Position numbers and translations under genes: made by a program
Origin: Gammaproteobacteria bacterium
GTDB lineage: Bacteria; Pseudomonadota; Gammaproteobacteria; Natronospirales; JAJUFS01
Assembly: GCA_036381175.1 (NCBI GenBank)
Contig: DASVDI010000005.1
Coordinates: 129 to 64,128, forward strand
DNA length: 64,000 nt
Direction of reading: 5' to 3'
Notes under the pieces: generated by a model
What the model was told of the DNA's origin: nothing
Databases searched by the model: none
What the model saw: the letters and a program-made list of their open reading frames with translations, nothing else
Part shown: positions 1-64,000 of the stretch, piece by piece
Numbering within the stretch: the first letter of the stretch is position 1
How the letters are laid out: every line of letters begins with the position of its first letter

Positions 1-1237
1 GATCCTTCATCACCGTCGCAAGCGTTCCCCTGTTCGCCTCGACAATCCGCCGCGCCGCCTGTCCCAGCTCGTCGCGTTTCACCGGATCATCCAGCAGCTC
101 GCTCCACGCGCGCGCCAAATCCGTCGCATCGCGCACGACGATGATGGCGTCGGAATCGCGCATGTCATTGAAGATATCCGGCGCGCTGGAATGCAGCGGG
201 CCGGTGACGATTGCGATGCCGAGCGATGCTGGCTCCAGCAGGTTGTGGCCACCGGCCGGCACGAGGCTGCCGCCAACGAAACACGCATCGGCTGCGGCAT
301 AAAACGCATTCAGTTCGCCGATGGTGTCGATCACGTAAACATCGGCAGCGGGAGCGGTATCCGTGGTCCGCAAGGCCGTGCTGAAACCGGCATCGCGCGA
401 ATAACCCGCGACAGTGGCGCCGCGCTCCGGATGTCTCGGCACAATGACAAGCCGTGCATCCGCATGATTTTCGCGCACGCGAGTGAATGCATCGAGGATG
501 ATTTCTTCTTCACCCACGCGTGTACTCGCCGCGACCAGCACTGGCGACGCGCCGAACAGCAAGCCGCGCATCGCCTGTCCCTGTTCACGAAGCTCCGCTG
601 ATTCGGGAATATCGAATTTCAGGTTGCCGACCGTGCGAATGACGCGGCGCTCGACGCCGAGCTCATGAAAGCGCGCGCCATCTGCATCCGTCTGCGCGCC
701 AACGTAATTCACCTCGCGCATCGCGCGTCTCACGAGCGTTCCCAACCGGCAATAATTTTTCAGTGAACGTTCCGTCATGCGCGCGGAAACGAGCAACACC
801 GGCACATTGCGCTCAGCGACTTCGGAATACAGGTTCGGCCAGATTTCGGTTTCCATCACGATCAACGCCTGCGGACGGATGCGATCCAGGAAACGGCGAT
901 TGAATGACGGCAGATCGAACGGCAGCGCGCACACTTGCACGCTTTCACCAAACGCCGCGCGCGCACGCGACATTCCGCTTGCGGTGAAACTGCTGACGAC
1001 GAGATGCGCATCGGGATACTCAGCCGCGAGTGCCTTCACCAGCGGCACGGCGGCCTGCATTTCGCCGACGGACGAGGCATGCACCCACAGCACGTTTCCG
1101 GACGGCGCGGGCGTGACGAATCCAAGACGTTCGCGCGTTGAGTCGGCGCTGCCGGTCTGGCGCTTCGCGCGCACGGCGGCAACCGCCAGGAACACCGGCA
1201 GCAGCAGGATCAGCAGGATGAAATAAAGAAGGCGCAC
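1..1237 (-). CDS. waaA: 3-deoxy-D-manno-octulosonic acid (Kdo) transferase WaaA/KdtA; the 3' end runs off the left edge
   Basis: Absent from the ORF track because no stop lies in the window. My own minus-strand translation from GTG at 1237 reads VRLLYFILLILLLPV..NVLWVHASSVGEMQAAVPLVKAL..METEIWPNL..IVPRHPERG..VIDTIGELNAFY..GGSLVPAGGHNLLEPA, the Kdo-transferase pattern. It lies 8 nt downstream of hldE. Confidence 0.85.
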   Translation of the reverse strand, partial: MRLLYFILLILLLPVFLAVAAVRAKRQTGSADSTRERLGFVTPAPSGNVLWVHASSVGEMQAAVPLVKALAAEYPDAHLVVSSFTASGMSRARAAFGESVQVCALPFDLPSFNRRFLDRIRPQALIVMETEIWPNLYSEVAERNVPVLLVSARMTERSLKNYCRLGTLVRRAMREVNYVGAQTDADGARFHELGVERRVIRTVGNLKFDIPESAELREQGQAMRGLLFGASPVLVAASTRVGEEEIILDAFTRVRENHADARLVIVPRHPERGATVAGYSRDAGFSTALRTTDTAPAADVYVIDTIGELNAFYAAADACFVGGSLVPAGGHNLLEPASLGIAIVTGPLHSSAPDIFNDMRDSDAIIVVRDATDLARAWSELLDDPVKRDELGQAARRIVEANRGTLATVMKD

Positions 1238-1244
1238 GATGCGC

Positions 1245-2666
1245 TCAATCGCCGCGAATGCGCCGAATGATATCGGATGTGGAAATGCCGTCCTCGAAAC
1301 GCCACACGCGCACCTCGCCGCCGGCAGCAATCACTTCCTCGTAACCGGCGATTTCGGATGGCTTGTAATCGCCACCCTTCACGAGAATGTCAGGTGCAAT
1401 GCGCGCGATAAGTTCGCGCGGCGTGTCAGTGCCGAATGGCACAACCCAATCGACGGCATCGAGCGCGGCGAGCACCGCCATGCGTTGTGCAAGCGGTACA
1501 ACCGGTCGCGTTTCGCCCTTGAGCCGCCGCACGGAATCATCGGTGTTCACCGCGACGATCAAACGGTCGCCGAGCGCGCGCGCATCCTGCAGGTACGCCA
1601 CGTGTCCCGCGTGCAGGATGTCGAAGCAGCCGTTCGTCATCACCACGCGCTCACCCTGCGCGCGCGCAAAGCGAACGGCCTCCAGCAACTCGTCTTCTTC
1701 CAGCACGCCCGCTGCACCGCCGGTGCGGTGTTTCATGGCGAGCTTGAGTTCTGCAGGCGTGACGCTCGCAGCGCCGAGTTTCGCGACCACGAGACCGGCG
1801 GCAAAGTTGCCGAGTGTGGCGGCGTCGGGCATCGACAAGCCGGCGGCGAGGCCAGCCGCGAGCAAGGCAATCGCGGTATCGCCGGCGCCGGTCACATCAA
1901 AAACCTCCAGCGCCTGCGCCGGCAGATGCTGTACGTCGTCTTCGGTTATCAATGTCATGCCGTGTTCGCTGCGCGTCACGAGCAAGGCGTCGAGTTCCAG
2001 CTCTTCGCGCAGGCGGCGACCTTTTTCGATCAGCGTCGCCTCATCGGGACACGCACCCGCCACCGCTTCGAACTCACCGAGATTCGGCGTCAGCAGCGTC
2101 GCACCGCGATAGCGAAGATAATCCTTGCCCTTGGGATCGACCAGCACCGCCTTGCCGGCTTTCCGCGCGGCCGTGATCAGCGCTTGCGTGTCGCCGAGCG
2201 TGCCCTTGGCATAATCCGAAATCACGAGCACGTCGTGGTTGGCCAGTGCGTCGATGACCTTGCGGTTGAATGGGGCGGCATCAATGATTTGCCCGTCCGG
2301 TTCGAAATCCAGCCGGATCAGTTGCTGATGGCGGCTGATGACGCGCAGCTTGGTGATGGTTTCCATGCCGTCAACGCGAAGAAAATCGCAGCCGACGCCG
2401 CATTCGGCGAGCGCGCTTTCCAGTCTTGCGGCGGCATCGTCGCGTCCCGTCGCACCAATCACGGTCGCCTTCGCACCGAGGCTCGCGATATTCGCGGCCA
2501 CGTTGCCCGCGCCGCCCGGCCGCCCTTCCTCGCTCTCCACCTTCACGACAGGCACCGGCGCTTCCGGTGAAATGCGCCCCGTAGCGCCATACCAGTAGCG
2601 GTCAAACATGACATCGCCTGCCACCAGCACGCGCACACGGGAAAAGTCGGGAATCCGGATATTCAT
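1245..2666 (-). CDS. hldE: Bifunctional D-beta-D-heptose 7-phosphate kinase / D-beta-D-heptose 1-phosphate adenylyltransferase
   Basis: ORF 1245..2723. The N-terminal ribokinase-like part reads [21 protein letters not shown]. The C-terminal cytidylyltransferase part reads [20 protein letters not shown] start it at the internal ATG 2666 (MNIRIPDF). Confidence 0.93.
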
Positions 2667-2785
2667 GAACGTCGCTGCCTCTCCTGCATCGCGGCGAATG
2701 TTAGCACAGCGGCAGCGACACACCGGTTCACCCGCAAGGCTCGCGCCAGTAGAATGCCGGTTCCGTTCGCGCTGAAATACTTAAC

Positions 2786-3697
2786 GTGAAACCACCCGAC
2801 AAGATCCAGGCAAAGCACATCATCAATCCGCTCTACTGGCCCTTCTGGCTGGTCATCGGACTGATGCGCGCCGGCGTCTGGCTGCCGTTTGGTGTACAGA
2901 TTTTTCTCGGCAAGTGGATCGGTCGCGCGATTTACGCCACCGCAAAACGTCGCCGTGACATAACGCACATCAATCTCGATTTGTGCTTTCCCGAATTGAG
3001 CACAGCGGAACGCCGCCAACTCGCACACGAACATTTCGAAGCGCTCGGTATTGCCGTGTTCGAAATCGCGTTGTGCTGGTGGGGCTCGGAGAAAAAGCTC
3101 CGGCGCCTGGTGCGCATCGAAGGACAGGAACATCTTGCGGCCGCACTCGCCGAGGGCAAGGGCGCGCTGCTGCTGTCCGCGCATTTCACCACGCTGGAAA
3201 TCGGCGGACGCCTCCTTTCGCTGTTTCAACCGTTTCATCTCATGTACCGGCCGAATCGAACCGAGCTGCTGGAAATCGTCATTTCCAACAGCCGGCGCAG
3301 GCATTTTGAAAAAGTGATTCCGCGCGATGACGTGCGCGCCATGATCCGTTCACTGAAAGACAATCATCCGGTCTGGTACGCGCCTGACCAGGGTTACCGC
3401 GGCAAGCATTCCGCGATGCTGCCGTTCTTCAATGTGCCGGCGCCAACGAACACTGCAACCTCGCGCATCGCAAAATCCACGGGTAGCCCGGTGTTGCCGT
3501 TCATGGTCCAGCGTCTGCCGGGATCGCAGGGTTACGTGTTGCGCATTGATCCGCCGCTCGAAGATTTTCCCTCCAGCGATGCGGAGAAGGACGGCGCGCG
3601 CGTGAACGCGATCATTGAAGCAGATGCGCGCCGCGTGCCGGAGCAATATCTCTGGTGTCACAACCGTTTCAAGACAGACGCGCATCACAGGAAATGA
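2786..3697 (+). CDS. lpxL: Lipid A biosynthesis lauroyl/myristoyl acyltransferase (LpxL/HtrB/MsbB family)
   Basis: 303 aa. It has an N-terminal TM segment, the ITHINLDLCFPE and LLSAHFTTLE (HX4D/E-type) motifs, and YLWCHNRFK at the C-terminus. I cannot decide which paralogue (L or M) it is. Confidence 0.8.
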   Translation: MKPPDKIQAKHIINPLYWPFWLVIGLMRAGVWLPFGVQIFLGKWIGRAIYATAKRRRDITHINLDLCFPELSTAERRQLAHEHFEALGIAVFEIALCWWGSEKKLRRLVRIEGQEHLAAALAEGKGALLLSAHFTTLEIGGRLLSLFQPFHLMYRPNRTELLEIVISNSRRRHFEKVIPRDDVRAMIRSLKDNHPVWYAPDQGYRGKHSAMLPFFNVPAPTNTATSRIAKSTGSPVLPFMVQRLPGSQGYVLRIDPPLEDFPSSDAEKDGARVNAIIEADARRVPEQYLWCHNRFKTDAHHRK

Positions 3698-3698
3698 A

Positions 3699-4457
3699 AT
3701 GATCACCGTCACCATGCTCACGAAAGACAGCGCGCGTTTTGTCGAAAAAGCGCTGGCGGCGCTTGGCGGTTTCGATGAAGTGATTGTCCTCGACAACGGC
3801 TCCACCGACAACACGCTTGAAATCGCCGCGCGGTTTTCGAACGTGAAGATCGTGCAGCATGAGTTCATCGGTTTCGGACCGCTCAAGAACATGGCAGCGA
3901 CGGCAGCGAAGCACGACTGGATACTGAACGTCGACAGCGACGAGATCATGACGCCGGAACTCGCCACCGAATTGCAGAACATGACGCTCAACGCCGCCCG
4001 CGTTTACACCGTTCCCATGCTGAACCATTACCGCGGAAAACCCATTCGCGGTTGCGGCTGGGGCGGCATGCGCAAGCGGCGCCTGTACAACCGCGCGCGC
4101 ACGCAATTCCGTAACGACATGGTGCATGAAAAGCTGGAGTTGCCCGCGGGCGTGAATATTTCCGATGAAATCCGCGGTAGCCTGCATCACTACATGTACA
4201 ACTCCGTGCACCAGTTGTTGCACAAAATGCAGCTGTACACGGAGCTTTTTGCGGAACAGAACGTCGGCCGAAAGAAAAGCGGCGTTATTGGCGCAAGCGG
4301 GCACGCGCTGTGGGCGTTCATCCGCGATTACTTCATCAAGCGCGGTTTCCTGGATGGCGCGGAAGGCTGGCTGATCTGCGTGACGGCGGCGAACGTCGTT
4401 TTCTACAAGCACATGAAGCTGCGCGAAGCGAACGAGAACAAGGACTGGCCGAAATAA
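3699..4457 (+). CDS. Family 2 glycosyltransferase (LPS core, WaaE/KdtX-like)
   Basis: ATG 3699 follows the lpxL stop (TGA 3695-3697) by one nt. Motifs: MITVTMLTKDSARFVEKAL..VIVLDNGSTDNTLEIA..NVDSDE (DXD-type). It sits inside the LPS core cluster. Confidence 0.8.
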   Translation: MITVTMLTKDSARFVEKALAALGGFDEVIVLDNGSTDNTLEIAARFSNVKIVQHEFIGFGPLKNMAATAAKHDWILNVDSDEIMTPELATELQNMTLNAARVYTVPMLNHYRGKPIRGCGWGGMRKRRLYNRARTQFRNDMVHEKLELPAGVNISDEIRGSLHHYMYNSVHQLLHKMQLYTELFAEQNVGRKKSGVIGASGHALWAFIRDYFIKRGFLDGAEGWLICVTAANVVFYKHMKLREANENKDWPK

Positions 4458-4464
4458 TGTTCGC

Positions 4465-5205
4465 TCAGTCGCCGCGATAAGCGGCGTTCAGCAGCGCGAA
4501 ACCATTCGTCGCCCGTTCCGCGGCATGGGTGTCAGCGGTGATCTTCGCGAGTGAACGCCGCAGGCGGTCAAGATTGCCCTGCCGCCACGCGGTGTCTTGC
4601 GGGCGCATCCGGCCGCGATCGAAATCGATGAGATAAACTTCCGGTTTTTCAGCGCCTGCGTCATCAATGAGAATATTGTGCGCGTTCAGATCGGCGTGCC
4701 AGACACCGGCATCGTGAAAACGCCGAATGCATTTTCCGACGGCGCGCCACGCAGCTTCCGTCATTTCGTCATCGAGCAACAGGCGCGCGAGTGATTCGCC
4801 GGGAACAGTTTCGGTAATGAGCGCGGCGTGATAACCCAGCCAGCCGCGCCGAATGCGCGCAGCGACAGGATGCGGCACCGGCAGGCCGAGGTCATACATG
4901 GCGGCGAGCAGGTTCCATTCACGCCACGGACGTGTTCGTTCAAGTCCCGTGAACAAATACCAGTCGCTGATGAATTTCCCGGGCAGTCCACCGCGGCGAT
5001 AAAAGCGCAGCACCCAGTCGATGCCCTCGTCCTGGATTCTCCACGCAGCACCGCGTCCTCCCAACGACTCATCGCCGAACGCGTCACGTGCGCGCCAGTA
5101 CGCAGGCGCAAAGACATGCTCGTGCACTTTGCCGGCAAGTTCAGCGTCGTATAGGATTAGTCCGCCCGTGACGGGCAGAACCTTCGGGCGGATTATAGCC
5201 TGCAT
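4465..5205 (-). CDS. kdkA: 3-deoxy-D-manno-octulosonic acid kinase
   Basis: VLRFYRRGG..WREWNLL..HADLNAHNILID..YLIDFDRG are typical KdkA kinase motifs. Start set at ATG 5205 (MQAIIRPK), not at the longer ORF start 5283. Confidence 0.85.
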   Translation of the reverse strand: MQAIIRPKVLPVTGGLILYDAELAGKVHEHVFAPAYWRARDAFGDESLGGRGAAWRIQDEGIDWVLRFYRRGGLPGKFISDWYLFTGLERTRPWREWNLLAAMYDLGLPVPHPVAARIRRGWLGYHAALITETVPGESLARLLLDDEMTEAAWRAVGKCIRRFHDAGVWHADLNAHNILIDDAGAEKPEVYLIDFDRGRMRPQDTAWRQGNLDRLRRSLAKITADTHAAERATNGFALLNAAYRGD

Positions 5206-5236
5206 TTTTTGGCCTGCATCTTCGCTGGAGCCTCGC

Positions 5237-6280
5237 TTGATCGATCCGCCGCGCAACGTGTGCGTTCTCAGACTTTCCGCCATCGGCGATGTCTGTCACA
5301 CGCTGCCGGTCGTGCGAACTTTACAAGATCACTGGCCCAAAACCCACATCACCTGGATTGTCGGAAAGCTCGAGCACAGCCTGCTCGACCGCATTCCCGG
5401 CATCGAATTCCTGCCCTTCGACAAGCGCGGCGGTCTTGCCGCTTACCGCGATATTTACCGGCAATTGTCGTCACGCCGATACGATGCGCTGCTGCATATG
5501 CAAGTCGCGCTGCGCGCCAGCATGGTTTCACTCGGCGTGCGCGCGGATGCCCGGCTCGGTTTCGACAAGGCACGTGCGAAGGACTGGCAATGGCTTTTCA
5601 CGAACCGGAAAATCGCCGCGCGCGAACACGAACATGTGATGGATGGACTGTTCGGTTTCGCTGATGCGCTGGGAATATCGCGCACGGAGCCACGCTGGGA
5701 TATTCCGGTTTCTGCCGCCGACGCTGCGTTTGCTGCGGAACAGGCTGGCGATCAACGCATGCTTGTCATCAGTCCGTGTTCCAGCCAGCGCGCGCGCAAC
5801 TTCCGCAACTGGCCGGTGGAGCGCTACATCGCCGTCGCAAGACACGCGATCGAAAAGCAGGGGGTGCGCGTCGTCATCACCGGCGGGCCGAGTATGCTGG
5901 AGCGCGAATACGGCGCGAAGATTTCGGAAGCGTTGCCAGCGACAGTGAATCTCGTCGGCAAGACATCCTTGAAGCAATTGTTCGCCATGCTGGCGCGCGC
6001 AAGTGTGCTGATTTCACCGGACAGCGGACCGGTGCACATGGCGAATGCCGCCGGCACGCCGGTGATCGGTTTGTATGCGACATCGAATCCCGAACGTACT
6101 GGACCGTACAACCAGCGCGAATGGACGGTGAACCGGTATCCGGATGCGGTGAAGAAATTTCTCGGCAAGGACGTTGCACAGGTGCGCTTTGGACAGCGCG
6201 TGCGTCATCCGGATGCGATGGAGTTGATTACTGTAGAAGACGTCACCGACAAGCTGGACAAGTTGCTCGCCCAAAGCTGA
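5237..6280 (+). CDS. ADP-heptose:LPS heptosyltransferase (glycosyltransferase family 9)
   Basis: VCVLRLSAIGDVCHTLPVVRTL..HITWIV at the N-terminus and GPVHMANAAGTPVIGLY near the C-terminus are GT9 hallmarks. The track ORF start at 5021 overlaps kdkA, so I prefer the in-frame TTG at 5237. The start is uncertain. Confidence 0.75.
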   Translation: MIDPPRNVCVLRLSAIGDVCHTLPVVRTLQDHWPKTHITWIVGKLEHSLLDRIPGIEFLPFDKRGGLAAYRDIYRQLSSRRYDALLHMQVALRASMVSLGVRADARLGFDKARAKDWQWLFTNRKIAAREHEHVMDGLFGFADALGISRTEPRWDIPVSAADAAFAAEQAGDQRMLVISPCSSQRARNFRNWPVERYIAVARHAIEKQGVRVVITGGPSMLEREYGAKISEALPATVNLVGKTSLKQLFAMLARASVLISPDSGPVHMANAAGTPVIGLYATSNPERTGPYNQREWTVNRYPDAVKKFLGKDVAQVRFGQRVRHPDAMELITVEDVTDKLDKLLAQS

Positions 6281-6281
6281 A

Positions 6282-8399
6282 TCAATCGACGCGCTGGTCC
6301 TGCATCAGATCAACTCGCGTATCCCGCCTTTCACCCGTACCACGCCGTTCGTGCGATTCGCGCAATTCGATTTCCCACAAGGCCGCATATTTATTGAACG
6401 TGTAGTTGGCATGCAGCGCGGCGAGAATGAAACCGCGATTGCCATCGAGGAAGCCGAGACGAATGAAATAATTGTGAATGAAGTTCAGCCAGCCACGCAG
6501 CGCGGCACTGAACAAGCCGGAACGCTTGCCGTTGCGGTAACGCTCGTTCGCCTGCAGCCACGCGTATTCGCCGAACTTCATCACCGCATGGTTATAGTCG
6601 CGGTACGTCTCGTGGTAGAGCGATCCGCGCAATCTTCCCAGCGTTCCCGATTTCAGTACGACTTTCTCATGCACGGGCACTTGCGTGAACGCGCCACTGC
6701 GACGCTCGAACAGGCGCAGTGGCGACTGGCCGCTGCCGCTGAAATCCATCACGCGGTTGAACAGCACGACCGGCCGGTGCACGTCGTAACCGGTGTGCGG
6801 CGGCCGGCCACGCAAGGTGTTGTCGATCTCCGCGCGCAGCTCGGGCGTCACGCGTTCGTCGGCATCGATGGACAACACCCACTCGCCTGTGGCGAGATCC
6901 AGCGCGCGCTGCTTCTGCTTGCCGAAGCCGGGCCAGTCCGTGACACGCACCTTGTCGGTGTATTCGCGCACGATCTCGACGGTTGCATCCGTGCTGCCGG
7001 AATCCAGCACGATGATTTCATCCGCCCAGCCGTGCACCGAGGCGAGACACGGCCGGATGCGATCGGCTTCGTTGAGCGTGATGATGATGACGCTCAGCGT
7101 CTTGTCGCGCGTGAAATCCTTCGTCAGGAACTGGCGCTCCTTCGCACGCACAAGGCCGTAGATCACCGCCAGGCAAAAGACGTAAAAAGTGATCGGCATG
7201 GTGCGATCGAAGATTGCTTCGGTGAGACCGAAATGCATGAAGCCGACAATCAGCACGATCCCCGCGTAGGACAATCCCCTGATGTCGCGATCGGAATGCC
7301 GCACGCCCCAGAGAAAATGCATGAGCGGAATCCCGAACACGAGCAGCAGCGCGAGGAGTCCTGCGAGACCGCGGTCCGCCAGCACTGACAAATATTCGTT
7401 GTGCGGATGATCGAACCGCAACAGGTACGGTTCCGCGAAGCCCGCCTCCACCCATTCGCGCAGCACGCTGGCGTAACCGCCGACCCCGACGCCGAACAGC
7501 GGATCACGCAGGAAGGCGTCGATCGCGATCGGCCACATGGCAAGCCGCAACCCGATCGAACCCGTTGTCTCCTCGCCGCGCAACACCAGCCGCAAGTCCT
7601 CGACGAGCATCGCGAGCCGCTCCGCCACGCCGGTCTGCGGAATGAAGTAGGCTGCTGCCGCGAGGATCACGAGGCCCGTGAACATCAGCCAGCGCACGCG
7701 GGCGTCGCGTCCCCGCGCCAGGTACCAGACCAGCAGCAGCGTCAGCGCCGGCATCGCGATCCACGCGCCGCGCGCGCCCGACAGGAACGTGGCGAGAAAG
7801 CCGAACAGGAATCCTGCCGCCGGCAGGGCCAGCAGCCACGGTGCGTGACGGCGAAAGAAACTCAAGCCACCAAGACTCATGAATGCCATCACCAGCGAAA
7901 GATCACCGAACAGCACAATGCTGCTGATTCCGCGCAGGTGCATTTCGAACAATGCCGGTTCGTCGCCGGTCAGCAAGGCGTACAGCGCGAACAGCCCGGC
8001 GGAAATACCGCCGAGTGCGAGACCGGTCCACCACACGCCTTCACCGTTGGGCATGCGCCGTACGACCAGGTAGATGGGAATCAGCAATAAAAAGCGCAGG
8101 TAGCGGCCAAGTTTCTTGAAGCCAAGATAATTGATCTCGCCGAGCAGGTACGCCAGCACCGCGATGGCGACGAAGAACGCCATGCTGAACAGCAGCAGCT
8201 TTTCGTCGCGCGACAGCGGCGTGCGCGGATCGCGGCCCGTCAGGCTGAACACCACGCCCAGCAGCGCGAGCAACAGCAGCGACACCGTCGCCGCCTGCTC
8301 GACCAGCAAGGTCGCCAGCGGGAACAGCAGCATCACGCCGCCGACCAGCCACGCGCGCACGCCGGTCAGAGCGTCACTGATGATGGGCCTTGACTGCAT
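6282..8399 (-). CDS. Fusion protein: N-terminal polytopic O-antigen ligase (WaaL/Wzy_C-like) domain plus C-terminal family 2 glycosyltransferase domain
   Basis: 705 aa. About 430 aa of TM helices include HPHNEYLSVLADRGLAGLL (the ligase-type loop/helix). This is followed by LSVIIITLNEADRI..IIVLDSGSTDATVEIV..SIDADE, the GT2 part. Confidence 0.75.
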   Translation of the reverse strand: MQSRPIISDALTGVRAWLVGGVMLLFPLATLLVEQAATVSLLLLALLGVVFSLTGRDPRTPLSRDEKLLLFSMAFFVAIAVLAYLLGEINYLGFKKLGRYLRFLLLIPIYLVVRRMPNGEGVWWTGLALGGISAGLFALYALLTGDEPALFEMHLRGISSIVLFGDLSLVMAFMSLGGLSFFRRHAPWLLALPAAGFLFGFLATFLSGARGAWIAMPALTLLLVWYLARGRDARVRWLMFTGLVILAAAAYFIPQTGVAERLAMLVEDLRLVLRGEETTGSIGLRLAMWPIAIDAFLRDPLFGVGVGGYASVLREWVEAGFAEPYLLRFDHPHNEYLSVLADRGLAGLLALLLVFGIPLMHFLWGVRHSDRDIRGLSYAGIVLIVGFMHFGLTEAIFDRTMPITFYVFCLAVIYGLVRAKERQFLTKDFTRDKTLSVIIITLNEADRIRPCLASVHGWADEIIVLDSGSTDATVEIVREYTDKVRVTDWPGFGKQKQRALDLATGEWVLSIDADERVTPELRAEIDNTLRGRPPHTGYDVHRPVVLFNRVMDFSGSGQSPLRLFERRSGAFTQVPVHEKVVLKSGTLGRLRGSLYHETYRDYNHAVMKFGEYAWLQANERYRNGKRSGLFSAALRGWLNFIHNYFIRLGFLDGNRGFILAALHANYTFNKYAALWEIELRESHERRGTGERRDTRVDLMQDQRVD

Positions 8400-8405
8400 G
8401 CGGGA

Positions 8406-8645
8406 TCAGTCAATCAGGACATATTCGGCGCTGCAGTAAGGGCACCGCGCGTGGCCGTTGTCTTCGACAGGAATGAAAACTCTCGGATGGGAATTCCACA
8501 GGCTCATGCCCGGCATCGGGCAATGCAGCGGCAAGTCCTTGCGCGTGATTTCATAGCGGTTCTGGCTGTTGGGCTGGATGCTGCCGCCGGCAGGCTGGTT
8601 GCGGGGTTCCACGATTGGCTCCTTGGATACGCAGCGCGAATTCAT
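8406..8645 (-). CDS. Small zinc-finger protein (zf-CHCC / NDUFS6-like)
   Basis: LPLHCPMPGMSLWNSHPRVFIPVEDNGHARCPYCSAEYVL shows the CP..CPYC cysteine pairs. Start set at the internal ATG 8645 so that it does not overlap the glnE stop at 8723. Confidence 0.65.
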   Translation of the reverse strand: MNSRCVSKEPIVEPRNQPAGGSIQPNSQNRYEITRKDLPLHCPMPGMSLWNSHPRVFIPVEDNGHARCPYCSAEYVLID

Positions 8646-8722
8646 GCGCGACTGAAATCGGATTGGCTTGAAGGCGCGCGGATTATACCAAGCAAGCGCC
8701 TTCGAATCCGACGCAGACCAGG

Positions 8723-11560
8723 TCAAAACTCACCGCCGAGAACCGCGCTCCAGATCTCGATCACCCGGTTGCGGGCAACGCGGTGCGCGTCATCCGGAAC
8801 CCAGGCATCCTGCCCCTGCAGCGCCCGCAAGTGCGCAGCGTGGCGCAGTTCCCGATAGGCGTTCGCGAGTCCATCCAGATGGTCCACCGGCACGCGTGCG
8901 CAGGATTCGAGCCCTTCGATGAAGCGAATCGTATCCGTGAACTCGAGCAACTCGGGTGCTTCGTGCGCTTCGCGCAGCACCCAGAATTGCGCCAGGAACT
9001 CAATATCGGCAATGCCGCCGTGGCCAGCCTTGAGATCAAACAGGCCCTCCCTTTCACGATGTTCGCCGCGCATGCGTTCGCGCATTTCCCGCACCTCGGT
9101 GCGCAGGCGGTCGGCATCGCGCGGTTGCGACAAAACCTCGCGCCGCAGCGCATCGAACACGCGGCCAAGTTCCTCATCGCCGCCCACAGCGCGCGCGCGC
9201 AGCAGCGCCTGATGCTCCCAGGTCCAGGCTTCCTCGCGCTGGTACTTCCCGAAAGCTTCCATGGAACTCACAAGCAATCCCGCTTTCCCCGAGGGTCTGA
9301 GACGCGTATCGACATCGTAGAGCACGCCGGCGGTTGTCGGCGTCGAGAGAAGATGGATCAGCCGCTGGGTGAGGCGCAGGAAGAAAACGCTGTTGTCGAT
9401 GACGCGCTCACCCGTCGTCTGCTGCTGCTCGCCTTCGGAATCGTGCAGGAACACGAGATCGAGATCGGATCCGTAGCCCAGTTCCAGCCCGCCCAGCTTG
9501 CCGTAGGCGACGACAAGAAAACGCGCCTCGCGCAACTCGCCATTCACGCTGAAGCGCGGCTCGCCATGACGCTGAACCAGGTGCGCCTTTGCCGAGCGCA
9601 ACACCGCCTGGATCACGAGTTCGGCGACATCGGTCAGGCGATCGCTGACCTTCATCAGTGGCAGGCGGCCGCTGATGTCGGCCGCGGCGATCCGCATCAC
9701 GCTCACCTGCTGGAATTCGCGCAGCGCGTCCATCAAGGCTTCGAGATCGTTACTTGATGCACGCTGAAGCTGCTCGTCGAGATCCTCAACCAGCGTCGCG
9801 CGGCTCGGCACATCCTCGAACAGGCGTGGATCGATGAGTTCGTCCAGCAAGACCGGATGGCGCGCCACCAGTTGCGCGATCCAGTGGCTCGCCGCGCAGA
9901 TTCGCGCGAGCTGTTTCAGCGCGCGCGGATTTTCCATCAGAAGCGCGAGATACGTTGTCCGCCCGAGCACGGCCTCGATGAGTTTCAGCATGCGCTCGAG
10001 TGCAATGTCCGGGCCGGTTTCAGCCGACGCCGCCGCCAGCACGCGCGGCATGAGGCGATCCAGCCGCCGCAGGCCCTGCGCGCCGGGCGGCTGTCGCTCG
10101 ACGCGCTGTTTCAGATCCTGCAACAACGCCGCGACGTTTTCCGGTTCCCTGAATCCCGCCGCAGCGAGCAACGCGATGGCATCCTCGGGATCGTTCCAGG
10201 CTGCCGCGAGTGGATCGGCGGCGGGCCTGGGCTCGGGACCGAGAAACGCCTTGTCGAACAGGCGCCGCACCGCCTGGCGGTGATGCTCCCAAACCTGGGT
10301 GAATGCGGCGTCGCTTTCGAAACCGAGGCTGAATGCGAGCCGGTCGCGTTCGGAACCTGCGCCAGGCACGGCATGGACTTGCCGATCGGCGGCCTGCTGC
10401 AGGCGGTTCTCAAGCCGGCGCAGGAATTGGTATGCCGATTCGAGCGACTTGCCGTCTTCCTCGTCCAGGCAGTCGAGTTTGATGGCTGCCGCCAAAGCCG
10501 CGGAGAAATTTCGCTGCCGCAACAACGGCTCGCGACCGCCGCGAATGAGCTGGAACAACTGCACCACGAATTCCGCTTCGCGAATGCCGCCGGGTCCGAG
10601 CTTCACGTCGTCGCGCAACTCGCGCCGCCGCACTTCACGGTTGATGGACGTTTTCATGTCGCGCAACGATTCGAACACGCCGAAATCGAGATATCGCCGG
10701 TACACGAACGGTTGCAGGCGGCGCAGCAGCGCCTCACCGGTATCGAGATCGCCCGCCACCGGCCGCGCCTTCACGAACGCGTAACGCTCCCATTCGCGGC
10801 CATGCTGCTCGTAGTAGGACTCCGTCCCGTTCAGCGTCATCGCCAGCGGTCCGCTGTCGCCGAACGGCCGCAGCCGCATGTCGACGCGATACACGAAACC
10901 GTCCGCGGTCGCCTCGTCCAGCACGCGGATCAGCTTTCGGCCAAAGCGACTGAAATATTCTTCGTTCGACAAGGGTCGTGCGCCATCGCTTTCACCACCG
11001 AGTTCGGGGAACGCGAAAATGAGATCGACATCGGAAGAGAAATTCAGCTCGCGCCCGCCGAGCTTGCCCATGCCGAGCACGACGAGTTGCTGCGCGCGAC
11101 CATCGCCATCGCGCGCCTCGCCGTGCGCCTCGCGATGCCATGCGTGCAAGCGAACGAGCGCTGCATTGATGCAGGCATCGGCAACCGCGCTGAGCATCGC
11201 AAGCGTCTCCGCGCCATCCGCCCAGCCCGCGATGTCGCGCCAGGCAATGCGCGCTGCGAGCGCGCAGCGCTCCTCGCGCAACACGCGCATGAGTTCTGTC
11301 TCGTTACCAACCGCGGCAACCGCATCATCTATCTGCGTTGTCAGTGCCGGCGGCGAGCGATATTCGTGCAATCCGCGCAGCCAGTCGCCCTCCAGCAACC
11401 CCGGTTGCCGCCGCAACACGTCCACGATGAAGCCACTCCACGCGAAGACACGCGGCAATGACTCGCGCACCGTCTCCGGCAACACGCCATCGAACGCGAG
11501 CGAGCGCCAGCGCTGCTCGGCGAGCGATCTCATCGGTTCGGGAAGTACGGAAAAATTCAT
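8723..11560 (-). CDS. glnE: Bifunctional glutamine synthetase adenylyltransferase / adenylyl-removing enzyme
   Basis: About 945 aa with two nucleotidyltransferase repeats: VVLGMGKLGGRELNFSSDVDLIF and VVAYGKLGGLELGYGSDLDLVFLH. Confidence 0.93.
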   Translation of the reverse strand: MNFSVLPEPMRSLAEQRWRSLAFDGVLPETVRESLPRVFAWSGFIVDVLRRQPGLLEGDWLRGLHEYRSPPALTTQIDDAVAAVGNETELMRVLREERCALAARIAWRDIAGWADGAETLAMLSAVADACINAALVRLHAWHREAHGEARDGDGRAQQLVVLGMGKLGGRELNFSSDVDLIFAFPELGGESDGARPLSNEEYFSRFGRKLIRVLDEATADGFVYRVDMRLRPFGDSGPLAMTLNGTESYYEQHGREWERYAFVKARPVAGDLDTGEALLRRLQPFVYRRYLDFGVFESLRDMKTSINREVRRRELRDDVKLGPGGIREAEFVVQLFQLIRGGREPLLRQRNFSAALAAAIKLDCLDEEDGKSLESAYQFLRRLENRLQQAADRQVHAVPGAGSERDRLAFSLGFESDAAFTQVWEHHRQAVRRLFDKAFLGPEPRPAADPLAAAWNDPEDAIALLAAAGFREPENVAALLQDLKQRVERQPPGAQGLRRLDRLMPRVLAAASAETGPDIALERMLKLIEAVLGRTTYLALLMENPRALKQLARICAASHWIAQLVARHPVLLDELIDPRLFEDVPSRATLVEDLDEQLQRASSNDLEALMDALREFQQVSVMRIAAADISGRLPLMKVSDRLTDVAELVIQAVLRSAKAHLVQRHGEPRFSVNGELREARFLVVAYGKLGGLELGYGSDLDLVFLHDSEGEQQQTTGERVIDNSVFFLRLTQRLIHLLSTPTTAGVLYDVDTRLRPSGKAGLLVSSMEAFGKYQREEAWTWEHQALLRARAVGGDEELGRVFDALRREVLSQPRDADRLRTEVREMRERMRGEHREREGLFDLKAGHGGIADIEFLAQFWVLREAHEAPELLEFTDTIRFIEGLESCARVPVDHLDGLANAYRELRHAAHLRALQGQDAWVPDDAHRVARNRVIEIWSAVLGGEF

Positions 11561-11632
11561 GCAATGCGTCGCAGGCAATTGATGCTGCAACATAACAAGG
11601 TGAAGCGCGGGAGGTAAGAGCTATCGAAGTGT

Positions 11633-11697
11633 TGTGGGAGCGGCTTCCAGCCGCGAATCCTTGAAACGTGTTTTCGCGGCTGGAAGCCGCTCCCACA
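11633..11697. repeat. Perfect 25-bp inverted repeat (REP-like palindrome; probable terminator/stabiliser between ybaN-like gene and glnE)
   Basis: TGTGGGAGCGGCTTCCAGCCGCGAA (11633-11657), a 15-nt loop, then TTCGCGGCTGGAAGCCGCTCCCACA (11673-11697). Read directly from the sequence. Confidence 0.8.
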
Positions 11698-11716
11698 AAC
11701 CTCCGATTAACATTTA

Positions 11717-12172
11717 TTACAACTTCCCGGATTTCTTCTTCACCGGCATCACAAGAAAATGCACGCTCGTCAGTACTGCGACGGCCAGCACGATCACCTT
11801 CAGCAACAGCGTCTTCGCCGCCACGGCAACCGTTACGATCGCGGTGATCCAGAGCGCGCCGAGCGCGAGCCATTTCGTGCGTGGAGAAATCCCGTCTTCC
11901 TGCCAGTCGCGCAAATACCTGCCGGCGAGCGGCAATCGGTACAGCCACTCCAGCATCGCCTCGGAACTGCGCGAAAAGCAGGCGACCGCGAGCAGGAGAA
12001 ACGGCGCAGTGGGAAGAATGGGCAGGATCACGCCCACCAGGCCAAGCAGCAGCGCCAACCAGCCCGCGAGGAGCAGCAACAGGCGGAACAGTCCGCGCGC
12101 CCTTCGGTGCCTGGGAAATTCGCGCGCCGAGTGGCGCGATGCCGGAATCTCAAGGGTCGTCATTTCTCTCAT
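11717..12172 (-). CDS. DUF454 (YbaN-like) inner-membrane protein
   Basis: LLLGLVGVILPILPTAPFLLLAVACFSRSS..WL is the DUF454 signature. The start is uncertain (ATG 12172 or 12163). Confidence 0.7.
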   Translation of the reverse strand: MREMTTLEIPASRHSAREFPRHRRARGLFRLLLLLAGWLALLLGLVGVILPILPTAPFLLLAVACFSRSSEAMLEWLYRLPLAGRYLRDWQEDGISPRTKWLALGALWITAIVTVAVAAKTLLLKVIVLAVAVLTSVHFLVMPVKKKSGKL

Positions 12173-12320
12173 GCCGCCATGACACGCCAATCTGGTGCCC
12201 AAACGCAAGCCGCGAAGCGTCAAACCTCGTTCGCGCGGAACTGCCGCCTCCGGTTGCGGTCCGACTCCCCGCGGTGTTGTAGAATGCCGCTTCCGAATTC
12301 AAGGCCCGCTGGAGTGACTG

Positions 12321-12941
12321 ATGCCGAATCCTGCACGATTTTTTGCCGTTGCCGCCCTGGCCGTTGCCATGGCGTTGCTTGCGAATACCCCCGCCCTTGC
12401 CGCGTCTTTCGAGGAAGGCAATCAGTACATCGTTGTCGCCGAAGAGCCTTCCGCCGAACCGAAGGTGATGGAGTTCTTTTCATACGGCTGCGGTGGCTGC
12501 TTCACGTTCGATTCCTGGTTCCAGCGGATGAAGGCGGAAGTCGGCGAGAACGTCGAAGTCCAGTACATCCCGGCGGATTTCGGCGGTGGTTTCTGGACAC
12601 CCGCGCAGGAGCTGTTCCTTGTGATGGAAGCGCTCGGCAAGCGCGAGCAGTTGCATGACGCGGTATTCCAGTTCATTCACGGCGAGCGCAATCCGATCAC
12701 GGAAGCGAGCGCGCGCCGTTTCATGGCCAATCACGGTGTCAGTGAAGAGGAGTACAACAAGGTGCGGAATTCCTTCGCGGTGCACGTGAAGGAAAAACGC
12801 TACGACCAGCTCCTGAAGCGTTATCGCATCGGCTCCACGCCGACGGTGATCGTGAACGGCAAGTACCAGGTGGACCACACGAAGCTGAGCGGTCCGGCGG
12901 AGTTCGTCGAACTGGTGAAATACCTGCTGACGAATCCCTGA
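12321..12941 (+). CDS. dsbA: Thiol:disulfide interchange protein DsbA
   Basis: Signal peptide, a FFSYGCGGCFTF (CXXC) active site, and GSTPTVIVNGKY (cis-Pro loop region). Confidence 0.88.
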   Translation: MPNPARFFAVAALAVAMALLANTPALAASFEEGNQYIVVAEEPSAEPKVMEFFSYGCGGCFTFDSWFQRMKAEVGENVEVQYIPADFGGGFWTPAQELFLVMEALGKREQLHDAVFQFIHGERNPITEASARRFMANHGVSEEEYNKVRNSFAVHVKEKRYDQLLKRYRIGSTPTVIVNGKYQVDHTKLSGPAEFVELVKYLLTNP

Positions 12942-12961
12942 TACGGTTTCCGACACGAACA

Positions 12962-12991
12962 AGCCGGCGCGATATCGCGCCGGCTTTTTTA
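12962..12991. terminator. Rho-independent terminator between convergent dsbA and the GNAT gene
   Basis: AGCCGGCGCGATATCGCGCCGGCT stem-loop followed by TTTTTTA. Confidence 0.75.
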
Positions 12992-13441
12992 TTGGGGCAA
13001 CGCGAGGAACCAGAAATCCGTGACGTCATTCCGGCGATAACCGAGACGGCGATACAGCGCCTGCGCGGCCGCGTTGGTTTTCTGTGTCTCAAGCATCACG
13101 CCGCTCGCACCCGTCTCGATAGCATGCGCGTGAGCCGCTTCCATCAACGCGGTCGCAGCGCCCGTGCGGCGCTGACCGGCTGCCACGTACAGATCGTTCA
13201 ATAGCCATAGCCGTTGCATTCCGACTGACGTGAACAGCGGATACAACTGCGTGAAACCTGCTGCGCCTTCCGGAACTTCGGCAATGAAAATCACCGATTC
13301 GTCATTCACAAGGCGCGCTTCGAGAAACGCCTGTGCGCCGGGAACATCCGAAGGCTGCGCGTAAAACTGGCGATAAGCGTCGAACAGGACGGCGAGCGCG
13401 TCGAGATCATCGACGCCCGCGCGACGGACATTCATGCTCAT
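12989..13441 (-). CDS. GNAT family N-acetyltransferase
   Basis: 150 aa. QRRTGAATALMEAAHAHA is the acetyl-CoA binding Q/RxxGxA motif, and YRRLGY lies near the C-terminus. Confidence 0.8.
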   Translation of the reverse strand: MSMNVRRAGVDDLDALAVLFDAYRQFYAQPSDVPGAQAFLEARLVNDESVIFIAEVPEGAAGFTQLYPLFTSVGMQRLWLLNDLYVAAGQRRTGAATALMEAAHAHAIETGASGVMLETQKTNAAAQALYRRLGYRRNDVTDFWFLALPQ

Positions 13442-14361
13442 TCCCGGATCTCCCGTTGCAATGTTTCTGGTGGCGCATCCAGCGCCGCGGCTTCCTCGCG
13501 CAGCCAGTCAAGAAACGGCGCGAGCTCGGGTGAAGATTCGCGGCCGGACTCGCAGACCATGTAAAAGGAAAGCTCCACGGGAATGTCGACCGTGAACGGC
13601 CGCACCAATCGGCCAGCGCGAAGATCGGCATGCACCAGCGGTGGGGAAGCGAGCGCAACGCCCTGCCCTTCGATCGCCGCCTGCAGAACAACATTCATAT
13701 CCTGCAACACGAGACCGCGCGGCACTTCGACGTTTTTCGCGCCGGCTGCGGCGAGCCACTGCGCCCAGTTGCCGAAACCCATGTCGTGGATGAGCGGGAA
13801 GTGCGCGAGATCATCGGGCTTTTTCAACGGCCAAGCGCCTGCGAGCAGCGATGGCGCACAGACCGGGAATTCACGCGGCGCGAACAGTCGCTCCGAGTAC
13901 ACGCCTTGCCAGCCACCGCGGCCGTAACGCAGCGCGAGATCAACGCCATCGCGGCGAAAATCCACCAGCGTGTGCGAGGTGCCAACGCGAATTTCGTAAT
14001 CCGGATGTCTCGCCTGGAATGCGGCGATCCGCGGCACCAGCCAGCGCGCCGCGAGCGACGGCACGGTGCTGACGGTAATCACGCCAGGCTGGCGAACATC
14101 ACGAAGTGAGCGCACGGCGTCGCGCAGGTCCTCGAACACTTTCCCGGCAGTGAACGCGAGCAGCCTGCCTTCGCTGGTGAGCTCAAGCCCACGCGGACGG
14201 CGGTGAAACAGGCGGCGGCCGAGAAAACCTTCGAGTTCCTTGATCTGGCGGCTGACGGCGCCGTGCGTCACATGCAGTTCGGCTGCGGCCCGCGTGAGGC
14301 TCAGATGCCTGGCCGCGGCGTCGAAAGCGCGCAATGCATTGAGGGGTGGAAGATCAGCCAT
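13438..14361 (-). CDS. LysR family transcriptional regulator (GcvA-like)
   Basis: The N-terminal HTH reads LNALRAFDAAARHLSLTRAAAELHVTHGAVSRQIKELE. It is followed by a LysR substrate-binding domain. The gene is divergent from an EamA transporter gene. Confidence 0.88.
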   Translation of the reverse strand: MADLPPLNALRAFDAAARHLSLTRAAAELHVTHGAVSRQIKELEGFLGRRLFHRRPRGLELTSEGRLLAFTAGKVFEDLRDAVRSLRDVRQPGVITVSTVPSLAARWLVPRIAAFQARHPDYEIRVGTSHTLVDFRRDGVDLALRYGRGGWQGVYSERLFAPREFPVCAPSLLAGAWPLKKPDDLAHFPLIHDMGFGNWAQWLAAAGAKNVEVPRGLVLQDMNVVLQAAIEGQGVALASPPLVHADLRAGRLVRPFTVDIPVELSFYMVCESGRESSPELAPFLDWLREEAAALDAPPETLQREIRE

Positions 14362-14476
14362 TGCTGTGAGTTTTTCTCATAAAAAAGGAAAGAATAAATC
14401 GATTGTCCGCCTTTGCCGGCCTCGTTCAGAATACCCGGCCTCAAATCTCCTCACAACGTCAGCTCGGGAAAAGACC

Positions 14477-15394
14477 GTGAACAATGCCGTTTCTTCCACC
14501 GTTGAAGCCGCAGCAATCGCCCGCACCGAACGCCTGAAACTGATCGCTGCGGCAGCCACGACGCTGGTGGCCTGGGCAGGCGCGTATGTCGCCATCGGCA
14601 TCGCCGCGCACGAGCTTTCTCCCGCGCCCTTCGCGCTCGCGCGCGTCGGCGGCGGCGCGCTGGCGTTGCTGCTCCTGCTGCCCTTCGTGCGCGGCGCGTC
14701 GTTGCGCCTGCCGCCGCGGCGCGATCTGTTGCCGCTGCTCGCCATGGCCATGTTCGCGTTTCCGATCTACCACGTCGCGCTCAACGCCGGGCAGCGCGTG
14801 GTCTCGCCGGGCGTGGCGAGCGTGCTGATTGCGACATTGCCGATCTTCGCCGCGATCATCGCGCGCGTGATGCTGAACGAGCGGCCGGGACTGCGTGGCT
14901 GGATCGGCATTGCAATCGCGTTCGGCGGCGTAACGCTGCTGGTGACTTTGCAGAACGGCAGCTTCGAGCTGGAACCGGCTGCGCTGCTGGTGCTGGTCTC
15001 CGCGCTGTCCGGTTCCGGCTACATGGTGCTGCAACGGCAACTCACGCGCCGCTACAGCGGCCTGCAACTCACCGTGTGGGGCATGTGGCTGGGCGCGCTG
15101 ATGCTCGTACCGTTCGCGCCGGAACTCGCGCGCGAGATCCAGATCGCCTCGAACGACACGCTGCTCGCGCTCGCCTATCTCTGCGTACTGCCGACCGCGC
15201 TCGCGTATTTGCTGTGGGCGTACGTGCTGAAAATGCTGCCGGCCGCCAAGGCCACATCGCTGCTGTACATCGTGCCGCCGATTGCATTCGGCCTCGCGTG
15301 GCTTGTCACCGGCGCCGTGCCCGGTGTGATGGATATTGTCGGCAGTGCGATCGTGCTTTGTGGCGTTGCGCTCGTACAAGGAACGAAAAGGTAA
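14477..15394 (+). CDS. EamA/DMT family transporter
   Basis: Ten predicted TM helices with a duplicated EamA pattern. I prefer the GTG at 14477 because the track start at 14240 overlaps the LysR gene. Confidence 0.75.
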   Translation: MNNAVSSTVEAAAIARTERLKLIAAAATTLVAWAGAYVAIGIAAHELSPAPFALARVGGGALALLLLLPFVRGASLRLPPRRDLLPLLAMAMFAFPIYHVALNAGQRVVSPGVASVLIATLPIFAAIIARVMLNERPGLRGWIGIAIAFGGVTLLVTLQNGSFELEPAALLVLVSALSGSGYMVLQRQLTRRYSGLQLTVWGMWLGALMLVPFAPELAREIQIASNDTLLALAYLCVLPTALAYLLWAYVLKMLPAAKATSLLYIVPPIAFGLAWLVTGAVPGVMDIVGSAIVLCGVALVQGTKR

Positions 15395-15439
15395 CTCTCA
15401 CCGGGCTGGAATATTCATCTCGCGTATAATTCGCCCCTC

Positions 15440-17344
15440 ATGAATCTGCTCTCCCTCGACGACCTGACCCTCGACATCGGCGACCAGCCGATCCTGCGCC
15501 ACGCCTCACTCACGCTTGAGCCGGCCGAGCGCGTCTGCCTGATCGGCCGCAACGGCGCCGGGAAATCGACACTGCTGCGCATCATCATGGGCGCGCAGCA
15601 AGTGGATGGCGGCGAGATTCGCTACAAGCAGAACCTTCGCATCAGCCAGCTTGAGCAGACATTGCCCGACATGCTCGAAATGAGCGTGCGCGAATACGTC
15701 ACGACAGGGCTTTCGCATCTGCAAGCATTGATCGAGGATTATGAAGCACACGCGAAAACGGAACTCGACGAGGCCGGTCTGCGTGAACTGGGAAAACTGC
15801 AGCGGCGCATCGAAGCGGAAGGCGGCTGGAGTCTCGACAAGCAAGTCGAACGCATTCTCACCGAGCTGAAACTCCCCGCCAATGCGCACCTTCACGAACT
15901 TTCCGGCGGCTGGCGGCGGCGCGTGGGTCTTGCGCGCGCGCTGGTTTCGAATCCGGAATTGCTGCTGCTTGACGAGCCCACCAACCATCTCGATCTCGCC
16001 AGCATCCAGTGGCTGGAAGACCGCATTCGCAACTATCCCGGTACCGTTTTGTTCATCACGCACGATCGCGCGTTCCTGCAACGGCTCACGACACGTATCG
16101 TCGAACTCGACCGCGCGAAGCTGACGAGCTGGCCAGGCGACTACAACAACTTTCTGCGCCGCAAGGAAGAGGCGCTGGATGCGGAAGCGCGCGACAAGCA
16201 GCTCTTCAACAAGAAACTCGACGAAGAAGAAGTGTGGATTCGCCAGGGCATCAAGGCGCGGCGCACGCGCAATGAAGGCCGCGTGCGCGCGCTCAAGGCA
16301 TTGCGCGAGGAAGCCGCCGAACGCGAACGATTCAAGCCGCAGCAGAAAGCGCGCATGAGCATCGAGACAGCGGACGCCTCCGGCCGCAAGGTCATCGAAC
16401 TGCACAACATTCGTCATGGTTACGGGAACGAAACGCTCATCGACGGTTTGTCGCTGAAAGTCATGCGCGGCGATCGCATCGGTCTTGTCGGCAACAACGG
16501 CGTTGGTAAAAGTACGTTGCTGAAAATCATGCTCGGTGAAATCCAGCCGGACAGCGGCACGGTGAAACTCGGCACGAATCTCGAAGTCGGCTACTTCGAC
16601 CAGTTGCGCAGAAATCTCGATCCGGACAAGACCGTCGCCGACATCGTCGGCAACGGCCGCGATTACATCCAGATGAACGGCAAGGATCGTCACGTCATCG
16701 GTTATTTGCGCGGATTTCTTTTTTCCGCGAAACGCGCCATGACGAAAATCGGTGCGCTCTCCGGTGGTGAATGCAATCGCGTGATTCTTGCGCGGTTGTT
16801 CACGCGCCCGACGAACCTGCTCGTGCTTGACGAGCCGACAAACGATCTCGACGTGGAAACGCTGGAAGTTCTCGAAGACCAGCTCGTCGATTACCAGGGC
16901 ACGTTGATCGTCGTCAGCCATGACCGCGCCTTTCTCGACAATGTCGTGACGCAGATTCTCGTGTTCGAGGAAGGCGGCGTGCAGCGTTACGTCGGCGGCT
17001 ATTCCGACTGGCAGAAACGCGGCAAGACGCTCACGGAAAAGGACGACCTGGCCGTTACGACCGAACACGACGAAACCCCAACGGAAAAGTCGCGCGCGGC
17101 GCCCGCAAAACTCAGCTACAAGTTCAAGCTCGAACTCGAACAACTCCCCGCGCGCATCGAGACGCTCGAAGAAAACATCAACGCGCTGCAGGCGCAGGCG
17201 AACGATCCGGATTTCTATTCGCGACCATTCGATGAAGTGCAACCGGTGCTGGATGATCTCGCCGCCCGGCAACAGGAACTTGAACGCGCTGTTGAACGCT
17301 GGGCGGAACTGGAACAGATGGAGGAACGTTCACGCGGCGCGTAA
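15440..17344 (+). CDS. uup: ABC-F family ATPase Uup
   Basis: Two ABC cassettes: GRNGAGKST..LSGGWRRRVGLARAL..LLLDEPTNHLD and GNNGVGKST..LSGGECNRV..LVLDEPTNDLD. A coiled-coil C-terminal domain follows. Confidence 0.9.
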   Translation: MNLLSLDDLTLDIGDQPILRHASLTLEPAERVCLIGRNGAGKSTLLRIIMGAQQVDGGEIRYKQNLRISQLEQTLPDMLEMSVREYVTTGLSHLQALIEDYEAHAKTELDEAGLRELGKLQRRIEAEGGWSLDKQVERILTELKLPANAHLHELSGGWRRRVGLARALVSNPELLLLDEPTNHLDLASIQWLEDRIRNYPGTVLFITHDRAFLQRLTTRIVELDRAKLTSWPGDYNNFLRRKEEALDAEARDKQLFNKKLDEEEVWIRQGIKARRTRNEGRVRALKALREEAAERERFKPQQKARMSIETADASGRKVIELHNIRHGYGNETLIDGLSLKVMRGDRIGLVGNNGVGKSTLLKIMLGEIQPDSGTVKLGTNLEVGYFDQLRRNLDPDKTVADIVGNGRDYIQMNGKDRHVIGYLRGFLFSAKRAMTKIGALSGGECNRVILARLFTRPTNLLVLDEPTNDLDVETLEVLEDQLVDYQGTLIVVSHDRAFLDNVVTQILVFEEGGVQRYVGGYSDWQKRGKTLTEKDDLAVTTEHDETPTEKSRAAPAKLSYKFKLELEQLPARIETLEENINALQAQANDPDFYSRPFDEVQPVLDDLAARQQELERAVERWAELEQMEERSRGA

Positions 17345-17465
17345 GCGTTCAACTACGTAGGTCATACCACTCATTCCCTGCGGACATCGCCCGCTTGTCC
17401 CGCCTGTCTACAGTCACAAGAATATCCTCCAATCCAATGCACTCATCGCGTTGACCGGAGGTCTC

Positions 17466-18068
17466 ATGCTTGCACGTCACTGCACGATCGTTGTCGCGAT
17501 CGCTGTCAACATCGCGTTGGTATTCGCGCCTACAACCACAAAGGCGGCCAGTTCTTACGACTGGGTGTCGGATCGCGAAATCGCTTCCTACTGCTCGACA
17601 TTCCTGGTGCGCCCCGAGACGCCTTCGGGCACGGTCTGCCTGTCTTACGTTCAGGGATTTCTCGACGGCCTGCGCACGACGGAAGTTCCCGCCCGCCACG
17701 AACTCGAATTTCACGTCGACGACGTAAAGACAAAGGACGCGATACACGAATCGGCGGTACGCATGGATGCACTGGTCGAGGAATTCGGCCCGGCGGCGCG
17801 CGCCGGAATCTGCCTGCCGGAAGGTTTCTCCGAGGAGGAGATTGTGCGCGTGGTCGCGCGCGAATTGCGCCATGGCAGCAGTTACACACGCGCGGCACTT
17901 GACGATTACGCACAGGCGGCGCTGCAGGAACGTTATCCCTGCGACATCAGCGATCCCGTGCAGCACGACAGCACGCCAGTCAACGAAGACGACAAGCCGC
18001 AGGAAGAACCGGAGGAAGAAAATGAAGAAGACAATGGCGACGATGTGCTGATCGAATCCGAATTGTAG
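17466..18068 (+). CDS. Exported Rap1a/Tai-like (T6SS amidase-immunity-like) domain protein with an acidic C-terminal tail
   Basis: GGAGG RBS before ATG 17466 and a signal peptide. VCLSYVQGFLDGL ... ICLPEGFSEEEIVRVVARELRH..AAL..YPC matches my memory of the Rap1a/Tai pattern. The tail reads DDKPQEEPEEENEEDNGDD. Confidence 0.45.
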   Translation: MLARHCTIVVAIAVNIALVFAPTTTKAASSYDWVSDREIASYCSTFLVRPETPSGTVCLSYVQGFLDGLRTTEVPARHELEFHVDDVKTKDAIHESAVRMDALVEEFGPAARAGICLPEGFSEEEIVRVVARELRHGSSYTRAALDDYAQAALQERYPCDISDPVQHDSTPVNEDDKPQEEPEEENEEDNGDDVLIESEL

Positions 18069-18194
18069 CGAGCGACAGAACGGCTGGGGTAATTCCTGTA
18101 TCCCCGATTGTTACAGCGCGTGCGAGTGTCGGATTTCGCGCGCGCACGCTACACTCGAACGCTGCCGCCGCAACTTTTTTCAAGGAGAAATCCG

Positions 18195-18767
18195 ATGCCG
18201 TCATTCAAGAAGCTCGCCTGGCTGCCCGCCGGCGTCATTGCCGTCGCACTCCTCGCGGCCTGCTCCGACCAGGAACAGGCTGAACAGGAAGCAAACGCCA
18301 TGGCCGAGCGCACCGAGGAATCCATCGAACAGGATCCCGCCATGCAAACGCAGCAGCAGGACATTCCCGCGCCGGAGAATGTCGCAGCACCACCAGGAGA
18401 AGCCGAAACAACCTCAACCGGTATTGCCTATGTCGTGCTCGAAGATGCGGAGGGCGACGTGCATCCCGCCGCAACAGACACGGTCATCGTGCATTACACC
18501 GGCTGGACGACGGACGGACGCATGTTCGACAGCTCCGTGAAACGCGGCGAGCCCGCGGCCTTCCCGCTGGATAAACTCATTCCGGGCTGGCAGCAGGCAA
18601 TCCCGCTGATGACAGTCGGCGACAAATACCGCTTCTGGATTCCTGGCGAGCTGGCCTACGACAATTCCACGCGGCCAGACGCGCCGAAGGGCATGCTGGT
18701 ATTCGACATCGAGTTGCTCGGCATCAAGCAGCCGAATGCGACCGACAGCGCCACCACAGGCAATTGA
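18195..18767 (+). CDS. FKBP-type peptidyl-prolyl cis-trans isomerase, lipoprotein
   Basis: AAGGAG RBS, a LLAAC lipobox, and VHYTGWTTDGRMFDSS..FPLDKLIPGWQQAIPLM..WIPGELAYD, the FKBP core. Confidence 0.88.
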   Translation: MPSFKKLAWLPAGVIAVALLAACSDQEQAEQEANAMAERTEESIEQDPAMQTQQQDIPAPENVAAPPGEAETTSTGIAYVVLEDAEGDVHPAATDTVIVHYTGWTTDGRMFDSSVKRGEPAAFPLDKLIPGWQQAIPLMTVGDKYRFWIPGELAYDNSTRPDAPKGMLVFDIELLGIKQPNATDSATTGN

Positions 18768-18873
18768 TCAGACGGCGCCAATTTCGGAAAAATCGTGAAT
18801 ACCGCCGCAGGGACGCGGCGCATGCGACACGCGCGCGCTAGAATGCGCCGATGCACAACACCTGTCATCTCCC

Positions 18874-20310
18874 GTGAAACGTCCCGGCTTCAATCTTTCG
18901 CTGAAGCTCTTCCTGGTCGTGTTCCTCACCAGCCTGCTGGCCATCGTCGTCATGAGCACCGCCATGCGGCTCGGTTTCCAGCAGGGCTTCCTGAATTTTC
19001 TCAGCGAGCTTGAACTGCGCCGTCTCGGCAAGCTGGAAAGCGTCCTGGTGCAGGCCTACCAGGCCGAAGGCAGCTGGGCATTCCTGCAGCGCGATTCGCG
19101 CAACTGGCAGATTTTCCTGGCGCGCTACATGCAGGCGGAACAAATCAACGCCCGCGTGAATCCCTACAGCGAGCCGCCGCCGTCGCCGAGCCTGCTCGCA
19201 CGCCTTGCGGTGCTCGATGCCGAACGCCGGATCGTTGCAGGTGAAGCGGCCGCGCAACCGGAAGCCGTGCTGCGTCCGCTGCGCGTTGGTGGCAGCGTTG
19301 TCGGCTATCTCGCGGTCGCGCCCGTGCAAAGCGTGACTGAAGCCGCGGAAGTCACCTTCCTGCAACAGCAGTTGCGCGTGATTCTCATCAGCGCGGGCGT
19401 GACCGCGGCACTCGCCGCACTCGCGGCGATCTGGCTGACGCGATTGTTCGTGCGGCCCATCCGGATCGCAACGCGTTCCGTGCAGCAACTTGCCGGCGGC
19501 CGCTACGATTTGCTGCTGCCGGAAAACCCGCGCGACGATATCGGCCGCCTTTACGGCGACATCAATCACCTCGCGACCACGCTTGCCAACAACGAACGCC
19601 TGCGCCGCGAGTACGCCTCCGACATCGCGCACGAACTGCGCACGCCGCTGGCAATTCTCCGCGGCGAACTGGAGGCTATCGAAGACGGCGTGCGCCCGAT
19701 GAACGCCGCCACCATGGAATCGTTGCGCGGCGAACTCGCGCAACTCAGCACGCTGGTCGATGACCTGCACCAGCTGCAGCTTGCCGACACCGGCGCGCTC
19801 AACTACCGCAAGGAACCGGTCGATATCGGCGAGCTTCTCGAAGAGGAACAGGCGCGCTTTTCCGAACGCTATGCTGCGGCCAACATCGGGGTGCAGATAT
19901 TCTCGAACGCATCGCGCGTGGTGCTGGATGCGGACGCCAGCCAGCTCGGCCGTCTGTTCAGCAACCTGTTCCAGAACACCTTGCGCTACACCGATCCCGG
20001 CGGGCGGCTGGAAATTTCACTGCATACCAACGATGTCATTGAAATCGATTTCATCGACACAGCCCCTGGTGTCGCCGAAGCCGATCTGCCGCGATTGCTG
20101 GAACGCATGTTCCGTGCGGAAGGATCGCGCAACCGCGTCAGTGGCGGTCATGGCCTCGGGCTCGCCATCTGCCAGAAGATCGTCGCCGCGCACCGTGGCA
20201 GCATCGAGGCGCGGCATTCGCCGCTGGGCGGCGTGTGGATTCACATGCGATTCCCCAGGGACGAAACCGTTGAAGGGGCGATCGACACGAACAGCGAGGA
20301 AGCTTCATGA
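18874..20310 (+). CDS. Two-component sensor histidine kinase (BaeS/CpxA-like architecture)
   Basis: Two TM segments, a HAMP region, the H-box [22 protein letters not shown], and ATPase N/G boxes ([23 protein letters not shown]). Confidence 0.88.
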
Positions 20311-20987
20311 ACGCACCAGCCGACATCCTCATCGTCGAAGACGAACCGAAAATCGCGGAACTGCTCGCCGATTATTTGCGCGCCGCAGGACACGCCCCGC
20401 GCATCATTGCCGACGGCAACGAGGTCGTTCCCGCCGTGCGTGAAAAAATGCCGGACATCATCCTTCTCGATCTGATGCTCCCCGGCCGCGACGGCATCGA
20501 TCTCTGCCGTGAACTGCGCAGCTTCACGCAAGTGCCGATCATCATGGTCACGGCGCGCGTGGAAGAAGTGGATCGCCTGCTCGGCCTCGAACTCGGCGCC
20601 GACGATTACATCTGCAAGCCATTCAGTCCGCGCGAAGTCGTTGCGCGTGTGAAAGCGTTGCTGCGCCGCTTGCAGGCCGGCAGCGAACCCGAAACCGGCG
20701 GGCTTGTCATCGACAGCGATCGATACGAAGCGAGCCTGAACGGTGAGCGGCTGGATCTGACGGCCGTGGAATTCCGCCTGCTGCAGACGCTCGCTGCCAC
20801 GCCAGGGCGCGTGTATTCACGCGACCAGCTCATGGAAAACATTTATTCGGATCACCGCATCGTCGGCGATCGCACCGTCGACAGCCACGTGAAAAACCTG
20901 CGCCGCAAGCTCGCCGCGATCCGTCCAGGGATCGACATGGTGCAATCCGTCTACGGCGTCGGTTATCGCTTCGATCCGGGTAATTGA
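20307..20987 (+). CDS. OmpR/PhoB-type response regulator
   Basis: Receiver domain ([25 protein letters not shown]) plus a winged-helix output ([31 protein letters not shown]). Its start overlaps the kinase stop. Confidence 0.9.
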
Positions 20988-21171
20988 TCGCCTGCGACAA
21001 CCGAAACAAGAACTCTCGCGACTCCACCGCTTCTGCACAATTTCGCCGCGCTTTCTGCACTGCGGCGGTCTATGCTTTTGATTGTGGATCCGGTTCTGAT
21101 CCACAAGGCGACACCGGCGCCGGCGCAAGCACCCCCTCTCCTTGCGCGCGGCGCCGGGGGCAAGAAAGAAG

Positions 21172-21194
21172 AAAGCGGCCGCGGCCGCTTTTTT
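21172..21194. terminator. GC-rich hairpin with flanking T/A runs (possible bidirectional terminator)
   Basis: AAAGCGGCCGCGGCCGCTTTTTT, read directly from the sequence. Confidence 0.5.
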
Positions 21195-21245
21195 CGTTTC
21201 CCGCGTCTGTTTCTGGCGTATGGATCCTGCCTTGACTTGATGATG

Positions 21246-21295
21246 AAAATCCCCCCGCTGTGCTGCGCACAGCGGCCCCCTTTTTCAAGGGGGGC
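21246..21295. repeat. Intergenic REP-like element, copy 1
   Basis: AAAATCCCCCCGCTGTGCTGCGCACAGCGGCCCCCTTTTTCAAGGGGGGC. It has the same architecture as the copy at 27254-27302. Confidence 0.75.
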
Positions 21296-21357
21296 TGCCT
21301 CCACAAGCGCCACCGCAAGGTCCAACGTTCGATTCTTCAACATAGCTGAACGGAGTG

Positions 21358-21397
21358 CTCCCTCCCTTTGCAAAAGGGAGGGCCGGGGAGGGATTTT
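21358..21397. repeat. Intergenic REP-like element, copy 2 (opposite orientation, lacks the central hairpin)
   Basis: CTCCCTCCCTTTGCAAAAGGGAGGGCCGGGGAGGGATTTT. Compare the reverse complement of copy 1: GCCCCCCTTGAAAAAGGGGGCCG[hairpin]GGGGGGATTTT. Confidence 0.65.
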
Positions 21398-21414
21398 CTT
21401 TCGTCTTCTTTCTT

Positions 21415-21846
21415 TTAATGCAAGGTCGGCGGCGATATCGATTCCGACGTTGTCGTTTGCATTGTTTCCGACATGTCCTTGCTCTGCTTTGCAAGGAATC
21501 CCGCCGAGGCAAGTTGCACGACGGAACCCAGTGGTTTCGCCAATATGCCGAACAGCGTCTTGCCTGCGGATTTTCCCGCCGAAGCCAGCTTGGATTTCTT
21601 GCCACCGCGTCGCCCGCTGCGCGCGCCGATGATTTCCGCCGCGATGAATCCCATGCTGCCGGCAAACACGAGGCTGGTTGGCGACGTCAATCTTCGCCGC
21701 ACGCTGCCCTGGAACTCGCGCGTGTGCGCAACCACTTGCGCGCGTTCCACCATGAGGCGGTTTTCCATGTCTTCGATGCGACGGCTCAGCGACGGTGCAT
21801 CGGTCGCATGCGAAGCGAGTCTTCGATTCTGTTTTTTCCTGTCCAT
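21415..21846 (-). CDS. YqjK-like protein (third gene of the elaB/yqjE/yqjK-type operon)
   Basis: 143 aa with one TM segment (LVFAGSMGFIAAEII). Its start abuts the yqjE-like stop. The assignment is by operon position, and similarity is only weakly recognisable. Confidence 0.5.
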   Translation of the reverse strand: MDRKKQNRRLASHATDAPSLSRRIEDMENRLMVERAQVVAHTREFQGSVRRRLTSPTSLVFAGSMGFIAAEIIGARSGRRGGKKSKLASAGKSAGKTLFGILAKPLGSVVQLASAGFLAKQSKDMSETMQTTTSESISPPTLH

Positions 21847-22295
21847 CAGTGCAGGCTTTCCGGTTGTTCGTCGGCACGCGACGGCCGCAGGTTTCGCACG
21901 GTGGCGGGAAACGCAAGATCATGGCGCTTGTAACGAATCACGAGATACAGCGCGGCTGCGAGCAGAAGATTGGCCAGCACGGCAATGAGAATCGCGAATC
22001 CCGCGGCGAGCCCGGCGGCCATCAGACCGAACACACCGGCGGTGACAAGACCGAGCCACGCGCTGACAAGCAGTATCGCCATCATCACGCCGGCGGCGAG
22101 CATGATGACGAGGCTCAATCCCGCGCGCTTCGTTTCGAGCGCCGCGAGCACGATGTAATCGTGCGCCACGCCCTGCAACTCGCGCAGCAACGAACCGGCA
22201 CCTTCCATCAAGCCTGGACCGGTCGCTGCGTTTTGCGCGGATGGATCGCGCCGATTCATATCGGCACGTTCATTTCCCGCCGACGGATGCATCAA
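21846..22295 (-). CDS. Phage-holin-family / DUF1469 (YqjE-like) membrane protein
   Basis: Two long TM helices after an amphipathic N-terminus (LRELQGVAHDYIVLAALETKRAG..). ATGA overlap with the upstream DUF883 gene. Confidence 0.6.
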   Translation of the reverse strand: MMHPSAGNERADMNRRDPSAQNAATGPGLMEGAGSLLRELQGVAHDYIVLAALETKRAGLSLVIMLAAGVMMAILLVSAWLGLVTAGVFGLMAAGLAAGFAILIAVLANLLLAAALYLVIRYKRHDLAFPATVRNLRPSRADEQPESLH

Positions 22296-22612
22296 TGCGA
22301 ATCGCTGTGCAGCAGGCGGCTGAGCAGGAATCCCGCCGCGACGGCGATGCCGATGGAAGCGACCGGATGCGTCTGCACGTAAGTGCGGGTCTGCGCCATC
22401 CAGCGTTCCTTCGTCTCGGCGAACTGCTCGCCCTTCTCGCCGAACGATGACGTTGCGCGGGTGGCGGCATCGGCGAGCCGGTCAACGGTGTCGTGTACAC
22501 CGCGCGCCGCGCGATCGACCGTGTCATGCGCTGTTGTCTGCGCGCGTTGTTTTGTCCGCTCGGCATGGCCATTGCCGGAAACAGTGTTTGTAGCCTTGTC
22601 TGTCGGTTCCAT
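22292..22612 (-). CDS. DUF883 (ElaB/YqjD/YgaM family) membrane-anchored ribosome-binding protein
   Basis: 106 aa. Helical repeats (HDTVDRAARGVHDTVDRLADAA) and the C-terminal anchor HPVASIGIAVAAGFLLSRLL. Confidence 0.8.
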   Translation of the reverse strand: MEPTDKATNTVSGNGHAERTKQRAQTTAHDTVDRAARGVHDTVDRLADAATRATSSFGEKGEQFAETKERWMAQTRTYVQTHPVASIGIAVAAGFLLSRLLHSDSH

Positions 22613-22953
22613 AGCGATCTCCTGGTTGAAAGTGAATTCGTGGTGCCGGTCCGTGTCGCTGCAAAATGCATCGAAAGCTGCTCCGGTTTGCGATAAGTGC
22701 TGGCGAACCTCTTTTCAAGGAGCCGCTTTCGGCATCGCATTTCAACTTTTCGGCAATGACCGTAGCACGCGCTCGAACGTTCTTTGCACAAGGGGAAACG
22801 CTTACGGGTTTTGTGATTTTTCCAATGTTCCTTTCAGCGGGCGTCGCGTTTCTTGAGGGGACAAAACGGAAAACTGCGGTATTTACCCGAGTTTCCGCAT
22901 GCGGCGAGTTGCTGCAAAGTCATCGGACATATCCTGTTGCGGTGGAGAGTGGC

Positions 22954-23520
22954 ATGTCGCGTTTTTCCTGGAAATTCCTGTGTGCGTTGACAATCAGCAC
23001 GGTGTTTGCCGCGCCGGTTTCCGCCGCGGCCTGCAGCAATCCGATGTTTGAAGCTTTCCGGCAGCTCGCCGGAAACTGGCAGGTTTTCCGCGACGGTGAA
23101 CTCGCCGGAAAGCTGGCGATGCGATCCGTTGCCGGCGGTTGCGCGATGCTGGAGGAGTGGCAGACCATAGAGGGCGTCAAAGCGGTTGCATTGCATTGGC
23201 CGGAGACGGTCACCGAAGGCAGCATGACCGTGGATGGTGAAACCCTGGAGATGCCCGCCAGTGATGTAACGCCGGAAACGGTATTGCAGCAGGTTTATGT
23301 CGACAGCAACGGCTGGTCCATCCGCGCCGACGGAAGCATCAGCGAAGGCGTGCTGGTTTATGAAGGCAATATCATGGAAGACGGACAGGAACTGGTATTG
23401 CGCGCCACGTTGCGCGGACTCGGCAGCGACGAGATCGTGCATGTCGGTGAAGTGTCCACGGATGCCGGCGAAACGTGGCAGGACAGTTTCACCTTGATTT
23501 ACAAGCGCGCCGCCGACTGA
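22954..23520 (+). CDS. Exported hypothetical protein
   Basis: ATG 22954 gives MSRFSWKFLCALTISTVFAAPVSAAA, a signal peptide. I recognise no family with confidence. The track start at 22666 adds a non-coding-looking extension. Confidence 0.55.
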   Translation: MSRFSWKFLCALTISTVFAAPVSAAACSNPMFEAFRQLAGNWQVFRDGELAGKLAMRSVAGGCAMLEEWQTIEGVKAVALHWPETVTEGSMTVDGETLEMPASDVTPETVLQQVYVDSNGWSIRADGSISEGVLVYEGNIMEDGQELVLRATLRGLGSDEIVHVGEVSTDAGETWQDSFTLIYKRAAD

Positions 23521-23593
23521 CGCTCGCAATATGCGAAACAGCAATGCCTGCAATCGAAACCGCGGGCGTTGATGCCAACGTCATTTTCGGCCT

Positions 23594-24760
23594 TCACACA
23601 TAACTCAGCCACCGCAGATTCCGGTGGCGGCGCTTGAAGTCCGCGTACCAGCGACACGCGGGGTACAGCGCGACGACCAGCAGAGCCCACACCACGTAGA
23701 TCGTCAGCAGTGAGAATTCGTAATCGGGCGGAAACGCCGCAGGCCCCTTGAACCACCAGAAGGATTCGCCATGGCGCGCGAAACTCCACGCGCTTGCGCT
23801 CGCGAAGATCAGGATGAAATGCAGCAGGTAGTAGAAGAACGGCACGCGCCCGAACACACCGAGCCACTGCGCGAGCCTGCCGTTCAATGATTCGAGCGCC
23901 GGCAACAACAGCAAGGCGGGACCAAGCGTCATCAACACGAACAACAACGACGGCGGGTATTTTTCAACGTTGATGAAGTTCATCAACGTGTTGGCGAACG
24001 TCGCGCCCGCTGTGAATTCGACAGGATTGCCGTGCAGGTTTGTCAGTCTGAGCACGACAAACAACGCGATAGCGGTTCCGCCGCAGACTCGCGCGACTTT
24101 CCTCCAGTCGCTGCCATCCGTCAGGAATTTTCCACCGGCGTAACCCAGCAGCATCACGCCGATCCACGGCAACACGGGATAGGCCATGTAGAACTTCCAG
24201 CCTCCCGCGAGCGGCGCAGCACCACCCTCGTGCAGGAATTGCCACAACGGCGCGGCTACACCGAGACGCGTGGCGTCGATACCGTCAAGAAGGTTGTGAC
24301 CGAAGACAATAAGCAATCCGAGGGAAAGAATGACGCGGTAACCGAGCGGCAGCAGGATGCCGAGCGCAACCATGCTCCAGCCAATTGCCCAGATGACTTG
24401 CGCGAACAGCATGTCATCCAGCCAGAAGGGAATCAGCGGGTTGAACAGCAGGAATTCCGCGACAACGAGCCATGTGCCGCGGCTCAACAGGAAACGCCGT
24501 AGTTCCGCATCGCCCGCGCCATTGCCAGCACCGTTGCAATCGCGATAAAGCCACGCGCTGGTGCCGGCAAGAAACACGAACACCGGCGCGCAGAAATGCG
24601 TAATCCAGCGGGTGAAAAACAGCCCAAGCCCCGGATCGGCCAGGTCTTCCGGCTCCAGCGGCGTGGGCGCGAAATAATGCCGTACGTGGTCCAGCGCCAT
24701 CAGGACCATTGCCAGGCCGCGCAGAATGTCCACCGCGGCGATACGTTGTCTTGCTGGCAT
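23594..24760 (-). CDS. DUF1624 (heparan-alpha-glucosaminide N-acetyltransferase-like) membrane protein
   Basis: RIAAVDILRGLAMVLMALDHVRHYF at the N-terminus, followed by about 10 TM helices. Confidence 0.75.
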   Translation of the reverse strand: MPARQRIAAVDILRGLAMVLMALDHVRHYFAPTPLEPEDLADPGLGLFFTRWITHFCAPVFVFLAGTSAWLYRDCNGAGNGAGDAELRRFLLSRGTWLVVAEFLLFNPLIPFWLDDMLFAQVIWAIGWSMVALGILLPLGYRVILSLGLLIVFGHNLLDGIDATRLGVAAPLWQFLHEGGAAPLAGGWKFYMAYPVLPWIGVMLLGYAGGKFLTDGSDWRKVARVCGGTAIALFVVLRLTNLHGNPVEFTAGATFANTLMNFINVEKYPPSLLFVLMTLGPALLLLPALESLNGRLAQWLGVFGRVPFFYYLLHFILIFASASAWSFARHGESFWWFKGPAAFPPDYEFSLLTIYVVWALLVVALYPACRWYADFKRRHRNLRWLSYV

Positions 24761-25010
24761 GTGAAATCCTTGTCTGCTTGATGTCCGGGAACGCGATCAA
24801 TGTGCGCATGGCGTCGCGAAACCGGCTCAGCCGGGTGGCGCGCCGCGGCCGCCTGCCCTGGCGCGGCCCGCCGCTTTCGAAATTGAACGTGAAATTGCGC
24901 GAACTTTCGCGAGGTCGCCCGGTCCGATGCAATGCGTTAGGCTCGAGGCGCATTCCCAAATCTTTCATGCGCTCACAGCACTCAGGTTTCTCATCCAGCA
25001 GGACATCGAC

Positions 25011-27209
25011 ATGAACACATTTTCCCGACGGACAGTCATCGCCGTTCTCGCCGCCATTGGGTCCGCTACGTTTTTCGCGACCGCGCTCGCCGATGAAGGC
25101 ATGTGGATGCCGCAGCAGCTTCCGGCCCTTGAAGACCGGCTCGAAGATCTCGGCCTTGAACTCGATCCGGAAACGCTCACGGATCTCACCGCGCATCCCA
25201 TGGGTGCGGTCATCAGCCTCGGCGGTTGCACAGCGTCTTTCGTTTCACCGAAGGGTCTTGTCGTGACCAATCACCATTGCGCCTACGGCTCGATCCAGTA
25301 CAACTCCACCGAAGAAAACAACCTGCTCGAGAACGGTTTTCTCGCGGAAGATTTCAGCGCGGAATTGCCGGCAGCGCCTGGCAGCCGCATTTATGTGACG
25401 GAATCGCTCGAGGACGTGACGGCAAGCATCAACGCCGCGATTCCGGAAAATGCGACTGGCGCCGAACGCTATGACGCCATCGAGGCGGCGGAGAAAGCGC
25501 TGATCGCGGAATGCGAAAGCACGCCCGGCTATCACTGCAATGTCTACGCCTACCACGGCGGTCTTTATTACTACCTCATCAAGCAGCTCGAAATTCGCGA
25601 CGTACGCCTGGTGTACGCACCGTCACATCACATCGGAAAATTCGGCGGTGACATCGACAACTGGATGTGGCCGCGGCACACCGGCGATTTCAGTTTCTAT
25701 CGCGCGTATGTCGGCCCGGATGGAAAACCTGCCGCTTACAGCGAAGACAACGTTCCCTTTGAACCAAAGCACTGGCTCACCGTTTCAACGCAAGGACTTG
25801 ATCGCGGCGATTACGTGATGGTCGTCGGTTATCCCGGCAACACCGATCGCTACCGGCTGGCGGCGGAAGTGAAGAATGCATTCGAATGGGTGTATCCCAC
25901 GCGCAGGAAAACCTACCTGGAATGGCTCGGCGTGATCGAGAAAGCGACGGCGGACAACGAAGCCGCCGCGATCAAGTACGCAAGTCTCGTCGCGGGCCTG
26001 AACAACGTCATCAAGAATTACCAGGGCAAGATGGAAGGTTACGCGGAAGTCGGCACGCTCGCGCGCAAGCAGGCACGCGATGTCGCGCTCGCCGAATGGA
26101 TCCACGCCGACGCCGAACGCGAACAACAATACGGCGATGCCCTGCAGGAACTTGAAGCGCTGGTGGCGCGCGATATTGCGAACCAGGAACGCGATCTGCG
26201 TTACGGCCTCGCAACAAATTCATCGCTGCTGGAAGCGGCGGGAACCCTGTATCGCCTGAGCATCGAAAAACAGAAACCGGATGCCGAACGCGAGCCCGGT
26301 TACCAGCAACGTGACTTGCCGCAGCTTCGCGCGGATCTCGAACAGATCGAGCGCCGCTTTGCGCCGGCCGTCGATAAAGCCGTGTGGAAGAATTTCATCC
26401 TCGACTACGCGAAGCTGCCGGCTGCGCAGCGCGTCGAAAGTTTCGACAAGTACTTCGGTATCGGTACACCCGAATTCGATGAAGCCGCGCTCACCGAACA
26501 GCTTGATCGCATGTAAGCCGAGACCGGTCTTGATGAATCCGACGCGCGGCTTGCGTGGCTTGAAAAAGGACCAGAGGCGTTCCGCCAAAGCGATGATCCG
26601 TTCATCGAACTCGCCGTCGCCATTTTTGATGCGAACCGCGACCTCGAAGATGCGCGCGAGGCATTGGCGGGCGAGTTCGCCGCGGCGCGCCCGCGTTACA
26701 TGGATGCCTTGATCGCGTGGAAGGACAGCCAGGGCGAGCCCGTCTATCCGGACGCGAACAGCACGCTGCGCGTGACGTTCGGCACCGTGCAAGGTTACGA
26801 GCCGCGCGACGCCGTACGCTACCTGCCGTTCACGACGCTTGCGGGAATCGTCGAGAAACATCGCGGCGAATGGCCTTTCGATGTGCCGTTGAAATTGCTC
26901 GACGCCATCGGCGACGGCAACTACGGACCGTATTTTGACAGCGACGTGAACAGCGTACCGGTGAACTTCCTCGCGAACCTCGACATCACCGGCGGCAATT
27001 CCGGATCGCCGACGTTGAACGAGGACGGTGAACTGGTCGGACTGATCTTCGACATGACCTACGAAGGCATCATTTCCGATTGGGATTACGCACCGGAACA
27101 GGTGCGGTCGATCCACGTCAGCGCGTTGTACATGCTGTGGATCATGGATGCGGTGGATGATGCGGACCGCTTGCTGATCGAGATGGGAATCGAGCCGGAA
27201 CTGGAGTGA
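25011..27209 (+). pseudogene. S46 family dipeptidyl-peptidase (DPP7/DPP11-like) interrupted by one in-frame TAA at 26514-26516
   Basis: Signal peptide then ADEGMWMPQQLP, the catalytic His region VVTNHHCAYGSIQ, and the catalytic Ser GGNSGSPTLNEDGELVGLIFD. Track ORFs 24927..26516 and 26664..27209 are in the same frame. Translation across the gap is homologous-looking: LDRM*AETGLDESDARLAWLEKGPEAFRQSDDPFIELAVAIF. Confidence 0.85.
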
Positions 27210-27253
27210 GCGCGTAGGCCGAACGAAGCCATGCAGGAGCGGTCTCCGACCGC

Positions 27254-27302
27254 GAAATCCCCCCGGCTCGCTGAGCGAGCCGGCCCCCTTTTTCAAAGGG
27301 GC
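27254..27302. repeat. Intergenic REP-like element, copy 3
   Basis: GAAATCCCCCCGGCTCGCTGAGCGAGCCGGCCCCCTTTTTCAAAGGGGC. Same flanks as copy 1, with a different central hairpin. Confidence 0.75.
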
Positions 27303-27342
27303 TAACATCCTTCGCGCATTCAATGCGCTCCTGCGTCACGTT

Positions 27343-27852
27343 TTATTCCGTGAAGGAAAGTTTCCATGTCTGTCCGACCAAGGTCGGCCCGAACGTGTCG
27401 AAACTTTCCTCTGACTCCAACCGGAAACCCGCTGCCTCATAAAGCCGTCGTGCGGCATCGAGGTTGCTCGTCGTCCACAACGTCAACCCCGAATAGCCAA
27501 CGGCGCGCGCAGCGTCAACGCAGGTGCGCACGAGCAATTCTCCGATGCCGAGACCGCGCGCGGACGGTTCAACATACAGCAGCCGCAATTTCGCGAAGCC
27601 CCCCTCGCCGCGCGCAAGGAAAACGGAACCCGCAATCGCGCCATCGCGTTCCGCGACCCAGCAACGCTCGCGCACCGGATCACTCTCGCGCAGAAACTTC
27701 CCGGCAACCTCGGCAACCAGCCCCTCGAAACATTCATTCCAGCCGTACTCTTTCGCATACAGCACGCCATGCCGATGAACGATCCAGCCGATGTCGCCGG
27801 CGCGAGGCGCGCGCAGCGTGCAGGGACCGGTTTCCACGGGAATGTTCGTCAT
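27343..27852 (-). CDS. GNAT family N-acetyltransferase
   Basis: LYVEPSARGLGIGELLVRTCVDAA (R/QxxGxG/A motif) and YEAAGF. Confidence 0.8.
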   Translation of the reverse strand: MTNIPVETGPCTLRAPRAGDIGWIVHRHGVLYAKEYGWNECFEGLVAEVAGKFLRESDPVRERCWVAERDGAIAGSVFLARGEGGFAKLRLLYVEPSARGLGIGELLVRTCVDAARAVGYSGLTLWTTSNLDAARRLYEAAGFRLESEESFDTFGPTLVGQTWKLSFTE

Positions 27853-27918
27853 TGCGCTTCCTTTTCTTGCATCCGTCAGCGCAATGTTAACGCGACGTGC
27901 TCGCGAGACGGCAAGAAG

Positions 27919-29034
27919 TCAGAACCGGTTCACCTTCGCGGCGAGTTCGATCTGCCGGCTGACGCCAAGCTTTGCCATGATCGCCTTGATCTGGCTGCGC
28001 ACGGTGCCGATGGAGACATTCCGCCGCGCGGCGATGAGCTCCGGCGAATGGCCGCGCGAAACCTGGATCGCGATGTCGGCTTCCGCTGCCGTCAGCGCGA
28101 AGATGGTCTGCAGGAGCACGGCACGCTGCGCGTCGGGACCGCGTTCACCGCGCGCGACGACGAGCACACGCGGGGCGAAGCAGAACTGGAATGACTGCAC
28201 GGGCAGCGCAACGACATCAAGCACCAGCGAGATCGCGCCCGTCGTGTCATGCATCACGACTGCTTGGGGCGGTCGGCCACCGGCAACGCGCGGCGCATGC
28301 AGCGCAATGCTGATCGCATCTTTCAATGCCTTCGCGTCAGCCGGATGCACGCCTTGCAGCTGCCCCTGGCGAAGCGCCAGGCCGCGGTCGGCGCCAAGAA
28401 GTTGTTCGGCGGCCGGCGTCAGGCCTTGCACGCGCCCGTCACCATCGCAGACGAAAGCCGGAATCGACAGGGCATCCAGCGCGCCGTTGAGCAGCGCCTG
28501 GCCTCGCCCTTCGAGCGCGATCTGCATGCGCACCGCCGCGCGAACATGCGGCGAAATGGCATCGAACACGCGGCGTTGTGTGTCCGTGATGTGTCCCTGC
28601 CGGTGCGTGCGCGCGACGGCAAGCCCCACCAGCAGCCCGCCGGTTTTCTCCAGTGTGGTTACGCAGACGAAGGGAATGTCCCAGGGAATCGCGAATTCCT
28701 GGTAGTGCGGATCGCGCCGGATTTCATCGGGCGTGATGAAATCCGCCTCCGCGCGGGATTGCAGCGGCCTTGCTGCGGTGCCCGCGCGAACGCGGGGATT
28801 GAAAGCAGGATCGCCCCCGCCGGCTTCGACAAAGGCCTTGTTGAATGCGGGATCGATACCGGTCACGACATTGATGGGAACGCTGGCGTTCGGCCCGAAA
28901 CAGACCAGTTCGCCGACCGCCGAACCGGTCGCGGCCGCGAAGCCTTCCAGTGCCGCCTGCCAGTCCCCGCCTTCGACGGCCGCCGCGTAAAAAGCGTCGG
29001 TCAGCGTAAGCCAGTGCGCATCGTTGAGCTTCAT
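27919..29034 (-). CDS. LuxR-family transcriptional regulator (C-terminal HTH, N-terminal sensory region of unknown type)
   Basis: The C-terminus reads LTAAEADIAIQVSRGHSPELIAARRNVSIGTVRSQIKAIMAKLGVSRQIELA. Confidence 0.8.
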   Translation of the reverse strand: MKLNDAHWLTLTDAFYAAAVEGGDWQAALEGFAAATGSAVGELVCFGPNASVPINVVTGIDPAFNKAFVEAGGGDPAFNPRVRAGTAARPLQSRAEADFITPDEIRRDPHYQEFAIPWDIPFVCVTTLEKTGGLLVGLAVARTHRQGHITDTQRRVFDAISPHVRAAVRMQIALEGRGQALLNGALDALSIPAFVCDGDGRVQGLTPAAEQLLGADRGLALRQGQLQGVHPADAKALKDAISIALHAPRVAGGRPPQAVVMHDTTGAISLVLDVVALPVQSFQFCFAPRVLVVARGERGPDAQRAVLLQTIFALTAAEADIAIQVSRGHSPELIAARRNVSIGTVRSQIKAIMAKLGVSRQIELAAKVNRF

Positions 29035-29182
29035 TCACCACCCCCACATGGATGGCGCAAAGCATGCTACAGGCCGCGAAGGCTGACAAGTTATGTGAAA
29101 TCGAAACGCGTATTCCCGAACAAAAAAAAGCGGCTCGCCGGCCGGACTCTCGCACGGCGAACCGCTTTTTTTTAAACAACAC

Positions 29183-29956
29183 TCAATGCCGCGGCGCGGC
29201 CTCCTTGGTTGCGTCCGCCATCACCGCCTGCTCGTACCAGCCGCGCACGCGCTGCACATGTGTCTCCTCCTGCCGCAATGCACGACGAAAATCATCCGCC
29301 ATGTCGTCCATGCCCATCTGTTCGGACAGGGAAATCAGCAGCTCCCAGGCGGCATTGTCGGCCAGTTCCGCGACCAGCAGCGCCTCCAGGCATTGGCCGA
29401 TCGAGGTGCGCGGATCCGCGGGCACTTTCTGGATGCCGAGCGCCATCACGCCGCTGACATCGGCATCGGGCGTCACGGCTGTCGGGTCCGCGCCCATCTC
29501 CGTCATGCAGTTTTTCAGCAGCCGGAAATGTTCCAGTTCCTCATCGCGGATGTGTTTCAGCTCATCCAGTGGCACTGGAGCGTCGCCCTGCAGTGAAGCG
29601 AGGGCTTCGCACTTGCGGATCGCGCTTTCATACAGGCGCACGCCGCCGCGCTCGAACGCAAGCCGCTCCCCCATCTTGTTGAGCAGCGCTTCGGGATTGC
29701 GGCCCGCCATTTTTCCCATCGCGGCTTTCAGCGCGCCTTTCATCGTCCCGGGAACCGGCACTGATCCGATCGTTCCCGCATTCTCGACGAACTGCTGTTC
29801 CATCAGCATCATTGCCTGGCCATCCGGTTTTTCAACGGGCGTGAGTTGTTGCGCACCGCTGATCATCGCCTTGCTGTCGATCGGCGACATGCCGATGCCG
29901 GTGCGGTTCATGCCCATCTCTGTCGATTTTTCCATTGCGTCTCTCCTGTCATTCAT
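29183..29956 (-). CDS. Ferritin-like domain protein
   Basis: ERGGVRLYE..DEELEHFRLL..ALLVAELADNAAWELL..RQEETH are paired EXXH-type helices. ATG 29956 overlaps the upstream stop as ATGA. Confidence 0.65.
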   Translation of the reverse strand: MNDRRDAMEKSTEMGMNRTGIGMSPIDSKAMISGAQQLTPVEKPDGQAMMLMEQQFVENAGTIGSVPVPGTMKGALKAAMGKMAGRNPEALLNKMGERLAFERGGVRLYESAIRKCEALASLQGDAPVPLDELKHIRDEELEHFRLLKNCMTEMGADPTAVTPDADVSGVMALGIQKVPADPRTSIGQCLEALLVAELADNAAWELLISLSEQMGMDDMADDFRRALRQEETHVQRVRGWYEQAVMADATKEAAPRH

Positions 29957-31125
29957 GCCGCGCGAATCGCGTCGGTGTTCAGTTCGGTGCCGGGCTGCCA
30001 CAGGTAACCGGCGGAAATGGCATCGGACGGAGAGCCTTCCGAATTCATGTACTCGCGGTACTTCAACGATTCCGGATTTTCCTGGCCCTTCTCGACAAAA
30101 TCCGTTCCCGCGGCACGCAGGTTGATTTCGCGTTTCAGCGTATCGCGCACGAATTCGCGCTGGCTTTCGTAGGCGATCGGATCAGGCAGCGTCTGCGGCA
30201 GAATTTCAGCGGGATCGCGGCGTTCGTGCTGCTTGAAAAGATCCATGACCACGGCAAGATGGCCGAGTTCGTAATCCAGGAAGCGCTCCCAGATCGCCTT
30301 CACCTGCGGATTGGATTCCGCTTCCATGCAGCTGTAGTAGTTGTAGGCCTCGTTCGCCTCGTACAGCATCCATTTCTCCAGCATGGTTTCGTTCGGATCA
30401 ATGATCGAACCGTACTGCGTGACGTGCTGCTCTTCGATGGAAGCAATTTCGGCGTAAAGATTCCGCGCGACCGGATCGGAAAATGTCGGTCCGATGTTCA
30501 TGTAGTAATCGCGCGTCTGGTATTCACCGGACATGATCGTCAGGGCGTTCAGCTTGCTGATCGGTTGCGCTGTTGCACGGTCGTAATGATCACGCAGGTC
30601 GTCGTGCGGATGACGATGCTCATCCGATGTCGGCCGTCCGGGAATCACATCGGTGTAGCTTTGCAGGATGTTGTTCGCATCCTTGCCTTCGACGCGGTCC
30701 AGCAGCGCCGAGTAGCGATACATGTGATCGAAATCTTCCAGCAGCCCGTAGCGGTAAACCTGCGCGAGATATTCGTCGGGCTCCTGCTGCGCAATTGCGG
30801 CTGTCACCTCGATGGCGACCTGCTCGTAGGCGATTGTTGTTTCAATCGGCGAATGATCGCCGGACAACAGCCAGTTCACCATCGTCTGCTGGTGATGCTC
30901 GACGCGCCGGATGCGCGCGAGGGGTTCGCGCAATGCTCCGTTCATCTGCGCGCAGAGATGCTGGAAGCGGTTTGCCTGTTGCTCGATGCCGTTCATCAGG
31001 ATGATGCGAACGCGCGTGAACGCGTCGTCATCAAGCTTGCTGATAGGCGGTGGCGACAGCTCCTTCAAGGTGAACTTCTGCTTCGCGAGCGGCGTTCCCT
31101 GTGTGTCGAATAGGTTTACGGCCAT
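29953..31125 (-). CDS. Ferritin-like / rubrerythrin-like di-iron protein
   Basis: GIEQQANRF..RRVEHHQ..YAEIASIEEQHVTQY..FLDYELGHL are the putative metal-ligand helices. AGGAGG RBS before ATG 31125. Confidence 0.6.
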   Translation of the reverse strand: MAVNLFDTQGTPLAKQKFTLKELSPPPISKLDDDAFTRVRIILMNGIEQQANRFQHLCAQMNGALREPLARIRRVEHHQQTMVNWLLSGDHSPIETTIAYEQVAIEVTAAIAQQEPDEYLAQVYRYGLLEDFDHMYRYSALLDRVEGKDANNILQSYTDVIPGRPTSDEHRHPHDDLRDHYDRATAQPISKLNALTIMSGEYQTRDYYMNIGPTFSDPVARNLYAEIASIEEQHVTQYGSIIDPNETMLEKWMLYEANEAYNYYSCMEAESNPQVKAIWERFLDYELGHLAVVMDLFKQHERRDPAEILPQTLPDPIAYESQREFVRDTLKREINLRAAGTDFVEKGQENPESLKYREYMNSEGSPSDAISAGYLWQPGTELNTDAIRAA

Positions 31126-31445
31126 GATTTCCTCCTGGCGCATCTGAAGTGACGGTTCGCGCAGCTTGCGCGGCCCGGTGCGCGATTGTTTTCGGAGATC
31201 GAACCCAAACGGCGGGATCGATGTACAGGCATTGCCGGATCGCGATAACCGAATTACCCGGTTGACGGTAAGCGTTATTGCCCACGTTCACGGGAAATCC
31301 TGCGTTGAAACCTGAACGCATTCAGGCGGAAATTGCGCGCTGCGTATTCGACAAGCCCGCGCATTTTTCCTAGACTCCCCCGCCTGCCTGGCCCCCGCCG
31401 TCCTGCTTTTTTTCGCAACCTCCGTCCTCTGAAGGAGCGCTTTTT

Positions 31446-32651
31446 TTGAAACACTTCCGTCTTGCCGCCGTGCTCGCGTTCGTCGTGGCGCTCGGTCCGT
31501 TCGCGCTGGACGCTTACCTGCCCGCATTTCCCGCCATTGCAATCGCGCTCGGCATTTCTACGGGTGAAGTCGGCCTGACGATCAGCGTGTACGTCATCGC
31601 GCTCGCGGCCGGGCAACTTGTTGGCGGGCCGTTGTCGGATCGATTCGGACGCGCGCCGGTGATGTTCGGCGGTCTCGGAATGTTTCTCGCCGGTAGCTTG
31701 CTCGTGGCGATCAGCGACTCGCTCGCATTCATGCTGTTCGCGCGCATCGTGCAGGCATTCGGCGGTGGTTTCAGCATGGTGAGCGTGCCGGCCATCGCGC
31801 GCGATCGCACGGAAGGCCGCGAGACCGCGCAACTGTTTTCATTGATTGCATTGATCATGTTCATCGCGCCCGCGATCGCACCGACCATCGGCGCGCTGCT
31901 GCTTGCACTGAGCGGCTGGCAGAGCATTTTCATTTTTCTCGCCGTCTACGCCGTGCTCGCGGCGGCCTTGATGAAACTCACGCTGTTTCGCGGCCGGCGG
32001 AAACGGCGGCGTCCGATTGCAGAGCCGCTGCATCGCCTTGCGACAAATTACCTGCACGTGATCCGCCATCGCGACGCGATGCGTTTCATCGGCCTGCAGG
32101 CGATGGTGTTCAGCATCATGCTTGTTTATCTCACCCACGCGCCGTTTCTCTACATGGACTGGCTGGGATTCTCGAACGCGGGTTTCTCGATGCTGTTCGC
32201 GACGAACGTCGCGGTCATGGCCGGATTCAGTCTCGCGAATCGGCAGATGCTGGGAAAACGCGAACCGGTTTCCATTCTCAAGTTCGCGTTGTCGATGCAG
32301 GCGGGCGGCATTGCGCTGCTTGGCGCGGTCGCGCTGTTCGATCTGCCCGGCGTCATCGCGATTCCCGCGCTCGCGATTGCTGTCGGCAGTCTCGGCGCGA
32401 TCGCGCCGAACAACACCGCGAGCGTGATGCATTATTTTCGTGAATTGAGCGGTACGGCCGCGGCTGTGATGGGTGCGATCCAGTTCACCGTCAGCGGCGT
32501 GATCAGCGGACTGGTGTCGTTGTTCGCGGCACAAAGCGTGCTGGTGACGATTGCGGTGATGGCGGCATGTTCGGCGCTCGCCTTCCTGCTGCTGCGCGCC
32601 GTGCGCCGCTCGGCATCGGAAACATTCCCAGCGGAAACGGATCGCGCCTGA
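31446..32651 (+). CDS. MFS transporter, Bcr/CflA drug-resistance subfamily
   Basis: 12 TM helices. ALGPFALDAYLPAFPAIA..GGPLSDRFGRAPV are the Bcr/CflA N-terminal motifs. Confidence 0.85.
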   Translation: MKHFRLAAVLAFVVALGPFALDAYLPAFPAIAIALGISTGEVGLTISVYVIALAAGQLVGGPLSDRFGRAPVMFGGLGMFLAGSLLVAISDSLAFMLFARIVQAFGGGFSMVSVPAIARDRTEGRETAQLFSLIALIMFIAPAIAPTIGALLLALSGWQSIFIFLAVYAVLAAALMKLTLFRGRRKRRRPIAEPLHRLATNYLHVIRHRDAMRFIGLQAMVFSIMLVYLTHAPFLYMDWLGFSNAGFSMLFATNVAVMAGFSLANRQMLGKREPVSILKFALSMQAGGIALLGAVALFDLPGVIAIPALAIAVGSLGAIAPNNTASVMHYFRELSGTAAAVMGAIQFTVSGVISGLVSLFAAQSVLVTIAVMAACSALAFLLLRAVRRSASETFPAETDRA

Positions 32652-32663
32652 GCGTTTCCGGTT

Positions 32664-34763
32664 TTATTCCCGCCATGGCTCGGGCTCGTGAACGCCGTAA
32701 CCTTGCGCGTAGTCGACGCCGATGTCGCGCAGCTCGGCAACGATCGTTTCGTTCTCGACGAACTCCGCAATCGTTTTCAGGCCGAGAATCTTGCCGACGT
32801 TGTTGATGGCTTCCGTCATGGCGCGATCCACGGCATTGAGGTGCAGATTGCGCACAAACGTGCCGTCGATCTTCAGGTAATCGACATTCAGCTCGCGCAG
32901 ATAACTGAATGATGACATGCCGCTGCCGAAATCATCGAGCGCAATACTGCAACCCAGCGTTTTCATTTCATCGATGAAACGTTTCGCGAGCGCAAGGTTC
33001 GCAATTGCTGCCGTCTCCGTGATCTCGAAACACAGGCAACGGCCGGCGACGCCGGTTGCCTTAAGCGTCTGCTTCACGAAATCCGGAAAACGTTCATCGC
33101 TCAGCGTTGTGCCGGAAACATTGATGCTCAGCAAACCCGGACCGGATTGCTTGCCGGCGTGCGCGAGACGCTCACAGACTGTCAGCAGTACCCAGCGGTC
33201 GATGGATGGCATGAGGTTGTAGCGTTCAGCCGGCGGCACAAAAAGCCCGGGCGCTACGAGCACGCCGTCCTCCTCGCGGTAGCGGATCAGGATTTCGCCA
33301 TGCGCCACATCGTCGTTCGGCGAGAGTGACTGGATTTCCTGGCGGAACAAAACAAAGCGGTTTTTCTCGATGGCATCGCCGAGCTTCGAAACCCACGCCA
33401 TTTCGTTTTTCCTGGAAACGAAATGTTCGTCAGTGGCGTCGTACAGCTGAATGCGATTGCGGCCTTTTTCCTTCGCCGCGTAACAGGCAGCATCGGCCGC
33501 GCTCAACACTTCCTCTACGCCGCTCATGCCGGCATCGATCTCGACAATGCCGATGCTCACCGCAATGGGAAACTGCCGCGTATTCCAGGTGAAGCGATAC
33601 GTGCTGACGATGTCCAGCAACTGCTGCGCACGATCGGCGGCCGTGTCGCTGTCACAATTCGGCATCAGGATGCCGAACTCGTCGCCACCGAGGCGCGCGA
33701 GAATGTCATTGCCGCGCAGCGCCGATTGCAGGAGACGGGAAAGCTCGACAATGGCGCGGTCACCCGCCGAATGACCGCAGGTGTCATTGATGACCTTGAA
33801 CTGATCGATGTCGAGATACAGCAGCGAGTGACGGGACCGGTTGCTGCGCGCGATATCGAGCACGGTTTCAATGTTGCGCATGAACTCGCCGCGGTTGACA
33901 AGGTCGGTCAGCAGGTCGTGCCGTGCCTGGTATTCCAGTTCCGCCACCGCGCGCTGGCGCTCGCTGATGTCGTGATAGATCGCGAACACGCCGAGATCCT
34001 TGCCCATGCCGCGGATGGGATACGCGAGAATTTCGACTTCGATCTTCCTGCCGGACTTGTGCCGGCGAGTGGCAATACTGCGCACCGATTCTTTCTTGTC
34101 CACGTTGCGCGAGAACATCGCGAGCGATTCGCGCGCATCACTTTCCGAAACGATCAGCGTCAGCGGCGACTTGCCCAGCATCTCGTCGCGTTCGTAACCG
34201 AAAATCTTCTGGAAGGCGGCATTGACATCGACAACCCGTCCCTCGTGGTCGAGCAGCACGATGCCGTCGGGCGAGTTCGCGAACAGTTGCTGGAAATAAA
34301 GCGTCTGCGCTTCAAGCTTTTCGATCAGCTCGTGCAGTTCGGTGACGTCCGCCGCCATGACCAGCGCGGCGTCATGACCTTGATAAGGAAGCTGATGACT
34401 GTGAATCGTCACGAAGATGAACGAGCCGTCCTTGCGCCGGTGGCGCCAGCCGGCGGAAAAATTGTAGCCCGCCTGCGCGGGCGCTTCGAGAATCTCCATG
34501 AGACGGGGGACATCTTCCGGAGGACGAATATCGGCCAGCGTCATGGCGAGAAATTCCTCGCGCGTGTAGCCGTAGGTGCGCACTGCCGCGCCGTTGACCT
34601 CGAGGAATCGCATCGACTTTCGATCGTAGATCCACATCGGATGCGGGTTGTCATCGAACAGGAGCGCGAAAGCGCGCCATGCAATCGATTCGTCCGTAAT
34701 CCCGCCTTCGTGTCCCGCAAGCAAGCTCCGCGCCAGCGTCTCCGTTTTCTTCTTTTTCTTCAT
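32664..34763 (-). CDS. PAS-PAS-GGDEF-EAL signalling protein
   Basis: The GGDEF site is ARLGGDEFGIL. The EAL domain shows CFEITE..DDFGSGMSSFSYL..KIDGTF. Two PAS-like modules lie upstream. GAGGATGGA RBS before ATG 34763. Confidence 0.9.
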   Translation of the reverse strand: MKKKKKTETLARSLLAGHEGGITDESIAWRAFALLFDDNPHPMWIYDRKSMRFLEVNGAAVRTYGYTREEFLAMTLADIRPPEDVPRLMEILEAPAQAGYNFSAGWRHRRKDGSFIFVTIHSHQLPYQGHDAALVMAADVTELHELIEKLEAQTLYFQQLFANSPDGIVLLDHEGRVVDVNAAFQKIFGYERDEMLGKSPLTLIVSESDARESLAMFSRNVDKKESVRSIATRRHKSGRKIEVEILAYPIRGMGKDLGVFAIYHDISERQRAVAELEYQARHDLLTDLVNRGEFMRNIETVLDIARSNRSRHSLLYLDIDQFKVINDTCGHSAGDRAIVELSRLLQSALRGNDILARLGGDEFGILMPNCDSDTAADRAQQLLDIVSTYRFTWNTRQFPIAVSIGIVEIDAGMSGVEEVLSAADAACYAAKEKGRNRIQLYDATDEHFVSRKNEMAWVSKLGDAIEKNRFVLFRQEIQSLSPNDDVAHGEILIRYREEDGVLVAPGLFVPPAERYNLMPSIDRWVLLTVCERLAHAGKQSGPGLLSINVSGTTLSDERFPDFVKQTLKATGVAGRCLCFEITETAAIANLALAKRFIDEMKTLGCSIALDDFGSGMSSFSYLRELNVDYLKIDGTFVRNLHLNAVDRAMTEAINNVGKILGLKTIAEFVENETIVAELRDIGVDYAQGYGVHEPEPWRE

Positions 34764-34960
34764 TCCATCCTCGCAAGGCGGATGTTCACCGCGCAGCAGC
34801 CTGCGCAGCTTTGTGGTCACAGTTGAACAAAAAGGTCACGCTTTGCGCAAGCCGGTTCATGGCGGCGATTTGAACCGAAAAATTTGTGGTTATTTCAACA
34901 CATCGCATTACACTTTGGTGCGATTGGTTTGTCGCGTCCCATTCGCGGAGAACAAGAACA

Positions 34961-35695
34961 ATGAATCGTCTTTGCATCATCACGGCGCTCCTGGCCGGCG
35001 CTTTCCCTGTCCATGCGGCTGATCTTGCGCCATCCGAGGTCATGCGCCGGATTCCGTCCATTCCCGAGTCCGTCGAGGCGCGGGATTGCGCTGCCGCACA
35101 ATCCCTGCTGGCCGGTGTCGAACAGCAGGCGATGGCGGACATGATGCGCGTCCAGCGCATGTCGATGACGGGCGGAAGCGGCGGCGCGATCAACGGCCGG
35201 CAGGGCAATGTGATCGAAAAACTCGTGGCGCCGGAAAACTCGGCATGCGATGCAAATGTGTTCATGGACCACGACGGCCAGGATATCGCCGGTGAATTCC
35301 AGCGCGATCTGTCAGCAATAAGAAAGCAGACACGCGAGAAGATCGAGAAGGAATGCCCGGTGATTGGCGCGGGCGACTATCGCGCCGAACCCTGCGTCCG
35401 GCCGATCCTCGATTACGGCAAGCGCAGGGAAGGCGCCGCACTGGTCGCTTACATCACGCGCGCCAACCGGGCGTTGACCGAAGAACGGGACGCCTACGCC
35501 GCGTGTGCGGCCAGGCATGAACAGTTGACGGAAGAGGCTTACGCCGCGGATTTGCCGCCGCAGTACACCGGACTCGCGCTCGGCAACAAGGTGAAAAGCT
35601 GGCAAAGTCTCGCGCTGCTCGTGAATCGCTACCAGCGGCTGTGCGGCGCGGCTGCCGAGGCGAGCGCGGAGCTCGCGAATCCGGATCGCTGGTAG
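34961..35695 (+). CDS. Exported hypothetical protein
   Basis: MNRLCIITALLAGAFPVHA is a signal peptide. No family recognised. Confidence 0.55.
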   Translation: MNRLCIITALLAGAFPVHAADLAPSEVMRRIPSIPESVEARDCAAAQSLLAGVEQQAMADMMRVQRMSMTGGSGGAINGRQGNVIEKLVAPENSACDANVFMDHDGQDIAGEFQRDLSAIRKQTREKIEKECPVIGAGDYRAEPCVRPILDYGKRREGAALVAYITRANRALTEERDAYAACAARHEQLTEEAYAADLPPQYTGLALGNKVKSWQSLALLVNRYQRLCGAAAEASAELANPDRW

Positions 35696-35777
35696 GTTCG
35701 CGGACAACATTCGGGCAGCAGCACTTGCCGGCGACGCGTGTTCGCATGGCCGCCTTTCCTGACAGGGGAACACAAGC

Positions 35778-36242
35778 ATGACCGAGCAATCCGTTGACCG
35801 CGGCGCGATTGCGGCATGGCGCGTCAGTTCGGCGCTGGTCGGCGCATTCGTGCTGCTCGTCTTCGCCGTCGTCGCGTTCACCTCCAGGCTGCCGGTGTCA
35901 TTGACGGTCCCCGTCCTGCTCCTGCTGTTCGCGATTGTCGTTGTGTTGACGTGGTGGCATCCCGCGGCGACGTACCGGCATTTGCGTTATTCGATTGACG
36001 AGGCGGGGATTACCATTCGCGCCGGCATTTTCTGGCGCACGCAATCCGCACTCGCGCGCGTGCGCATCCAGCACACCGATGTCGCGCAGGGACCGCTGCA
36101 GCGGCATTACGGCATCGCGACGCTGAAGCTTTACACCGCCGGCAGTCATTACACGAAAATAGAACTCCCCGGTCTCGCGCATGAAACCGCCATCGCGCTG
36201 CGCAACGAGTTACGGCAGGAAGGAGACGGCGATGCCGTCTGA
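35778..36242 (+). CDS. Bacterial PH-domain membrane protein (YdbS-like, bPH_2)
   Basis: Two TM helices, then RYSIDEAGITIRAGIFWRTQSALARVRIQHTDVAQGPLQRHYGIATLKLYTAG. Confidence 0.75.
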   Translation: MTEQSVDRGAIAAWRVSSALVGAFVLLVFAVVAFTSRLPVSLTVPVLLLLFAIVVVLTWWHPAATYRHLRYSIDEAGITIRAGIFWRTQSALARVRIQHTDVAQGPLQRHYGIATLKLYTAGSHYTKIELPGLAHETAIALRNELRQEGDGDAV

Positions 36243-37743
36243 TGCGCCCAGTGGTGAGTTCACGCCGCAGAAACGCCTGCATGGATTGTCGTGGATTTTC
36301 GTCGCGGTGGATTACATCCGGCATTTCATCGTCCCGCTGATTGCCGCCGTCGTGCTCGGCGCGCAGGACGATTACGCGTTGTGGGGCCTCGTGCTGGTCG
36401 TGCCGCTCGTTATCGGCGCCGTGTGGCAGCAATGGATTTACCGCTACGATTTCGGTCCCAGCGGCCTCGTGATCCACGAAGGACTTTTCTTTCGCAATGT
36501 CCGCAACATCGATTACGGACGGATCGAAAACGTCGATACGGAACGGAATCTCCTGCATCGATTGTTCGATGTCGCACAGGTGCGCGTGGAGACATCCAGC
36601 GGCGGGCGTTCAGAAGCGGTGATTCGCGTGCTGGGCTTGCCTGCCGTCAAGGAAATGCGCGAACGCATTTTCAGTGCGCGCGACGACGTCGCAACCGCTG
36701 ACGAGAATCACGAACCTGACGTCGCGGAAACCTTGCTGCATCTCGGGCTCGGCGAACTCGTGCGTTACGGGTTGATCGACAACCGCGGCGTCATCGTGGT
36801 CGCAGCCTTGTTCGGTCTGCTCGCGCAAGGCGGAATGTACCAGGCGATGGAAGACTGGCTCGCGCCTTTGATCGAACAACTGCCATTCGCGGATTTCGCC
36901 GCCATCGGTCCGCTTGCGCAGGCATTTTTCATCCTCTCAACCATTGCGGGGTTGGTTGCGGGCACGCGGCTTCTTTCCATCCTGATCGCCTTCATCACGC
37001 TCCACGATTTTCGATTGACCAGGAACGATGAAGACCTGCGCGTGCATCACGGACTGTTCACGCGCCTGGCGCTCACAATGCGACGCCCGCGCATCCAGGT
37101 CGTGCATCAAAAAGCGTCGTTGCTGCACCGTCTTTTCAAACGCGTTTCCTTGCGCGTGGATCTCGCCGGCGGAATGGCGGCGAGCAATGGACAGAACGCG
37201 CAGCAAGGACAAACGAGAAAGTTGTGGCTCGCGCCCGTCGCAACGCCCGAGAAAGCCGGCGAGCTTATCCGCATCGCGCTGCCGGGCGTTCATCTTGAGG
37301 GACTCGACTGGCAGCAATTGTCGCCACGCGCGCAGTGGCGTTTGTTCCGGCTGTTGAGCGGAATCTGGCTGGTGATTTCCGCAGCGCCGGCAATCTTTTT
37401 CCTGGGCTGGTGGGCGCCTGCCATCGTGCTGCCCGTCATGCCGTTGCTCTGGTTGTACGCGCGCATGTACGTGAAGTACACGCGCTGGGCGCTGCATGAC
37501 GATTTTTTCGTCTTTCGCCGCGGCTGGCTGACGCGACGATTATCAATCGCGCCGCGCAATCGCATCCAGAGCGTGCGCGTTTCGGAATCGCCCTTCGATC
37601 GCCGCTATCGCATGGCGGGGCTTGGCGTGGATACCGCCGGCGCAAGCGCCGGACAGATACGCATTCCCTTCCTTGATCGCGATGCAGCCAGAATGCTCGC
37701 ACACGCGCTTTACGCACCGAAGTTTCAGCGCGGCGCGTTGTAA
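36232..37743 (+). CDS. YdbT-like membrane protein with three bPH_2 repeats
   Basis: ATG 36232 overlaps the ydbS-like stop. Repeated motifs: FRNVRNIDYGRIENVD.., HHGLFTRLALTMRRPRIQVV.., RRGWLTRRLSIAPRNRIQSV... Confidence 0.75.
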   Translation: MPSDAPSGEFTPQKRLHGLSWIFVAVDYIRHFIVPLIAAVVLGAQDDYALWGLVLVVPLVIGAVWQQWIYRYDFGPSGLVIHEGLFFRNVRNIDYGRIENVDTERNLLHRLFDVAQVRVETSSGGRSEAVIRVLGLPAVKEMRERIFSARDDVATADENHEPDVAETLLHLGLGELVRYGLIDNRGVIVVAALFGLLAQGGMYQAMEDWLAPLIEQLPFADFAAIGPLAQAFFILSTIAGLVAGTRLLSILIAFITLHDFRLTRNDEDLRVHHGLFTRLALTMRRPRIQVVHQKASLLHRLFKRVSLRVDLAGGMAASNGQNAQQGQTRKLWLAPVATPEKAGELIRIALPGVHLEGLDWQQLSPRAQWRLFRLLSGIWLVISAAPAIFFLGWWAPAIVLPVMPLLWLYARMYVKYTRWALHDDFFVFRRGWLTRRLSIAPRNRIQSVRVSESPFDRRYRMAGLGVDTAGASAGQIRIPFLDRDAARMLAHALYAPKFQRGAL

Positions 37744-38849
37744 CCGCCCGCCACGCCGCGCGGCGAAAGCACGAGCTGCCACAACTGCATGCGTCTTGCG
37801 CGGAAACCCGCCGCGCTCATCAACAGGTACAAGCGCCACATGCGGCGGAAACGTTCGTCGTATTTCGACAGCAGATTCTGGCAGCGCGTTTCGAAGTTTT
37901 CGTGCCACGCAAGCAGCGTGCGATCGTAATCGGCGCCGAAGTTGTGCCAGTCCTCCATCACGAACAACTGCTCGCACGCGGCACCGATCTGGCGGACTGA
38001 CGGCAGGTTGGAACGCGGAAAAATGTAACGCGCGATCCACGGATTGGTGTGCGTCGCGCTGGTGTTGCGGCCGATGGAATGCAGCAGGAAGAGCCCGTCG
38101 GGCTTGAGGCATTTTCGCAGTACGTCAAAATAGCGCCGGTAATTGCGAAAGCCGACGTGCTCGAACATGCCGATGGAGAACACGCGATCGAAATGGCCTG
38201 AAAATTTCTCGGGAAGATCGCGGTAATCTTCAAGACGGATATCGACGGGAAGCTCCGCCGCATTCGCGCGCGCGAATTGCGCCTGGTGTTCGGAAACCGT
38301 GATGCCGACCGCCTCCACGCCATGATTTTCGGCGAGGTATTTCACCGCCCCGCCCCAGCCGCAACCGACATCCAGCACGCGCATGCCGGCCTTGAGCCCG
38401 AGCTTCCGCGCGACGAGATTGAGCTTCGCGCGTTGCGCACCGGCGAGATTGTCCGCGTCTTTCCAGTAACCGCAGGAATAAATCATCTGCGGATCAAGCA
38501 TGCACTCGAAAAGCTCCTCGCCGAGATCGTAATGCCGCCGGCCGATCTGGAACGCGCCCGTGCGGGATTGAAGGTTGAACAAACGCGTTCGCAGCGACAA
38601 TGCCGCGCGATGCCAGTCGCTCACTGATTTGTCGATATCCGCCTGCAAAAGGCGGAAGAACATGTCATCAAGACGTTCGCAATCCCACCAGCCGTCCATG
38701 TACGACTCGCCGAGCCCGAGTGAGCCCTGCACCACCGCACGCCGAAAAAAACGCGCATCGTGCACACGGATATCCCACGGCCGCTCGCCATCGACGCGGA
38801 TATCCGCCCGCCCGAGCAGCTCGATCACGCGTTTTCGAAACCAGGACAT
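37725..38849 (-). CDS. cfa: Cyclopropane-fatty-acyl-phospholipid synthase
   Basis: The SAM motif is VLDVGCGWGG. Also present: HYDLGEELFECMLD..YSCGYW and SIGMFEHVG..NYRRYF. Confidence 0.9.
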   Translation of the reverse strand: MSWFRKRVIELLGRADIRVDGERPWDIRVHDARFFRRAVVQGSLGLGESYMDGWWDCERLDDMFFRLLQADIDKSVSDWHRAALSLRTRLFNLQSRTGAFQIGRRHYDLGEELFECMLDPQMIYSCGYWKDADNLAGAQRAKLNLVARKLGLKAGMRVLDVGCGWGGAVKYLAENHGVEAVGITVSEHQAQFARANAAELPVDIRLEDYRDLPEKFSGHFDRVFSIGMFEHVGFRNYRRYFDVLRKCLKPDGLFLLHSIGRNTSATHTNPWIARYIFPRSNLPSVRQIGAACEQLFVMEDWHNFGADYDRTLLAWHENFETRCQNLLSKYDERFRRMWRLYLLMSAAGFRARRMQLWQLVLSPRGVAGGYNAPR

Positions 38850-39145
38850 GACGCGCGGTATCGCAAAAAAACAGGGGATTTACCATACATAAAAGGGTGC
38901 AGGTTTCCGGTTACGCGCAGGCACATATATAAAAGGTCACAGCCTGGAGCTCGCCGGGAAGAACGAATCGCGTCGCCCGTTCGCCTGGTCGCGCCGTCCC
39001 GGCCCGCCCACCCTCGAATAAAAGTGAACCTCCGGCGGAACCCGGAGGATTCACGGTCGAGCCACTGCGCATCCGCGCGTCATGCGCGTTCCGGATGAGC
39101 GGTGGCGACGCGAATTCGAGTCAAACCGCTCTGTGGAGGTGGGTC

Positions 39146-40093
39146 ATGTCTTTAAACACGCCGTTACCGGGAAGAATCCTGTCCCGTTCGTTAACAGCCA
39201 CGGCAGGTCGCTGGCTGCTGCTGTTGGCGGTCGGTTTCGTATTGGTGCTGGGAGGCTGCGGTGGCGGCGGCGGCGGTGGCGGCGGAACGACACCGCCACC
39301 GCCGGACAATGGTGGTGGTGACGGAGGCGGCGATGGTGGCGGTGACGGTGGTGGCGACGATACCGCCATCGAACCCACACTCGCATCCATACAGGAGAAT
39401 GTCTTCACGCCGATCTGCACCCAGTGCCACACGGGCGGGTCTGCGCCACAAGGCTTGCGCCTGGAAGCCGGCGTTTCCTACGGCATGCTGGTGAACGTCG
39501 CCAGCGTGGAGGTGCCGGAACTCCTCCGCGTGAATCCCGGCAATCCGGACGACAGCTACCTGATCCACAAGCTGGAAGGCTCGCAAGCCGTCGGTGAACG
39601 CATGCCGCTGGGCGGACCTTACCTCTCCGAAGACACTATCGCGGCCATTCGCCAATGGATCACGGATGGCGCGCCCGAGACCGCCACGGCGGGAACACAG
39701 GGCAAGACGACCTTGACCGGCGCATGGCCGGTTCCGGACAGCAAGCTCGATGCAGCGCCCGGGCAGATCCTGTTGATCGCGGATGCGGAGCTTGATGTTT
39801 CCCTGCTGCGCGCCGGACTGGTTGAGGTGGTGAACCTGGACGACGTTGATCCCGTCACCCTGCAACCGCGCCCGGTGGAGAATCTGCGCATGCAGATCAC
39901 CTCGCTCGCGCCGACTGTCATCCGGCTTGATGCGCCCGCCGAATCCTGGGGTGCAGGCCACTACGAAGTGCGTGTCGATGGCACGGGCGCGCTTGCGGTG
40001 GCGGACCGTTCCGGGCGGATCATCGACGGCAATGACGACGGCACGCCGGGCGGTGATTTTGTCCTGAACTTCGAAATCGAGCCCGCCCGGTGA
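39146..40093 (+). CDS. Lipoprotein with a mono-haem c-type cytochrome domain (PSCyt1-like) and a C-terminal Ig-like domain
   Basis: GGAGG RBS, the lipobox LVLGGC, and a Gly9 + (GGGD)4 linker. The cytochrome part reads FTPICTQCHTGGSAPQGLRLE..NPGNPDDSYLIHKL..MPLGGPYLSEDTIAAIRQWITDGAP. The CXXCH motif is read directly from the sequence. Confidence 0.7.
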   Translation: MSLNTPLPGRILSRSLTATAGRWLLLLAVGFVLVLGGCGGGGGGGGGTTPPPPDNGGGDGGGDGGGDGGGDDTAIEPTLASIQENVFTPICTQCHTGGSAPQGLRLEAGVSYGMLVNVASVEVPELLRVNPGNPDDSYLIHKLEGSQAVGERMPLGGPYLSEDTIAAIRQWITDGAPETATAGTQGKTTLTGAWPVPDSKLDAAPGQILLIADAELDVSLLRAGLVEVVNLDDVDPVTLQPRPVENLRMQITSLAPTVIRLDAPAESWGAGHYEVRVDGTGALAVADRSGRIIDGNDDGTPGGDFVLNFEIEPAR

Positions 40094-41196
40094 GGGTGGT
40101 TGCAGCGCTCGCGAGCCTCGCCGGACTGGGGCTCGCGTTGCTGTTCGGGACGCCGGCAAATGCGGAGCCATGGATCGCCGTCAAGGAGGGCATGAAGTGC
40201 GCGAGCTGCCATGTGAATGCGACCGGCGGCGGCATGCGCACCGAGTACGGCAACCTCTATGCACAGATGACCTTGTCGGCGAGACAATTCGCCACCGACG
40301 GGGCTGCCAACGACAAGCCATGGACCGGGCGCTTGAACGAGTACGTCGCAGTGGGTGGCAACCTGCGCGCGAATGCGAATTTCGCGGACATCCCGGACCA
40401 GGATAGCCAGTTCGCGTTCGATCTCGAGGAAACGCGGCTTTACCTGGATTTCAGCCCACTGCCCGGCCGTGTCGATATCTACCTTGACCAGCACATCGCG
40501 CCGGGCGGCAGCTTCAACCTTGAGGCGTATGCCCGTTACTGGTCGGCGGATCACGACTGGTACATCAAGGCCGGACAGATGTATCTGCCGTTCGGCCTGC
40601 GGCTCGAAGATGACAGCGCCTTCATCCGCCAGACGCCGGGCATCAACTTCAACACGCCCGATACCGGTGTGGAGTTCGGCTGGGAAACGGCGCGCTGGAG
40701 TACCCAGATCGCGGTTTCGAATGGCACGGCCGGCGGACCGGAACTGGATACCGGCAAGCAGCTCAGCCTGAGGTCCGTGCACGTGCGTCCGGGATGGCGA
40801 GCCGGCGCGAGCCTCAACGTGAACGACACGGAACTCGGCGAGCGGAACATGCAGAACCTTTTTGCGGGGCTGCGCACCGGGCCGGTTGCATGGCTGGCTG
40901 AGATCGACTTCATCCAGGATGACACCTTCGCCGCCGGCGAGCTGACTCAACAGGCAGGCCTCGTGGAAGCGAACTGGCTGTTTCGCAAAGGTCACAACCT
41001 GAAAGTCACGGCCGAGATACTTGACCCGAATACGGACATCGACGATGACGAGATGAACCGCTACAGCGTGGCGTGGGAATACTTCCCGATTCCTTACCTG
41101 CAACTGCGGCTGGGAACGCGTTTGTACGACGGCATTCCGGATGAAGCCCTGCAAAACCACACGCTGGTTTTCCTGCAAATGCACGGCTATTTCTGA
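40090..41196 (+). CDS. Outer-membrane beta-barrel with a single N-terminal CXXCH motif (Cyc2-like fused cytochrome-porin candidate)
   Basis: GTGA start/stop overlap with the upstream gene. The signal peptide ends ..PANA, and the mature N-terminus is EPWIAVKEGMKCASCHVNATGGG. An alternating beta-strand pattern follows, and the C-terminus is ..QMHGYF (terminal Phe). Confidence 0.6.
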   Translation: MRVVAALASLAGLGLALLFGTPANAEPWIAVKEGMKCASCHVNATGGGMRTEYGNLYAQMTLSARQFATDGAANDKPWTGRLNEYVAVGGNLRANANFADIPDQDSQFAFDLEETRLYLDFSPLPGRVDIYLDQHIAPGGSFNLEAYARYWSADHDWYIKAGQMYLPFGLRLEDDSAFIRQTPGINFNTPDTGVEFGWETARWSTQIAVSNGTAGGPELDTGKQLSLRSVHVRPGWRAGASLNVNDTELGERNMQNLFAGLRTGPVAWLAEIDFIQDDTFAAGELTQQAGLVEANWLFRKGHNLKVTAEILDPNTDIDDDEMNRYSVAWEYFPIPYLQLRLGTRLYDGIPDEALQNHTLVFLQMHGYF

Positions 41197-41213
41197 CGAA
41201 GCTGCGTCGCATT

Positions 41214-41250
41214 CCGGCGAGCCTGGAAGCGAGGCTCGCCGGATTTTTTT
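41214..41250 (+). terminator. Rho-independent terminator
   Basis: CCGGCGAGCC..GGCTCGCCGG stem followed by ATTTTTTT. Confidence 0.8.
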
Positions 41251-41274
41251 ATTCAGTGATGCGCGGCTCCGGTC

Positions 41275-41673
41275 TCATCCCATCGCCCCGAGCAACACCC
41301 ACGCGAGCGCAATTTGTGCGCCGAACCCGACCGCGAACGCCAGCGTGCGCAACCAGGGAATGGCGAAGGCATAGACGAAGAAATGCACGACCCGCGCCCA
41401 GAAATAAATCATCGCGGCCGTTGCCGTGACGGCGGTGCCGGCATCAAGAACGTGCACCGCGATCGCCAGCGGGGCGAATATCACGAGATTTTCGACTGCG
41501 TTCATGTGCGCGGCTTTCATACGTGCTGCCCACGGTGCCAGCGGTTTCGGCCGCTCGGGATAGCCCACGGTATCGACAAGCCCGCGTACCGTGATCCGGT
41601 TCAGCACATAGGGAATCCACAGCAGGCCCGTGAAAACCGTCACCCATACGAGATACGTCATTTCCGTTTTCAT
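41275..41673 (-). CDS. MAPEG family membrane protein
   Basis: 132 aa, 4 TM helices, RAHMNAVENLVIFAPL motif. Confidence 0.75.
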   Translation of the reverse strand: MKTEMTYLVWVTVFTGLLWIPYVLNRITVRGLVDTVGYPERPKPLAPWAARMKAAHMNAVENLVIFAPLAIAVHVLDAGTAVTATAAMIYFWARVVHFFVYAFAIPWLRTLAFAVGFGAQIALAWVLLGAMG

Positions 41674-41766
41674 CGCGTCGACCCTTTTCGGTGATTTGAA
41701 GACTCATAGAGAATAGACGAGGCGATTCGGCGAGGGGGTTTTCTTCAAGGTAAAGGCGAGACACGC

Positions 41767-41801
41767 AAAAAAAAAACGGTCCGTGATTGATCACGAACCG
41801 T
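41767..41801 (-). terminator. Rho-independent terminator of the RRM-protein gene
   Basis: On the minus strand: CGGTTCGTGAT..ATCACGGACCG followed by T10 (the plus-strand A10 at 41767-41776). Confidence 0.8.
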
Positions 41802-41875
41802 CTTCATCCGGCAACGACACGGGCCGCTGCCGGTCTGTCATCCTGATGTTGCCGTGGGGCTATTCGACGCCCGGC

Positions 41876-42163
41876 TTACCAGCGAGGACGATTGCCGCCA
41901 CCGCCACCACGTGCCGGTTTTTCAGTGGCCATGTTGACCTTGAGCGGACGTCCGCCCATGTCCTTGCCATCCTGTTCCAGTGCCTTTTCCGCCGCCTGCT
42001 GGGAAGCAAACGTGATGAATCCGAAGCCCTTCGGCCGGCCGGTGTCGCGGTCCTTGATCAGCGCAAGATCCTCGATTTCGCCATACGGGGAAAAGAGTTC
42101 GCGCAACTGTTCTTCGTCCACGGTGTACGGGAAGTTGCCGACATACAATTTATTCTGCTTCAT
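41876..42163 (-). CDS. RNA-binding protein with an RRM domain and a Gly/Arg tail
   Basis: LYVGNFPY (RNP-2) and KGFGFITF (RNP-1). The C-terminus is ARGGGGGNRPRW. Confidence 0.88.
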   Translation of the reverse strand: MKQNKLYVGNFPYTVDEEQLRELFSPYGEIEDLALIKDRDTGRPKGFGFITFASQQAAEKALEQDGKDMGGRPLKVNMATEKPARGGGGGNRPRW

Positions 42164-42410
42164 TACCAATACCTGAATTATCGAAACACGGTTGTTTCAG
42201 GGCGGATTCTACCTCAATGGCGCGCCTGTCCTCGAAAACTTCTGACATAACATGTCATTTCGCCTGTTTTTTTTCGAGTCCCAAACACAGGCCTGCGGCT
42301 GAACACGCGCCTCGCCCATTCGCATCCCCGCGCAAGAGGACATATCATCGTCGTTGTTCGGCATCCCCCCAACTTCTCTTCCTGCCACTCGAACAGGAAA
42401 GCACCACAGC

Positions 42411-43184
42411 ATGCTGATTCCCGAGTTGATAAAACGTGCCGTTGTCGGCGAGCAGCGATTCGATTTCATCGAATCGTCAATCAGCATGTCCGACGGAAAA
42501 ATGCTGTCATCGTTGAAAGGCGAGGGACACGCCGACCCCGGCGACAGCTGCTTTCATTTCCGCTCGCGCACGCCGCTCCCTGATAAATGGAAGCAGTATG
42601 GCGACCCGGCCAACGCCGGCGCGACGCCGGACAGCGGTCTCGTGTTTCGTGCCGACGGCATCGAGCGCGGCAGCGCAAGCTGGACCGGCATCGCTACGGG
42701 ATTGCGCGTCATCCAGGGGCGGGCAATCCACGCGAAGGTCAGCGAATGGTCGCGCGCCGACGAACGTTCAGTGCACCTGTCTTTCACACGCGTGGTGATA
42801 CCGGGGCGGCTTGGCTATCCGGTAACCGTTCGGCATTCGGCCGGACACAACGCACGCATGGCGTCCATCGACTGGGAAAACGTCAGGATCGACTTTCGCG
42901 ATTACGACAGTTACACCGAGGTTTGCGCCTACAGCTCCACGGAGCTGCCCGTCTACTTCGCCGAAAGTGTCGTTCACGTACTCGGCAAGATGCTCGACCG
43001 CCAGGTGGGCTGGATCTACCGCGAGCGGCATGCCGACAATCACCGCGTCATCAGCGTAAAGGCGCTGTCATCAGGCATGCGTGACGGGTTGTCCGCCGAC
43101 ACCGGCCCGTCATCCTCGAACTCCACCTCGAGCTACCAGAAATTCTGGCAATCCTGTGCGCGGGAGCTGGCGGCCCTGCTTTGA
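42411..43184 (+). CDS. Hypothetical protein
   Basis: 257 aa from ATG 42411. No signal peptide and no family recognised. Confidence 0.45.
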   Translation: MLIPELIKRAVVGEQRFDFIESSISMSDGKMLSSLKGEGHADPGDSCFHFRSRTPLPDKWKQYGDPANAGATPDSGLVFRADGIERGSASWTGIATGLRVIQGRAIHAKVSEWSRADERSVHLSFTRVVIPGRLGYPVTVRHSAGHNARMASIDWENVRIDFRDYDSYTEVCAYSSTELPVYFAESVVHVLGKMLDRQVGWIYRERHADNHRVISVKALSSGMRDGLSADTGPSSSNSTSSYQKFWQSCARELAALL

Positions 43185-43322
43185 GACAGCCTCGGTCGCG
43201 TCATCGATATTCGTCGCCGACACAACGTTTCACCTACCCATGATTGTCTAGGCCGCACCGTGGATTACCCGGTCGTGGTTATTCCCTTCCAATGTGTTGA
43301 CTGAACAATCGTGGAGGCCGGC

Positions 43323-44057
43323 TTGACGTTCTCGGTCGTCGCGCGTTGCGCGCGGACAGGTAAATTCGGAGTTGCTGCGGCAACGGCGACGAACGCCGTC
43401 GGCAAGCTCGTGTCGCACGCGATGGCAAAATACGGCGCGATCGCGACGCAGGCGATGCTCAACCCGTATCTCGGTTACGACGGACTGCGGCTTCTGCAGA
43501 GAGGAAGCAGCGCGCGTGAAGCATTGAAGCGCCTGCTCGCGAACGACCCGCACCCCGGGCTTCGCCAGGTCGGCATTGTGGATGGCGAAGGCAGCAGCGC
43601 GGCCTGGACAGGCAACGAAAACCTGCACTGGGCTGGCCACCGGGAGGAACACAACTTTTCCGTGCAGGGCAATCGCATGGCCGGACCCGGCGTTCTGGAT
43701 GCGGCGGTGGAAACCATGCACGCCACCGAGGACAAGGATCTCGCGGAGCGATTGCTGCTTGCGCTCGAAGCCGGCGATGCGAAAGGCGGCGACAGGCTGG
43801 GCGAGCGCTCCGGCAACATTCTCGTGTTCGATCACGAGGAGTACCCGCAGTGGGATATTCGCGTGGACGATCACGACAAACCGATCGAGGAGCTGCGCCG
43901 GCTGTTCCACCTTTTCCAGGATGAACTGCTGTCACACATGAACAGGCTGCCGACGCGAAAGGATTATCCGCAGATAGTAAACGACGAAGACCTGCGGCTA
44001 CCGGTCAGTACATCGAGCCCTGCCTCCGGTCAGCGGCGGCGCGATCGCGAGGAATGA
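43323..44057 (+). CDS. DUF1028 (Ntn-hydrolase-like) protein
   Basis: TTG 43323 gives (M)TFSVVARCARTGKFGVAAAT, the typical DUF1028 N-terminus. GTGGAGG RBS. DERSGNILV-type motifs lie further on. Confidence 0.75.
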   Translation: MTFSVVARCARTGKFGVAAATATNAVGKLVSHAMAKYGAIATQAMLNPYLGYDGLRLLQRGSSAREALKRLLANDPHPGLRQVGIVDGEGSSAAWTGNENLHWAGHREEHNFSVQGNRMAGPGVLDAAVETMHATEDKDLAERLLLALEAGDAKGGDRLGERSGNILVFDHEEYPQWDIRVDDHDKPIEELRRLFHLFQDELLSHMNRLPTRKDYPQIVNDEDLRLPVSTSSPASGQRRRDREE

Positions 44058-45165
44058 AGTCATCATCCGTATCCTGCTCCAATGCATCACATTGCGCGGA
44101 GACCACATCGCGGAGCGATTCACTATCAGCATACCATTCTCGCTGCACGTGATAGCCGAGCTCCGAATCCAGCCGCCGTTGCAGCATCGTTATCTCTTCT
44201 GCATCACCGAGTGATTCGGCAACCGGGAATACTTTTTCGATCAGCGCCGCAACCAGCTCACGCAGCGGGCCTGTCTCGCCGCGTTCATTCATGATGTATT
44301 GCGCATTCATGCCGTGTTGCGACGCCCGGTAACGGTTTTCCATTTCCAGCCACCACGGCAACGTGGCCGGAATGTCAGGCTCTTCATCGCGCAGGATGGA
44401 CACCGCCAGCGCACGCACGAACGCCGCAAGCATCGCAGCCTGCGTGACGGTAAACTGCGCATCCATGATCCGAACCTCGATCGTGCCCAGGTCGGGTTGC
44501 GGGCGAATGTGCCAGTGCGCGTCCTTGATGGACTTGAAAATGCCGGCGCGTTGCGAGGCCGAGAATGCATCGCAGAAACGCTGCCAGGTGTGAATGTACG
44601 GCGGCGTGACGTAACGGTTTCCCTGTGCCAGCACGCGCAATCGATAACTTGCGAAGTCGGTGTCCGCACCGCGATAGAACGGCGAGTTCGCAGAAACGGC
44701 GATCAACGCCGGCAGGCAAGGAATCAAACCGCAGATGACGCGCATGGCGTCATCGCCCGACGGCATGCCGATGTGCACATGCGCCGCGAAACTCAACTGC
44801 TCATAACTGACGTAGCCCGACGATTTTTCGATGCCGCGATAGCGCGGCGACGGCGTGACGTCCGCCAGGCGCTCCGAGAACGGGTGCGTGCCTGCACCGA
44901 GAAGACGCATATCGAGATCGGTTGCCGTTTGTTGCACGCGCCGGACAAGTGCCTGCACTTCATGCCGCAATTCCGTTGCGTTATTGCACACCGGCGAATT
45001 GAGCTCGACCGCGGACTGCATGTATTCCGATGTCACGTTCGCAGCATCGGCCATGTGATCAATGAGCGGCACGACGCCACTCACGAGATCCAGCGTGTCG
45101 CGACCAACGAGCTGCCACTCCGTTTCCATGCCGAGTGTCGGCTCGCTGCATTGCGTGAACTTCAT
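44005..45165 (-). CDS. ybdK: Carboxylate-amine ligase YbdK (glutamate-cysteine ligase family 2)
   Basis: PTLGMETEWQLV..SEYMQSAVELNS..GAGTHPF..AAHVHIGM..SANSPF are GCS2 motifs. Confidence 0.85.
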   Translation of the reverse strand: MKFTQCSEPTLGMETEWQLVGRDTLDLVSGVVPLIDHMADAANVTSEYMQSAVELNSPVCNNATELRHEVQALVRRVQQTATDLDMRLLGAGTHPFSERLADVTPSPRYRGIEKSSGYVSYEQLSFAAHVHIGMPSGDDAMRVICGLIPCLPALIAVSANSPFYRGADTDFASYRLRVLAQGNRYVTPPYIHTWQRFCDAFSASQRAGIFKSIKDAHWHIRPQPDLGTIEVRIMDAQFTVTQAAMLAAFVRALAVSILRDEEPDIPATLPWWLEMENRYRASQHGMNAQYIMNERGETGPLRELVAALIEKVFPVAESLGDAEEITMLQRRLDSELGYHVQREWYADSESLRDVVSAQCDALEQDTDDDFIPRDRAAADRRQGSMY

Positions 45166-46337
45166 TGCCGGGTACTCCTGTCGTCAAGCGCTTCGCGAAT
45201 GACGCGATCATAAAAAGCCGCGCCGATGGGCAGAACGTTTTCATCGATATCGAATTTCGGACTGTGCAGGGGAACGTATTCCGCGTCCGGCAAGCGCGCG
45301 CCGAATCGCACATAGCATCCTGGTATTTCCTGCAGGAAATACGCAAAATCTTCGGCGCCCATGCTCGGATTCTCCATGTGAACCAGGCCCGCTTCACCAA
45401 ACAGCGCACGCACGGCGCGGCGAGCCTGCTCCGTCTCGCGCGACGCGTTGATCACAGGGGGATACCCTTCGATGATGTCGAGGTTCACGCGCGCGCGATG
45501 CAGTTCCGCGGCCGCCTCGCCCATGCGTTTGAGACCTTCGAACACGTGTCGTCGCATTGCGGCGTCCGTCGTTCGTATCGTGCCTTCGAGAATTCCTTCT
45601 TCCGCAATCACATTTCCCGCGGTACCGGCAGAGATTTTCCCGATCGTGACAACGGTGGGATGAAATGGATCAAGCTCGCGCGTGATCAGCGTCTGGATCA
45701 CGGAAATCAGCAAGCCGGTCACAATCACCGCATCAACCGATTCGTGTGGCCGCGCGCCATGCCCACCGCGACCGGTAACACGGATCGAGAATGAATCCGA
45801 CTGCGCGGTCACGACGCCGTCGCCAACCATGATCTGTCCTGTCGGATACTGGTGCGTGACATGTCCGGCGAAAATCGCTTCAACACCTTCATGCGCGCCC
45901 GCGTCGATCATGCTGCGCGCGCCTGCGCCTTCTTCTTCGGCCGGTTGGAATATGAACAGCACGCGACCCGGCGGCGGATTTTCGACGAGCATTTGTGCTG
46001 CGCCCAGCACCATCGCCATATGCGCGTCATGCCCGCAGGCGTGCATCTTGCCGGGCTCAACGGATGCGAACGGCAGTGCTGTCGATTCATGTCCCGGAAG
46101 CGCATCCATTTCCGCTCGCAATGCAACCATTGGCGTCGCCATGTCGGAACCGAGCTGCGCCGTCACGCCGGTTCCCTTGCCGCCATACGTCGGCGACAGA
46201 CCCATGCGTTCAAGTTCAGAAACCACTTTCGCCGCTGTACGTTCCTCTTCAAATGACAGTTCCGGATGACGATGAAAGTCACGGCGCAGTTCGATCATGC
46301 GGCGTATTTGAGGTTCTGATGGCAAGCCGTTCAGCAT
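45162..46337 (-). CDS. M20 family amidohydrolase (hippurate hydrolase / aminoacylase-like)
   Basis: RRDFHRHPELSFEE..MHACGHDAH..FIFQPAEEEGAGA..GRGGHGARPHES. Confidence 0.88.
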   Translation of the reverse strand: MLNGLPSEPQIRRMIELRRDFHRHPELSFEEERTAAKVVSELERMGLSPTYGGKGTGVTAQLGSDMATPMVALRAEMDALPGHESTALPFASVEPGKMHACGHDAHMAMVLGAAQMLVENPPPGRVLFIFQPAEEEGAGARSMIDAGAHEGVEAIFAGHVTHQYPTGQIMVGDGVVTAQSDSFSIRVTGRGGHGARPHESVDAVIVTGLLISVIQTLITRELDPFHPTVVTIGKISAGTAGNVIAEEGILEGTIRTTDAAMRRHVFEGLKRMGEAAAELHRARVNLDIIEGYPPVINASRETEQARRAVRALFGEAGLVHMENPSMGAEDFAYFLQEIPGCYVRFGARLPDAEYVPLHSPKFDIDENVLPIGAAFYDRVIREALDDRSTRQ

Positions 46338-46557
46338 GCGACGTCCTCCTGCGGTCCCCGCGTTCCTGTCATGGACTGCTTCGGAAACGCGGTGACGGGA
46401 TCAACGCAAAAAAAAGATGAATAAAACATGACATGACGAATGTGCGGCATGACACCAACCCGCGCAATCTGCAGCGCAGCGCAGTGAAGCCATGTTCAAT
46501 GGAAGCACGTAAAGGCTTATGCCCGGTTTCGAATGAAGAATGCGAACAACGAAAGCA

Positions 46558-46586
46558 GAAGGCGGCCCTGAGGCCGCCTTCCTTTT
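46558..46586 (-). terminator. GC-rich hairpin just downstream of the EF-hand gene
   Basis: GAAGGCGGCC..GGCCGCCTTC. The clean T-run is on the plus-strand side only, so its function as the minus-strand terminator is uncertain. Confidence 0.4.
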
Positions 46587-46602
46587 CTCCGGTCAATGAA
46601 CG

Positions 46603-47145
46603 TTACTTGTCGGCCTTGATTTCGTTCTTCTCGATGTAACCATTGCCGTTTTCATCGATTCCATCGAACGTGCGCGAGACATAGTTGCTGTTCGACTGTT
46701 GCGCTTCCTGTTTGCTGATGCGCTGGTCGCTGTTTGCATCGATGCGCATGAATGCGGAATCGCTCATTTCAGGACCACGCTTGCTCTGCTGTGAGCCGCC
46801 TTGTTGTGAACTGCTTTGCTGCGAGCTGATCTGCTGCGAACCCATCTGCTGCGACTGGGAACCGCTCTGCTGCGAACTGCCCGAACTGATCTGCTGCGAT
46901 CCCATTTGCTGCGACTGCGAACCGCTGTTGCTCGTGGCGGATTTCACCTCGGTTTTGGAAAGCCGCTGGTCGCCATCCTTGTCGGCTTGCTCGAACTGCA
47001 CATTTACGTTCTGCACATTCCGCCATTCGCTCTGGCTGAGATAACCGTTGCCGTCCTTGTCCTTCTGATCGAAATTGACGTCCTGGGCGAGAACCGCTCC
47101 TGACGAAAAAAGACCGGCCAGCAGAATTGGAGTCATTTTTTTCAT
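46603..47145 (-). CDS. Exported EF-hand calcium-binding protein with a Gln/Ser-rich repetitive linker
   Basis: Signal peptide and four DxDxDG-type loops: DKDGNGYLS, DKDGDQRLS, DANSDQRIS, DENGNGYIE. SGSQSQQMGSQQISS occurs twice. Confidence 0.8.
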   Translation of the reverse strand: MKKMTPILLAGLFSSGAVLAQDVNFDQKDKDGNGYLSQSEWRNVQNVNVQFEQADKDGDQRLSKTEVKSATSNSGSQSQQMGSQQISSGSSQQSGSQSQQMGSQQISSQQSSSQQGGSQQSKRGPEMSDSAFMRIDANSDQRISKQEAQQSNSNYVSRTFDGIDENGNGYIEKNEIKADK

Positions 47146-47254
47146 ATGCGCGCCTCCTGGGGAGCGTGGTTTACGGGAGACGACTGACTGCGGATTGATA
47201 CCGGACGTTGCAAGGCAAAATTTTCAATTCATTTTCACGTGTCTTTTTCAACGC

Positions 47255-48100
47255 TCAATCCGCGCCTGCGGCACCAGCAGAACTGGGCATCCGTGAAGTT
47301 GTAGCGGTATCGGGTCCCCTCGCGCGAGCCGTCAGTCGAGGACGATTCACGAGCGACACCAGCACGAAGCTCAACATCATCAACAGGAACCACGCGACCA
47401 GCTTCGTCATCGGTACGAGGTGCCACACCTCGCTTTGCGACGGATAAATCCAGACGCGCGTAAACGTCGCGATGTTCTCGGCGATCCAGATGAACAACGA
47501 CACCAGCGCGAAACCCAGCAGCAACGGCATGCGGCGGTAGACTTTATCCACCTTGAAATAGAGCCAGACATTCCGGAACAGGAAGAAGGTCAGTGCGAGC
47601 AGAAGCCACCGCGCATCCAGCAGGAAATGATGCGTAAAGAAATTCAGGTAAATGCCGGCAACGAGTACCGCTGTTGCCCACATCGGCGGATAGCTTGAAA
47701 AACGAAACTCGAAAATGCGCCATGAACGCGCGATATAACTTCCCACCGCGCTGTACATGAAACCGGCAAACAGTGGCACCGCGAGAATGCCGATCGCGAA
47801 CTCGCCCGGGTACGACCACGAACCGATCGAAGGCAACGTCTTGAAGATTTCCATGCCCGTTGCGACAGCATGGAAGAGGAGAATCACGACGGCTTCGCGC
47901 GGCGTTTCCAGTCGCGTTGCGAGAAGTGCGGCCTGGATGACCAACGCAGTAACGAACAGGAAGTCATAACGATAGATCGACTCGAACGGATACCACAGCT
48001 GGGTTGCGATCATTGCACCCAGCAACAGCCCGCCGAAAAGACACGCCCATGCCTGCTTGAGCCCGAATATCCAGAACTCGCGGATGAATTGTTTCAGCAT
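47255..48100 (-). CDS. DUF817 membrane protein
   Basis: [27 protein letters not shown] followed by about 8 TM helices. Confidence 0.65.
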
Positions 48101-48159
48101 CCTTGTCTCTTTGTTAGAACCTGGCGGAGATCAGGAGATGTCGAACATCTCTTTTTCTG

Positions 48160-48762
48160 TTACAGGCCGGGCTCCGCCCGAAGCGTGTCGAACATCGCAC
48201 GCGCATCGTCGCGAAAGTCGGGATCGCCCTCATCCGGGTAGTGCCTGTTCGAGTAGGAGAGATGGAGCGCTACGTTCTTCTCCCAGGGATGCAGGCAGTA
48301 CAAGGTAGCGATGCGCAAGTGCATCGGATCCGCTCTGCTCGTTCTTTTCTGCGCCTGGCGGTCTTCGATCTTGAAGAAAGCATTCGCACAGGCAAGACCA
48401 TGAAAATTTGCGGGCACCATCGTGAACTCCAGCGGCGTGAAACGTTCCGAGGCTTCCGGCGCAACCTGCGGCCGCAAATGCGCAATGAGGTCTTCGGCGT
48501 TCTGGATAACCGGTATCTCGAAGTAGCTGGCCTGCACGGCCAATGTTTCATCCTGCTCCTCGCCCATGGCGCCGAGCTCGATGCCGAGCGGCTCGTGCGT
48601 GACGACATACCAGGAATGACGTTCCGGCGGCAGGAATGACACATCGCGCATATCGATGCGCTCATTGGGTGCGACGAGCGGCATGCCGGGCGGCGCCATG
48701 GCACAGGCGCTTGACAGGACCGTCAGAATCAAAAGCACGAGTTGCTGCAGGTATCGATACAT
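48160..48762 (-). CDS. Hypothetical lipoprotein
   Basis: ATG 48762 gives MYRYLQQLVLLILTVLSSAC, which contains a lipobox. Confidence 0.55.
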   Translation of the reverse strand: MYRYLQQLVLLILTVLSSACAMAPPGMPLVAPNERIDMRDVSFLPPERHSWYVVTHEPLGIELGAMGEEQDETLAVQASYFEIPVIQNAEDLIAHLRPQVAPEASERFTPLEFTMVPANFHGLACANAFFKIEDRQAQKRTSRADPMHLRIATLYCLHPWEKNVALHLSYSNRHYPDEGDPDFRDDARAMFDTLRAEPGL

Positions 48763-48824
48763 GTTGTTTCCCCAGGTTCGGACCTTTTTCGATCTTTCAA
48801 CAACAAACAAATATTACATGAACA

Positions 48825-49445
48825 TCAATCGACCCTGACATCGAGACCAAGTGCTTCGGCAATTACCAGCGTCTGCTGGATCGTGATGATCGCGCCGGCA
48901 AGCTTGACGTTGTTCGGATCGACAGCGCTCAGATCGCTGCCGCGCAGATCGCAACCCGATAGATCCGAACTGTGCATCCATGCACCGGAAAGATCGGTAT
49001 CACGCAGTACGCCGCCATTGCAGCGCGCGAACGTCATGTCCGCTTCCCTCAGCCGGACGTTCCGGAACGCAGCCTTGCTCAAGTCCGCGCCCGGCAATCC
49101 TGCGTATGACCAGTCGCCGCCCGTTACTTCCATCGCATCGAAAGCGCAGCCATCGAACATGCTGCCTACCAGCTTGCAACCGTTGAAGCTCGAGCCATAA
49201 AAGTTGCAATTGATGAACGTGCAATTGGTGAAGGCGGCCGACGTGTGAACGGAGACATTGAATTTCGCGCGGCGGAAAATGCATTCGTTGAACACGCCGC
49301 CCTTGTTCGTGACTTCCGTCAACTCCAGGTCAACAAACAGCACCTTCTCATGCCGCACGCCCGCGAGTTCCCGGCCGTACCAGTCAGCGCCGTTGACAGT
49401 CGATTCGGTTTCCGGTGGCGATTCGCCGTATTTTCGATCAGCCAT
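48825..49445 (-). CDS. Pentapeptide-repeat protein (Qnr/MfpA-like)
   Basis: 206 aa of A(D/N)LXX-type repeats (FNECIFRRAKFNVSV.., DLSGAWMHSSDLSGCDLRGSDLSAVD). The C-terminal dimerisation-like helix reads LAGAIITIQQTLVIAEALGLDV. Confidence 0.75.
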   Translation of the reverse strand: MADRKYGESPPETESTVNGADWYGRELAGVRHEKVLFVDLELTEVTNKGGVFNECIFRRAKFNVSVHTSAAFTNCTFINCNFYGSSFNGCKLVGSMFDGCAFDAMEVTGGDWSYAGLPGADLSKAAFRNVRLREADMTFARCNGGVLRDTDLSGAWMHSSDLSGCDLRGSDLSAVDPNNVKLAGAIITIQQTLVIAEALGLDVRVD

Positions 49446-49742
49446 GGCAGCATGCGGTCCCGTGAAAATGCATGACTATCCGAGAGTATTCGCGAAATCG
49501 CAAGAACGAAGAATGCGTTTCAGAGGCTCCAGTCAAAAAGAGACTCAGCGTATCCCGCGTCACTTCGTTCATCTCCTGACGTTCATACGCACTCAAAAGT
49601 GCGTGGTTGGCGCTATGGATTCTCGTCGGGATGACATGCGCGTTTATGGCAACTATGCTTGTTGATTGTGGAATGCAAACAGCAATGACGAGGCCAGACT
49701 TTTCGAAAGTCATGCTGTAACCACTTCACGGGAGAAAGACCA

Positions 49743-50495
49743 ATGCGAAATTCATTCGTCGCCGCAATCGGTGTACTGGCCACGTCAGGTAGCGCGATGG
49801 CCGCAGAGCCGAACTTCGATTACACCTACCTCCAAGGCGAGTACCACGCGCATGACTTCGATGGCGAAAATGGCAACGGCTATCAGCTGGAAGGGCATTT
49901 CAGTTTCGGAGAAAACTTTTTCATCGTTGCCACGGCTACCGAGGCCGAAACCGACGTCAATGAATTCGTCTCGAATTGGGGCGACACCACGTTCGGCACC
50001 AACATCGAGCTTGACCTGGATTACGAGCTCAATCGCAAGGATTTCGCCGTGGGTATCGGCGGTGCCTTGCCGCTCGGCAGTCGCCTGGATCTCATAGCCC
50101 AAGCGATGTACGTCGAAAGTGAGCTGACCCAAAGCCTTGTCGGGGGACGCGTGATTATCAACTATCTCTGGAACGATGACCCTCCGCTCATTCAATCGGC
50201 GTGCACATGGGACTTGTGCGAAACGACATCGATCGACGACCAGGGATTTGCAACAAGCATTGGCCTTCGGGGCAAGGCGAGCGAACGTATCGAGCTGTAC
50301 GGCAACCTCACCTATTACAACGTCAATCTCGACAATATCAATCTCGAGCCAGCCGTTGCGGCCATGAACGCGGACAACATGACCTTCGAGGTCGGCACCC
50401 GCGTTATGGTGATCGAGAATCTGCTTCTTTCGCTCGGGTATGCAAAGCAGGAAGAGATCGAATCATTGCGGCTGGGCGTCCGCTTCGCTCTCTGA
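49743..50495 (+). CDS. Small outer-membrane beta-barrel protein
   Basis: Signal peptide (..GSAMAAEP), alternating strands, and the C-terminus LRLGVRFAL. Confidence 0.6.
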   Translation: MRNSFVAAIGVLATSGSAMAAEPNFDYTYLQGEYHAHDFDGENGNGYQLEGHFSFGENFFIVATATEAETDVNEFVSNWGDTTFGTNIELDLDYELNRKDFAVGIGGALPLGSRLDLIAQAMYVESELTQSLVGGRVIINYLWNDDPPLIQSACTWDLCETTSIDDQGFATSIGLRGKASERIELYGNLTYYNVNLDNINLEPAVAAMNADNMTFEVGTRVMVIENLLLSLGYAKQEEIESLRLGVRFAL

Positions 50496-50617
50496 ACGCA
50501 GTTGCGCCATTCCCAAAATCCAGCTTCCCTGCATTTGAGGCCAGAGTGAAAATACAGTGCTGTATTTCTACTTTGAGCCGGGTTCTTCCCTGGAGATGGG
50601 TAACGGCGAGCCGTGGT

Positions 50618-50995
50618 TCACGCCTCGCGCTCGTGACAAACCGCTTCGATGTTGTGCCCATCCGGAGCAATGACAAAAGCGGCGTAATAATTCGCGTGGT
50701 ATTCCGGGCGCAAACCCGGCGCGCCATTGTCTTTGCCGCCTGCCTCCAGTGCAGCGCGATGGAAAGCGTCGACCTGCTCGCGATTCTCGGCAGTGAACGC
50801 CACGTGAAGACGCGCCGGCTTCTCCTCGGCCTGGTACAGGCACAATGAAACCTCACAATTCGGTTTCACAAGCTCGATGCCGTATGCCGGTGCGCCCTCC
50901 GCGCCCCCTCCAACACCAAGCGGTTCGAGTGCCTTGAGGAAGAACACCTTGCTCGCTGCATAGTCGCTGGCGCCAAACTTGACGTGATCAAACAT
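50618..50995 (-). CDS. VOC (glyoxalase/bleomycin-resistance/dioxygenase) family protein
   Basis: AGGAGA RBS. MFDHVKFGASDYAASKVFF..HVAF..YYAAFVIAPDGHNIEAV. Confidence 0.8.
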   Translation of the reverse strand: MFDHVKFGASDYAASKVFFLKALEPLGVGGGAEGAPAYGIELVKPNCEVSLCLYQAEEKPARLHVAFTAENREQVDAFHRAALEAGGKDNGAPGLRPEYHANYYAAFVIAPDGHNIEAVCHEREA

Positions 50996-51197
50996 GAATT
51001 CTCCTGGAGTGCGTGCGTTTGAGTTCAGATCATTCTTGAATTTCACCACCCAACATTTCAAGACCGATCTTTTCGAGAGACGCGCAGCGGCGCTTGTCCG
51101 CTGCTGTTCCGGTTCGCGTCTTACATCGATCTCGCAGCTTCTCCGCAGAGCGGAAGCTGTTGTATCGTGATCTCCATTTTGATTGGCGGGAGGCCAC

Positions 51198-51728
51198 ATG
51201 GGAACACATCAGGATCAGGTTCAGGGATTCGCCAAATACAATCGCATGTTCAATGAAAAGCTATTCGATGTTATCGCTCCGCTGAGCGATGCGGATCGGA
51301 AGAAGGATATGGGCGCTTTCTTTGGATCCATTCATGCCACGCTCAATCACATCCTGCTGGCGGACAGAATCTGGCTTGGCCGCTTTGCTGTTGCATTTCC
51401 GAATATGGCCGCTTTGCAGGACGCGGCCTTGATCAAGGAGTTCTCCTCGCTGCGTCAGGAACTTCGCACTGATTTTACCGAGCTTCGCGCGGAGAGAATC
51501 GCGACGGATAAGGTCATCGTGGACTGGGCCGAAGATCTCTCGGATGAATTGCTTGCGAAAACGATGAGCTACCGGAATTCTCGCGGCGATCTTCATAGCC
51601 ATCCCGCCTGGATTGCCGTCGCTCACATGTTCAACCACCAGACACACCATCGCGGCCAGATCACCACGCTTTTGAATCAGCTCGGTCATGATGTCGGTGT
51701 GACCGACTACGTCGCGTACATGCAGTAG
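51198..51728 (+). CDS. DinB family protein
   Basis: GSIHATLNHILLADRIW and HMFNHQTHHRGQITTLL are the DinB His triad helices. Confidence 0.85.
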   Translation: MGTHQDQVQGFAKYNRMFNEKLFDVIAPLSDADRKKDMGAFFGSIHATLNHILLADRIWLGRFAVAFPNMAALQDAALIKEFSSLRQELRTDFTELRAERIATDKVIVDWAEDLSDELLAKTMSYRNSRGDLHSHPAWIAVAHMFNHQTHHRGQITTLLNQLGHDVGVTDYVAYMQ

Positions 51729-51805
51729 TTTCTGACGGAGCTTCGATGTTTAAACGTGAGACCTAGCCCTAAATCTCTCTGCTAAATTTACCTTCAGACG
51801 CAACA

Positions 51806-52678
51806 TCAGAAGGTACGCAGGTAACTAACCTCGATGAAGCCCTGTTTAACGTTGTAGAGGATCGTCATATAGAGGTCCGGATGATCGAGAGTGATTAGAC
51901 GCATCTCGCGTGAGTCTTCTACCTCGTACTCTCCATTCTTTAGAAGCGCGACCAAATCATCCGCGTCTGAATCGTCCCAAAAACGACGAGGCAGTTCAGA
52001 TGCGATCGAGAAAATCGACCAGAGGTCCAGATCGTCCACTACGGGATAGATCTTGATCGAGTATCCCAGGTGATCACACCCGCCGTACGTTACATCCATC
52101 TTTTGTCCGGTGGTTCCGCTGAAAGTAATTCTGCGTTTTTCCAAGGCCGCTTCTTGCAACTCCCACCCCGGAAGTTCTTCTTTACCTGACAACCACCAAC
52201 GACTCAGCTCGTCTATTTGGCTGGACTGGGCGTAGGTACATTGAGCGGACTCGTCTGTGGCAATGGCGCGAAAGCGCTCAAGGAGCATCTCCACCCAAAG
52301 TCCTTTTCGGCCTGTGTCATCGACTTCTCCCAACCGACCAGAACCACTGCACGTTCCTAGAATACCTGTGTCATCTGTGACGACGAGAAAACGATCGCCA
52401 GCATTGAAATCAAACAGGCAAGGGCCTCGGCCTGCGCTGGAAGAACCGAATAGGAAAGGAACTGTCGTTGGCTCTCCCTTGATTACCTCGACCACGTCAA
52501 ACGTGCCTTGCTGGTCGAGGCTCGAACCGGTTTCTACTGGTCTTACCTGTGTGATATCAGCAACGAATATATGTTTTGCCTCTGGCCATATCTCGTGGCC
52601 AGATCGCCGTTCGCAAGAACAGGCAGCGGCGTAAGGAATGTACGCAATAGCAATTAACGTGATAAAGAAGCGCAGCAT
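51806..52678 (-). CDS. Exported protein whose predicted mature N-terminus (CSC..) resembles a TIMP/NTR-type OB module; the C-terminal domain is unknown
   Basis: MLRFFITLIAIAYIPYAAA|CSCERRSG..HIFVADITQV..FDVVEVIKG..GPCLFDFNAGDRFLVVTD..LGTCSGSG. Its ATG shares one base with the TAA of the upstream XRE gene. Confidence 0.6.
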   Translation of the reverse strand: MLRFFITLIAIAYIPYAAACSCERRSGHEIWPEAKHIFVADITQVRPVETGSSLDQQGTFDVVEVIKGEPTTVPFLFGSSSAGRGPCLFDFNAGDRFLVVTDDTGILGTCSGSGRLGEVDDTGRKGLWVEMLLERFRAIATDESAQCTYAQSSQIDELSRWWLSGKEELPGWELQEAALEKRRITFSGTTGQKMDVTYGGCDHLGYSIKIYPVVDDLDLWSIFSIASELPRRFWDDSDADDLVALLKNGEYEVEDSREMRLITLDHPDLYMTILYNVKQGFIEVSYLRTF

Positions 52679-52917
52679 TAAATTCCCGCCTGTTTGAATA
52701 GGTCTGTCGCCGAAAACTCTAGCGCCTTGCAGAGCTTGAGGATGTTCACCAGGGAAGGATTCCGTTTCCCCGTCTCGATGTCGCTGATGTAGGTCCGGTC
52801 CATATCAATCTCGAAGCCGAGAACTTCCTGGGTCAGGTCCATCGCCCTGCGCCGCTCCGCGAGAACCTTGCCGAGGCGTTTCCGCTCCGGTGCGAATTTG
52901 AGTGTCTGTTTTGCCAT
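52678..52917 (-). CDS. XRE-family HTH regulator (R-M controller-protein-like), module 1
   Basis: LTQEVLGFEIDMDRTYISDIETGKRNPSLVNILKLCKALEFSATDLF. Confidence 0.85.
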   Translation of the reverse strand: MAKQTLKFAPERKRLGKVLAERRRAMDLTQEVLGFEIDMDRTYISDIETGKRNPSLVNILKLCKALEFSATDLFKQAGI

Positions 52918-52938
52918 GTGGCGGAATTTCACCACTTG

Positions 52939-52961
52939 TCGGATATGAGTCTATCGGATAT
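52939..52961. promoter_or_regulatory. Direct repeat TCGGATAT x2 (15-bp spacing) in the divergent promoter region of module 1
   Basis: TCGGATATgagtctaTCGGATAT, read directly from the sequence. An operator role is inferred only from its position. Confidence 0.3.
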
Positions 52962-53045
52962 AAGTCACATACGGACTTCCGTTAGCTGTTGCTCGACCGC
53001 ATAGCCTCGGATTTGTAATCCATCAAGTCGACAAGGAGTTTCATC

Positions 53046-53324
53046 ATGGACAAGGAAAATAACTACCGCGTCCCCGAAGGCTTCCATCCCTATATTTGCA
53101 TGGACACCATCCGCGGTCTCACGGACGCCATCCATCTCCACATGAACCAAGGCCCCGGCACGCAACTCAATCCCAGCCGCGCCGATCAAGGCGCGCTTGT
53201 CGCCCTCATCGACCAGCTACAGAAACACGTTCGCACGTTCCACGCCTGGCTCATCGAGATTGAAAACATCGGCAACGTCGAACTGCCGGTCACGAATTCG
53301 GATTTCGAATCCTTGTACAAGTAG
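53046..53324 (+). CDS. Small hypothetical protein (92 aa), divergent from the module-1 XRE gene
   Basis: AAGGAG RBS before the ATG. Its last 44 bp plus 7 bp of flank recur at 55828-55878. Confidence 0.55.
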   Translation: MDKENNYRVPEGFHPYICMDTIRGLTDAIHLHMNQGPGTQLNPSRADQGALVALIDQLQKHVRTFHAWLIEIENIGNVELPVTNSDFESLYK

Positions 53325-53404
53325 CAAAAAGCCCCATTTTTGCTTGGAAGCTGCTTACGCTCACCACGCATGTTTAAATAGCTGGTCAAACTCATTCATG
53401 GAAC

Positions 53405-53851
53405 ATGCGGATGAACAGATTTGGACAATGGTTAGCGAAGCTCGCTATTTCCACCCTATCTGCTTGCGTAATTGTTGCTCTCACCGCAGCGCTTCTGTAT
53501 TGGGTCCTTAGTCTTGCCGAAAGCCCGCCTAAAGATTGGGGCACCCTTATCGCACTCCTTCTTCTTTTGATGTTGTTCAACGCGATGTTTTTCGCAAGTT
53601 GGGCCGCGTTTGACGACTCGTTCAACACACGCTCACCCATCTGGACTCTGCGTGCCGCTGGAATCGCGCTCGCCGCTCAGGCCACGGTAACAATATGGGC
53701 GGGATGGAAAACGCATACTGTTGGGAGTTTTGGTTATGCCGCGCCCGCAGTATTCATCGTTGCAATGTCCGTATGTTTTTTTTCAGGCCTTATTACCTTC
53801 GTTATCGCACTCAATATCTTTCATCTGACGAAAGTAGATCGCGTCGAATAG
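53405..53851 (+). CDS. Hypothetical membrane protein (4 TM)
   Basis: Four hydrophobic helices. No family recognised. Confidence 0.5.
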   Translation: MRMNRFGQWLAKLAISTLSACVIVALTAALLYWVLSLAESPPKDWGTLIALLLLLMLFNAMFFASWAAFDDSFNTRSPIWTLRAAGIALAAQATVTIWAGWKTHTVGSFGYAAPAVFIVAMSVCFFSGLITFVIALNIFHLTKVDRVE

Positions 53852-54649
53852 ATACTTAAGCAACAGAAATTGGTCTCGTCTATTCACGTCGGCACCGTTT
53901 ACGCGCTCAGTGAGTTTCTTCGCATGTTGCTCGAAGTAACCTTGATTCGGATGCGAATAATCGGCGGCCAGGGCCGCGGCACGCGCTGCTGCCGACGCAG
54001 CGTCGCGCCACTGGTTCAAGGCAGCGTAACCATCTGCCAGGCTGTCCCACGCGTTGGGTGAACCCGGGTTCGCGTCCGCATTTCGCTTGAACAGCGCAAG
54101 CGCCTGTGCGTTCTTGCCGTTTTCCAACGCGAGGTAAGCAAGCTGGTTCAACGCGTCCTCGGGAATCGCAACGGTGCGTCCCAGCGTTTTCGATACCGCC
54201 TCGAAATGTCGCTCGACGCCCTCAAGTCCCTGATCCATCACCTCCGGCGACATCCGGTAGCCGGCGTAGAGCGCACGAAAGGCATCAACTTGCGCAACCA
54301 GTTGCAAGGTCATGTGCTGTTCGTCAGGAAAGTCCGCACTTTTCCAGCGGAATCCCGGCGGCGATTTCTCTTCCAGCGTCGCGACCAGTTGCCTGTGATT
54401 CGCCAGTGCCTGACCGCGATTATCGGATTGCGCCACGCACAAGAAGGCGGGGAGCTTTTCGCGTGCCTCGAATGATTTTTCCAGGGAGCGCTGTGGCAAT
54501 CGATCATCCCAATCCAGCGATGGCTCGAATGCAAAGTATGCGTGAAAGAGCGACGGTTCCGCCGTCAAGGTATAAAGGACGAATTGCCCGCCGCTTGAAT
54601 GTCCGGTAAGTATCCGCATGCCGTCAGTCCGGTACTGTTTCTCGATCAC
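53783..54649 (-). pseudogene. Alpha/beta-hydrolase (putative-esterase family) with a C-terminal TPR-like region; apparently 5'-truncated
   Basis: The nucleophile elbow GHSSGG lies only 16 codons after the first possible start (GTG 54649). The frame stays open upstream to an in-frame stop at 54824-54826 (..AKYFKQFLSDELIPVIEKQY) with no start codon in between. The 3' end overlaps the convergent gene by 69 bp. Confidence 0.55.
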
Positions 54650-55081
54650 CGGGATGAGTTCGTCGGAAAGAAACTGCTTGAAATACTTCGCGCCACCGCC
54701 GCAAAAAGCAGCAGAGCGAATCTGATGACCATGGTCCCCACCCTTGATTTCGATTGTTGCGCGTCTGCGCGCCGTGCTTACCCGACATAAGGCCGGGAAG
54801 CGTAAAGCACAAGGCGTCTGAGATCAGATTTACTTTCGCTTTTGAGGAACTGAACTGAACATCCGCATTCAGAAATGAGTTTTGAATGTCTGCATGCCAA
54901 GGCAGGATGTGACGAAGGAGATGATCGAGCGGTACCTCTAAATTCAGGGTTAGTTAAAGATTGATCAGGCTCTGGAATCCGACACCTGATTCGTCAGCGG
55001 ACCCTTTGAAGTATTCAATCGTGAGCTCGTCCAGCCGATATTCAACTTTCACGGCGTAACTACTCCGCATTCGATTGCGAA

Positions 55082-55411
55082 TCAAATTCGGCAATCGATG
55101 TTGATCTTCGGCTTGCGGCCCTTGCGCGCGGATTCGGACCTGGACACATTGATCCGCACGCTTCCCACACGACCGAGCAATTCAACGAGCTTGTCGAGCG
55201 AGAAGGTCGTGAGATCGCTGCTCATCAGGCGGCTGATTTTCGGCTGAGTGACGTGCAAGGTTTTTGCTGCTTGTGCCTGCGTCAGCCCTTCCCGCCGGAT
55301 ATATTCCTGCAGCGCGATCATGAAATCCGCGCGCAAACGGAGGTTGGTGGCTTCTTCGGCTTCGAAGCCGAGATCCGTGAATACATTTCTGCTGCTCTTG
55401 CTCATGTCCAC
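55082..55411 (-). CDS. XRE-family HTH antitoxin (HigA-like)
   Basis: NVFTDLGFEAEEATNLRLRADFMIALQEYIRREGLTQAQAAKTLHVTQPKISRLMS..FSLDKLVELL. It lies 4 nt downstream of the toxin gene. Confidence 0.8.
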   Translation of the reverse strand: MDMSKSSRNVFTDLGFEAEEATNLRLRADFMIALQEYIRREGLTQAQAAKTLHVTQPKISRLMSSDLTTFSLDKLVELLGRVGSVRINVSRSESARKGRKPKINIDCRI

Positions 55412-55415
55412 TACC

Positions 55416-55751
55416 TCAATGTGCTCGCCGCCGGATCAGACCAAGCCGTTGCCTGGCGAGTCGGATATCCGCGACCGCTGTTCGCTGCGTCTTTTTTCTG
55501 AACGCGTGCAACACGTGAATTCGATCGGTTCGTGCCGTTACGTAGATGACGCGAAATGCGCCGTCAATACTGATGCGCACCTCACGGACCCGAGGCCCAA
55601 TACTTTTCATGGGCTTCCAGCTCGTCGGCGCAAGCCCTTGCTGCAGGCGCCGCAGTTCCGTGCCGACCGCTCGACGTACACGCAAAGGAAACGCCTTTAC
55701 GCTGTCCAGCGAATCTCCGTGCCAGATGATGTCCTTTTCCAATGAACACAT
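55416..55751 (-). CDS. RelE/HigB-superfamily toxin (phage Gp49-like)
   Basis: IIWHGDSLDSVKAFP..GTELRRLQQG..WKPMKSIGPRVREVRI..FRVIYV..IHVLHAFRKKTQRT. The start is uncertain (ATG 55751 or TTG 55766). Confidence 0.75.
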   Translation of the reverse strand: MCSLEKDIIWHGDSLDSVKAFPLRVRRAVGTELRRLQQGLAPTSWKPMKSIGPRVREVRISIDGAFRVIYVTARTDRIHVLHAFRKKTQRTAVADIRLARQRLGLIRRRAH

Positions 55752-55777
55752 TCCTTGTGAGTCCAAGCTTCGTCAAT

Positions 55778-55793
55778 ATACCTTATTTGGTAT
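55778..55793. promoter_or_regulatory. Palindrome upstream of the toxin-antitoxin operon (candidate operator)
   Basis: ATACCTTATTTGGTAT, read directly from the sequence. Confidence 0.35.
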
Positions 55794-55827
55794 AGCTTGT
55801 CCTCCGGCGAAAACATCCGCACCGCCT

Positions 55828-55878
55828 AACTGCCGGTCACGAATTCGGAATTCGAATCCTTGTACAAGTAGCAAAAAG
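55828..55878. repeat. 51-bp duplicate (1 mismatch) of 53281-53331, i.e. an orphan copy of the 3' end of the 92-aa gene
   Basis: AACTGCCGGTCACGAATTCGGA[A/T]TTCGAATCCTTGTACAAGTAGCAAAAAG. The two copies were aligned by eye. Confidence 0.85.
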
Positions 55879-56044
55879 GGTACTAACCCCTTTTTCCGAA
55901 CCCGTATTGCAGTTTCGGGAGGCGCGACTAGGCTTGAACAGATGGCCGGCGCAGTCCGGTTCTCTCCAACCTCCTGGGTAGATCCGGTTTCAGGAGCTCG
56001 CATCGTTCGCCGAACGGCGTCTGTTCGCAGGCAAAGGGAAAATC

Positions 56045-56500
56045 ATGTTCAAACAATGCACCCAACTGATCGCTGTCCTGTCTGCTTTGGCAGGATTCAC
56101 AACGGCACTTGCAATGGAGCAGCCGACACAGGAGAACCCGCTCGCGTTCGCCGCAAGTTCAGCGTCGCTGAAATGGGGACCGTGCCCGGAAATTTTTCCG
56201 ACAGGCTGCGAAATCGCCGTGCTGCATGGAGATCCGGCGAGGGAGAATGCCGATCTCTTCTTCAAGGTTCCGGCAAACTACAAAATCCCGAACCACTGGC
56301 ACACGTCGGCGGAGCGCATGGTGCTTGTATCGGGAAAGATGACCGTCCAATACGAAGGTCACGAGCCCGTAACACTGAAGAAAGGCGTATACGCCTATGG
56401 GCCACCGAAACTCCCGCATGCGACGACCTGCTTGAAAGGTGAAGAATGCGTGCTGTTCATCGCGTTCGAAGAGCCGGTCGATGCACATCTTGCAGAGTAG
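56045..56500 (+). CDS. Exported cupin-domain protein
   Basis: Signal peptide. HWHTSAERMVLVSGKM..GPPKLPHAT are the cupin His motifs. Confidence 0.7.
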   Translation: MFKQCTQLIAVLSALAGFTTALAMEQPTQENPLAFAASSASLKWGPCPEIFPTGCEIAVLHGDPARENADLFFKVPANYKIPNHWHTSAERMVLVSGKMTVQYEGHEPVTLKKGVYAYGPPKLPHATTCLKGEECVLFIAFEEPVDAHLAE

Positions 56501-56524
56501 TAATCACCTGACTGCTCACAATAC

Positions 56525-56550
56525 AAAGCCCCGCTAGCGGGGCTTTTGTT
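56525..56550 (+). terminator. Rho-independent terminator
   Basis: AAAGCCCCGCTAGCGGGGCTTTTGTT. Confidence 0.8.
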
Positions 56551-56649
56551 CAACTAAACCCGGCTTTCTCGATCGCCAAGGCTTGAGCCATCGCTTCAAT
56601 GCCGGGAGGACGCGTGCCCCGGATTCATCGCCACCGAAAGACGCGGGCT

Positions 56650-56997
56650 TCATTGCGGCAGATCCCCGAAGACGGCTTGCAACTCCGGCAATTCGTCGGC
56701 TGCAAACTCCTCTTCGTAGAGAAACCGAATCCACTGAAACAGCGTATCCAGCCAGAAATCACGCAGCCACATGTCAGGCCGTGAGGACCGGTGAAACCAG
56801 ATCTCGCACAGCGCATGCCAATGCGTTTCTGCCAACCAGAGCCGATGCTCCCCCAGCAACGTCAGCACCGCTTTCGCCCGCGCCTGCCGCTCCGCGGCCA
56901 GCGGCTCATGCCCCGGCCATCGGCTCACTTCGGTCAACAAGGTTTCGACGAGCTCGCACTTGGTTTTGCCTTCGAGACCCTTCCTTGAGTCTTTCAT
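56650..56997 (-). CDS. Small hypothetical protein (115 aa), divergent from the module-3 XRE gene
   Basis: ORF with a Trp-rich helical sequence. No family recognised. Confidence 0.45.
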   Translation of the reverse strand: MKDSRKGLEGKTKCELVETLLTEVSRWPGHEPLAAERQARAKAVLTLLGEHRLWLAETHWHALCEIWFHRSSRPDMWLRDFWLDTLFQWIRFLYEEEFAADELPELQAVFGDLPQ

Positions 56998-57108
56998 CGA
57001 TCCTCCTTGTCTCTCATGGCCATGCGCTCATCAGGGTTGAGGCCAGCTTACTCCACGGGTAAGGCTAGCTCAACCAGCATGGGATGGAACCCAAGGAGGT
57101 GACATCCC

Positions 57109-57318
57109 ATGAAAGACTTCAAGAAGAAATTCGGATCACGGCTCAAAGAACTTCGTGCCGAGCGCGACATCACCCAGGACAAGCTGGCCGAACTGCTGCA
57201 AGTCAGTCTTGATACCGTGAAGAACTACGAAGCGGGAAGGTACGGGCCGGAATTTGCGCGGCTGCCTGATCTGGCGAAGGCGTTAAACGTCAAGGTGAAG
57301 GATCTTTTCGAGTTCTGA
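57109..57318 (+). CDS. XRE-family HTH regulator, module 3
   Basis: AAGGAGG RBS. GSRLKELRAERDITQDKLAELLQVSLDTVKNYEAG. Confidence 0.8.
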   Translation: MKDFKKKFGSRLKELRAERDITQDKLAELLQVSLDTVKNYEAGRYGPEFARLPDLAKALNVKVKDLFEF

Positions 57319-57338
57319 TTTATCGAAGGCTGCATGAA

Positions 57339-57848
57339 ATGAAGCTTCTGATCACAGCGTTCACACTTGCATTACTCGCGACCGCGGCGACAGGTGGTAA
57401 CTACGTCCATCCCGCGCTCAAGAAGGCGATGACTCAGGCACGAGCTGATGGCATCAGTTACGGAAAGGTTACGCTTGAGCTTCGCTACGATGAAGTATGT
57501 GAGACGCAGTTGGTGAAAATTCACGAATCGGTGCCCGCCGGATACTTCGATGAAGCGGTTGTCACAGCGCTTACAGATCCAGATCACGGCTGGTATTCCT
57601 ATAGGCGGGAAGTTCCTGCAGACACCGCTATCCTGAACAAAATTCCGATCAGCGCGTATATACGATCGATCCGGCTGCAAGATGGCAGATGGGGACACTG
57701 CTTAATCGACAAGGGCGTCAGGCTGCGGGCATGGAAAACGGACGAAAACGTTTCGCACGAATCAAACTGGAGCAATGACGACACGCTCGATCCTGATTCA
57801 CTTCCGACGTTTACCGTGCCGTTCGAAATCAATCTCCAGGATGAGTAG
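57339..57848 (+). CDS. Exported protein with a TonB-C-like segment
   Basis: The signal peptide is MKLLITAFTLALLATAATG. GKVTLELRYDEVCETQLVKIHESVPAGYFDEAVVTAL resembles a TonB_C fold motif; this is a weak, by-eye call. Confidence 0.5.
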   Translation: MKLLITAFTLALLATAATGGNYVHPALKKAMTQARADGISYGKVTLELRYDEVCETQLVKIHESVPAGYFDEAVVTALTDPDHGWYSYRREVPADTAILNKIPISAYIRSIRLQDGRWGHCLIDKGVRLRAWKTDENVSHESNWSNDDTLDPDSLPTFTVPFEINLQDE

Positions 57849-57957
57849 CGGTAGAACATTCTCGACGCTGTCTTGAGATCCAGAGATCTGCCAAGCGCAA
57901 GACGCGATCCTAAATGTTCCTGAGGGGATGATTGTTTGATGAGGGAGGATTGAGAAT

Positions 57958-57984
57958 GGCGGCCAGAGGCCGCCTTTGGTGTTT
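57958..57984 (+). terminator. Rho-independent terminator
   Basis: GGCGGCCAGAGGCCGCC followed by TTTGGTGTTT. Confidence 0.65.
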
Positions 57985-58048
57985 CAATGTGAGATGAGCG
58001 CCTTAGGGCTGCAGGAAGTATTAAAGGTAGCAAAACGGGAATATACAC

Positions 58049-58485
58049 ATGCGCCTGATCCACTACATTATTTTTTTTTGACCTTGTTCATTTGCGTACC
58101 AGTGCACGCGAACGATGGTTCTTCACACACCCCCGAAGTGGCTAACGATTTGTATTACTGCGGAATAATTTCTGAGTTTTACGGAACGGTAAGCGACGAG
58201 CAGTTGTCCTCCCAATGGCAGGCCAGCAAAGACTCTTTTTTCCGTCTTGCGCACCTCCTGAGCGACCATCCGGACAGCCTTCTTACGAATGCAGTAGTGG
58301 ACCGGTTTCGCGATTTTGTGAACCGTCTCGATCAAGAAGAGATGGACGACCGTGCCATTAAGAACGAACTATCCGTGCAGTACGCGAGATGCGTAAAGCT
58401 CGTAGACGCTCTCCACGGCGAATTTCGGGAACGGGTCTTTCAGGCGGAAAGAACTATTCTGGAGCTTGCGCAAACAACGCGATAG
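58049..58485 (+). pseudogene. Exported hypothetical protein gene whose ATG and n-region are out of frame with the body at a T9 tract (58071-58079)
   Basis: ATG 58049 reads MRLIHYIIFF then TGA. One extra T would give MRLIHYIIFFLTLFICVPVHA|NDG.., continuous with track ORF 57976..58485. Confidence 0.55.
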
Positions 58486-58515
58486 CCGCGGCTCTCGGCA
58501 CAATGCCGCGCCACT

Positions 58516-58627
58516 GGTACCTGGAGATCAAAGACGCCCTCACCCGCTGCGCAGAGCTTTACTCGGCGGCGCTAGCCAGATGGATGTCGGCACACGTAGA
58601 TGAATGTTTGATGAGGGAGGAATGAAA
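58516..58627. repeat. About 112-bp orphan copy of the 3' end of the 59696..59947 gene (the intact copy spans 59838-59949)
   Basis: GGTACCTGGAGATCAAAGACGCCCTCACCCGC..GATGAATGTTTGATGAGGGAGGAATGA versus GGTACCTGGAAATCAACGGCGCCCTCACCCGC..GATGAATGCTTGATGAGGGAGGAATGA. Confidence 0.8.
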
Positions 58628-58760
58628 AATGCGGCCGGAAGTGGCACTTGATGCTGTTATTCAACGGGAAGCCTCTTGCCCCTGCTGTTAACCTCGACAG
58701 CGTTTAGGGTCAAGTCTTGTGCTTTGAATTTCAATGCCATGCAAAGCGCAAGACTTGACC

Positions 58761-59333
58761 CTATGACTTCAGTAAAGCAGCAGCGGCGAGTAACGAGTCG
58801 TAGACCGCGACCAGTTTTCCAGCGTCGCTATCTGGATCAGGGCTCCAGGTCCTCGCACCACCATCAAACCCTCTTTCTATGCAGATAGCCGAAAAATGGT
58901 ACGCCTCGCCATCCAGTCCCATGCTCGAATGGTCAAAGCTTGCTTCCGCCATCGCGCTACAGGTGTATCTCTCAAGGTCCTTGTAGAAGGAATAAGAAAC
59001 ATCAACGTCAACAGAACTGGCAGTTGGATGAATACCTTCTTGATATGTACCGTCGCTGAACGACTCCCACACTTGCGCATCCAGCGTCGCCACGCGAAGG
59101 ATCGCTCGTTCTCTGTCGGCCAACACCGTTACCGCGTACTCCTTCTGGAACGAAGGTAGCGCCATCATCTGCAGCCTCGGCGCTCCTTGAATCGCGGGCT
59201 GAAAAGTTTTCAGTAATGCAATTCGATAGTCGGCAAGGAACAGATCGTATGGAGATCGATCGGGAACCAATCCGCCTGCGTGAAGCGGGGACATACCTAT
59301 CACCACTAGCACTATGAGAATTAGGCGCGTCAT
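58761..59333 (-). CDS. Exported hypothetical protein (module 2 cargo)
   Basis: ATG 59333 gives MTRLILIVLVVIGMSPLHAGG, a signal peptide. ATGA overlap with the XRE gene stop. The longer track ORF, running to 59627, overlaps the XRE gene. Confidence 0.6.
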   Translation of the reverse strand: MTRLILIVLVVIGMSPLHAGGLVPDRSPYDLFLADYRIALLKTFQPAIQGAPRLQMMALPSFQKEYAVTVLADRERAILRVATLDAQVWESFSDGTYQEGIHPTASSVDVDVSYSFYKDLERYTCSAMAEASFDHSSMGLDGEAYHFSAICIERGFDGGARTWSPDPDSDAGKLVAVYDSLLAAAALLKS

Positions 59334-59593
59334 AGACCTGCCGCCTTGAAAAGTTCCGCTGCCGAAATCTTCAGCGCTTTGCAAAGCTTCGCGATGTTCT
59401 TGAGTGCGAGGTTGCGTTCGCCGCGTTCGACGCCGCCGACGTAAGCCACATGGAGTCCGGCGAGATGCGCAAGGTCTTCCTGCGAGAGGTCGAGTTTTTT
59501 GCGGCGGGCCTGAATGGCGTGGCCGAGGGCTTCGAATACGGCCTGATCCTGCGGATCGATCTTTGCCTTGGCCTTGGTCTTTTTCTTCTTCAT
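59330..59593 (-). CDS. XRE-family HTH regulator (controller-protein-like), module 2
   Basis: LSQEDLAHLAGLHVAYVGGVERGERNLALKNIAKLCKALKISAAELFKAAGL. It is clearly paralogous to the module-1 regulator. Confidence 0.85.
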   Translation of the reverse strand: MKKKKTKAKAKIDPQDQAVFEALGHAIQARRKKLDLSQEDLAHLAGLHVAYVGGVERGERNLALKNIAKLCKALKISAAELFKAAGL

Positions 59594-59628
59594 GGGCAGT
59601 AATTTGCCCCTGCCCCGCTTGATTCAAC

Positions 59629-59646
59629 CAATACTTATGAGTATTG
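59629..59646. promoter_or_regulatory. Palindrome in the divergent promoter region of module 2 (candidate operator); a further half-site AGTATTG lies at 59665-59671
   Basis: CAATACTTATGAGTATTG, read directly from the sequence. Confidence 0.35.
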
Positions 59647-59695
59647 TAAAGATAACTACTTAAAAGTATTGACGAAATTTCTGGAGGAGAACGTC

Positions 59696-59947
59696 ATGGA
59701 AGACATCCGCAAGCTGCTGAGCGACCACGATGCCGAGATCGCGCCGGAATCACTGGCCTACATATTACGTGGGCTGAACGCGGCGATCGCCGACCAGCTC
59801 GCCGACTGCCAGCCGGACGATCCGGCAGAACGCCGCCGGTACCTGGAAATCAACGGCGCCCTCACCCGCAGCGCTGAACTGTACTCCGCGGCGCTAGCTC
59901 GATGGATATCGGGGCACGTGGATGAATGCTTGATGAGGGAGGAATGA
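59696..59947 (+). CDS. Small helical hypothetical protein (83 aa), divergent from the module-2 XRE gene
   Basis: GGAGGAG RBS before ATG 59696. The C-terminus ..AELYSAALARWISGHVDECLMREE recurs as orphan fragments upstream. Confidence 0.6.
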   Translation: MEDIRKLLSDHDAEIAPESLAYILRGLNAAIADQLADCQPDDPAERRRYLEINGALTRSAELYSAALARWISGHVDECLMREE

Positions 59948-60783
59948 GAAAGGTGGTCAAACCTTCCGTCGATGCTGTAGTGCGAAGAATTATCGGCTCG
60001 ATGCCGAAATGTGAGACCGAGATCCGCAGAACTCGAGTACCGAACACGGTGAGAGTGGCAACCACGGCTGATTGCGGCCAGAATACCGCGCCATCTACTT
60101 TATCCATTTACTCCATGACACGATTTTCTACAGAGTCAGACTTGGTGCTGCTAGCCGCGGACCTACTGGTACGTCCACCGGGGTCAAGACTTCCATTCCT
60201 TGTATATCGAGAAGTGCCAACTCCCAACGGCTCAACAGACTTGGCTGCCGCTCGTTTTCGAAAAGACTTGAACGCTAACTTGGCAGCGCTTCCTGCTCGC
60301 TGGGCCTACGCGGCCTCGTCGATCCCTGTTCGAAAAACGTTTTCTATCGCTTGGTTTGCAAATATTGCTGGGACGAGTCGATCACGCGCATCCGCCGTGA
60401 TCACTACCCTAGTTGATTGCGGATTAGTCCAACCTTTCGAGTTAAATGGCACAACATCGTTCGTGAAAATAGAACCGATTCGACTTCCCGCAACACGAAT
60501 CTTCGCATTCGAAGCGAAGTTGAGAGATTGGAGAAAGGCATTAAGGCAAGCGCACAATAATCTTCGATATGCCGACAAGTCGTGGGTGATCATGGACGAG
60601 TCGCATTCGGGGCCAGCTTTGAAAAACAAGAAACTATTCCGACAAGAGAAAGTCGGTCTCATCACCGTTTCTACGGATGGAAGAATGAAAGAAGAGGTGC
60701 GCGCCATCACGACAGGTCTAATGAATCCTTGGCACCGATGGGAAGTTGCGTGGCGGCTTTGGCAAACCTATATTAGCCCATAA
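59944..60783 (+). CDS. Hypothetical protein with a PD-(D/E)xK-nuclease-like motif pair and an inserted wHTH-like segment
   Basis: ATG 59944 overlaps the upstream TGA (ATGA) behind a GGGAGG RBS. Candidate motifs are NGSTDLAAARF (D) and RIFAFEAKLRDWRKALRQA (ExK). An alternative start is ATG 60115. Confidence 0.5.
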   Translation: MRKVVKPSVDAVVRRIIGSMPKCETEIRRTRVPNTVRVATTADCGQNTAPSTLSIYSMTRFSTESDLVLLAADLLVRPPGSRLPFLVYREVPTPNGSTDLAAARFRKDLNANLAALPARWAYAASSIPVRKTFSIAWFANIAGTSRSRASAVITTLVDCGLVQPFELNGTTSFVKIEPIRLPATRIFAFEAKLRDWRKALRQAHNNLRYADKSWVIMDESHSGPALKNKKLFRQEKVGLITVSTDGRMKEEVRAITTGLMNPWHRWEVAWRLWQTYISP

Positions 60784-61945
60784 ACTCTAGCGCCTCCTTC
60801 CAAGCTTGCAGATGCGCGTCAGAGCCAGGCGCATCTAACCTGATTTTTTTTGCATCCAATTTCGAATAAGCCACCCGAGCCTTTTCAACCATCTCACCAA
60901 GCCTTTCGATCTTTTCACCCTTGCCCAATTCTTGGAGCTCCTGCAACTGGCGAAAAAAAACGATGAAATAGTGTTTATAAAGCATGGGTTGATTAAACGT
61001 GGGTTCAACCATTGCATCAAGAGCTTGATTTCCGTATTCCGTCTCAACGTATATGTCTTTCCAAAGGCCTGGAAGCTGCTTTGAAATTTCTTTCGCACTA
61101 TCGAGTCGTATCCAATTCAACAAACCAGGAACGTAGAGCCTCGCCTTCGGCCCCCGCCTTTCCTCCGCTAACGATAGGAACTTGTCCACCGAGAAAATTC
61201 GAGTATTCTCAAAAGCTCCAGTTGCAATTCCTCGAGGCTCAAGCACGGAATATAACAACGCCTCGGTATTTAAGTAGCCCAATACTAATTCGAGATCCGC
61301 ACCTTTGATCTCTTCGCAAAATCTATAGAAATTAATGATGTCGGTTCCAGATGTAATCTGTTTTAGGTCGCGCTTTATATCTGGTATCAAATAGATACCG
61401 TCAATTTCTTCATAGCTTGTTACCCAATTCAATAAATACTCGCGATATTTTTGCGACTCGAGCATCGACGAAGTCACCACCAATGTCAGAAACACCGGAA
61501 CGTCCACACCGATGGAGTTTATGGCAGCTAGAAACGGCTTTACTGTAAAGGCATCCAGTCGGTCGGTTAGATCAGGCCAAAGTTGATCATGATAGCGAAC
61601 AGGAATGACGATGCCCTCGAAACCCTTGTCCACTTGAAATTGGACACAACGTTTCGCGCATTCCATAGCAACGGCTGAAAAACTCGTTGTATCAAATCCC
61701 CCGCCGCCTGAGATCGTCTCCGGGAAAAAATCATAGGAGTGCAATTTCTTCTTTGAAGACCTCGGCAAATAGAACTGCGGGTCAAAGTAGGATTTCGTTA
61801 ATAGTTCAGCTGGAAGTTTTTCGACCTGATGTAAAGCGTAGTGAACCGGGCTGAGGATAAGACCATCGCCACTCTTGTCGTCCTGAATAGACTCTTTGTT
61901 CCAGTTTGTATAGTGACCACACTGGTGCAGGATCTTATAAGACAT
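60773..61945 (-). CDS. Hypothetical protein orf390 (alternating beta/alpha pattern, possibly TIM-barrel-like), last gene of the kinase operon
   Basis: The ATG lies 1 nt after the kinase TAA. Candidate strands: GLILSP, SYFDPQFY, GIVIPVRY, VFLTLVV, GIYLIPD, ELVLGYL, GIATGAF, RLYVPGL. No family recognised. Confidence 0.6.
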   Translation of the reverse strand: MSYKILHQCGHYTNWNKESIQDDKSGDGLILSPVHYALHQVEKLPAELLTKSYFDPQFYLPRSSKKKLHSYDFFPETISGGGGFDTTSFSAVAMECAKRCVQFQVDKGFEGIVIPVRYHDQLWPDLTDRLDAFTVKPFLAAINSIGVDVPVFLTLVVTSSMLESQKYREYLLNWVTSYEEIDGIYLIPDIKRDLKQITSGTDIINFYRFCEEIKGADLELVLGYLNTEALLYSVLEPRGIATGAFENTRIFSVDKFLSLAEERRGPKARLYVPGLLNWIRLDSAKEISKQLPGLWKDIYVETEYGNQALDAMVEPTFNQPMLYKHYFIVFFRQLQELQELGKGEKIERLGEMVEKARVAYSKLDAKKIRLDAPGSDAHLQAWKEALEFMG

Positions 61946-61946
61946 C

Positions 61947-62933
61947 TTATTTCAGCTCCTTCCGAAGAGTAGCAATAGAATCGCGCAGATCATTGCGGCG
62001 CCGGACGCGTCGAAATGGTTGCTTCTCTAGCATTCTGTGGATCAACTGCGACAGGTCATTGGATATTCCAAATGTTTCTTCAAGATTTGGAAGATCTTCA
62101 TTTGTAACAGCGACCAGCTTGTCGTCAATGCTCTTCTTGCCGGTTACGAACGGATTACTTCCCGAAAGCATTTCGTATGCAATTATGCCGATACAGAATT
62201 GATCACTCTTATGCGTAATGTTTGCCTTATCATTCGTTGCCTGTTCCGGACTGCAGTATCCGGGCGTACACGGACCCCAAGGAGAGAATGTCGCTGTCTT
62301 TCCTTTTTCACCTTCGAGGCGAACAATCCCAAGATCAATAATCGCCACGCCACCATCGTCTCGGATCAGTATATTCGGCGGCTTAAGGTCTCTGTGGACA
62401 AGACCCTTGCCCCACAACACCTCCATGGCTTCCACCACGTCGGCCATGAAGTCAATCACCTTGGCTTCAGTGTCGAACTCTTTTAAGCATTCCGACAGCG
62501 GCCTCGACGGAATTTTTTCCTCGATCGTAACTAAGTATCGAATCGGTAGCGTTTCGCCGGTTTCGGGATGCTCATGGAATATTCTCGCAAAATACAGAGT
62601 TGGAAACGCTGTTGAATCGATTGATGCAAGGAAGCCAATTTCGCGCTCAAGATAAGAAAGAGATGCCGCATCGATGTCCGCACTTATTTTCAGCACGACC
62701 TCGCCAGCAGGTATTGCAAGGAAGTCGTTTAGCGCTTCTAGGGTGTCGAGGTCTTCGTCACCCTCCGCAGATTCCTCCTCCTCATCCGTTTCCGTGGCTG
62801 GCTTCTCCGCTGGTTGGTAGTTGCAGAAGTAAACAACACGTTGACCAGATGCAGAAGCGACTTCTTCTATTGCAACGCCCGGTACAAATGCTGCTGCGAG
62901 CTCACGAAGCGCGTTGCTGTCTGTTAATGGCAC
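61947..62933 (-). CDS. Hanks-type Ser/Thr protein kinase (atypical N-lobe with an acidic insert)
   Basis: Motifs: GLVHRDLKPPNILI (catalytic loop), IIDLGIVRL (DFG-equivalent), GYCSPEQ (APE-equivalent) and VVLKISAD (candidate VAIK Lys). Start set at GTG 62933 (AAGGA RBS) because the track ORF start at 63044 runs into the tRNA-like gene. Confidence 0.75.
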   Translation of the reverse strand: MPLTDSNALRELAAAFVPGVAIEEVASASGQRVVYFCNYQPAEKPATETDEEEESAEGDEDLDTLEALNDFLAIPAGEVVLKISADIDAASLSYLEREIGFLASIDSTAFPTLYFARIFHEHPETGETLPIRYLVTIEEKIPSRPLSECLKEFDTEAKVIDFMADVVEAMEVLWGKGLVHRDLKPPNILIRDDGGVAIIDLGIVRLEGEKGKTATFSPWGPCTPGYCSPEQATNDKANITHKSDQFCIGIIAYEMLSGSNPFVTGKKSIDDKLVAVTNEDLPNLEETFGISNDLSQLIHRMLEKQPFRRVRRRNDLRDSIATLRKELK

Positions 62934-62969
62934 GGTCAGTTCCTTGTTCGGTTCTTTATCAGCCGGAAA

Positions 62970-63084
62970 TGGGAACGGTGGCGGGACTTGAACCCGCATC
63001 CTCCTTGCCCATATCCTTATTTCCGTGACGAAATTGAAGGACATGTAGAAGACAAGGTGCTCTATCCGATTGAGCTACACCGCC
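62970..63084 (-). tRNA. tRNA-Arg(UCU)-like gene carrying a 36-nt self-complementary insertion at anticodon-loop position 37/38; function unknown
   Basis: Folded by hand on the minus strand.
- Acceptor stem: GGCGGTG / CACCGTT
- U8
- D arm: GCTC-AATCGGATA-GAGC (G18 G19 A20)
- Anticodon stem: CCTTGT / GCAAGG
- Anticodon loop: CTTCTA + [CATGTCCTTCAATTTCGTCACGGAAATAAGGATATG] + G
- Variable loop: AGGAT
- T arm: GCGGG-TTCAAGT-CCCGC
- Discriminator C and an encoded CCA. Confidence 0.6.
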
Positions 63085-63085
63085 G

Positions 63086-63646
63086 TCAACTCACTGCAAC
63101 TCGCTGCACGTCTTTGGCCCCGATCTCGATCGCTCTCTGTATCAGAGCGACATACTTCTTGCTCTGGAACCCTGGACGACCTTCCGATTTCAGTCTTTCG
63201 ATCACAAGATACGGGTTGAGCAACAGGACATAATTAAACTCGCCCGAAGCCCCCTCCGTCGCCTTGATGAAGCCCAACACGACCAACTGGCGCATTCTTT
63301 CTATCCATGTGCGTTCAGCACGCTGTCCTGCAAAACCTGATTCAAAGGCCAACTCTCTTGGGTTGGTGATCGTAATAAACCCTTCGTCCCAAACTCGGCA
63401 CCACAGGGAGAGATAACACCGAGAGACGGGCTTGCCATTCGTCAGGTCATCCATGATTTCCATCATCAATGGCAGCGTTCGAGGGAGCGTTGTGTATCCA
63501 TCAGATACCTTCCTGTTCCACAGGGCCTCGGCAGTCACTTCAGGCCAAAGTGACGCCCGAAGTTCCAGTCTTTTTTGAGTCATTTTTGCGCTGCGGCTGG
63601 CCTTCATACTCTTCTTCAACTCCGAAATTCTTGTCACCCGAGACAA
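63086..63646 (-). CDS. Hypothetical protein orf186, first gene of the kinase operon
   Basis: The stop TGA at 63088-63086 lies 1 nt before the tRNA-like 5' end at 63084. The start is uncertain (TTG 63646, ATG 63607 or ATG 63583). It contains 6 AGA codons. No family recognised. Confidence 0.55.
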   Translation of the reverse strand: MSRVTRISELKKSMKASRSAKMTQKRLELRASLWPEVTAEALWNRKVSDGYTTLPRTLPLMMEIMDDLTNGKPVSRCYLSLWCRVWDEGFITITNPRELAFESGFAGQRAERTWIERMRQLVVLGFIKATEGASGEFNYVLLLNPYLVIERLKSEGRPGFQSKKYVALIQRAIEIGAKDVQRVAVS

Positions 63647-63837
63647 TGTCTATTATTGCAATTTTTCTTTATAAATCAACGGCTTATGTGTGTCGGCCTG
63701 CGCGTCGTATTCGCAAAAACACCCCACTCAACATGCTGGGCACGCCCCAATCGTGACTCCAACATAGTGAGTACGACATTTTTGTGCAAAAAAAAACGCG
63801 TAATTCATTGTTTATCAAAGGAAATAAAAAATAACCG

Positions 63838-63894
63838 TAGTGCTCCTAGTGCTCTGTGTGCTACCTGTGCTCTGATAGTGCTCCCAGTGCTCCG
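63838..63894. repeat. Iteron-like array: six GTGCT(C) cores spaced 9-9-9-11-9 bp, next to an AT-rich tract
   Basis: TAGTGCTCC TAGTGCTCT GTGTGCTAC CTGTGCTCT GATAGTGCTCC CAGTGCTCC. The core Gs are at 63840, 63849, 63858, 63867, 63878 and 63887. AT-rich DNA spans about 63780-63835. Confidence 0.75.
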
Positions 63895-64000
63895 GAAAAG
63901 CAAGGCGGAATCCCATCAGAATTCCTGAGCCAAGTGCTTGAGGAGCGCGGCAGATCCACGACGGATTGAGTCCGTCCAGGCGTCCGCAGTAGGAAATCGA

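What the first reader, a model, noticed from the sequence alone, without database searches (positions are those of the whole stretch)
39146..41196. Translationally coupled cytochrome-c lipoprotein and CXXCH-bearing outer-membrane barrel (Cyc2-like electron conduit?)
Gene 1 encodes a lipoprotein (LGGC lipobox). It has a Gly9/(GGGD)4 linker, one CTQCH haem motif in a PSCyt1-like domain, and an Ig-like C-terminal domain.

Its TGA overlaps the GTG of gene 2. The mature protein of gene 2 starts EPWIAVKEGMKCASCHVNATGGG, with one CXXCH about 12 residues from the N-terminus, and continues as an amphipathic beta-barrel ending in ..HGYF.

A single N-terminal haem motif fused to a porin defines Cyc2, the outer-membrane Fe(II) oxidase of neutrophilic and acidophilic iron oxidisers.

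The pairing with a periplasm- or surface-facing mono-haem lipoprotein suggests a two-component outer-membrane redox module. It sits in a heterotroph-looking genome context, between cfa and MAPEG. Similarity to Cyc2 itself was not measured.
Basis: partly seen in the sequence, partly recalled or inferred. Interest (0 to 1): 0.6.

Follow-up and report, generated by a model that had tools for sequence, protein, structure and literature searches.

The report
Cyc2-like haem porin with cytochrome lipoprotein
Two overlapping genes encode an outer-membrane pore with a built-in haem site and a lipid-anchored cytochrome c. The pair is an unannotated, distant cousin of the bacterial iron-oxidising proteins Cyc2 and FoxE, so ordinary soil heterotrophs may be able to pass electrons across their outer membrane.

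Summary

**Gene 1 (39146-40093)** is a lipoprotein with:
- a Gly-rich tether;
- one c-type haem domain, whose closest solved relative is the iron oxidase FoxE (E 1.7e-8);
- an Ig-like domain.

**Gene 2 (40090-41196)** overlaps it by GTGA. It has a signal peptide, a roughly 60-residue haem segment and a 16-strand porin barrel (AF2 pLDDT 83).

**Conservation**
- CXXCH is present in every full-length homologue retrieved (236), with free XX positions.
- The gene 1 to gene 2 order and the overlap are conserved in about 85% of related genome loci. These are mainly Steroidobacteraceae, Woeseiaceae and Nevskiales.

**Relation to Cyc2**
- The architecture is that of Cyc2. The haem segment aligns with canonical Cyc2 at 96% HHalign probability over 30 columns.
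- The barrels show no detectable sequence similarity.
- The two published Cyc2 signature motifs, PxFAR[QK][TY] and PxL, are not met.
- I therefore call it a separate, unnamed cytochrome-porin clade with an obligate FoxE-type partner, not a Cyc2 member.

**Regulation and host:** An ECF-sigma-type promoter motif is shared with a frequently adjacent ECF sigma gene. The host has Ccm and haem-copper oxidases but no RuBisCO.

**Function:** A trans-outer-membrane electron conduit is most likely, with Fe(II) oxidation the leading guess. This is inferred, not shown.

The parts
39025..39054 (+). ECF-sigma-type promoter-like motif: TGAACC, 18 nt, ATTCAC
   Evidence: The motif (T)GAAC[CA]-N17-19-A[CT]T[CT]A[CA] lies upstream of gene 1 in 18-27 of 72 related loci, against 0.4-0.5 expected. 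In relatives the same motif sits 33-100 nt upstream of the adjacent ECF sigma gene. No sigma-70 consensus was found in this region.
39146..40093 (+). Gene 1: mono-haem c-type cytochrome lipoprotein, 315 aa
   Evidence: ORF and translation. It has 476 homologues. Invariant features are the lipobox Cys, C..CH, RMP and IRQWI.DGA.
39146..39259 (+). Lipoprotein signal peptide ending in lipobox LGG|C (Cys38)
   Evidence: Read from the sequence. A simple lipobox pattern matches 108 of 120 homologues, and the Cys is invariant in A2. Gly at +2 implies outer-membrane sorting by the E. coli Lol rule, which is an inference.
39260..39361 (+). Gly9-TTPPPPDN-(GGGD)4 flexible tether
   Evidence: Read from the sequence. 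AF2 pLDDT is below 50 here. Tether length varies and the region is Gly-rich in homologues.
39362..39676 (+). FoxE-type class I cytochrome c domain (CTQCH at 39416-39430; Met ligand motif RMP)
   Evidence: The domain profile A3 matches FoxE (PDB 5MAB) at E 1.7e-8, covering both FoxE haem domains over positions 14-105 of 109. The next best hit, cytochrome c6, scores 4e-5 and only around CXXCH. Pfam PSCyt1 scores E 0.04.
39707..40090 (+). Ig-like beta-sandwich domain with IDGxDDGxPGGDF motif
   Evidence: AF2 pLDDT is about 90. The best Foldseek hits are CopC 1m42 (E 2.8e-4) and Ig domains. Homologues carry PF13205 Big_5.
40090..41196 (+). Gene 2: fused haem-porin, 368 aa; its GTG start overlaps the gene 1 TGA (GTGA)
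   Evidence: ORF and translation. The family has 2297 hits and 1981 clusters at 50% identity.
40090..40164 (+). Sec signal peptide (25 aa, cleavage ANA|EP)
   Evidence: Read from the sequence. AEP is conserved at the start of the mature protein across the family.
40165..40344 (+). Haem-binding head of about 60 aa, EPWIAVKEGMKCASCHVNATGGGMR (CASCH at 40198-40212)
   Evidence: E26, P27, C37, C40, H41, G46-48 and R50 are conserved at 97-100%. HHalign against canonical Cyc2 gives probability 95.8%, E 8e-9, over 30 columns. A control with an unrelated CXXCH profile gives 44%, E 2.4e-4, over 9 columns.
40345..41193 (+). 16-strand beta-barrel ending HGYF; His365 (41182-41184) is a candidate distal haem ligand
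   Evidence: AF2 places 16 strands between residues 86 and 367. Foldseek matches 16-strand porins such as VhChiP, PorB, Omp32 and OprO. H365 is 91% conserved in 92 diverse members and is the only conserved His or Met outside CXXCH. Its role as a ligand is an inference.
41213..41253 (+). Intrinsic terminator (12-bp stem with 9 GC pairs, then TTTTTTTATT)
   Evidence: It closes a two-gene operon.

Best explanation
The two genes form one operon under an ECF-sigma-type promoter. Together they encode a two-protein redox module of the outer membrane.

**Gene 2.** The protein is exported by Sec, and the Ccm system attaches one haem c to C37/C40, with H41 as the proximal ligand. The protein is then inserted as a 16-strand barrel. 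Its roughly 60-residue haem head sits at or in the periplasmic mouth of the barrel, as proposed for Cyc2. The conserved His365 on the last strand may be the sixth ligand.

**Gene 1.** The protein is a lipoprotein, probably anchored in the inner leaflet of the outer membrane. A flexible Gly/Pro tether of about 35 residues carries a FoxE-type His/Met cytochrome c domain and an Ig-like domain.

**Proposed electron path.** A small extracellular reductant, most likely Fe(II), reaches the barrel haem through the pore. The electron passes to the tethered cytochrome, which relays it to periplasmic carriers and the haem-copper oxidases.

**What is shown**
- the gene anatomy;
- strict conservation of the haem motifs;
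- the barrel fold;
- conserved coupling of the two genes;
- similarity to the Cyc2 haem segment and to FoxE;
- the shared promoter motif;
- the presence of Ccm and oxidases.

**What is inferred**
- haem attachment;
- topology;
- the partner interaction;
- the direction of electron flow;
- the substrate.
For: - **Haem motif.** CXXCH is present in all 236 full-length family members, with variable XX positions.
- **Fold.** 16-strand barrel, pLDDT 82.8, with porin fold matches.
- **Similarity to Cyc2.**
  - The haem segment aligns to 29 canonical Cyc2 proteins at probability 95.8%, E 8e-9. It shares the layout A|xPx[FLI]A...G[LM]xCxxCH, which starts at the signal-peptidase site.
  - A Cyc2 HMM picks gene 2 as the single best of 247 CXXCH control proteins (13.3 bits against 5.5 or less). 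It scores family members at 19-28 bits.
- **Similarity to FoxE.** The gene 1 cytochrome domain matches FoxE at E 1.7e-8.
- **Conserved pairing.**
  - A gene 1 homologue lies directly upstream in 68 of 80 loci, and in all 5 genomes found in the even class sample.
  - The gene 1 stop lies 50-80 nt before the first mature codon of gene 2 in 61 of 67 loci.
- **Regulation.**
  - The ECF promoter motif is enriched about 40-fold upstream of gene 1. It is also found upstream of the neighbouring ECF sigma gene.
  - The ECF sigma, anti-sigma, S8 and Gcw_chp cluster lies within 6 kb in 38 of 80 loci.
- **Host capacity.** The genome has CcmC/E/F and five COX1-family hits.
- **Precedent.** Cyc2 proteins of 389 aa with a haem inside a 16-strand barrel oxidise Fe(II) in vitro (PMC13692758; PMC8406198).
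Against: - The barrel shows no sequence similarity to Cyc2 barrels (HHalign probability 1.4%).
- The Cyc2 signature motifs PxFAR[QK][TY] and PxL are absent.
- The similarity to Cyc2 spans only 30 columns, and part of it is the CXXCH itself. The control profile reaches 44%, E 2.4e-4.
- The host lacks RuBisCO and looks heterotrophic. The carriers, Steroidobacter, Povalibacter and Woeseiaceae, are not known iron oxidisers.
- The lipoprotein could instead face the cell surface.
- ECF control would also fit a stress or detoxification role rather than respiration.
Confidence: 0.5

Rival explanations
1. The same two-protein conduit is used for protection rather than energy. An ECF-sigma envelope-stress response switches it on, and it oxidises toxic reduced metals (Fe2+, Cu+, Mn2+) or scavenges peroxide at the cell envelope.
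For: - The ECF-type promoter and the linked ECF sigma, anti-sigma and S8 protease cluster.
- The heterotrophic host, which lacks RuBisCO.
- The Ig-like domain, whose best structural match is the copper-binding protein CopC.
- The absence of a conserved Met, and the presence of only one conserved His beyond CXXCH, leave room for an open coordination site.
Against: - The CopC match is a generic Ig-fold match (E 2.8e-4, TM 0.59).
- No peroxidase-type motifs were found.
- The closest characterised relatives, Cyc2 and FoxE, are respiratory or phototrophic electron-donor oxidases.
Confidence: 0.2
2. The conduit runs outward. Electrons from the periplasm leave through the haem-porin, possibly to a surface-exposed lipoprotein cytochrome, and reduce extracellular acceptors such as Fe(III), Mn(IV) or humic substances when oxygen is scarce.
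For: - Lipoprotein cytochromes with Ig-like domains are surface-exposed in Mtr-type systems (general knowledge of MtrC/OmcA).
- Big_5, Big_7 and CHRD domains in paralogous lipoprotein cytochromes look like extracellular modules.
- Cyc2TAG1 has a low midpoint potential of -130 mV, so haem-porins are not intrinsically limited to uptake (PMC13692758).
Against: - A single haem in a 16-strand barrel cannot by itself bridge the membrane to a surface protein.
- No multihaem cytochromes are linked to the pair.
- FoxE and Cyc2 both act as oxidases of Fe(II).
- The N-terminus of a porin normally lies on the periplasmic side.
Confidence: 0.12
3. Gene 2 is an ordinary diffusion or uptake porin, for example of the phosphate or siderophore-porin type. 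In this reading the haem is structural or regulatory, or the pore handles haem or iron uptake, and gene 1 is an unrelated periplasmic cytochrome.
For: - Some homologues carry precomputed PF07396 Porin_O_P hits.
- There is a weak NCBIfam LbtU siderophore-porin hit (E 0.0037).
- The fold matches general porins.
Against: - The window protein itself has no Pfam hit at E of 1 or less.
- A porin with 65% mean column identity and an invariant CXXCH is not a typical diffusion pore.
- The cytochrome partner is translationally coupled in about 85% of loci.
- Canonical Cyc2 is also OprO/P-like in fold (PMC8406198).
Confidence: 0.1

Closest known systems
Cyc2 fused cytochrome-porins (A. ferrooxidans Cyc2, Mariprofundus Cyc2PV-1, Ghiorsea Cyc2TAG1, Leptospirillum Cyt572; clusters 1-3 of McAllister 2020 and Keffer 2021)
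   Same: - Signal peptide and one CXXCH about 12 residues into the mature chain.
- A short haem head that is too small to be a free-standing cytochrome.
- A 16-strand porin barrel of 370-480 aa.
- A mature N-terminus with the layout xPx[FLI]A-x3-G[LM]xCxxCH at identical spacing.
- A specific profile-profile match of the head.
   Different: - No PxFAR[QK][TY] motif; this family has EPY[FL]AV[RKQ].
- No PxL after the haem motif; this family has HVNPTGGG[MK]R.
- The barrel is not alignable, and it is far more conserved within this family.
- A conserved His four residues from the C-terminus.
- An obligate upstream FoxE-type lipoprotein gene, which none of 30 canonical Cyc2 loci has within 1.5 kb.
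- Rarer: 5 of 400 class genomes against 44 of 401.
FoxE, di-haem Fe(II):cytochrome oxidoreductase of Rhodobacter ferrooxidans SW2 (PDB 5MAB)
   Same: The gene 1 cytochrome domain aligns with both FoxE haem domains over about 90 residues. Shared elements are CxxCH, PGdP, rMP (the Met ligand) and WI..GA (E 1.7e-8).
   Different: - Gene 1 has one haem domain, although homologues of about 400 aa have two. It also has a lipid anchor, a Gly-rich tether and an Ig-like domain.
- FoxE is a soluble periplasmic protein encoded with foxY and foxZ, not with a porin (function and operon from my own knowledge and PMC10654088).
Porin-cytochrome complexes MtrCAB, MtoAB and PioAB
   Same: An outer-membrane barrel works with c-type cytochromes, one of which can be a lipoprotein, to move electrons across the outer membrane. 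The genes are co-transcribed.
   Different: Those systems use 26-strand barrels that sheathe separate decahaem cytochromes (PMC8406198). Here the barrel has 16 strands and carries its own single haem, and the partner is mono-haem.
General and phosphate-selective 16-strand porins (VhChiP, PorB, Omp32, OprO/OprP)
   Same: Barrel fold, with Foldseek E 6.5e-13 to 5.8e-10 and TM about 0.6.
   Different: Those porins have no haem motif and no cytochrome partner. No sequence match to any PDB chain was found.

Membership tests
Cyc2 (criteria of Keffer et al. 2021, PMC8406198) | N-terminal signal peptide | tested here: met
   MRVVAALASLAGLGLALLFGTPANA|EP. The cleavage-site context is conserved in A1. 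This was read from the sequence; no SignalP run was made.
Cyc2 (criteria of Keffer et al. 2021, PMC8406198) | Single CXXCH haem c motif near the mature N-terminus | tested here: met
   CASCH at residues 37-41. The motif occurs as one copy in all 121 close homologues, and it is present in all 115 N-terminally complete cluster representatives.
Cyc2 (criteria of Keffer et al. 2021, PMC8406198) | 16-strand outer-membrane porin fused C-terminally | tested here: met
   AF2 gives 16 strands at pLDDT 82.8, and Foldseek matches porins.
Cyc2 (criteria of Keffer et al. 2021, PMC8406198) | (A)xPxFAR[Q/K][T/Y] motif upstream of CXXCH | tested here: not met
   The window has AEPWIAVKE and the family consensus is AEPY[FL]AV[RKQ]x. 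Only A-x-P-x-[FLI]-A and the spacing are shared. A pattern scan for the motif finds no copy in the window's own genome.
Cyc2 (criteria of Keffer et al. 2021, PMC8406198) | PxL motif 4 residues after CXXCH | tested here: not met
   The window has CH-VNATGGGMR and the family consensus is HVNPTGGG[MK]R. Canonical Cyc2 has CH-TVFP[EQ]L.
Cyc2 (criteria of Keffer et al. 2021, PMC8406198) | Length of at least 365 aa and blastp E of 1e-5 or better to a Cyc2 representative | tested here: not met
   The length of 368 aa passes. The best tblastn hit to canonical Cyc2 loci is E 2e-4 in a database of only about 100 kb. The Cyc2 HMM gives 13.3 bits. Detectable similarity is limited to a 30-column profile-profile match.
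Cyc2 (criteria of Keffer et al. 2021, PMC8406198) | Fe(II) oxidase activity and recognition by the FeGenie Cyc2 HMMs | not testable with these tools
   The FeGenie profiles are not available here. Pfam and NCBIfam have no model that recognises even canonical Cyc2.
FoxE-type cytochrome c domain | Class I c-type domain with CxxCH, a distal Met in rMP, and C-terminal WI..GA, alignable over the whole domain | tested here: met
   Profile A3 against 5MAB gives E 1.7e-8 with two stretches covering positions 14-105 of 109. M79, P80, W97, G101 and A102 are invariant.
FoxE protein (foxEYZ system) | Soluble di-haem periplasmic protein encoded with foxY and foxZ | tested here: not met
   Gene 1 has one haem domain, a lipobox and an Ig-like domain, and it sits in an operon with a haem-porin. 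The genome was not searched for foxY or foxZ.
Phosphate-selective porin O/P (PF07396) | Match to the Pfam model above the gathering score | tested here: not met
   The window protein has no Pfam hit at E of 1 or less. A minority of homologues carry precomputed PF07396 hits.

The most novel reading that the evidence does not exclude
This pair is the type of a widespread, unnamed outer-membrane metal-oxidising wire that is controlled by an ECF sigma factor. It joins a haem-porin that is a deep sister of Cyc2, or convergent with it, to a tethered FoxE-type cytochrome. Through it, common aerobic heterotrophs of soils and sediments (Steroidobacteraceae, Woeseiaceae, Nevskiales) would oxidise Fe(II) or other extracellular reductants. 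Current marker-gene surveys such as the FeGenie Cyc2 models would miss this cryptic iron or redox cycling.
Probability: 0.3. Interest if true: 0.8.

Novelty: new variant of a known kind. Interest (0 to 1): 0.6.

Why it matters
Cyc2 is the main marker gene used to map microbial iron oxidation. This second clade is built the same way but fails the Cyc2 sequence filters. It holds about 2,000 clusters at 50% identity in public data. It always travels with a cytochrome related to the other classical iron oxidase, FoxE.

If it moves electrons across the outer membrane, two things follow:
- Abundant soil and sediment heterotrophs take part in extracellular redox chemistry unnoticed.
- The pair offers a minimal two-protein system, with one haem in each protein, for studying trans-outer-membrane electron transfer and how an ECF sigma factor controls it.

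Cultured carriers exist: Steroidobacter, Povalibacter and Peristeroidobacter type strains. The hypothesis can therefore be tested directly.

Tried and rejected
- **Library scans.** Pfam and NCBIfam scans of both proteins gave only sub-threshold hits. Canonical Cyc2 proteins also hit nothing in the same libraries, so the silence says nothing about membership.
- **Barrel comparison.** HHalign of the barrel alone against Cyc2 barrels, in local, low-mact and global modes, showed no signal.
- **Solved structures.** A sequence search of the PDB with the haem-porin profile gave nothing.
- **Checking the Cyc2 reference set by name.** All hits were 'hypothetical protein'. The set therefore rests on the published motif criterion alone.
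- **Literature.** Searches for Cyc2 with Steroidobacter or Woeseia, and for cytochrome-porin with lipoprotein and monohaem, found no description of this clade. Absence in the held library is not proof of absence.
- **Neighbour clustering.** ORF-based clustering was polluted by high-GC shadow ORFs.
  - I rejected 'smallcyt' and 'orf352' in Steroidobacter as shadows of one 587-aa minus-strand gene.
  - The terminator-like hairpin inside the gene 2 signal-peptide coding region (40110-40137) was rejected as coding sequence.
- **Own genome.** No paralogues, no canonical Cyc2 and no RuBisCO were found.
Full report
**1. Observation**

Gene 1 (39146-40093, +) encodes 315 aa:
- The signal peptide ends in the lipobox LGG|C at Cys38.
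- After the Cys come nine Gly, then TTPPPPDN, then four GGGD repeats.
- CTQCH lies at residues 91-95, followed by a C-terminal beta-rich domain.
- A GGAGG Shine-Dalgarno sequence lies 5 nt before the ATG.

Gene 2 (40090-41196, +) starts at the GTG of GTGA, which overlaps the gene 1 stop:
- It encodes a 25-aa signal peptide (…ANA|EP).
- The mature protein starts EPWIAVKEGMKCASCH… and ends …HGYF.

A strong intrinsic terminator follows at 41213-41253. The flanking genes are a cyclopropane-fatty-acid synthase and a MAPEG protein, both on the other strand. The unit is therefore a two-gene operon.

**2. Is the haem motif real?**

Gene 2 belongs to a large family:
- 2297 hits at 90% clustering;
- 1981 clusters at 50% identity, of which 298 score below 1e-30.

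All 121 listed close homologues have exactly one CXXCH at the same place, with about 30 different XX pairs. Of the 149 further 50%-cluster representatives (150 were listed, one of them already among the close homologues), 115 have an intact N-terminus and all 115 carry the motif. The other 34 are N-terminal fragments, frameshifted calls or miscalled starts that begin just after the motif.

In 92 diverse members (27-54% identical to the window protein) these positions are 97-100% conserved: E26, P27, C37, C40, H41, G46-48 and R50. The only other conserved His or Met is H365, four residues from the C-terminus (91%).

The host has a System I maturation cluster (CcmC, CcmE, CcmF on contig 10) and five haem-copper-oxidase family hits.

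**3. Fold**

- The AF2 model of gene 2 (pLDDT 82.8, pTM 0.79) has 16 beta strands from residue 86 to 367. Two short helices and a low-confidence loop around the haem motif precede them.
- Foldseek finds 16-strand porins: VhChiP, PorB, Omp32, BpsOmp38 and OprO, with E 6.5e-13 to 5.8e-10.
- The roughly 60-residue head is too short for an independent cytochrome fold.
- The AF2 model of gene 1 (pLDDT 76) shows a disordered tether, a helical cytochrome domain and a confident Ig-like sandwich. The best PDB match for the sandwich is CopC, which is a generic Ig-fold match.

**4. The pair is a conserved module**

- In 80 genome loci holding a gene 2 relative, a gene 1 homologue lies directly upstream on the same strand in 68. 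Most exceptions are truncated contigs.
- The carriers are mostly Steroidobacteraceae, including cultured Steroidobacter, Peristeroidobacter and Povalibacter. Woeseiaceae and Nevskiales are also represented.
- The gene 1 stop lies 50-80 nt before the first mature codon of gene 2 in 61 of 67 loci. That places it inside or at the start of the signal-peptide coding region, so the overlap or abutment is conserved.
- In an even sample of 400 genomes of the class, 5 carry the family, and all 5 have the partner gene adjacent.
- Gene 1 homologues come in two forms: about 300 aa (cytochrome, Ig) and about 400 aa (cytochrome, Ig, cytochrome).
- In the alignment of 37 gene 1 homologues of 273-342 aa, the lipobox Cys, C..CH, RMP and IRQWI.DGA are invariant or nearly so.

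**5. Comparison with Cyc2**

Keffer et al. 2021 (PMC8406198) define Cyc2 by:
- a signal peptide;
- one CXXCH;
- a 16-strand OprO/P-like porin;
- the motif (A)xPxFAR[Q/K][T/Y] before the haem site;
- PxL after the haem site;
- a length of at least 365 aa;
- blastp similarity.

Neither Pfam nor NCBIfam recognises canonical Cyc2. I therefore built a reference set myself. A DNA pattern for PxFAR[QK][TY]-x3-CxxCH was scanned over 401 evenly drawn genomes of the class. It hit 44 genomes, none with the reversed control pattern and none in the window's own genome. From the 30 loci returned, I extracted 29 proteins of 396-483 aa, all starting A[VI]PSFARQTG[LM]xCxxCHTxFPxL….

Profile-profile comparison gave these results:

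| Comparison | Probability | E-value | Columns |
|---|---|---|---|
| Haem segment of this family vs Cyc2 | 95.8% | 8e-9 | 30 |
| Barrel of this family vs Cyc2 barrels | 1.4% | 0.038 | 19 |
| Control: FoxE-type CXXCH profile vs Cyc2 head | 44% | 2.4e-4 | 9 |

- The spacing is identical in both families: A|xPx[FLI]A-x3-G[LM]x-CxxCH, beginning at the signal-peptidase site.
- The Cyc2 HMM, run against 247 CXXCH-bearing control proteins, scores only gene 2 (13.3 bits; next best 5.5).
- The family HMM gives 28 of 29 canonical Cyc2 proteins 7-16 bits, against 5.4 or less for the controls.

The head is therefore specifically Cyc2-like. However, the two signature motifs are not met: the family has EPY[FL]AV[RKQ] and HVNPTGGG[MK]R. 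The barrel cannot be aligned. One genome (G282) carries both kinds. None of the 30 canonical Cyc2 loci has a gene-1-type partner within 1.5 kb.

My reading is that this is a separate clade of fused cytochrome-porins. It is either a deep sister of Cyc2 or a barrel that acquired a Cyc2-type head. It is not a member of Cyc2 as currently defined.

**6. The partner is FoxE-like**

A profile of the gene 1 cytochrome domain was built from 24 diverse copies, including second domains and a paralogous lipoprotein. It matches FoxE of Rhodobacter ferrooxidans (PDB 5MAB) at E 1.7e-8. The match covers both FoxE haem domains over nearly the whole domain: CxxCH, PGdP, rMP and WI..GA. The next best hits, c6 cytochromes, score 4e-5 and align only around CXXCH.

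So the closest characterised relatives of both proteins are Fe(II) oxidases. This is remote homology and does not prove function.

**7. Regulation and wider context**

- In 38 of 80 loci, a cluster of ECF sigma factor, zf-HC2 anti-sigma, S8 peptidase and, usually, a Gcw_chp barrel lies within 6 kb. It can lie on either side of the pair.
- The motif (T)GAAC[CA]-N17-19-A[CT]T[CT]A[CA] occurs upstream of gene 1 in 18-27 of 72 loci, against 0.4-0.5 expected. The window copy is at 39025-39054.
- Nearly all other occurrences in these loci lie in one of three places:
  - 33-100 nt upstream of the adjacent ECF sigma gene, which is the usual sign of an autoregulated ECF promoter;
  - upstream of a divergent lipoprotein gene (Ig, 2x CHRD, and the same FoxE-type cytochrome domain);
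  - upstream of Gcw_chp.
- In the window's genome the ECF, anti-sigma and S8 cluster is unlinked, on contig 53. It is preceded by TGAACT-N17-AATCAA.
- No sigma-70 consensus lies upstream of gene 1.
- Membership of the operon in this ECF regulon is a well-supported inference, but it has not been shown.

**8. Host**

- The 2.8-Mb genome (94% complete, 60% GC) has no RuBisCO, no canonical Cyc2 and no paralogue of either gene.
- The nearest relative is a soil metagenome-assembled genome labelled only 'Gammaproteobacteria bacterium', at 89% identity.

**9. Mechanism proposed**

*Shown:* the anatomy, conservation, fold, coupling, similarities and promoter motif described above.

*Inferred:*
1. Ccm attaches haem to C37/C40 of gene 2 and C91/C94 of gene 1.
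2. The haem head plugs the periplasmic mouth of the barrel. H41 is the proximal ligand. H365 may be the distal ligand, because Q363, H365 and F367 would share the lumen-facing side of the last strand.
3. The lipoprotein has Gly at +2 and is anchored in the outer membrane. Its 35-residue tether lets the FoxE-type domain shuttle between the barrel haem and periplasmic or inner-membrane acceptors.
4. The donor is a small reductant entering the pore, most likely Fe(II).

Rival readings are a stress or detoxification role under ECF control, outward electron transfer, or a plain porin with a structural haem. They are scored separately.

**10. Prior knowledge**

The literature held here has no description of this clade. 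Earlier agents of this scan reported the same kind of pair in other genomes. Some also noted a sigma-factor link and a FoxE-like partner. I treat these as leads. The FoxE match, the ECF link and the Cyc2 relationship were all tested again here.

**11. Verdict**

This is a real, strongly conserved two-gene module. It is a new variant of the fused cytochrome-porin kind, not a Cyc2 member. Its function as a trans-outer-membrane electron conduit is plausible (about 0.5 for the reading committed to above, that the conduit takes up electrons from a donor such as Fe(II); about 0.35-0.4 that the donor is specifically Fe(II)). The idea can be tested directly in cultured Steroidobacteraceae.

Noticed in passing
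window 39029-39048 (both strands), inside the promoter spacer: A perfect 7-bp palindrome, CCTCCGG…CCGGAGG, sits exactly between the -35-like TGAACC and the -10-like ATTCAC of the gene 1 promoter motif. It is also present in the closest relative, L001. It was flagged as a minus-strand terminator-like hairpin, but it could be an operator or an attenuating structure.
   Followed up: partly
own genome, contig C53, about 82.9-85.4 kb (outside the window): An unlinked cluster of a Gcw-like barrel, an ECF sigma factor, an anti-sigma factor and an S8 peptidase lipoprotein. It is orthologous to the cluster that flanks the haem-porin pair in about half of the relatives. It is preceded by TGAACT-N17-AATCAA, which resembles the gene 1 promoter motif.
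   Followed up: partly
L016:3547-5310 (-), Steroidobacter agaridevorans; conserved in 22 of 80 loci: A divergently transcribed 587-aa lipoprotein with a Gly-rich tether, a Big_7 Ig domain, two CHRD domains and a C-terminal FoxE-type cytochrome c domain. It lies behind the same ECF-type promoter motif, next to a Gcw_chp barrel that has no CXXCH. It may be a second lipoprotein-cytochrome and barrel pair.
   Followed up: partly
401 evenly drawn genomes of the class (genome search): The canonical Cyc2 signature PxFAR[QK][TY]-x3-CxxCH occurs in 44 of 401 genomes (11%). There were no hits for the reversed control pattern, and several genomes have 2-3 copies. Public annotation calls these proteins 'hypothetical', and neither Pfam nor NCBIfam has a model for them.
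   Followed up: partly
window 41876-42169 (-): A small 97-aa RRM-domain RNA-binding protein with a Gly/Arg-rich tail (PF00076, 4e-24). It lies just beyond the MAPEG gene.
   Followed up: no
window 35778-37743 (+): Two consecutive bacterial PH-domain (bPH_2) membrane proteins of 154 and 520 aa, upstream of cfa. The second has three bPH_2 repeats (1.3e-40).
   Followed up: no
window 42354-43184 (+): A 276-aa ORF with no Pfam match at E of 0.001 or less, located where the earlier notes place the start of a variable region.
   Followed up: no

What the first reader, a model, noticed from the sequence alone, without database searches (positions are those of the whole stretch)
60773..63894. Tightly packed operon orf186 / tRNA-like RNA / Hanks kinase / orf390, preceded by an iteron-like array: candidate undescribed system
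Four minus-strand elements are packed with almost no spacer:
- The orf186 stop is TGA at 63088-63086.
- The tRNA-like 5' end is at 63084 and its encoded CCA ends at 62970.
- The kinase GTG is at 62933, behind an AAGGA RBS.
- The kinase TAA is at 61949-61947.
- The orf390 ATG is at 61945.

A structured tRNA-fold RNA therefore sits inside a protein-coding operon, between an unknown 186-aa protein and a eukaryote-like Ser/Thr kinase (HRDLKPPN, DLG, SPEQ). The operon ends with an unknown 390-aa protein that has a beta/alpha alternation suggestive of a TIM barrel.

The whole block is visibly lower in G+C than the core genome. It lies among toxin-antitoxin and nuclease-like genes, which is the usual setting of defence or addiction modules.

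I cannot match this gene set to any system I know (it is not Stk2-, PglW-, TerY-P- or HipA-like by architecture). A functional link between the kinase, orf390 and the RNA is pure inference.
Basis: partly seen in the sequence, partly recalled or inferred. Interest (0 to 1): 0.8.

Follow-up and report, generated by a model that had tools for sequence, protein, structure and literature searches.

The report
Two adjacent modules, not one operon
The tightly packed block is two unrelated mobile modules that sit side by side only in this genome: a DNA-binding regulator with its repeat array and an unusual tRNA-shaped RNA, next to a widespread, undescribed kinase, TIM-barrel enzyme and nuclease trio that looks like a new anti-phage defence system.

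Summary
The sequence features are real: an AGCAC repeat array, a small ORF, a 115-nt tRNA-like RNA, an active-looking Hanks kinase and a TIM-barrel-like 390-aa protein, all in low-GC DNA. Comparative genomics splits the block in two.

**Module B (the triad).** This triad recurs in about 55 of 60 species-level genomes from at least 8 phyla. It sits next to Kiwa, R-M and a retron, and sometimes carries a PPP phosphatase. None of 65 triad loci has orf186 or the long-armed RNA.

**Module A.** orf186 is really 173 aa and is a winged-helix protein. Across its family it is preceded by a phased AGCAC array (50 of 65 loci; 0 of 300 control windows). It is followed by variable Abi, TIR or DUF3800 genes. 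Only its three closest members carry the tRNA-like RNA 1-8 nt after the stop codon. That RNA keeps the cloverleaf through compensatory changes, and its anticodon loop is replaced by a 36-47-nt hairpin.

**Verdict.** This is a chance juxtaposition of two interesting, undescribed modules. A functional link between the kinase and the RNA is not supported.

The parts
63840..63891 (-). Phased array of six AGCAC motifs (spacing 9, 11, 9, 9, 9 nt). Proposed operator or binding array for the winged-helix protein encoded downstream.
   Evidence: Sequence and repeat finder. The pattern has 2 matches against 0.03 expected. It is aligned and conserved in L066 and L147. At least 3 phased AGCAC lie 200-430 nt upstream in 50 of 65 orf186-family loci, against 0 of 300 control windows. 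A 2-nt indel in the window shows it is not coding.
63652..63679 (-). Sigma-70-like promoter (TTGATT, 16 nt, TG-AATAAT) for the winged-helix gene.
   Evidence: Consensus scan. The TTGATT block is invariant in the three aligned upstream regions. Function is inferred.
63086..63607 (-). 'orf186', really 173 aa from ATG 63607. A winged-helix DNA-binding protein of an unnamed family.
   Evidence: Start from the public gene call and homologue N-termini. The AF2 model has pLDDT 89, with weak Foldseek matches to TrmBL2, MarR, IclR and TubR winged-helix proteins. No Pfam, NCBIfam, PADLOC or PHROGs match. The family gives 115 word-search hits, 149 confirmed metagenome stretches (80 loci kept) and 165 plasmid records.
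62970..63084 (-). tRNA-like RNA. It has full acceptor, D and T arms and tertiary-contact nucleotides. The anticodon loop is replaced by a 5-nt bulge (UUCUA) plus a hairpin of about 36 nt. CCA is encoded.
   Evidence: Rfam tRNA 48.1 bits. Fold z = -3.9. Two relatives lie 8 and 6 nt after the stop of the closest orf186 homologues. There are 5 pairs with compensatory double changes, and 95.5% of cells are paired against 42-65% when the partners are slid. The covariance model finds it nowhere else in 151 loci.
61947..62933 (-). Hanks-type Ser/Thr protein kinase (328 aa), first gene of the conserved triad. It has a degenerate Gly loop (SGQRVVY) and an acidic insert that only this copy has among the 13 aligned.
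   Evidence: Pfam Pkinase 4e-27. PADLOC PD-T4-6 models down to 3.5e-32, C-lobe only. Catalytic residues are invariant in alignment A11. It lies directly upstream of orf390 homologues in 57 of 60 loci.
60773..61945 (-). orf390: a stand-alone TIM-barrel-like enzyme of unknown activity, second gene of the triad.
   Evidence: AF2 pLDDT 89, pTM 0.89. Only generic TIM-barrel matches, with TM at most 0.44. No PDB sequence relative. No family in four libraries. There are 781 clusters at 50% identity with E <= 1e-3; the full-length hits among the 150 best listed are about 380-415 aa, with no larger fusion proteins. About 50 invariant residues, including Q8, G10, H11, H35, D55, R117, K195, N226, E228, N247 and R249.
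60115..60783 (+). Third gene of the triad (222 aa from the ATG at 60115). It converges on orf390 and overlaps its 3' end by 11 nt. Motifs are PD-(D/E)xK-like (E7, D42 in GIAD, E133-x-K135, Q145), with a MarR-like winged-helix insert.
   Evidence: tblastn finds it next to orf390 in about 53 of 60 loci, in either orientation. Alignment A7 gives the invariant motif residues. Weak MarR, IclR and Crp winged-helix matches cover the insert. The nuclease assignment rests on motifs only.

Best explanation
The block is two independent horizontally moving modules that abut only in this genome.

**Module A (63891-62970)**
- It consists of a phased AGCAC array, a promoter, a 173-aa winged-helix protein and a tRNA-shaped RNA.
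- I propose that the protein binds the AGCAC array and controls its own transcription unit. That unit runs into whatever variable cargo lies downstream.
- In the window, with no terminator or promoter in between, the cargo is the kinase operon.
- In the three closest family members the transcript carries an L-shaped tRNA mimic right after the stop codon.
- I infer that RNase P and the 3' tRNA-processing enzymes cut this RNA out. That would separate the regulator message from the cargo message and release a stable RNA.
- Having lost its anticodon loop, this RNA cannot decode. It may act as a tRNA-Arg-like mimic or decoy.

**Module B (62933-60115)**
- It is a conserved triad: an active Hanks kinase, a novel TIM-barrel enzyme and a convergently transcribed PD-(D/E)xK-type nuclease with a winged helix. 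A PPP-family phosphatase joins it in some lineages.
- I propose it is an anti-phage (abortive-infection or restriction-like) system. The kinase, reversed by the phosphatase where one is present, would sense or gate. The nuclease would be the effector. The TIM-barrel enzyme would make, destroy or install a small-molecule or nucleic-acid mark.

**Shown versus inferred**
- Shown: the anatomy, the conservation patterns, the RNA covariation and the catalytic-residue conservation.
- Inferred: DNA binding to the array, RNase P processing, decoy function, defence function and the division of labour within the triad.
For: **The two modules separate cleanly**
- Kinase, orf390 and the third gene co-occur in about 55 of 60 genome loci across Gamma- and Betaproteobacteria, Verrucomicrobiota, Bacillota, Bacteroidota, Desulfobacterota, Bdellovibrionota, Planctomycetota and a nanohaloarchaeon.
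- There is no orf186 hit in any of them, and only ordinary 76-77-nt tRNAs.
- The two closest orf390 relatives (54% and 52% identity) also lack module A.
- In 86 orf186-family loci, only orf186 itself was hit.

**Module A is a unit**
- The AGCAC array is present in 50 of 65 loci against 0 of 300 controls.
- The protein has a winged-helix fold.
- Downstream genes vary: DUF3800, TIR, Abi_C, PBECR1-like and unknowns.
- Family members also sit on 4.8-kb ColE1-type plasmids and among Abi genes.

**The RNA belongs to module A**
- It occurs only in the window, L066 and L147, which are the three closest orf186 relatives at about 62% identity.
- The structure is maintained by 5 compensatory pairs.
- U8, A14, G18-G19, the T-loop UUCAAGU and G46 are kept.

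**The triad looks like a defence system**
- It is flanked by Kiwa on one side and by a type I R-M S subunit and a YhcG nuclease on the other.
- Elsewhere it is next to a retron I-C reverse transcriptase and an integrase, a type II methyltransferase, or TniQ.
- A PPP phosphatase is a fourth gene in 9 of 60 loci and in L153.
- Kinase and nuclease catalytic residues are invariant.
- Distribution across phyla is patchy, and the triad can be a bare 3-gene insert.
Against: - No experiment bears on any function, and no transcript data are available.
- The window does allow read-through from orf186 into the kinase. The two modules may therefore be co-expressed here, and a local functional link cannot be excluded.
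- The RNA is known from only three sequences, two of them on short metagenomic contigs. Folding z-scores for L066 and L147 alone are unremarkable.
- The nuclease call rests on motifs without an HMM or structural match.
- In one genome the triad sits among metabolic genes with no mobile or defence neighbours.
- Most neighbours sampled had no PADLOC hit.
- The triad is absent from 5,426 complete E. coli genomes and from 50,697 phage records, and is rare on plasmids. No model-organism handle was found in those collections.
Confidence: 0.6

Rival explanations
1. All four minus-strand elements form one system, in which the tRNA-like RNA is a substrate, cofactor or guide for the kinase and/or the TIM-barrel enzyme.
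For: - The elements are co-directional with 1-37-nt spacers.
- No promoter-like or terminator-like site lies between the RNA and the kinase.
- The kinase lacks the 150-350-nt upstream region that it has in other genomes.
Against: - None of 65 triad loci has orf186 or the long-armed RNA.
- None of 86 orf186 loci has the kinase or orf390.
- In the other two RNA-bearing loci the next gene is convergent and unrelated: Abi_C in L066 and an unknown gene in L147.
Confidence: 0.06
2. The tRNA-like element is mainly a recombination landmark. It would be a tRNA-Arg(UCU)-derived gene carried by module A that serves as a landing site, like an ordinary tRNA gene, for integrating islets such as the triad. 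Its RNA product would be irrelevant.
For: - In other genomes the triad lies 150-330 nt downstream of same-strand ordinary tRNA genes: Pro in L003 and probably in L152 (type not determined there), Met in L017 and L030, Val in L056. I estimate this is roughly ten times more often than chance.
- The cargo after the RNA differs in all three RNA-bearing loci.
- The 5' half through CUUCUA resembles a tRNA-Arg(UCU) anticodon stem-loop (sequence).
Against: - No integrase was found among the ORFs of 44-60 kb that were scanned against Pfam.
- There is no repeat of the 3' end of the RNA anywhere in the window.
- The whole cloverleaf and the hairpin insert are kept by compensatory changes, while the neighbouring protein has diverged to 62% identity.
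- The spacing to the stop codon stays at 1-8 nt. A mere att site would need only the 3' part.
Confidence: 0.2
3. The triad is not an immune system. It would instead be an addiction (toxin-antitoxin-like) or signalling and DNA-repair module that merely hitch-hikes in variable regions.
For: - It is a bare insert between metabolic genes in one genome.
- Two of its three proteins are absent from PADLOC.
- Kinase-phosphatase pairing is also typical of ordinary signalling.
- Convergent, overlapping genes resemble toxin-antitoxin or R-M-style addiction units.
Against: - It has Kiwa, R-M, YhcG, retron and TniQ neighbours.
- Its distribution is patchy across phyla, with 42-50% identity among Proteobacteria.
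- It is low-GC relative to its host.
- The kinase scores best against defence-kinase models.
Confidence: 0.22
4. The element is a genuine intron-containing tRNA gene that is spliced to give a working tRNA.
For: - The mature-domain features are all intact.
- The insert sits at or next to the canonical intron position.
- CCA is encoded in the window.
Against: - The 36-47-nt insert is far too short for a group I intron, the only known bacterial tRNA intron type (established knowledge).
- There is no bulge-helix-bulge motif in the fold.
- The loop remnant differs among the three copies (CUUCUA, CUUUCUA, ACUCGAA), so no single anticodon is conserved.
- There is a 1:72 mismatch in two copies.
Confidence: 0.03

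Closest known systems
Single-gene Hanks-kinase defence systems (PD-T4-6; Stk2)
   Same: A eukaryote-like Ser/Thr kinase in mobile, defence-type DNA. The window kinase matches PADLOC PD-T4-6 models at 3.5e-32 and PHROG 'serine-threonine kinase' at 2e-24.
   Different: - The match covers only the generic C-lobe.
- The kinase here is short (about 305-330 aa) with a degenerate Gly loop.
- It is always encoded with two dedicated partners (a TIM-barrel-like protein and a PD-(D/E)xK-like protein) that PD-T4-6 and Stk2 lack.
TerY-P triad and other kinase-phosphatase conflict modules
   Same: A three-gene module built round a Hanks kinase. A Ser/Thr phosphatase is present in a subset of loci.
   Different: - There is no TerY/vWA protein.
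- The phosphatase, where present, is a PPP-type metallophosphatase (Pfam Metallophos) rather than PP2C.
- The core partners are a TIM-barrel enzyme and a nuclease-like protein.
YrlA-type bacterial Y RNAs (tRNA mimics bound by Rsr/Ro60; PMC4201824)
   Same: A bacterial non-coding RNA that keeps the acceptor, D and T arms of tRNA while the anticodon region is replaced by a long helix.
   Different: - In YrlA the RNA ends lie in the Ro-binding stem and the 'acceptor' is closed (own knowledge of that family). Here the 5' and 3' ends are at the acceptor stem with a discriminator base, and CCA in the window, as in a real tRNA.
- There is no Rfam Y-RNA match and no rsr or rtcB neighbour.
- The partner gene is a winged-helix protein.
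Intron-containing pre-tRNA of eukaryotes and archaea
   Same: An intact mature domain, with extra nucleotides inserted 3' of the anticodon position that pair to extend the anticodon arm.
   Different: - The host is bacterial.
- There is no bulge-helix-bulge motif.
- No conserved anticodon is present.
- No bacterial splicing machinery is known for such inserts.
Array-binding winged-helix or ribbon-helix-helix proteins (TubR, ParR, omega) and defence-island regulators (BrxR, CapW)
   Same: A small DNA-binding protein encoded just downstream of a phased array of short direct repeats, and upstream of variable defence-type genes. Foldseek lists TubR and TrmBL2 among its weak matches.
   Different: - There is no partner NTPase, as a partition locus would have.
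- There is no WYL or other sensor domain, as in BrxR and CapW.
- The 5-nt AGCAC unit at 9-nt spacing and the protein family itself are not in Pfam, NCBIfam or PADLOC.

Membership tests
Canonical tRNA | Cloverleaf with acceptor, D and T arms and conserved tertiary nucleotides | tested here: met
   Rfam RF00005 scores 48.1 bits over model positions 1-71. The MFE is a cloverleaf. U8, A14, G18-G19, G46 and the UUCAAGU T-loop are present in all three copies.
Canonical tRNA | 5-bp anticodon stem closed by a 7-nt loop carrying an anticodon | tested here: not met
   44 nt replace the 6 loop positions in the Rfam alignment. Default ARAGORN finds no tRNA. The loop remnants differ among the three copies.
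PD-T4-6 (PADLOC) | Match to the PD-T4-6 kinase models | tested here: met
   E = 3.5e-32 to PDLC04042, covering residues 139-326 only, which is the generic kinase C-lobe.
PD-T4-6 (PADLOC) | Single-gene system | tested here: not met
   The kinase is immediately followed by orf390 in 57 of 60 loci, and the third gene is adjacent in about 53 of 60.
HipA-type kinase toxin | HipA_C-type kinase fold next to a HipB-like antitoxin | tested here: not met
   Pfam gives Pkinase and PK_Tyr_Ser-Thr with no HipA family. The Hanks motifs HRD, DLG and SPE are conserved.
TerY-P triad | TerY (vWA) protein plus PP2C phosphatase plus Ser/Thr kinase | tested here: not met
   No vWA or PP2C match appears in the window proteins. 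The optional phosphatase elsewhere is Pfam Metallophos.
TGT/DpdA-like transglycosylase | TGT-family sequence or fold similarity | tested here: inconclusive
   No Pfam or NCBIfam TGT hit. No TGT appears among the top 50 PDB fold matches. Phage 'queuine tRNA-ribosyltransferase' models appear only at ranks 15, 21 and 38 (E 0.018-0.084, TM 0.30-0.37), no better than glycosidases and aldolases.
PD-(D/E)xK nuclease superfamily (third gene) | Ordered catalytic motif: E, then (P)D, then (D/E)xK, on a restriction-endonuclease-like core | tested here: inconclusive
   E7, D42 (GIAD) and E133-A-K135 are invariant or nearly so in 13 homologues. No HMM or PDB profile match to the core was found, and no structure could be predicted.
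YrlA / bacterial Y RNA | Rfam Y-RNA-like model match and an rsr (Ro60) neighbour | tested here: not met
   Only RF00005 is found, at both the gathering and the E <= 1 thresholds. No Ro60-like gene lies in the region.
Iteron-type plasmid replicon (Rep plus iterons) | A Rep-family initiator next to its iterons, serving as the replicon | tested here: not met
   orf186 has no Rep-family Pfam match. Homologues sit on ColE1-type plasmids that have their own Rop/RNA replicon, and on a plasmid with a separate RepA. Many are chromosomal.

The most novel reading that the evidence does not exclude
Two undescribed things are real at once.

1. Kinase, TIM-barrel enzyme and PD-(D/E)xK/winged-helix nuclease (with or without a PPP phosphatase) form a new, phylum-spanning anti-phage system. 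In it, protein phosphorylation gates a nuclease, and a novel TIM-barrel enzyme supplies or removes a signal or a nucleic-acid mark.

2. The AGCAC-array and winged-helix cassette is a general 'driver' placed in front of diverse immune effectors. In one clade it has recruited a tRNA-Arg-derived mimic with a rod in place of the anticodon loop. This RNA would act as a decoy or sensor for tRNA-directed enzymes, such as phage or host anticodon nucleases or tRNA repair and modification enzymes.
Probability: 0.3. Interest if true: 0.75.

Novelty: new variant of a known kind. Interest (0 to 1): 0.6.

Why it matters
- **A testable candidate immune system.** If the triad is a defence system, it adds a compact kinase-based module whose two partner proteins have no family assignment at all. 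Homologues exist in culturable strains, including Vibrio metschnikovii CIP 69.14, Aeromonas piscicola LMG 24783, Dechloromonas hortensis, Microbulbifer and Variovorax.
- **A possible discovery marker.** The AGCAC-array and winged-helix cassette could be used to find new effector genes, because what follows it is variable and enriched in Abi, TIR and DUF3800 proteins.
- **A rare kind of RNA.** The long-armed tRNA mimic is a bacterial tRNA-shaped non-coding RNA outside translation. It would be a clean substrate for asking how RNase P and tRNA-processing signals are reused in mobile elements.
- **A caution about method.** Tight spacing in one genome suggested an operon-level link that comparative data do not support.

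Tried and rejected
- **tRNA with a spliced intron.** Rejected: the insert is too short for group I, there is no BHB motif, and no anticodon is conserved.
- **Integration scar.** No integrase among the ORFs of 44-60 kb scanned against Pfam, and no repeat of the RNA's 3' end. Kept only as a minor rival.
- **orf186 as an iteron-binding Rep.** Rejected: homologues sit on plasmids with other replicons and on chromosomes.
- **AGCAC array as a Ser/Thr-rich coding repeat.** Rejected: a 2-nt indel in the window breaks the frame while the motifs persist.
- **orf390 as TGT, DpdA or TatD.** No specific support.
- **Conserved neighbours of orf186.** All-against-all clustering of ORFs in 87 loci found none.
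- **Structure of the third protein.** A word-based homologue search found only 2 proteins.
- **Triad in E. coli genomes, phages and plasmids.** None in E. coli or phages, and three distant plasmid hits.
- **Literature searches.** Four full-text searches, for kinase with TIM barrel and for tRNA-like RNAs in defence, found nothing that describes either module; a fifth turned up the YrlA tRNA-mimic paper used as the closest known RNA.
- **Closest orf390 relative (L156).** It has a 185-aa gene before the kinase, but that gene is unrelated to orf186 and there is no tRNA-like RNA.

Full report

Yes, in nearly every detail.
- On the minus strand, an ORF ends with TGA at 63088-63086.
- A tRNA-like element spans 63084-62970.
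- A kinase ORF runs from GTG 62933 to TAA 61949-61947.
- A 390-aa ORF starts at 61945 and ends at 60773.

The tRNA-like element:
- Rfam's tRNA model scores it 48.1 bits (gathering score 29). All four arms align, and 44 nt stand where the six loop positions should be.
- Default ARAGORN does not call it. With introns allowed it does.
- The minimum-energy fold is a cloverleaf whose anticodon arm is a long, interrupted helix. It scores -43.6 kcal/mol against -30.9 ± 3.3 for shuffles (z = -3.9).

The surroundings and the two proteins:
- G+C falls from about 0.60 to 0.45-0.50.
- The 'iteron-like array' is six AGCAC motifs at 63891-63840, spaced 9, 11, 9, 9, 9 nt.
- The kinase has Pfam Pkinase at 4e-27.
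- orf390 gives a confident AlphaFold model (pLDDT 89) with alternating beta/alpha elements. It matches only generic TIM barrels.

Two corrections:
- The first ORF most likely begins at ATG 63607 (173 aa), as in the public gene call and in all homologues.

**2. Kinase and orf390 belong to a conserved triad that does not include orf390's upstream neighbours**

- orf390 has hundreds of full-length homologues, all 'hypothetical' and without Pfam domains.
- A profile search of 1.84 billion cluster representatives finds 781 clusters at E ≤ 1e-3. The full-length hits among the 150 best listed are about 380-415 aa, and none is a larger fusion protein.
- A scan of one genome per species returned 60 loci.
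- In 57 of them the kinase lies directly upstream. In about 53, a homologue of the plus-strand gene lies directly downstream. It is usually convergent, and in a few distant loci co-directional or upstream.
- The hosts are Gamma- and Betaproteobacteria, Verrucomicrobiota, Bacillota, Bacteroidota, Desulfobacterota, Bdellovibrionota, Planctomycetota and a nanohaloarchaeon.
- No locus has an orf186 homologue.
- None has a long-armed tRNA-like RNA, by ARAGORN, by motif search, or by a covariance model built from the RNA.
- The two closest orf390 relatives (54% and 52% identity) were fetched separately, and they also lack both.

**3. What the triad proteins look like**

- **Kinase.** It keeps the VAIK lysine (K82), the C-helix glutamate (E98), HRD (180-182), N187, DLG (200-202) and the SPE segment in 13 diverse homologues, so it should be active. 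Its Gly-rich loop is degenerate (SGQRVVY). Among the 13 aligned kinases, only the window copy carries the acidic insert.
- **orf390.** About 50 residues are invariant, including Q8, G10, H11, H35, D55, R117, K195, N226, E228, N247 and R249. It has no PDB sequence relative. Structural matches are aldolases, xylanases and triose-phosphate isomerase, with TM at most 0.44. In the viral library, phage queuine-tRNA-ribosyltransferase models appear only at rank 15 and below. The TGT/DpdA idea is therefore neither supported nor strictly excluded.
- **Third protein (222-245 aa).** It has invariant E7, near-invariant D42 in GIAD, and invariant E133-A-K135, W139 and Q145. A MarR/IclR-like winged helix is inserted between the two halves. 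I read this as a PD-(D/E)xK nuclease with a DNA-binding insert. This rests on motifs alone.
- **Fourth gene.** In 9 of 60 loci, and in a Pseudoalteromonas locus, the next gene is a PPP-family metallophosphatase.

**4. Context of the triad**

- In one metagenomic contig it lies between KwaAB (Kiwa) and a type I R-M S subunit plus a YhcG nuclease.
- In Pseudoalteromonas it lies in an integrase-bearing element next to a retron type I-C reverse transcriptase.
- In a Clostridia MAG it is next to a type II methyltransferase. In Vibrio metschnikovii it is next to TniQ.
- In one genome it is a bare three-gene insert between metabolic genes.
- In five loci a same-strand ordinary tRNA gene ends 150-330 nt before the kinase.
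- It is absent from complete E. coli genomes and from phage records, and is nearly absent from plasmids.
- Together with the low G+C in the window, this is the signature of a horizontally moving defence or addiction module.

**5. orf186, the array and the tRNA-like RNA form a different module**

*The protein.* orf186 belongs to an unnamed family. It gave 115 word-search hits, 149 confirmed metagenome stretches (80 loci kept) and 165 plasmid records. Its model (pLDDT 89) is a winged-helix protein with weak matches to TrmBL2, MarR, IclR and TubR.

*The array.*
- The AGCAC array is a family-wide feature. Of 65 distinct loci with at least 400 nt upstream, 50 have at least three phased AGCAC motifs and 38 have at least five.
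- These lie about 200-430 nt before the gene. No such chain appears in 300 control windows.
- In the three closest members the array aligns base for base. The window has a 2-nt indel that rules out coding.
- A conserved TTGATT...AATAAT promoter-like site lies between the array and the gene.

*The neighbours.* Nothing else is conserved around the gene. What follows it varies: DUF3800, TIR, Abi_C, a PBECR1-like nuclease, unknown proteins, or convergent genes. On 4.8-kb ColE1-type plasmids it is one of four annotated genes, followed 4 nt later by an unknown 181-aa protein. On a Labrenzia plasmid it lies among Abi genes.

**6. The RNA**

- Only the three closest orf186 relatives (about 62% identical) carry the tRNA-like RNA. 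These are the window, L066 (a Logan contig with TniQ upstream and a convergent Abi_C gene downstream) and L147 (a farmland-soil contig).
- The RNA starts 1, 8 and 6 nt after the stop codon respectively.
- A covariance model finds it in no other of the 83 family loci.
- The three copies are about 80% identical.
- Of 22 core pairs, 5 show compensatory double changes: acceptor 6:67, anticodon stem 29:41 and 30:40, and T stem 49:65 and 50:64.
- 95.5% of cells are paired, against 42-65% when the 3' partners are slid. Only 1 of 500 shuffles reaches the observed covariation.
- The tertiary-contact nucleotides are kept.
- The insert always forms a hairpin, but it differs in length and sequence.
- The 5' side of the former loop survives as a bulge: UUCUA in the window, UUUCUA in L147 and ACUCGAA in L066. 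The window version reads like the 5' half of a tRNA-Arg(UCU) loop.
- Position 1:72 is G·U in the window and mismatched in the other two.
- CCA is encoded only in the window.
- The insert is too short for a group I intron and has no bulge-helix-bulge motif.
- I conclude that it is a selected, tRNA-shaped non-coding RNA that cannot decode.

**7. How it most likely works**

*Module A.* The winged-helix protein binds the phased array and regulates a transcription unit made of itself and whatever lies downstream (inferred). In the RNA-bearing clade the transcript carries a perfect RNase P/tRNA-processing substrate. Cutting there would separate the regulator message from the downstream RNA and release a stable L-shaped RNA (inferred). 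A decoy or sensor role for tRNA-directed enzymes is possible but untested.

*Module B.* This is a kinase-gated nuclease system. The kinase, opposed by the phosphatase where one is present, senses or transduces. The PD-(D/E)xK/winged-helix protein attacks DNA. The TIM-barrel enzyme handles a small molecule or a nucleic-acid mark. The convergent, overlapping gene arrangement recalls restriction-modification and toxin-antitoxin units. All of this is inference from anatomy and context.

*In the window.* The kinase has lost the 150-350-nt upstream region seen elsewhere and sits 37 nt after the RNA, with no terminator between. It is therefore probably expressed by read-through from module A. That is a local consequence of insertion next to a tRNA-like gene, the kind of site the triad also occupies elsewhere.

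**8. Comparison with known systems**

- The kinase resembles PD-T4-6 and Stk2-type defence kinases, but it is not a single-gene system.
- The triad is not TerY-P, because it has no vWA or PP2C protein. It is not HipA-like or PglW-like either.
- The RNA works like a tRNA mimic of the YrlA kind (PMC4201824). It differs in topology, in its partner gene and in family membership.
- The array and winged-helix pair resembles centromere- or operator-array binders and defence-island regulators, but it fits no named family.

**9. Verdict**

- The interpretation as one four-part system is not supported.
- Two separate, apparently undescribed modules are present.
- The more substantial one is the triad of kinase, TIM-barrel enzyme and nuclease, a good candidate for a new defence system.
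- The more curious one is the long-armed tRNA mimic attached to an array-controlled winged-helix gene.

Noticed in passing
L148:2316-2436 and L149:9782-9904 (IMG/VR viral contigs): Two phage tRNA-Arg(UCU)-like genes, one of them in a tRNA gene cluster (L148). Both carry 44-46-nt inserts inside the anticodon (between CUUC and UAA). The two inserts have different sequences, and each folds into two small hairpins. They are unrelated to orf186 and differ in architecture from the window RNA.
   Followed up: partly
window 57927-57981, 58599-58653, 59921-59975; also 58509-58634 / 59831-59956: Three direct copies of a 55-nt segment and a 126-nt repeat (84% identical). At least the second and third copies coincide with the 3' ends of paralogous small ORFs that end in ...AELYSAALARW(I/M)S(G/A)HVDECLMREE; no ORF was assigned to the first. 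They lie in tandem just upstream of the triad's third gene and are interleaved with XRE-type HTH genes.
   Followed up: partly
window 58705-58763: A near-perfect 25-nt inverted repeat (92% complementary, 9-nt loop). It gives weak, sub-threshold matches to miRNA-precursor models. It is probably a terminator or a protein-binding palindrome.
   Followed up: no
L025, L037, L038, L040, L042, L043, L049, L054, L015 (about 8000-8720 in most) and L153:11990-12745: A PPP-family metallophosphatase (GDLHG...GDLIDRG) is a fourth gene directly after the nuclease-like gene. It occurs in Enterobacterales, Vibrio, Aeromonas, Colwellia, Oceanobacter and Pseudoalteromonas copies of the triad, and is absent from the window.
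   Followed up: partly
L150 (E. coli plasmid pB20123_5, NZ_CP142935.1) 2886-4271: 4.8-kb ColE1-type plasmids of E. coli, Klebsiella, Enterobacter, Salmonella and Serratia carry an AGCAC array, an orf186 homologue (WP_021543812) and, 4 nt later, an unknown 181-aa protein (WP_021543811). These are two of only four annotated genes. This offers a tractable model for the cassette.
   Followed up: partly
L066:229-1506 and L038:9930-11507: TniQ genes lie next to the orf186 and tRNA-like module (L066) and next to a triad (L038, Vibrio metschnikovii). Both modules may travel as cargo of Tn7-like transposons.
   Followed up: no
window 62690-62790 (kinase residues about 48-80): The window kinase has an acidic insert of about 25 aa (TETDEEEESAEGDEDLDTLEALNDF) between the degenerate Gly loop and the VAIK lysine strand. 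The 12 aligned homologues lack it.
   Followed up: no
window 46000-64000: G+C drops stepwise from about 0.60 to 0.50-0.55 at about 46 kb and to 0.45-0.50 beyond 60 kb. The public contig ends about 300 nt past the window. The whole right end is probably accessory DNA whose far boundary was lost at an assembly break.
   Followed up: partly
L017:4837-4880: A 3' tRNA fragment (GGTCTGGGTTCGAATCC...CTCCA) lies about 100 nt after an intact tRNA-Met and just before the kinase of a triad. It looks like a remnant of integration at a tRNA gene.
   Followed up: no

What the first reader, a model, noticed from the sequence alone, without database searches (positions are those of the whole stretch)
62970..63084. 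tRNA-Arg(UCU)-like gene with a 36-nt hairpin inserted exactly at position 37/38
The cloverleaf core is canonical:
- U8, A14, G18 G19, A21, a 5-nt variable loop, the T-loop TTCAAGT, and an encoded CCA.
- It carries the arginine identity features I know of: A20 in the D-loop (GGATAGAGC) and C35 in a CUUCUA loop.

The anticodon loop, however, is split after A37 by CATGTCCTTCAATTTCGTCACGGAAATAAGGATATG. That insert folds on itself as a 9-bp helix (CATGTCCTT/AAGGATATG, with one G-U pair) plus a 5-bp helix (ATTTC/GAAAT).

Removing the insert restores a 7-nt loop, CUUCUAG, on a 6-bp stem. As written, the gene gives a tRNA body with a rod of about 21 bp instead of an anticodon loop.

Bacterial tRNA introns known to me are group I introns of at least about 200 nt, not 36-nt hairpins at the archaeal/eukaryal 37/38 position.

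The acceptor stem also has G1-U72 and G2-U71 wobble pairs. orf186 next door uses six AGA codons, so an island-borne tRNA-Arg(UCU) would make sense in a high-G+C host.

Alternative explanations:
- a tRNA inactivated by insertion of a small palindromic element
- a spliced or processed tRNA
- a tRNA-mimic ncRNA.
Basis: seen in the sequence. Interest (0 to 1): 0.75.

Follow-up and report, generated by a model that had tools for sequence, protein, structure and literature searches.

The report
Hairpin-interrupted tRNA-Arg mimic on mobile elements
This is a real tRNA-arginine-shaped RNA gene whose anticodon loop is replaced by a conserved hairpin; it belongs to an apparently undescribed family found on plasmids and genomic islands of Proteobacteria, usually right behind a small DNA-binding protein gene, and it looks built to imitate a tRNA rather than to read codons.

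Summary
On the minus strand, 63084..62970 encodes a full tRNA cloverleaf (Rfam tRNA 48.1 bits) with a 36-nt hairpin after position 37. Removing the hairpin gives tRNA-Arg(UCU) with a 6-bp anticodon stem.

It is not a dead tRNA or a repeat-element insertion. About 45 distinct relatives were found in Alpha-, Gamma- and Deltaproteobacteria, on plasmids, islands and transposon cargo. All carry a 25-44 nt hairpin at the same position. The hairpin sequence varies, but its basal helix covaries at all 7 pairs.

In about two thirds of loci the gene starts 1-30 nt after the stop codon of a small winged-helix gene. No uninterrupted tRNA-Arg occupies that position in any of 58 loci. Here the upstream gene is orf186.

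The arginyl-tRNA synthetase (ArgRS) identity set and usually CCA are kept: A20, C35 and U36 or G36. Features needed for decoding drift: position 33 varies, the anticodon stem has 6 bp in about half the members, and pair 1:72 is often mismatched. There is no bulge-helix-bulge (BHB) motif and no group I intron core.

Best reading (confidence 0.5): a co-transcribed, non-decoding tRNA-Arg mimic. A spliced rare-codon tRNA is not excluded (0.2). The trans function is unknown.

The parts
62970..63084 (-). tRNA-Arg-like RNA gene, 115 nt including the encoded CCA (62972-62970).
   Evidence: Rfam tRNA 48.1 bits. Cloverleaf minimum-free-energy fold with z = -3.9. The family alignment A4 has 93.5% of cells paired, against 37-54% when the 3' partners are slid.
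63010..63045 (-). 36-nt structured insert between positions 37 and 38: a 9-bp helix, a 2-nt bulge, a 5-bp helix and a 6-nt loop.
   Evidence: Unique in the window and folds as described. In the family, the first 7 pairs counted from the junction are paired in 93, 89, 82, 84, 71, 67 and 76% of 45 members. All 7 show changes on both sides.
63046..63050 (-). 5-nt bulge U33-U34-C35-U36-A37. The anticodon-equivalent UCU lies at 63049-63047 and is displayed on a continuous rod of about 21 bp.
   Evidence: Minimum-free-energy structure. Members found without using the anticodon in the search keep U34-C35-(U/G)36.
63086..63646 (-). orf186, a small winged-helix protein gene whose stop codon ends 1 nt before the tRNA-like 5' end.
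   Evidence: - ORF listed.
- AlphaFold2 model with pLDDT 89 and a helix-turn-helix plus beta-wing.
- Foldseek top hits are all winged-helix proteins (MarR, TrmBL2, TFE-alpha), but weak, E 0.05-0.3.
- 115 homologues, none with a Pfam domain.
- Profile-profile match to the HTH_36/DnaD_N-type family A2: probability 26%, E 7e-4.
63838..63892 (.). Array of 9-bp-spaced GAGCAC (plus strand GTGCTC) repeats upstream of orf186, next to an A/T-rich stretch. Likely the binding sites of orf186.
   Evidence: Repeats found. The same type of array lies upstream of the closest orf186 homologue with genomic context (L101 2932-2981).
63652..63679 (-). Promoter-like site (TTGATT-16-TG-AATAAT) just upstream of the orf186 start. 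It is the only candidate promoter for orf186 plus the tRNA-like gene.
   Evidence: This is a consensus match only and is not enriched over shuffles. There is no promoter-like site between orf186 and the tRNA-like gene, and no terminator-like site after it on this strand.
61947..62933 (-). Ser/Thr protein kinase gene. Its GTG start, preceded by AAGGA, lies 37 nt after the tRNA-like 3' end on the same strand.
   Evidence: Pfam Pkinase E 4e-27. PADLOC PD-T4-6 E 3.5e-32. Start codon read from the sequence.
60773..61945 (-). orf390, function unknown. It abuts the kinase stop codon, so it is probably in the same operon.
   Evidence: ORF listed. No match in Pfam, PADLOC or PDB sequences.

Best explanation
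The gene is one member of a conserved, apparently undescribed family of tRNA-Arg-derived RNA genes. The family is carried by plasmids, transposon cargo and genomic islands of Proteobacteria.

**Shown**
- It folds as a complete tRNA body: acceptor, D and T arms, a 5-nt variable loop, and usually an encoded CCA.
- The anticodon loop is replaced by a long rod. The anticodon stem continues directly into a 25-44 nt hairpin, leaving U33-U34-C35-U/G36-A37 as a one-sided bulge.
- The hairpin's sequence is free but its helix covaries, so the structure itself is under selection.
- The gene sits inside an mRNA. It typically starts 1-30 nt after the stop codon of a small winged-helix gene.
- In this window it lies between orf186 and a PD-T4-6-like kinase gene.

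**Inferred**
1. It is transcribed with orf186 from the promoter upstream of that gene.
2. It is cut out by RNase P and 3'-end processing like any tRNA.
3. It is still recognised, and possibly charged, by ArgRS, because A20, C35 and U/G36 are all preserved.
4. It cannot work as a decoder on the ribosome. It therefore acts as a tRNA-Arg mimic serving the mobile element.

The most likely role is as a decoy, sensor or effector for factors that read the tRNA-Arg anticodon arm. It may also set the 3' end of the winged-helix mRNA. The actual trans target is unknown.
For: **Family and structure**
- Blastn and pattern scans found insert-bearing relatives on 3+ plasmids, in about 20 genomes or MAGs and in about 25 metagenome contigs.
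- In alignment A4 (25 sequences), 20 of 29 pairs show compensatory changes. 93.5% of cells are paired and 0 of 500 shuffles reach this. All 7 basal pairs of the insert helix covary.
- The inserts fold better than shuffles, mean z -1.96.

**Coupling to a winged-helix gene**
- 33 loci have an A2-family ORF (HTH_36/DnaD_N/RepC-N-like) ending 3-32 nt upstream of the tRNA-like start, or overlapping it by 2 nt.
- The window and L101 have an orf186-family gene in the same place.
- Among 16 plasmid HTH contexts sampled without regard to RNA, 3 have the tRNA-like gene.
- No uninterrupted tRNA-Arg lies next to an HTH gene in any of 58 loci.

**Arg identity kept while decoding features drift**
- Members found independently of the anticodon have UCU (L110, L119, L129) or UCG (L101, L130). 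All have G18 G19 A20.
- Position 33 is G in L129 and C in L101.
- Position 37 is not A in 6 of 40 members.
- The anticodon stem has an extra base pair in 21 of 40 members.
- Pair 1:72 is mismatched in 7 of 25 members.

**It inserts as a unit into transcripts**
- In three Rhodobacteraceae it lies in the nrdJ 5' UTR. Close relatives (94% identical flanking DUF1489 protein) have no tRNA there.

**Transcription context**
- There is no promoter-like or terminator-like signal between orf186, the tRNA-like gene and the kinase gene.
Against: - No expression, processing or charging data exist for any member.
- The pattern used for the large scans required YTTCT and GGAYA. Conservation of the anticodon and A20 across the 40 pattern-derived members is therefore partly by construction. 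Only 5 independently found members test it.
- The rare-codon argument favours a real tRNA. Island genes use AGR for 25-39% of Arg codons, against 2-5% in host genes.
- About a quarter of members would give a perfectly canonical tRNA once the insert is removed (5-bp stem and 7-nt loop).
- No conserved partner enzyme or target was found. The only conserved neighbour is the winged-helix gene.
- orf186's homology to the A2 family is only suggestive.
- Most orf186 homologues (9 of 10 contexts) have no tRNA-like gene.
- The decoy/sensor role is an inference with no direct support.
Confidence: 0.5

Rival explanations
1. It is a true intron-containing tRNA-Arg(UCU). The hairpin is cut out at 37/38 by an unknown bacterial pathway, for example a structure-specific endonuclease plus an RtcB-type ligase. 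The mature tRNA then supplies AGA/AGG decoding (CGA/CGG in the UCG members) to A+T-richer mobile-element genes in a G+C-rich host.
For: - With the insert removed, ARAGORN calls tRNA-Arg(tct).
- A20, C35 and U/G36 are conserved and CCA is encoded.
- Both anticodons seen in the family, UCU and UCG, are arginine anticodons.
- Island genes use AGA/AGG for 25-39% of Arg codons against 2-5% in host genes, and CGA is also enriched.
- The position is the canonical archaeal/eukaryal intron site.
- Free sequence with a conserved helix is what is expected of an intron recognised by shape.
Against: - There is no BHB motif. The 3' strand of the insert helix abuts the anticodon stem with no unpaired nucleotide.
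- No splicing endonuclease or ligase gene lies in the neighbourhood.
- About half of the members would mature with a 6-bp anticodon stem.
- U33 is replaced in 2 of the 5 independently found members, and 1:72 is mismatched in 28%.
- No insert-free allele lies next to any HTH gene in 58 loci, unlike the usual presence/absence polymorphism of introns.
- No literature was found on such a pathway in bacteria.
Confidence: 0.2
2. It is a purely cis-acting tRNA-like punctuation element. RNase P and 3' processing at the tRNA shape set the 3' end of the winged-helix mRNA and the 5' end of downstream mRNAs (kinase here, nrdJ in Rhodobacteraceae). This tunes their stability. The released RNA has no function of its own.
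For: - It always lies inside transcripts at ORF boundaries: 1-30 nt after a stop codon, intercistronic in the window, and in the nrdJ 5' UTR in L005, L017 and L053.
- It has no promoter or terminator of its own here.
- Only 4 of 40 members are followed by a terminator-like hairpin.
- There is precedent for tRNA-like 3'-end processing of a longer transcript: mascRNA from MALAT1 (abstract of 10.64898/2026.01.19.700226).
Against: - A processing signal needs only the acceptor/T minihelix. That does not explain the conserved D-arm with A20, the Arg anticodon nucleotides or the covarying hairpin.
- It does not explain why an ordinary tRNA never fills the slot.
Confidence: 0.15
3. The feature acts at the DNA level: an attachment site for an integrase or transposon, or a single-strand initiation or origin structure linked to a replication-initiator-like winged-helix protein.
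For: - The A2 family resembles the N-terminal DNA-binding domain of replication initiators: RepC, lambda O-like and DnaD_N.
- Iteron-like repeats and an A/T-rich tract lie upstream of orf186.
- tRNA genes are classical integration sites (general knowledge).
- orf186 homologues lie in Tn7-like cargo.
Against: - Covariation preserves the whole tRNA cloverleaf, and the tertiary-interaction nucleotides G18, G19 and T54-C56 are invariant. That points to an RNA recognised as a tRNA.
- There is no repeat of the tRNA 3' end and no integrase nearby in the window.
- The HTH gene is not the replicase on pRm1132f, a rolling-circle plasmid with its own Rep (PMC10194956). Nor is it on a ColE1-type E. coli plasmid that has RNAI.
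Confidence: 0.05
4. It is a dead tRNA gene inactivated by insertion of a small palindromic repeat element (REP or miniature inverted-repeat element, MITE).
For: The insert is a near-palindrome, and default tRNA finders reject the gene.
Against: - The insert is single-copy in the window.
- Inserts in relatives share position and structure but not sequence.
- Both the tRNA body and the insert helix show compensatory substitutions across classes of Proteobacteria.
Confidence: 0.03

Closest known systems
Archaeal/eukaryal pre-tRNA introns at position 37/38, including Nanoarchaeum split tRNAs (general knowledge)
   Same: The insertion point is exactly after nucleotide 37. It is short (25-44 nt). 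Sequence is free but a helix starts at the junction. The archaeal tRNA-Arg(UCU) intron genes picked up by the same pattern scan (Halolamina, DPANN archaea) have a similar overall length.
   Different: There is no bulge-helix-bulge: the bulge is 5 nt on the 5' strand and there is none on the 3' strand. The hosts are Proteobacteria, in which no splicing endonuclease is known. Nucleotide 38 is G, not A. An extra anticodon-stem pair is common. The gene is coupled to a winged-helix gene on mobile elements.
Bacterial group I introns in tRNA genes, such as tRNA-Leu(UAA) of cyanobacteria, tRNA-Arg(CCU) of Agrobacterium and tRNA-Ile of Azoarcus (general knowledge)
   Same: A bacterial tRNA gene interrupted in the anticodon loop, including an Arg tRNA in Alphaproteobacteria.
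   Different: Those introns are about 200 nt or longer, self-splicing, and have a P1-P9 core. Here there is a single hairpin of 25-44 nt. No Rfam intron family matches even at E <= 5.
tRNA-like non-coding RNAs and tRNA mimics: mascRNA from the MALAT1 3' end, bacterial YrlA, the tmRNA tRNA-like domain and plant-virus 3' tRNA-like structures (general knowledge; mascRNA abstract 10.64898/2026.01.19.700226)
   Same: A tRNA-shaped module embedded in or at the end of a longer transcript. It is expected to be recognised by tRNA-processing enzymes, has an altered anticodon arm, and is probably not a decoder.
   Different: This RNA keeps a complete, high-scoring tRNA body with a specific (Arg) identity set and the anticodon nucleotides. 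The alteration is a covarying hairpin at 37/38. No Rfam family other than generic tRNA matches.
Intervening sequences of bacterial 23S/16S rRNA, which are hairpin expansions removed by RNase III without religation (general knowledge)
   Same: A hairpin extension replaces a loop in a stable RNA of Proteobacteria. It is variable in sequence and constant in position.
   Different: The host molecule is a tRNA-like RNA. Cutting without ligation would leave two halves. RNase III processing was not tested here.
Rare-codon tRNA genes carried by phages, plasmids and islands (general knowledge)
   Same: A mobile element in a G+C-rich host carries a tRNA-Arg(UCU)-type gene, while its own genes are rich in AGA/AGG.
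   Different: Those tRNAs are uninterrupted and canonical. This one is interrupted in every member, and many members have non-canonical stem length, position 33 or 1:72 pair.

Membership tests
Canonical bacterial elongator tRNA-Arg(UCU) | Cloverleaf scoring above the Rfam tRNA gathering threshold. | tested here: met
   RF00005 scores 48.1 bits against a gathering score of 29. Relatives score 39-52 bits.
Canonical bacterial elongator tRNA-Arg(UCU) | 7-nt anticodon loop on a 5-bp stem, as encoded. | tested here: not met
   There are 45 nt (9 loop positions plus the 36-nt insert) between the 5-bp stem strands; Rfam's alignment shows 44 of them as an insertion. After deleting the insert the stem is 6 bp. 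21 of 40 relatives also have the extra pair. ARAGORN in default mode finds no tRNA.
Canonical bacterial elongator tRNA-Arg(UCU) | ArgRS identity set (A20, C35, U36 or G36) and a 3' CCA. | tested here: met
   The window has G18 G19 A20, U34 C35 U36 and an encoded CCA. The 5 members found independently of the anticodon have UCU or UCG plus A20. The identity rules themselves come from general knowledge of E. coli ArgRS.
Canonical bacterial elongator tRNA-Arg(UCU) | Universal U33 and a paired 1:72, needed for decoding and EF-Tu binding. | tested here: inconclusive
   The window has U33 and G1.U72. In the family, position 33 is G (L129) or C (L101), and 1:72 is unpaired in 7 of 25 members.
Archaeal/eukaryal-type (BHB) tRNA intron | Located between nucleotides 37 and 38. 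| tested here: met
   The insert starts after A37 in the window and at the equivalent position in all relatives.
Archaeal/eukaryal-type (BHB) tRNA intron | Bulge-helix-bulge: two 3-nt bulges on opposite strands separated by 4 bp. | tested here: not met
   There is one 5-nt bulge on the 5' strand only. The 3' strands of the insert helix and the anticodon stem are contiguous: columns 85 and 86 of A4.
Archaeal/eukaryal-type (BHB) tRNA intron | A splicing endonuclease and an RNA ligase available in the host. | not testable with these tools
   Only a 64-kb contig of the MAG is available. None of the neighbouring genes matches such enzymes.
Group I intron in a tRNA gene | About 200 nt or more, with a conserved catalytic core detectable by Rfam. 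| tested here: not met
   The insert is 36 nt. No other Rfam family matches 62850-63200 at E <= 5.
REP/MITE insertion | Multiple near-identical copies scattered in the genome. | tested here: not met
   One copy in 64 kb with up to 3 mismatches allowed. Inserts of relatives are not similar in sequence. The rest of the host genome could not be searched.
Described tRNA-like RNA families (tmRNA, YrlA/Y RNA, mascRNA and others in Rfam 15) | A match to the family's covariance model. | tested here: not met
   Only RF00005 matches, at both the gathering and the E-value thresholds.
Winged-helix plus tRNA-like module defined here | A small winged-helix ORF on the same strand ending no more than about 30 nt before the tRNA-like 5' end. 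| tested here: met
   The orf186 stop codon ends at 63086 and the tRNA-like gene starts at 63084. orf186 is modelled as a winged helix. Its homology to the commoner A2 family is only suggestive: hhalign probability 26%, E 7e-4.

The most novel reading that the evidence does not exclude
Two readings remain open.

(a) Proteobacterial mobile elements carry a new class of protein-dependent tRNA intron at the archaeal/eukaryal 37/38 position. That would imply an unrecognised bacterial tRNA splicing pathway.

(b) The RNA is an arginylatable but non-decoding tRNA mimic. It occupies the effector ('toxin') slot of a two-gene winged-helix module, in place of Abi, HEPN, RelE or DUF3800 proteins. That would make it an RNA effector or sensor of a defence or addiction system acting through the tRNA-Arg machinery.
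Probability: 0.25. Interest if true: 0.9.

Novelty: new variant of a known kind. Interest (0 to 1): 0.7.

Why it matters
**Invisible to standard annotation.** Default tRNA finders skip these genes, and Rfam sees only a generic tRNA with a large insertion. The family is therefore missed even though it recurs on plasmids (including the published rolling-circle plasmid pRm1132f), Tn7-like cargo and islands across Proteobacteria.

**If the hairpin is spliced out.** Bacteria would have a tRNA intron type and a splicing route that are not known today.

**If it is not spliced.** Mobile elements would be deploying a shape-conserved tRNA-Arg mimic that keeps synthetase identity but not decoding geometry. 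That would be a new kind of tRNA mimicry, next to genes typical of defence and addiction modules.

**Testable.** Either outcome can be checked with simple experiments on cultivable hosts such as Sinorhizobium, Spongiibacter, Methylocaldum and Caulobacter.

Tried and rejected
- **Antisense control.** RNAduplex of each insert against the 750 nt upstream (HTH gene plus leader) is no better than shuffles: mean z +0.34 over 35 loci. Rejected.
- **Housekeeping tRNA in Rhodobacteraceae.**
  - The hisS-hisZ-hisG-DUF1489 context of L005, L017 and L053 at first looked like the chromosomal tRNA-Arg locus.
  - Five related genomes have no tRNA between DUF1489 and nrdJ.
  - It is therefore an insertion into the nrdJ leader.
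- **The HTH gene as the plasmid replicase, with the RNA as primer or origin.**
  - The A2 family resembles replication-initiator N-terminal domains.
  - It also occurs on a ColE1-type plasmid with RNAI and on the rolling-circle plasmid pRm1132f, which has its own Rep (PMC10194956).
  - It is mostly followed by protein genes: Abi, RelE/ParE, DUF3800.
  - Not supported as a general explanation.
- **Island att site.** There is no repeat of the tRNA 3' end in the window.
- **orf186 family always paired with the RNA.** Only 1 of 10 homologue contexts has it.
- **Searches that found nothing.**
  - Phage GenBank records.
  - E. coli genomes.
  - PDB sequence searches for orf186 and orf390.
  - The search for related loci with A2 or a single HTH protein on viral contigs.
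  - The pRm1132f paper is not held.
  - Five literature searches on related terms (tRNA introns, tRNA-like RNAs, plasmid replication) returned nothing on this class.
Full report
**1. The observation**

The feature is on the minus strand.
- Rfam's tRNA model matches 63084..62973 at 48.1 bits (gathering score 29). It covers the whole model with a 44-nt insertion in the anticodon loop.
- No other RNA family matches, even at E <= 5.
- Read 5'->3', the RNA has a 7-bp acceptor stem with G1.U72 and G2.U71, then U8, the D arm GCUC/GAGC, and the D-loop AAUCGGAUA (G18 G19 A20).
- It also has a 5-nt variable loop, the T arm GCGGG-UUCAAGU-CCCGC, discriminator C and an encoded CCA.
- The 36-nt insert (63045..63010) follows A37 and is unique in the window.
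- The predicted fold is the cloverleaf with a long anticodon arm:
  - a 7-bp stem, including a U.G pair and C32-G38;
  - a one-sided 5-nt bulge UUCUA;
  - then a 9-bp helix, a 2-nt bulge and a 5-bp helix;
  - energy -43.6 kcal/mol, z = -3.9.
- ARAGORN finds nothing by default.
- With the insert deleted, ARAGORN calls tRNA-Arg(tct) with a 6-bp anticodon stem.

**2. It is one member of a family**

- Blastn against plasmids found the same architecture, at 72-77% identity over the whole length including an insert of similar size. The plasmids are from Spongiibacter, Methylocaldum and Methylobacter, the last with two tandem copies.
- A pattern built from the conserved body, allowing any 40-65 nt between the anticodon and the T arm, was scanned over three collections:
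  - one genome per species;
  - IMG/VR viral contigs;
  - JGI metagenomes.
- Two kinds of hit were removed: tandem ordinary tRNAs, and genuine archaeal intron-containing tRNA-Arg genes (Halolamina, DPANN archaea).
- That left 40 distinct bacterial sequences from Alpha-, Gamma- and Deltaproteobacteria.
- Five more were found by gene context or blastn, without using the anticodon: L101, L110, L119, L129 and L130.
- All have a hairpin of 25-44 nt (median about 32) immediately after position 37, followed by a single G and the 3' strand of the anticodon stem.

**3. The structure is selected, including the insert**

- The nucleotides at the two ends of the insert pair with each other in 93, 89, 82, 84, 71, 67 and 76% of 45 members (positions 1-7 from the junction). 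With the partner slid by one position, pairing at the same seven positions is 7-42%.
- Pair types alternate. Position 1, for example, has CG 30, GC 5, UA 4 and AU 3.
- On a 25-sequence MAFFT alignment (A4), RNAalifold recovers the cloverleaf plus a 7-bp basal insert helix.
- 93.5% of cells are standard pairs, against 37-54% for slid partners. 20 of 29 pairs have double changes, including all 7 in the insert helix. 0 of 500 shuffles reach any of the measures.
- Inserts fold better than their shuffles, mean z -1.96.
- The insert sequence is otherwise unconserved, apart from a frequent CAUR...YAUG base.

A dead tRNA hit by a repeat element is therefore excluded.

**4. Genomic setting**

- In 33 loci an ORF of 125-225 aa on the same strand ends 3-32 nt before the tRNA-like 5' end, or overlaps it by 2 nt. 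These ORFs form one family, A2.
- A2 hits Pfam HTH_36, DnaD_N and RP-C. It also hits PHROG replication-initiator N-terminal families and NCBIfam RepC, all weakly. This indicates a winged-helix DNA-binding domain.
- It is the only conserved neighbour.
- In the window the corresponding gene is orf186, whose stop codon ends 1 nt before the tRNA-like gene.
  - It has 115 homologues with no Pfam domain.
  - A confident AlphaFold2 model (pLDDT 89) shows a winged helix. Its best, though weak, Foldseek hits are all winged-helix regulators.
  - A profile-profile alignment to A2 gives probability 26%, E 7e-4, over the W-x-G-[FWY]-T-x-[IL]-P motif and the recognition helix. Homology is plausible but not shown.
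- Upstream of orf186 lie an A/T-rich tract and a run of 9-bp-spaced GAGCAC repeats (63838-63892). The same arrangement precedes its closest homologue with known context, L101.
- L101 is also the only one of 10 orf186-homologue contexts that carries a tRNA-like gene.

The coupling is asymmetric. The winged-helix genes are much more common than the RNA.
- A2 homologues occur on about 300 plasmids.
- In 16 contexts sampled without regard to RNA, 3 have the tRNA-like gene: pRm1132f and plasmids of Methylosinus and Caulobacter.
- The others have a protein gene there or nothing. The protein genes are an Abi family protein, RelE/ParE, DUF3800 (twice) and a HEPN/Abi_2-like protein.
- In no case, over 58 loci, is an ordinary uninterrupted tRNA found in that position.
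- The HTH gene is not the plasmid replicase in at least two cases. One is a ColE1-type plasmid with RNAI. The other is pRm1132f, which replicates by a rolling circle (PMC10194956) and has its own Rep_1-like gene.

A separate small group shows that the RNA can move as a unit.
- In three Rhodobacteraceae it lies between the NrdR-box promoter and the ribosome-binding site of nrdJ.
- Five related genomes have no tRNA there, including one whose flanking DUF1489 protein is 94% identical.

In the window the gene is intercistronic.
- A promoter-like site precedes orf186.
- Nothing promoter- or terminator-like separates orf186, the tRNA-like gene and the next gene.
- That next gene is a Ser/Thr kinase resembling the PD-T4-6 defence kinases. 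It starts 37 nt downstream and is followed by orf390, of unknown function.
- The whole 51-64 kb end of this Gammaproteobacteria MAG contig has lower G+C.

**5. What is conserved and what is not**

*Kept:*
- all tertiary-interaction nucleotides (G18, G19, T54-C56, G53-C61);
- the D arm typical of tRNA-Arg with A20;
- U34-C35-(U or G)36;
- mostly A37;
- usually an encoded CCA.

The large scans required YTTCT and GGAYA, so only the five independently found members test the anticodon. Three have UCU and two have UCG. Both are arginine anticodons, and both satisfy the C35 plus U/G36 rule for ArgRS (general knowledge).

*Not kept:*
- Position 33 is G in L129 and C in L101.
- The anticodon stem has one extra pair in 21 of 40 members and ambiguously in 8 more.
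- Pair 1:72 is mismatched in 7 of 25 members.
- The discriminator base varies.

This pattern fits recognition by tRNA-processing enzymes and ArgRS better than it fits ribosomal decoding.

**6. Mechanism**

*Shown:*
- a structured, selected, tRNA-Arg-shaped RNA gene embedded in mobile-element transcripts;
- an anticodon triplet presented as a bulge on a rod of about 21 bp.

*Inferred:*
- co-transcription with orf186;
- release by RNase P and 3' processing;
- binding, and possibly charging, by ArgRS;
- no decoding.

I therefore favour a non-decoding tRNA-Arg mimic (confidence 0.5). Its trans role could be a decoy or sensor for factors that read the tRNA-Arg anticodon arm. It could also be an RNA occupant of the effector slot of the winged-helix two-gene module. 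This role is speculative.

Processing so close to the stop codon would also define the 3' end of the winged-helix mRNA. A purely cis role is the second rival (0.15).

The main rival (0.2) is a genuine intron.
- Island genes do use AGA/AGG for 25-39% of Arg codons, against 2-5% in host genes.
- About a quarter of members would be canonical after excision.
- Against it: no bulge-helix-bulge, no splicing enzymes nearby, the non-canonical features above, and the absence of insert-free alleles.

DNA-level roles (0.05) and a pseudogene (0.03) are unlikely. Antisense pairing of the insert with the upstream gene or leader was tested and rejected.

**7. Comparison with what is known, and novelty**

The closest known things are:
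- archaeal/eukaryal 37/38 introns (same position, but the BHB test fails);
- bacterial group I tRNA introns (size and core tests fail);
- tRNA-like non-coding RNAs such as mascRNA, YrlA and tmRNA (no model match);
- rRNA intervening sequences (analogy only);
- rare-codon tRNAs of mobile elements, which are uninterrupted.

Rfam 15 has no separate family for this RNA, and five literature searches found no description of it. One more, for pRm1132f itself, found papers that cite the plasmid but none that mentions a tRNA on it. Absence from these sources is not proof of novelty.

I rate it a new variant of a known kind (tRNA-derived structured RNA). There is a 0.25 chance that it is something categorically new: a bacterial tRNA splicing system or an RNA effector of a defence or addiction module.

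Interest: 0.7.

Noticed in passing
L049 (Chitinophagaceae MAG) around 7616 on the minus strand; L061 and L062 (IMG/VR viral contigs): A second, different class of short (26-27 nt) inserts after position 37 of tRNA-Arg(UCU) genes. The 3' end of the insert is complementary to the anticodon loop itself (CUUCUUCG/CGAAGAAG; CUUCUUAUG/CAUAAGAAG), so the anticodon would be buried in a helix.
   Followed up: no
L012 1808-1913 (Ignavibacteriaceae MAG) and L063 609-714 (viral contig): A tRNA-Arg-like gene with an insert of about 60 nt that contains a second copy of the anticodon-arm sequence CCTTCTAAG. ARAGORN also reports another intron-type tRNA at L012 2988-3102.
   Followed up: no
window 63838-63892; L101 2932-2981: Arrays of 9-bp-spaced GAGCAC/AGCAC repeats, with an A/T-rich tract, about 200 nt upstream of orf186-family genes. 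They are probably operator or iteron sites of this uncharacterised winged-helix family.
   Followed up: partly
window 60773-62933, minus strand: A PD-T4-6-like Ser/Thr kinase gene followed, stop abutting start, by orf390. orf390 has no match in Pfam, PADLOC or PDB sequences. The pair may be an uncharacterised two-gene defence candidate.
   Followed up: partly
window 57927-59975 and 53262-55878: Repeats of 55-126 nt ending in a GGGAGG ribosome-binding site lie in front of three ORFs of the island. There is also a 70-nt repeat (93% identical) at 53262 and 55809.
   Followed up: no
L101, L102, L103, L107, L110-L113 (contexts of orf186 homologues): orf186-family genes lie in Tn7-like cargo (TniQ, TnsD, TnsC and TnsB-type genes). 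They also sit next to Abi_2, Abi_C, HipA, AIPR, NERD-kinase and AbiEii genes, and on a small ParA plasmid that separately carries an A2-HTH plus tRNA-like module.
   Followed up: partly
L115 (Vibrio vulnificus plasmid p93U204) 911-1129 and 3665-3883: Two PAGEV RNAs (RF03037, about 120 bits) on a 5.7-kb plasmid. Its only non-toxin-antitoxin gene is an A2-type HTH protein.
   Followed up: no
L003 (Methylobacter plasmid) 4877-4986, 4995-5101 and 6991-7123: Two tandem insert-bearing tRNA-like genes lie after one HTH gene. A group II intron D1-D4 match lies 2 kb downstream.
   Followed up: no
L005, L017 and L053 (Rhodobacteraceae), nrdJ leader: The insert-bearing tRNA-like gene replaces the normal leader of about 54 nt between the NrdR boxes and the nrdJ start codon. 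Related genomes lack it. This implies an effect on ribonucleotide reductase expression.
   Followed up: partly
L101 4766-4838: An ordinary-looking tRNA with anticodon loop CUUAUAA (Ile-UAU type, 57.6 bits) lies at the edge of a Tn7-like element's cargo. It may be that element's attachment site.
   Followed up: no
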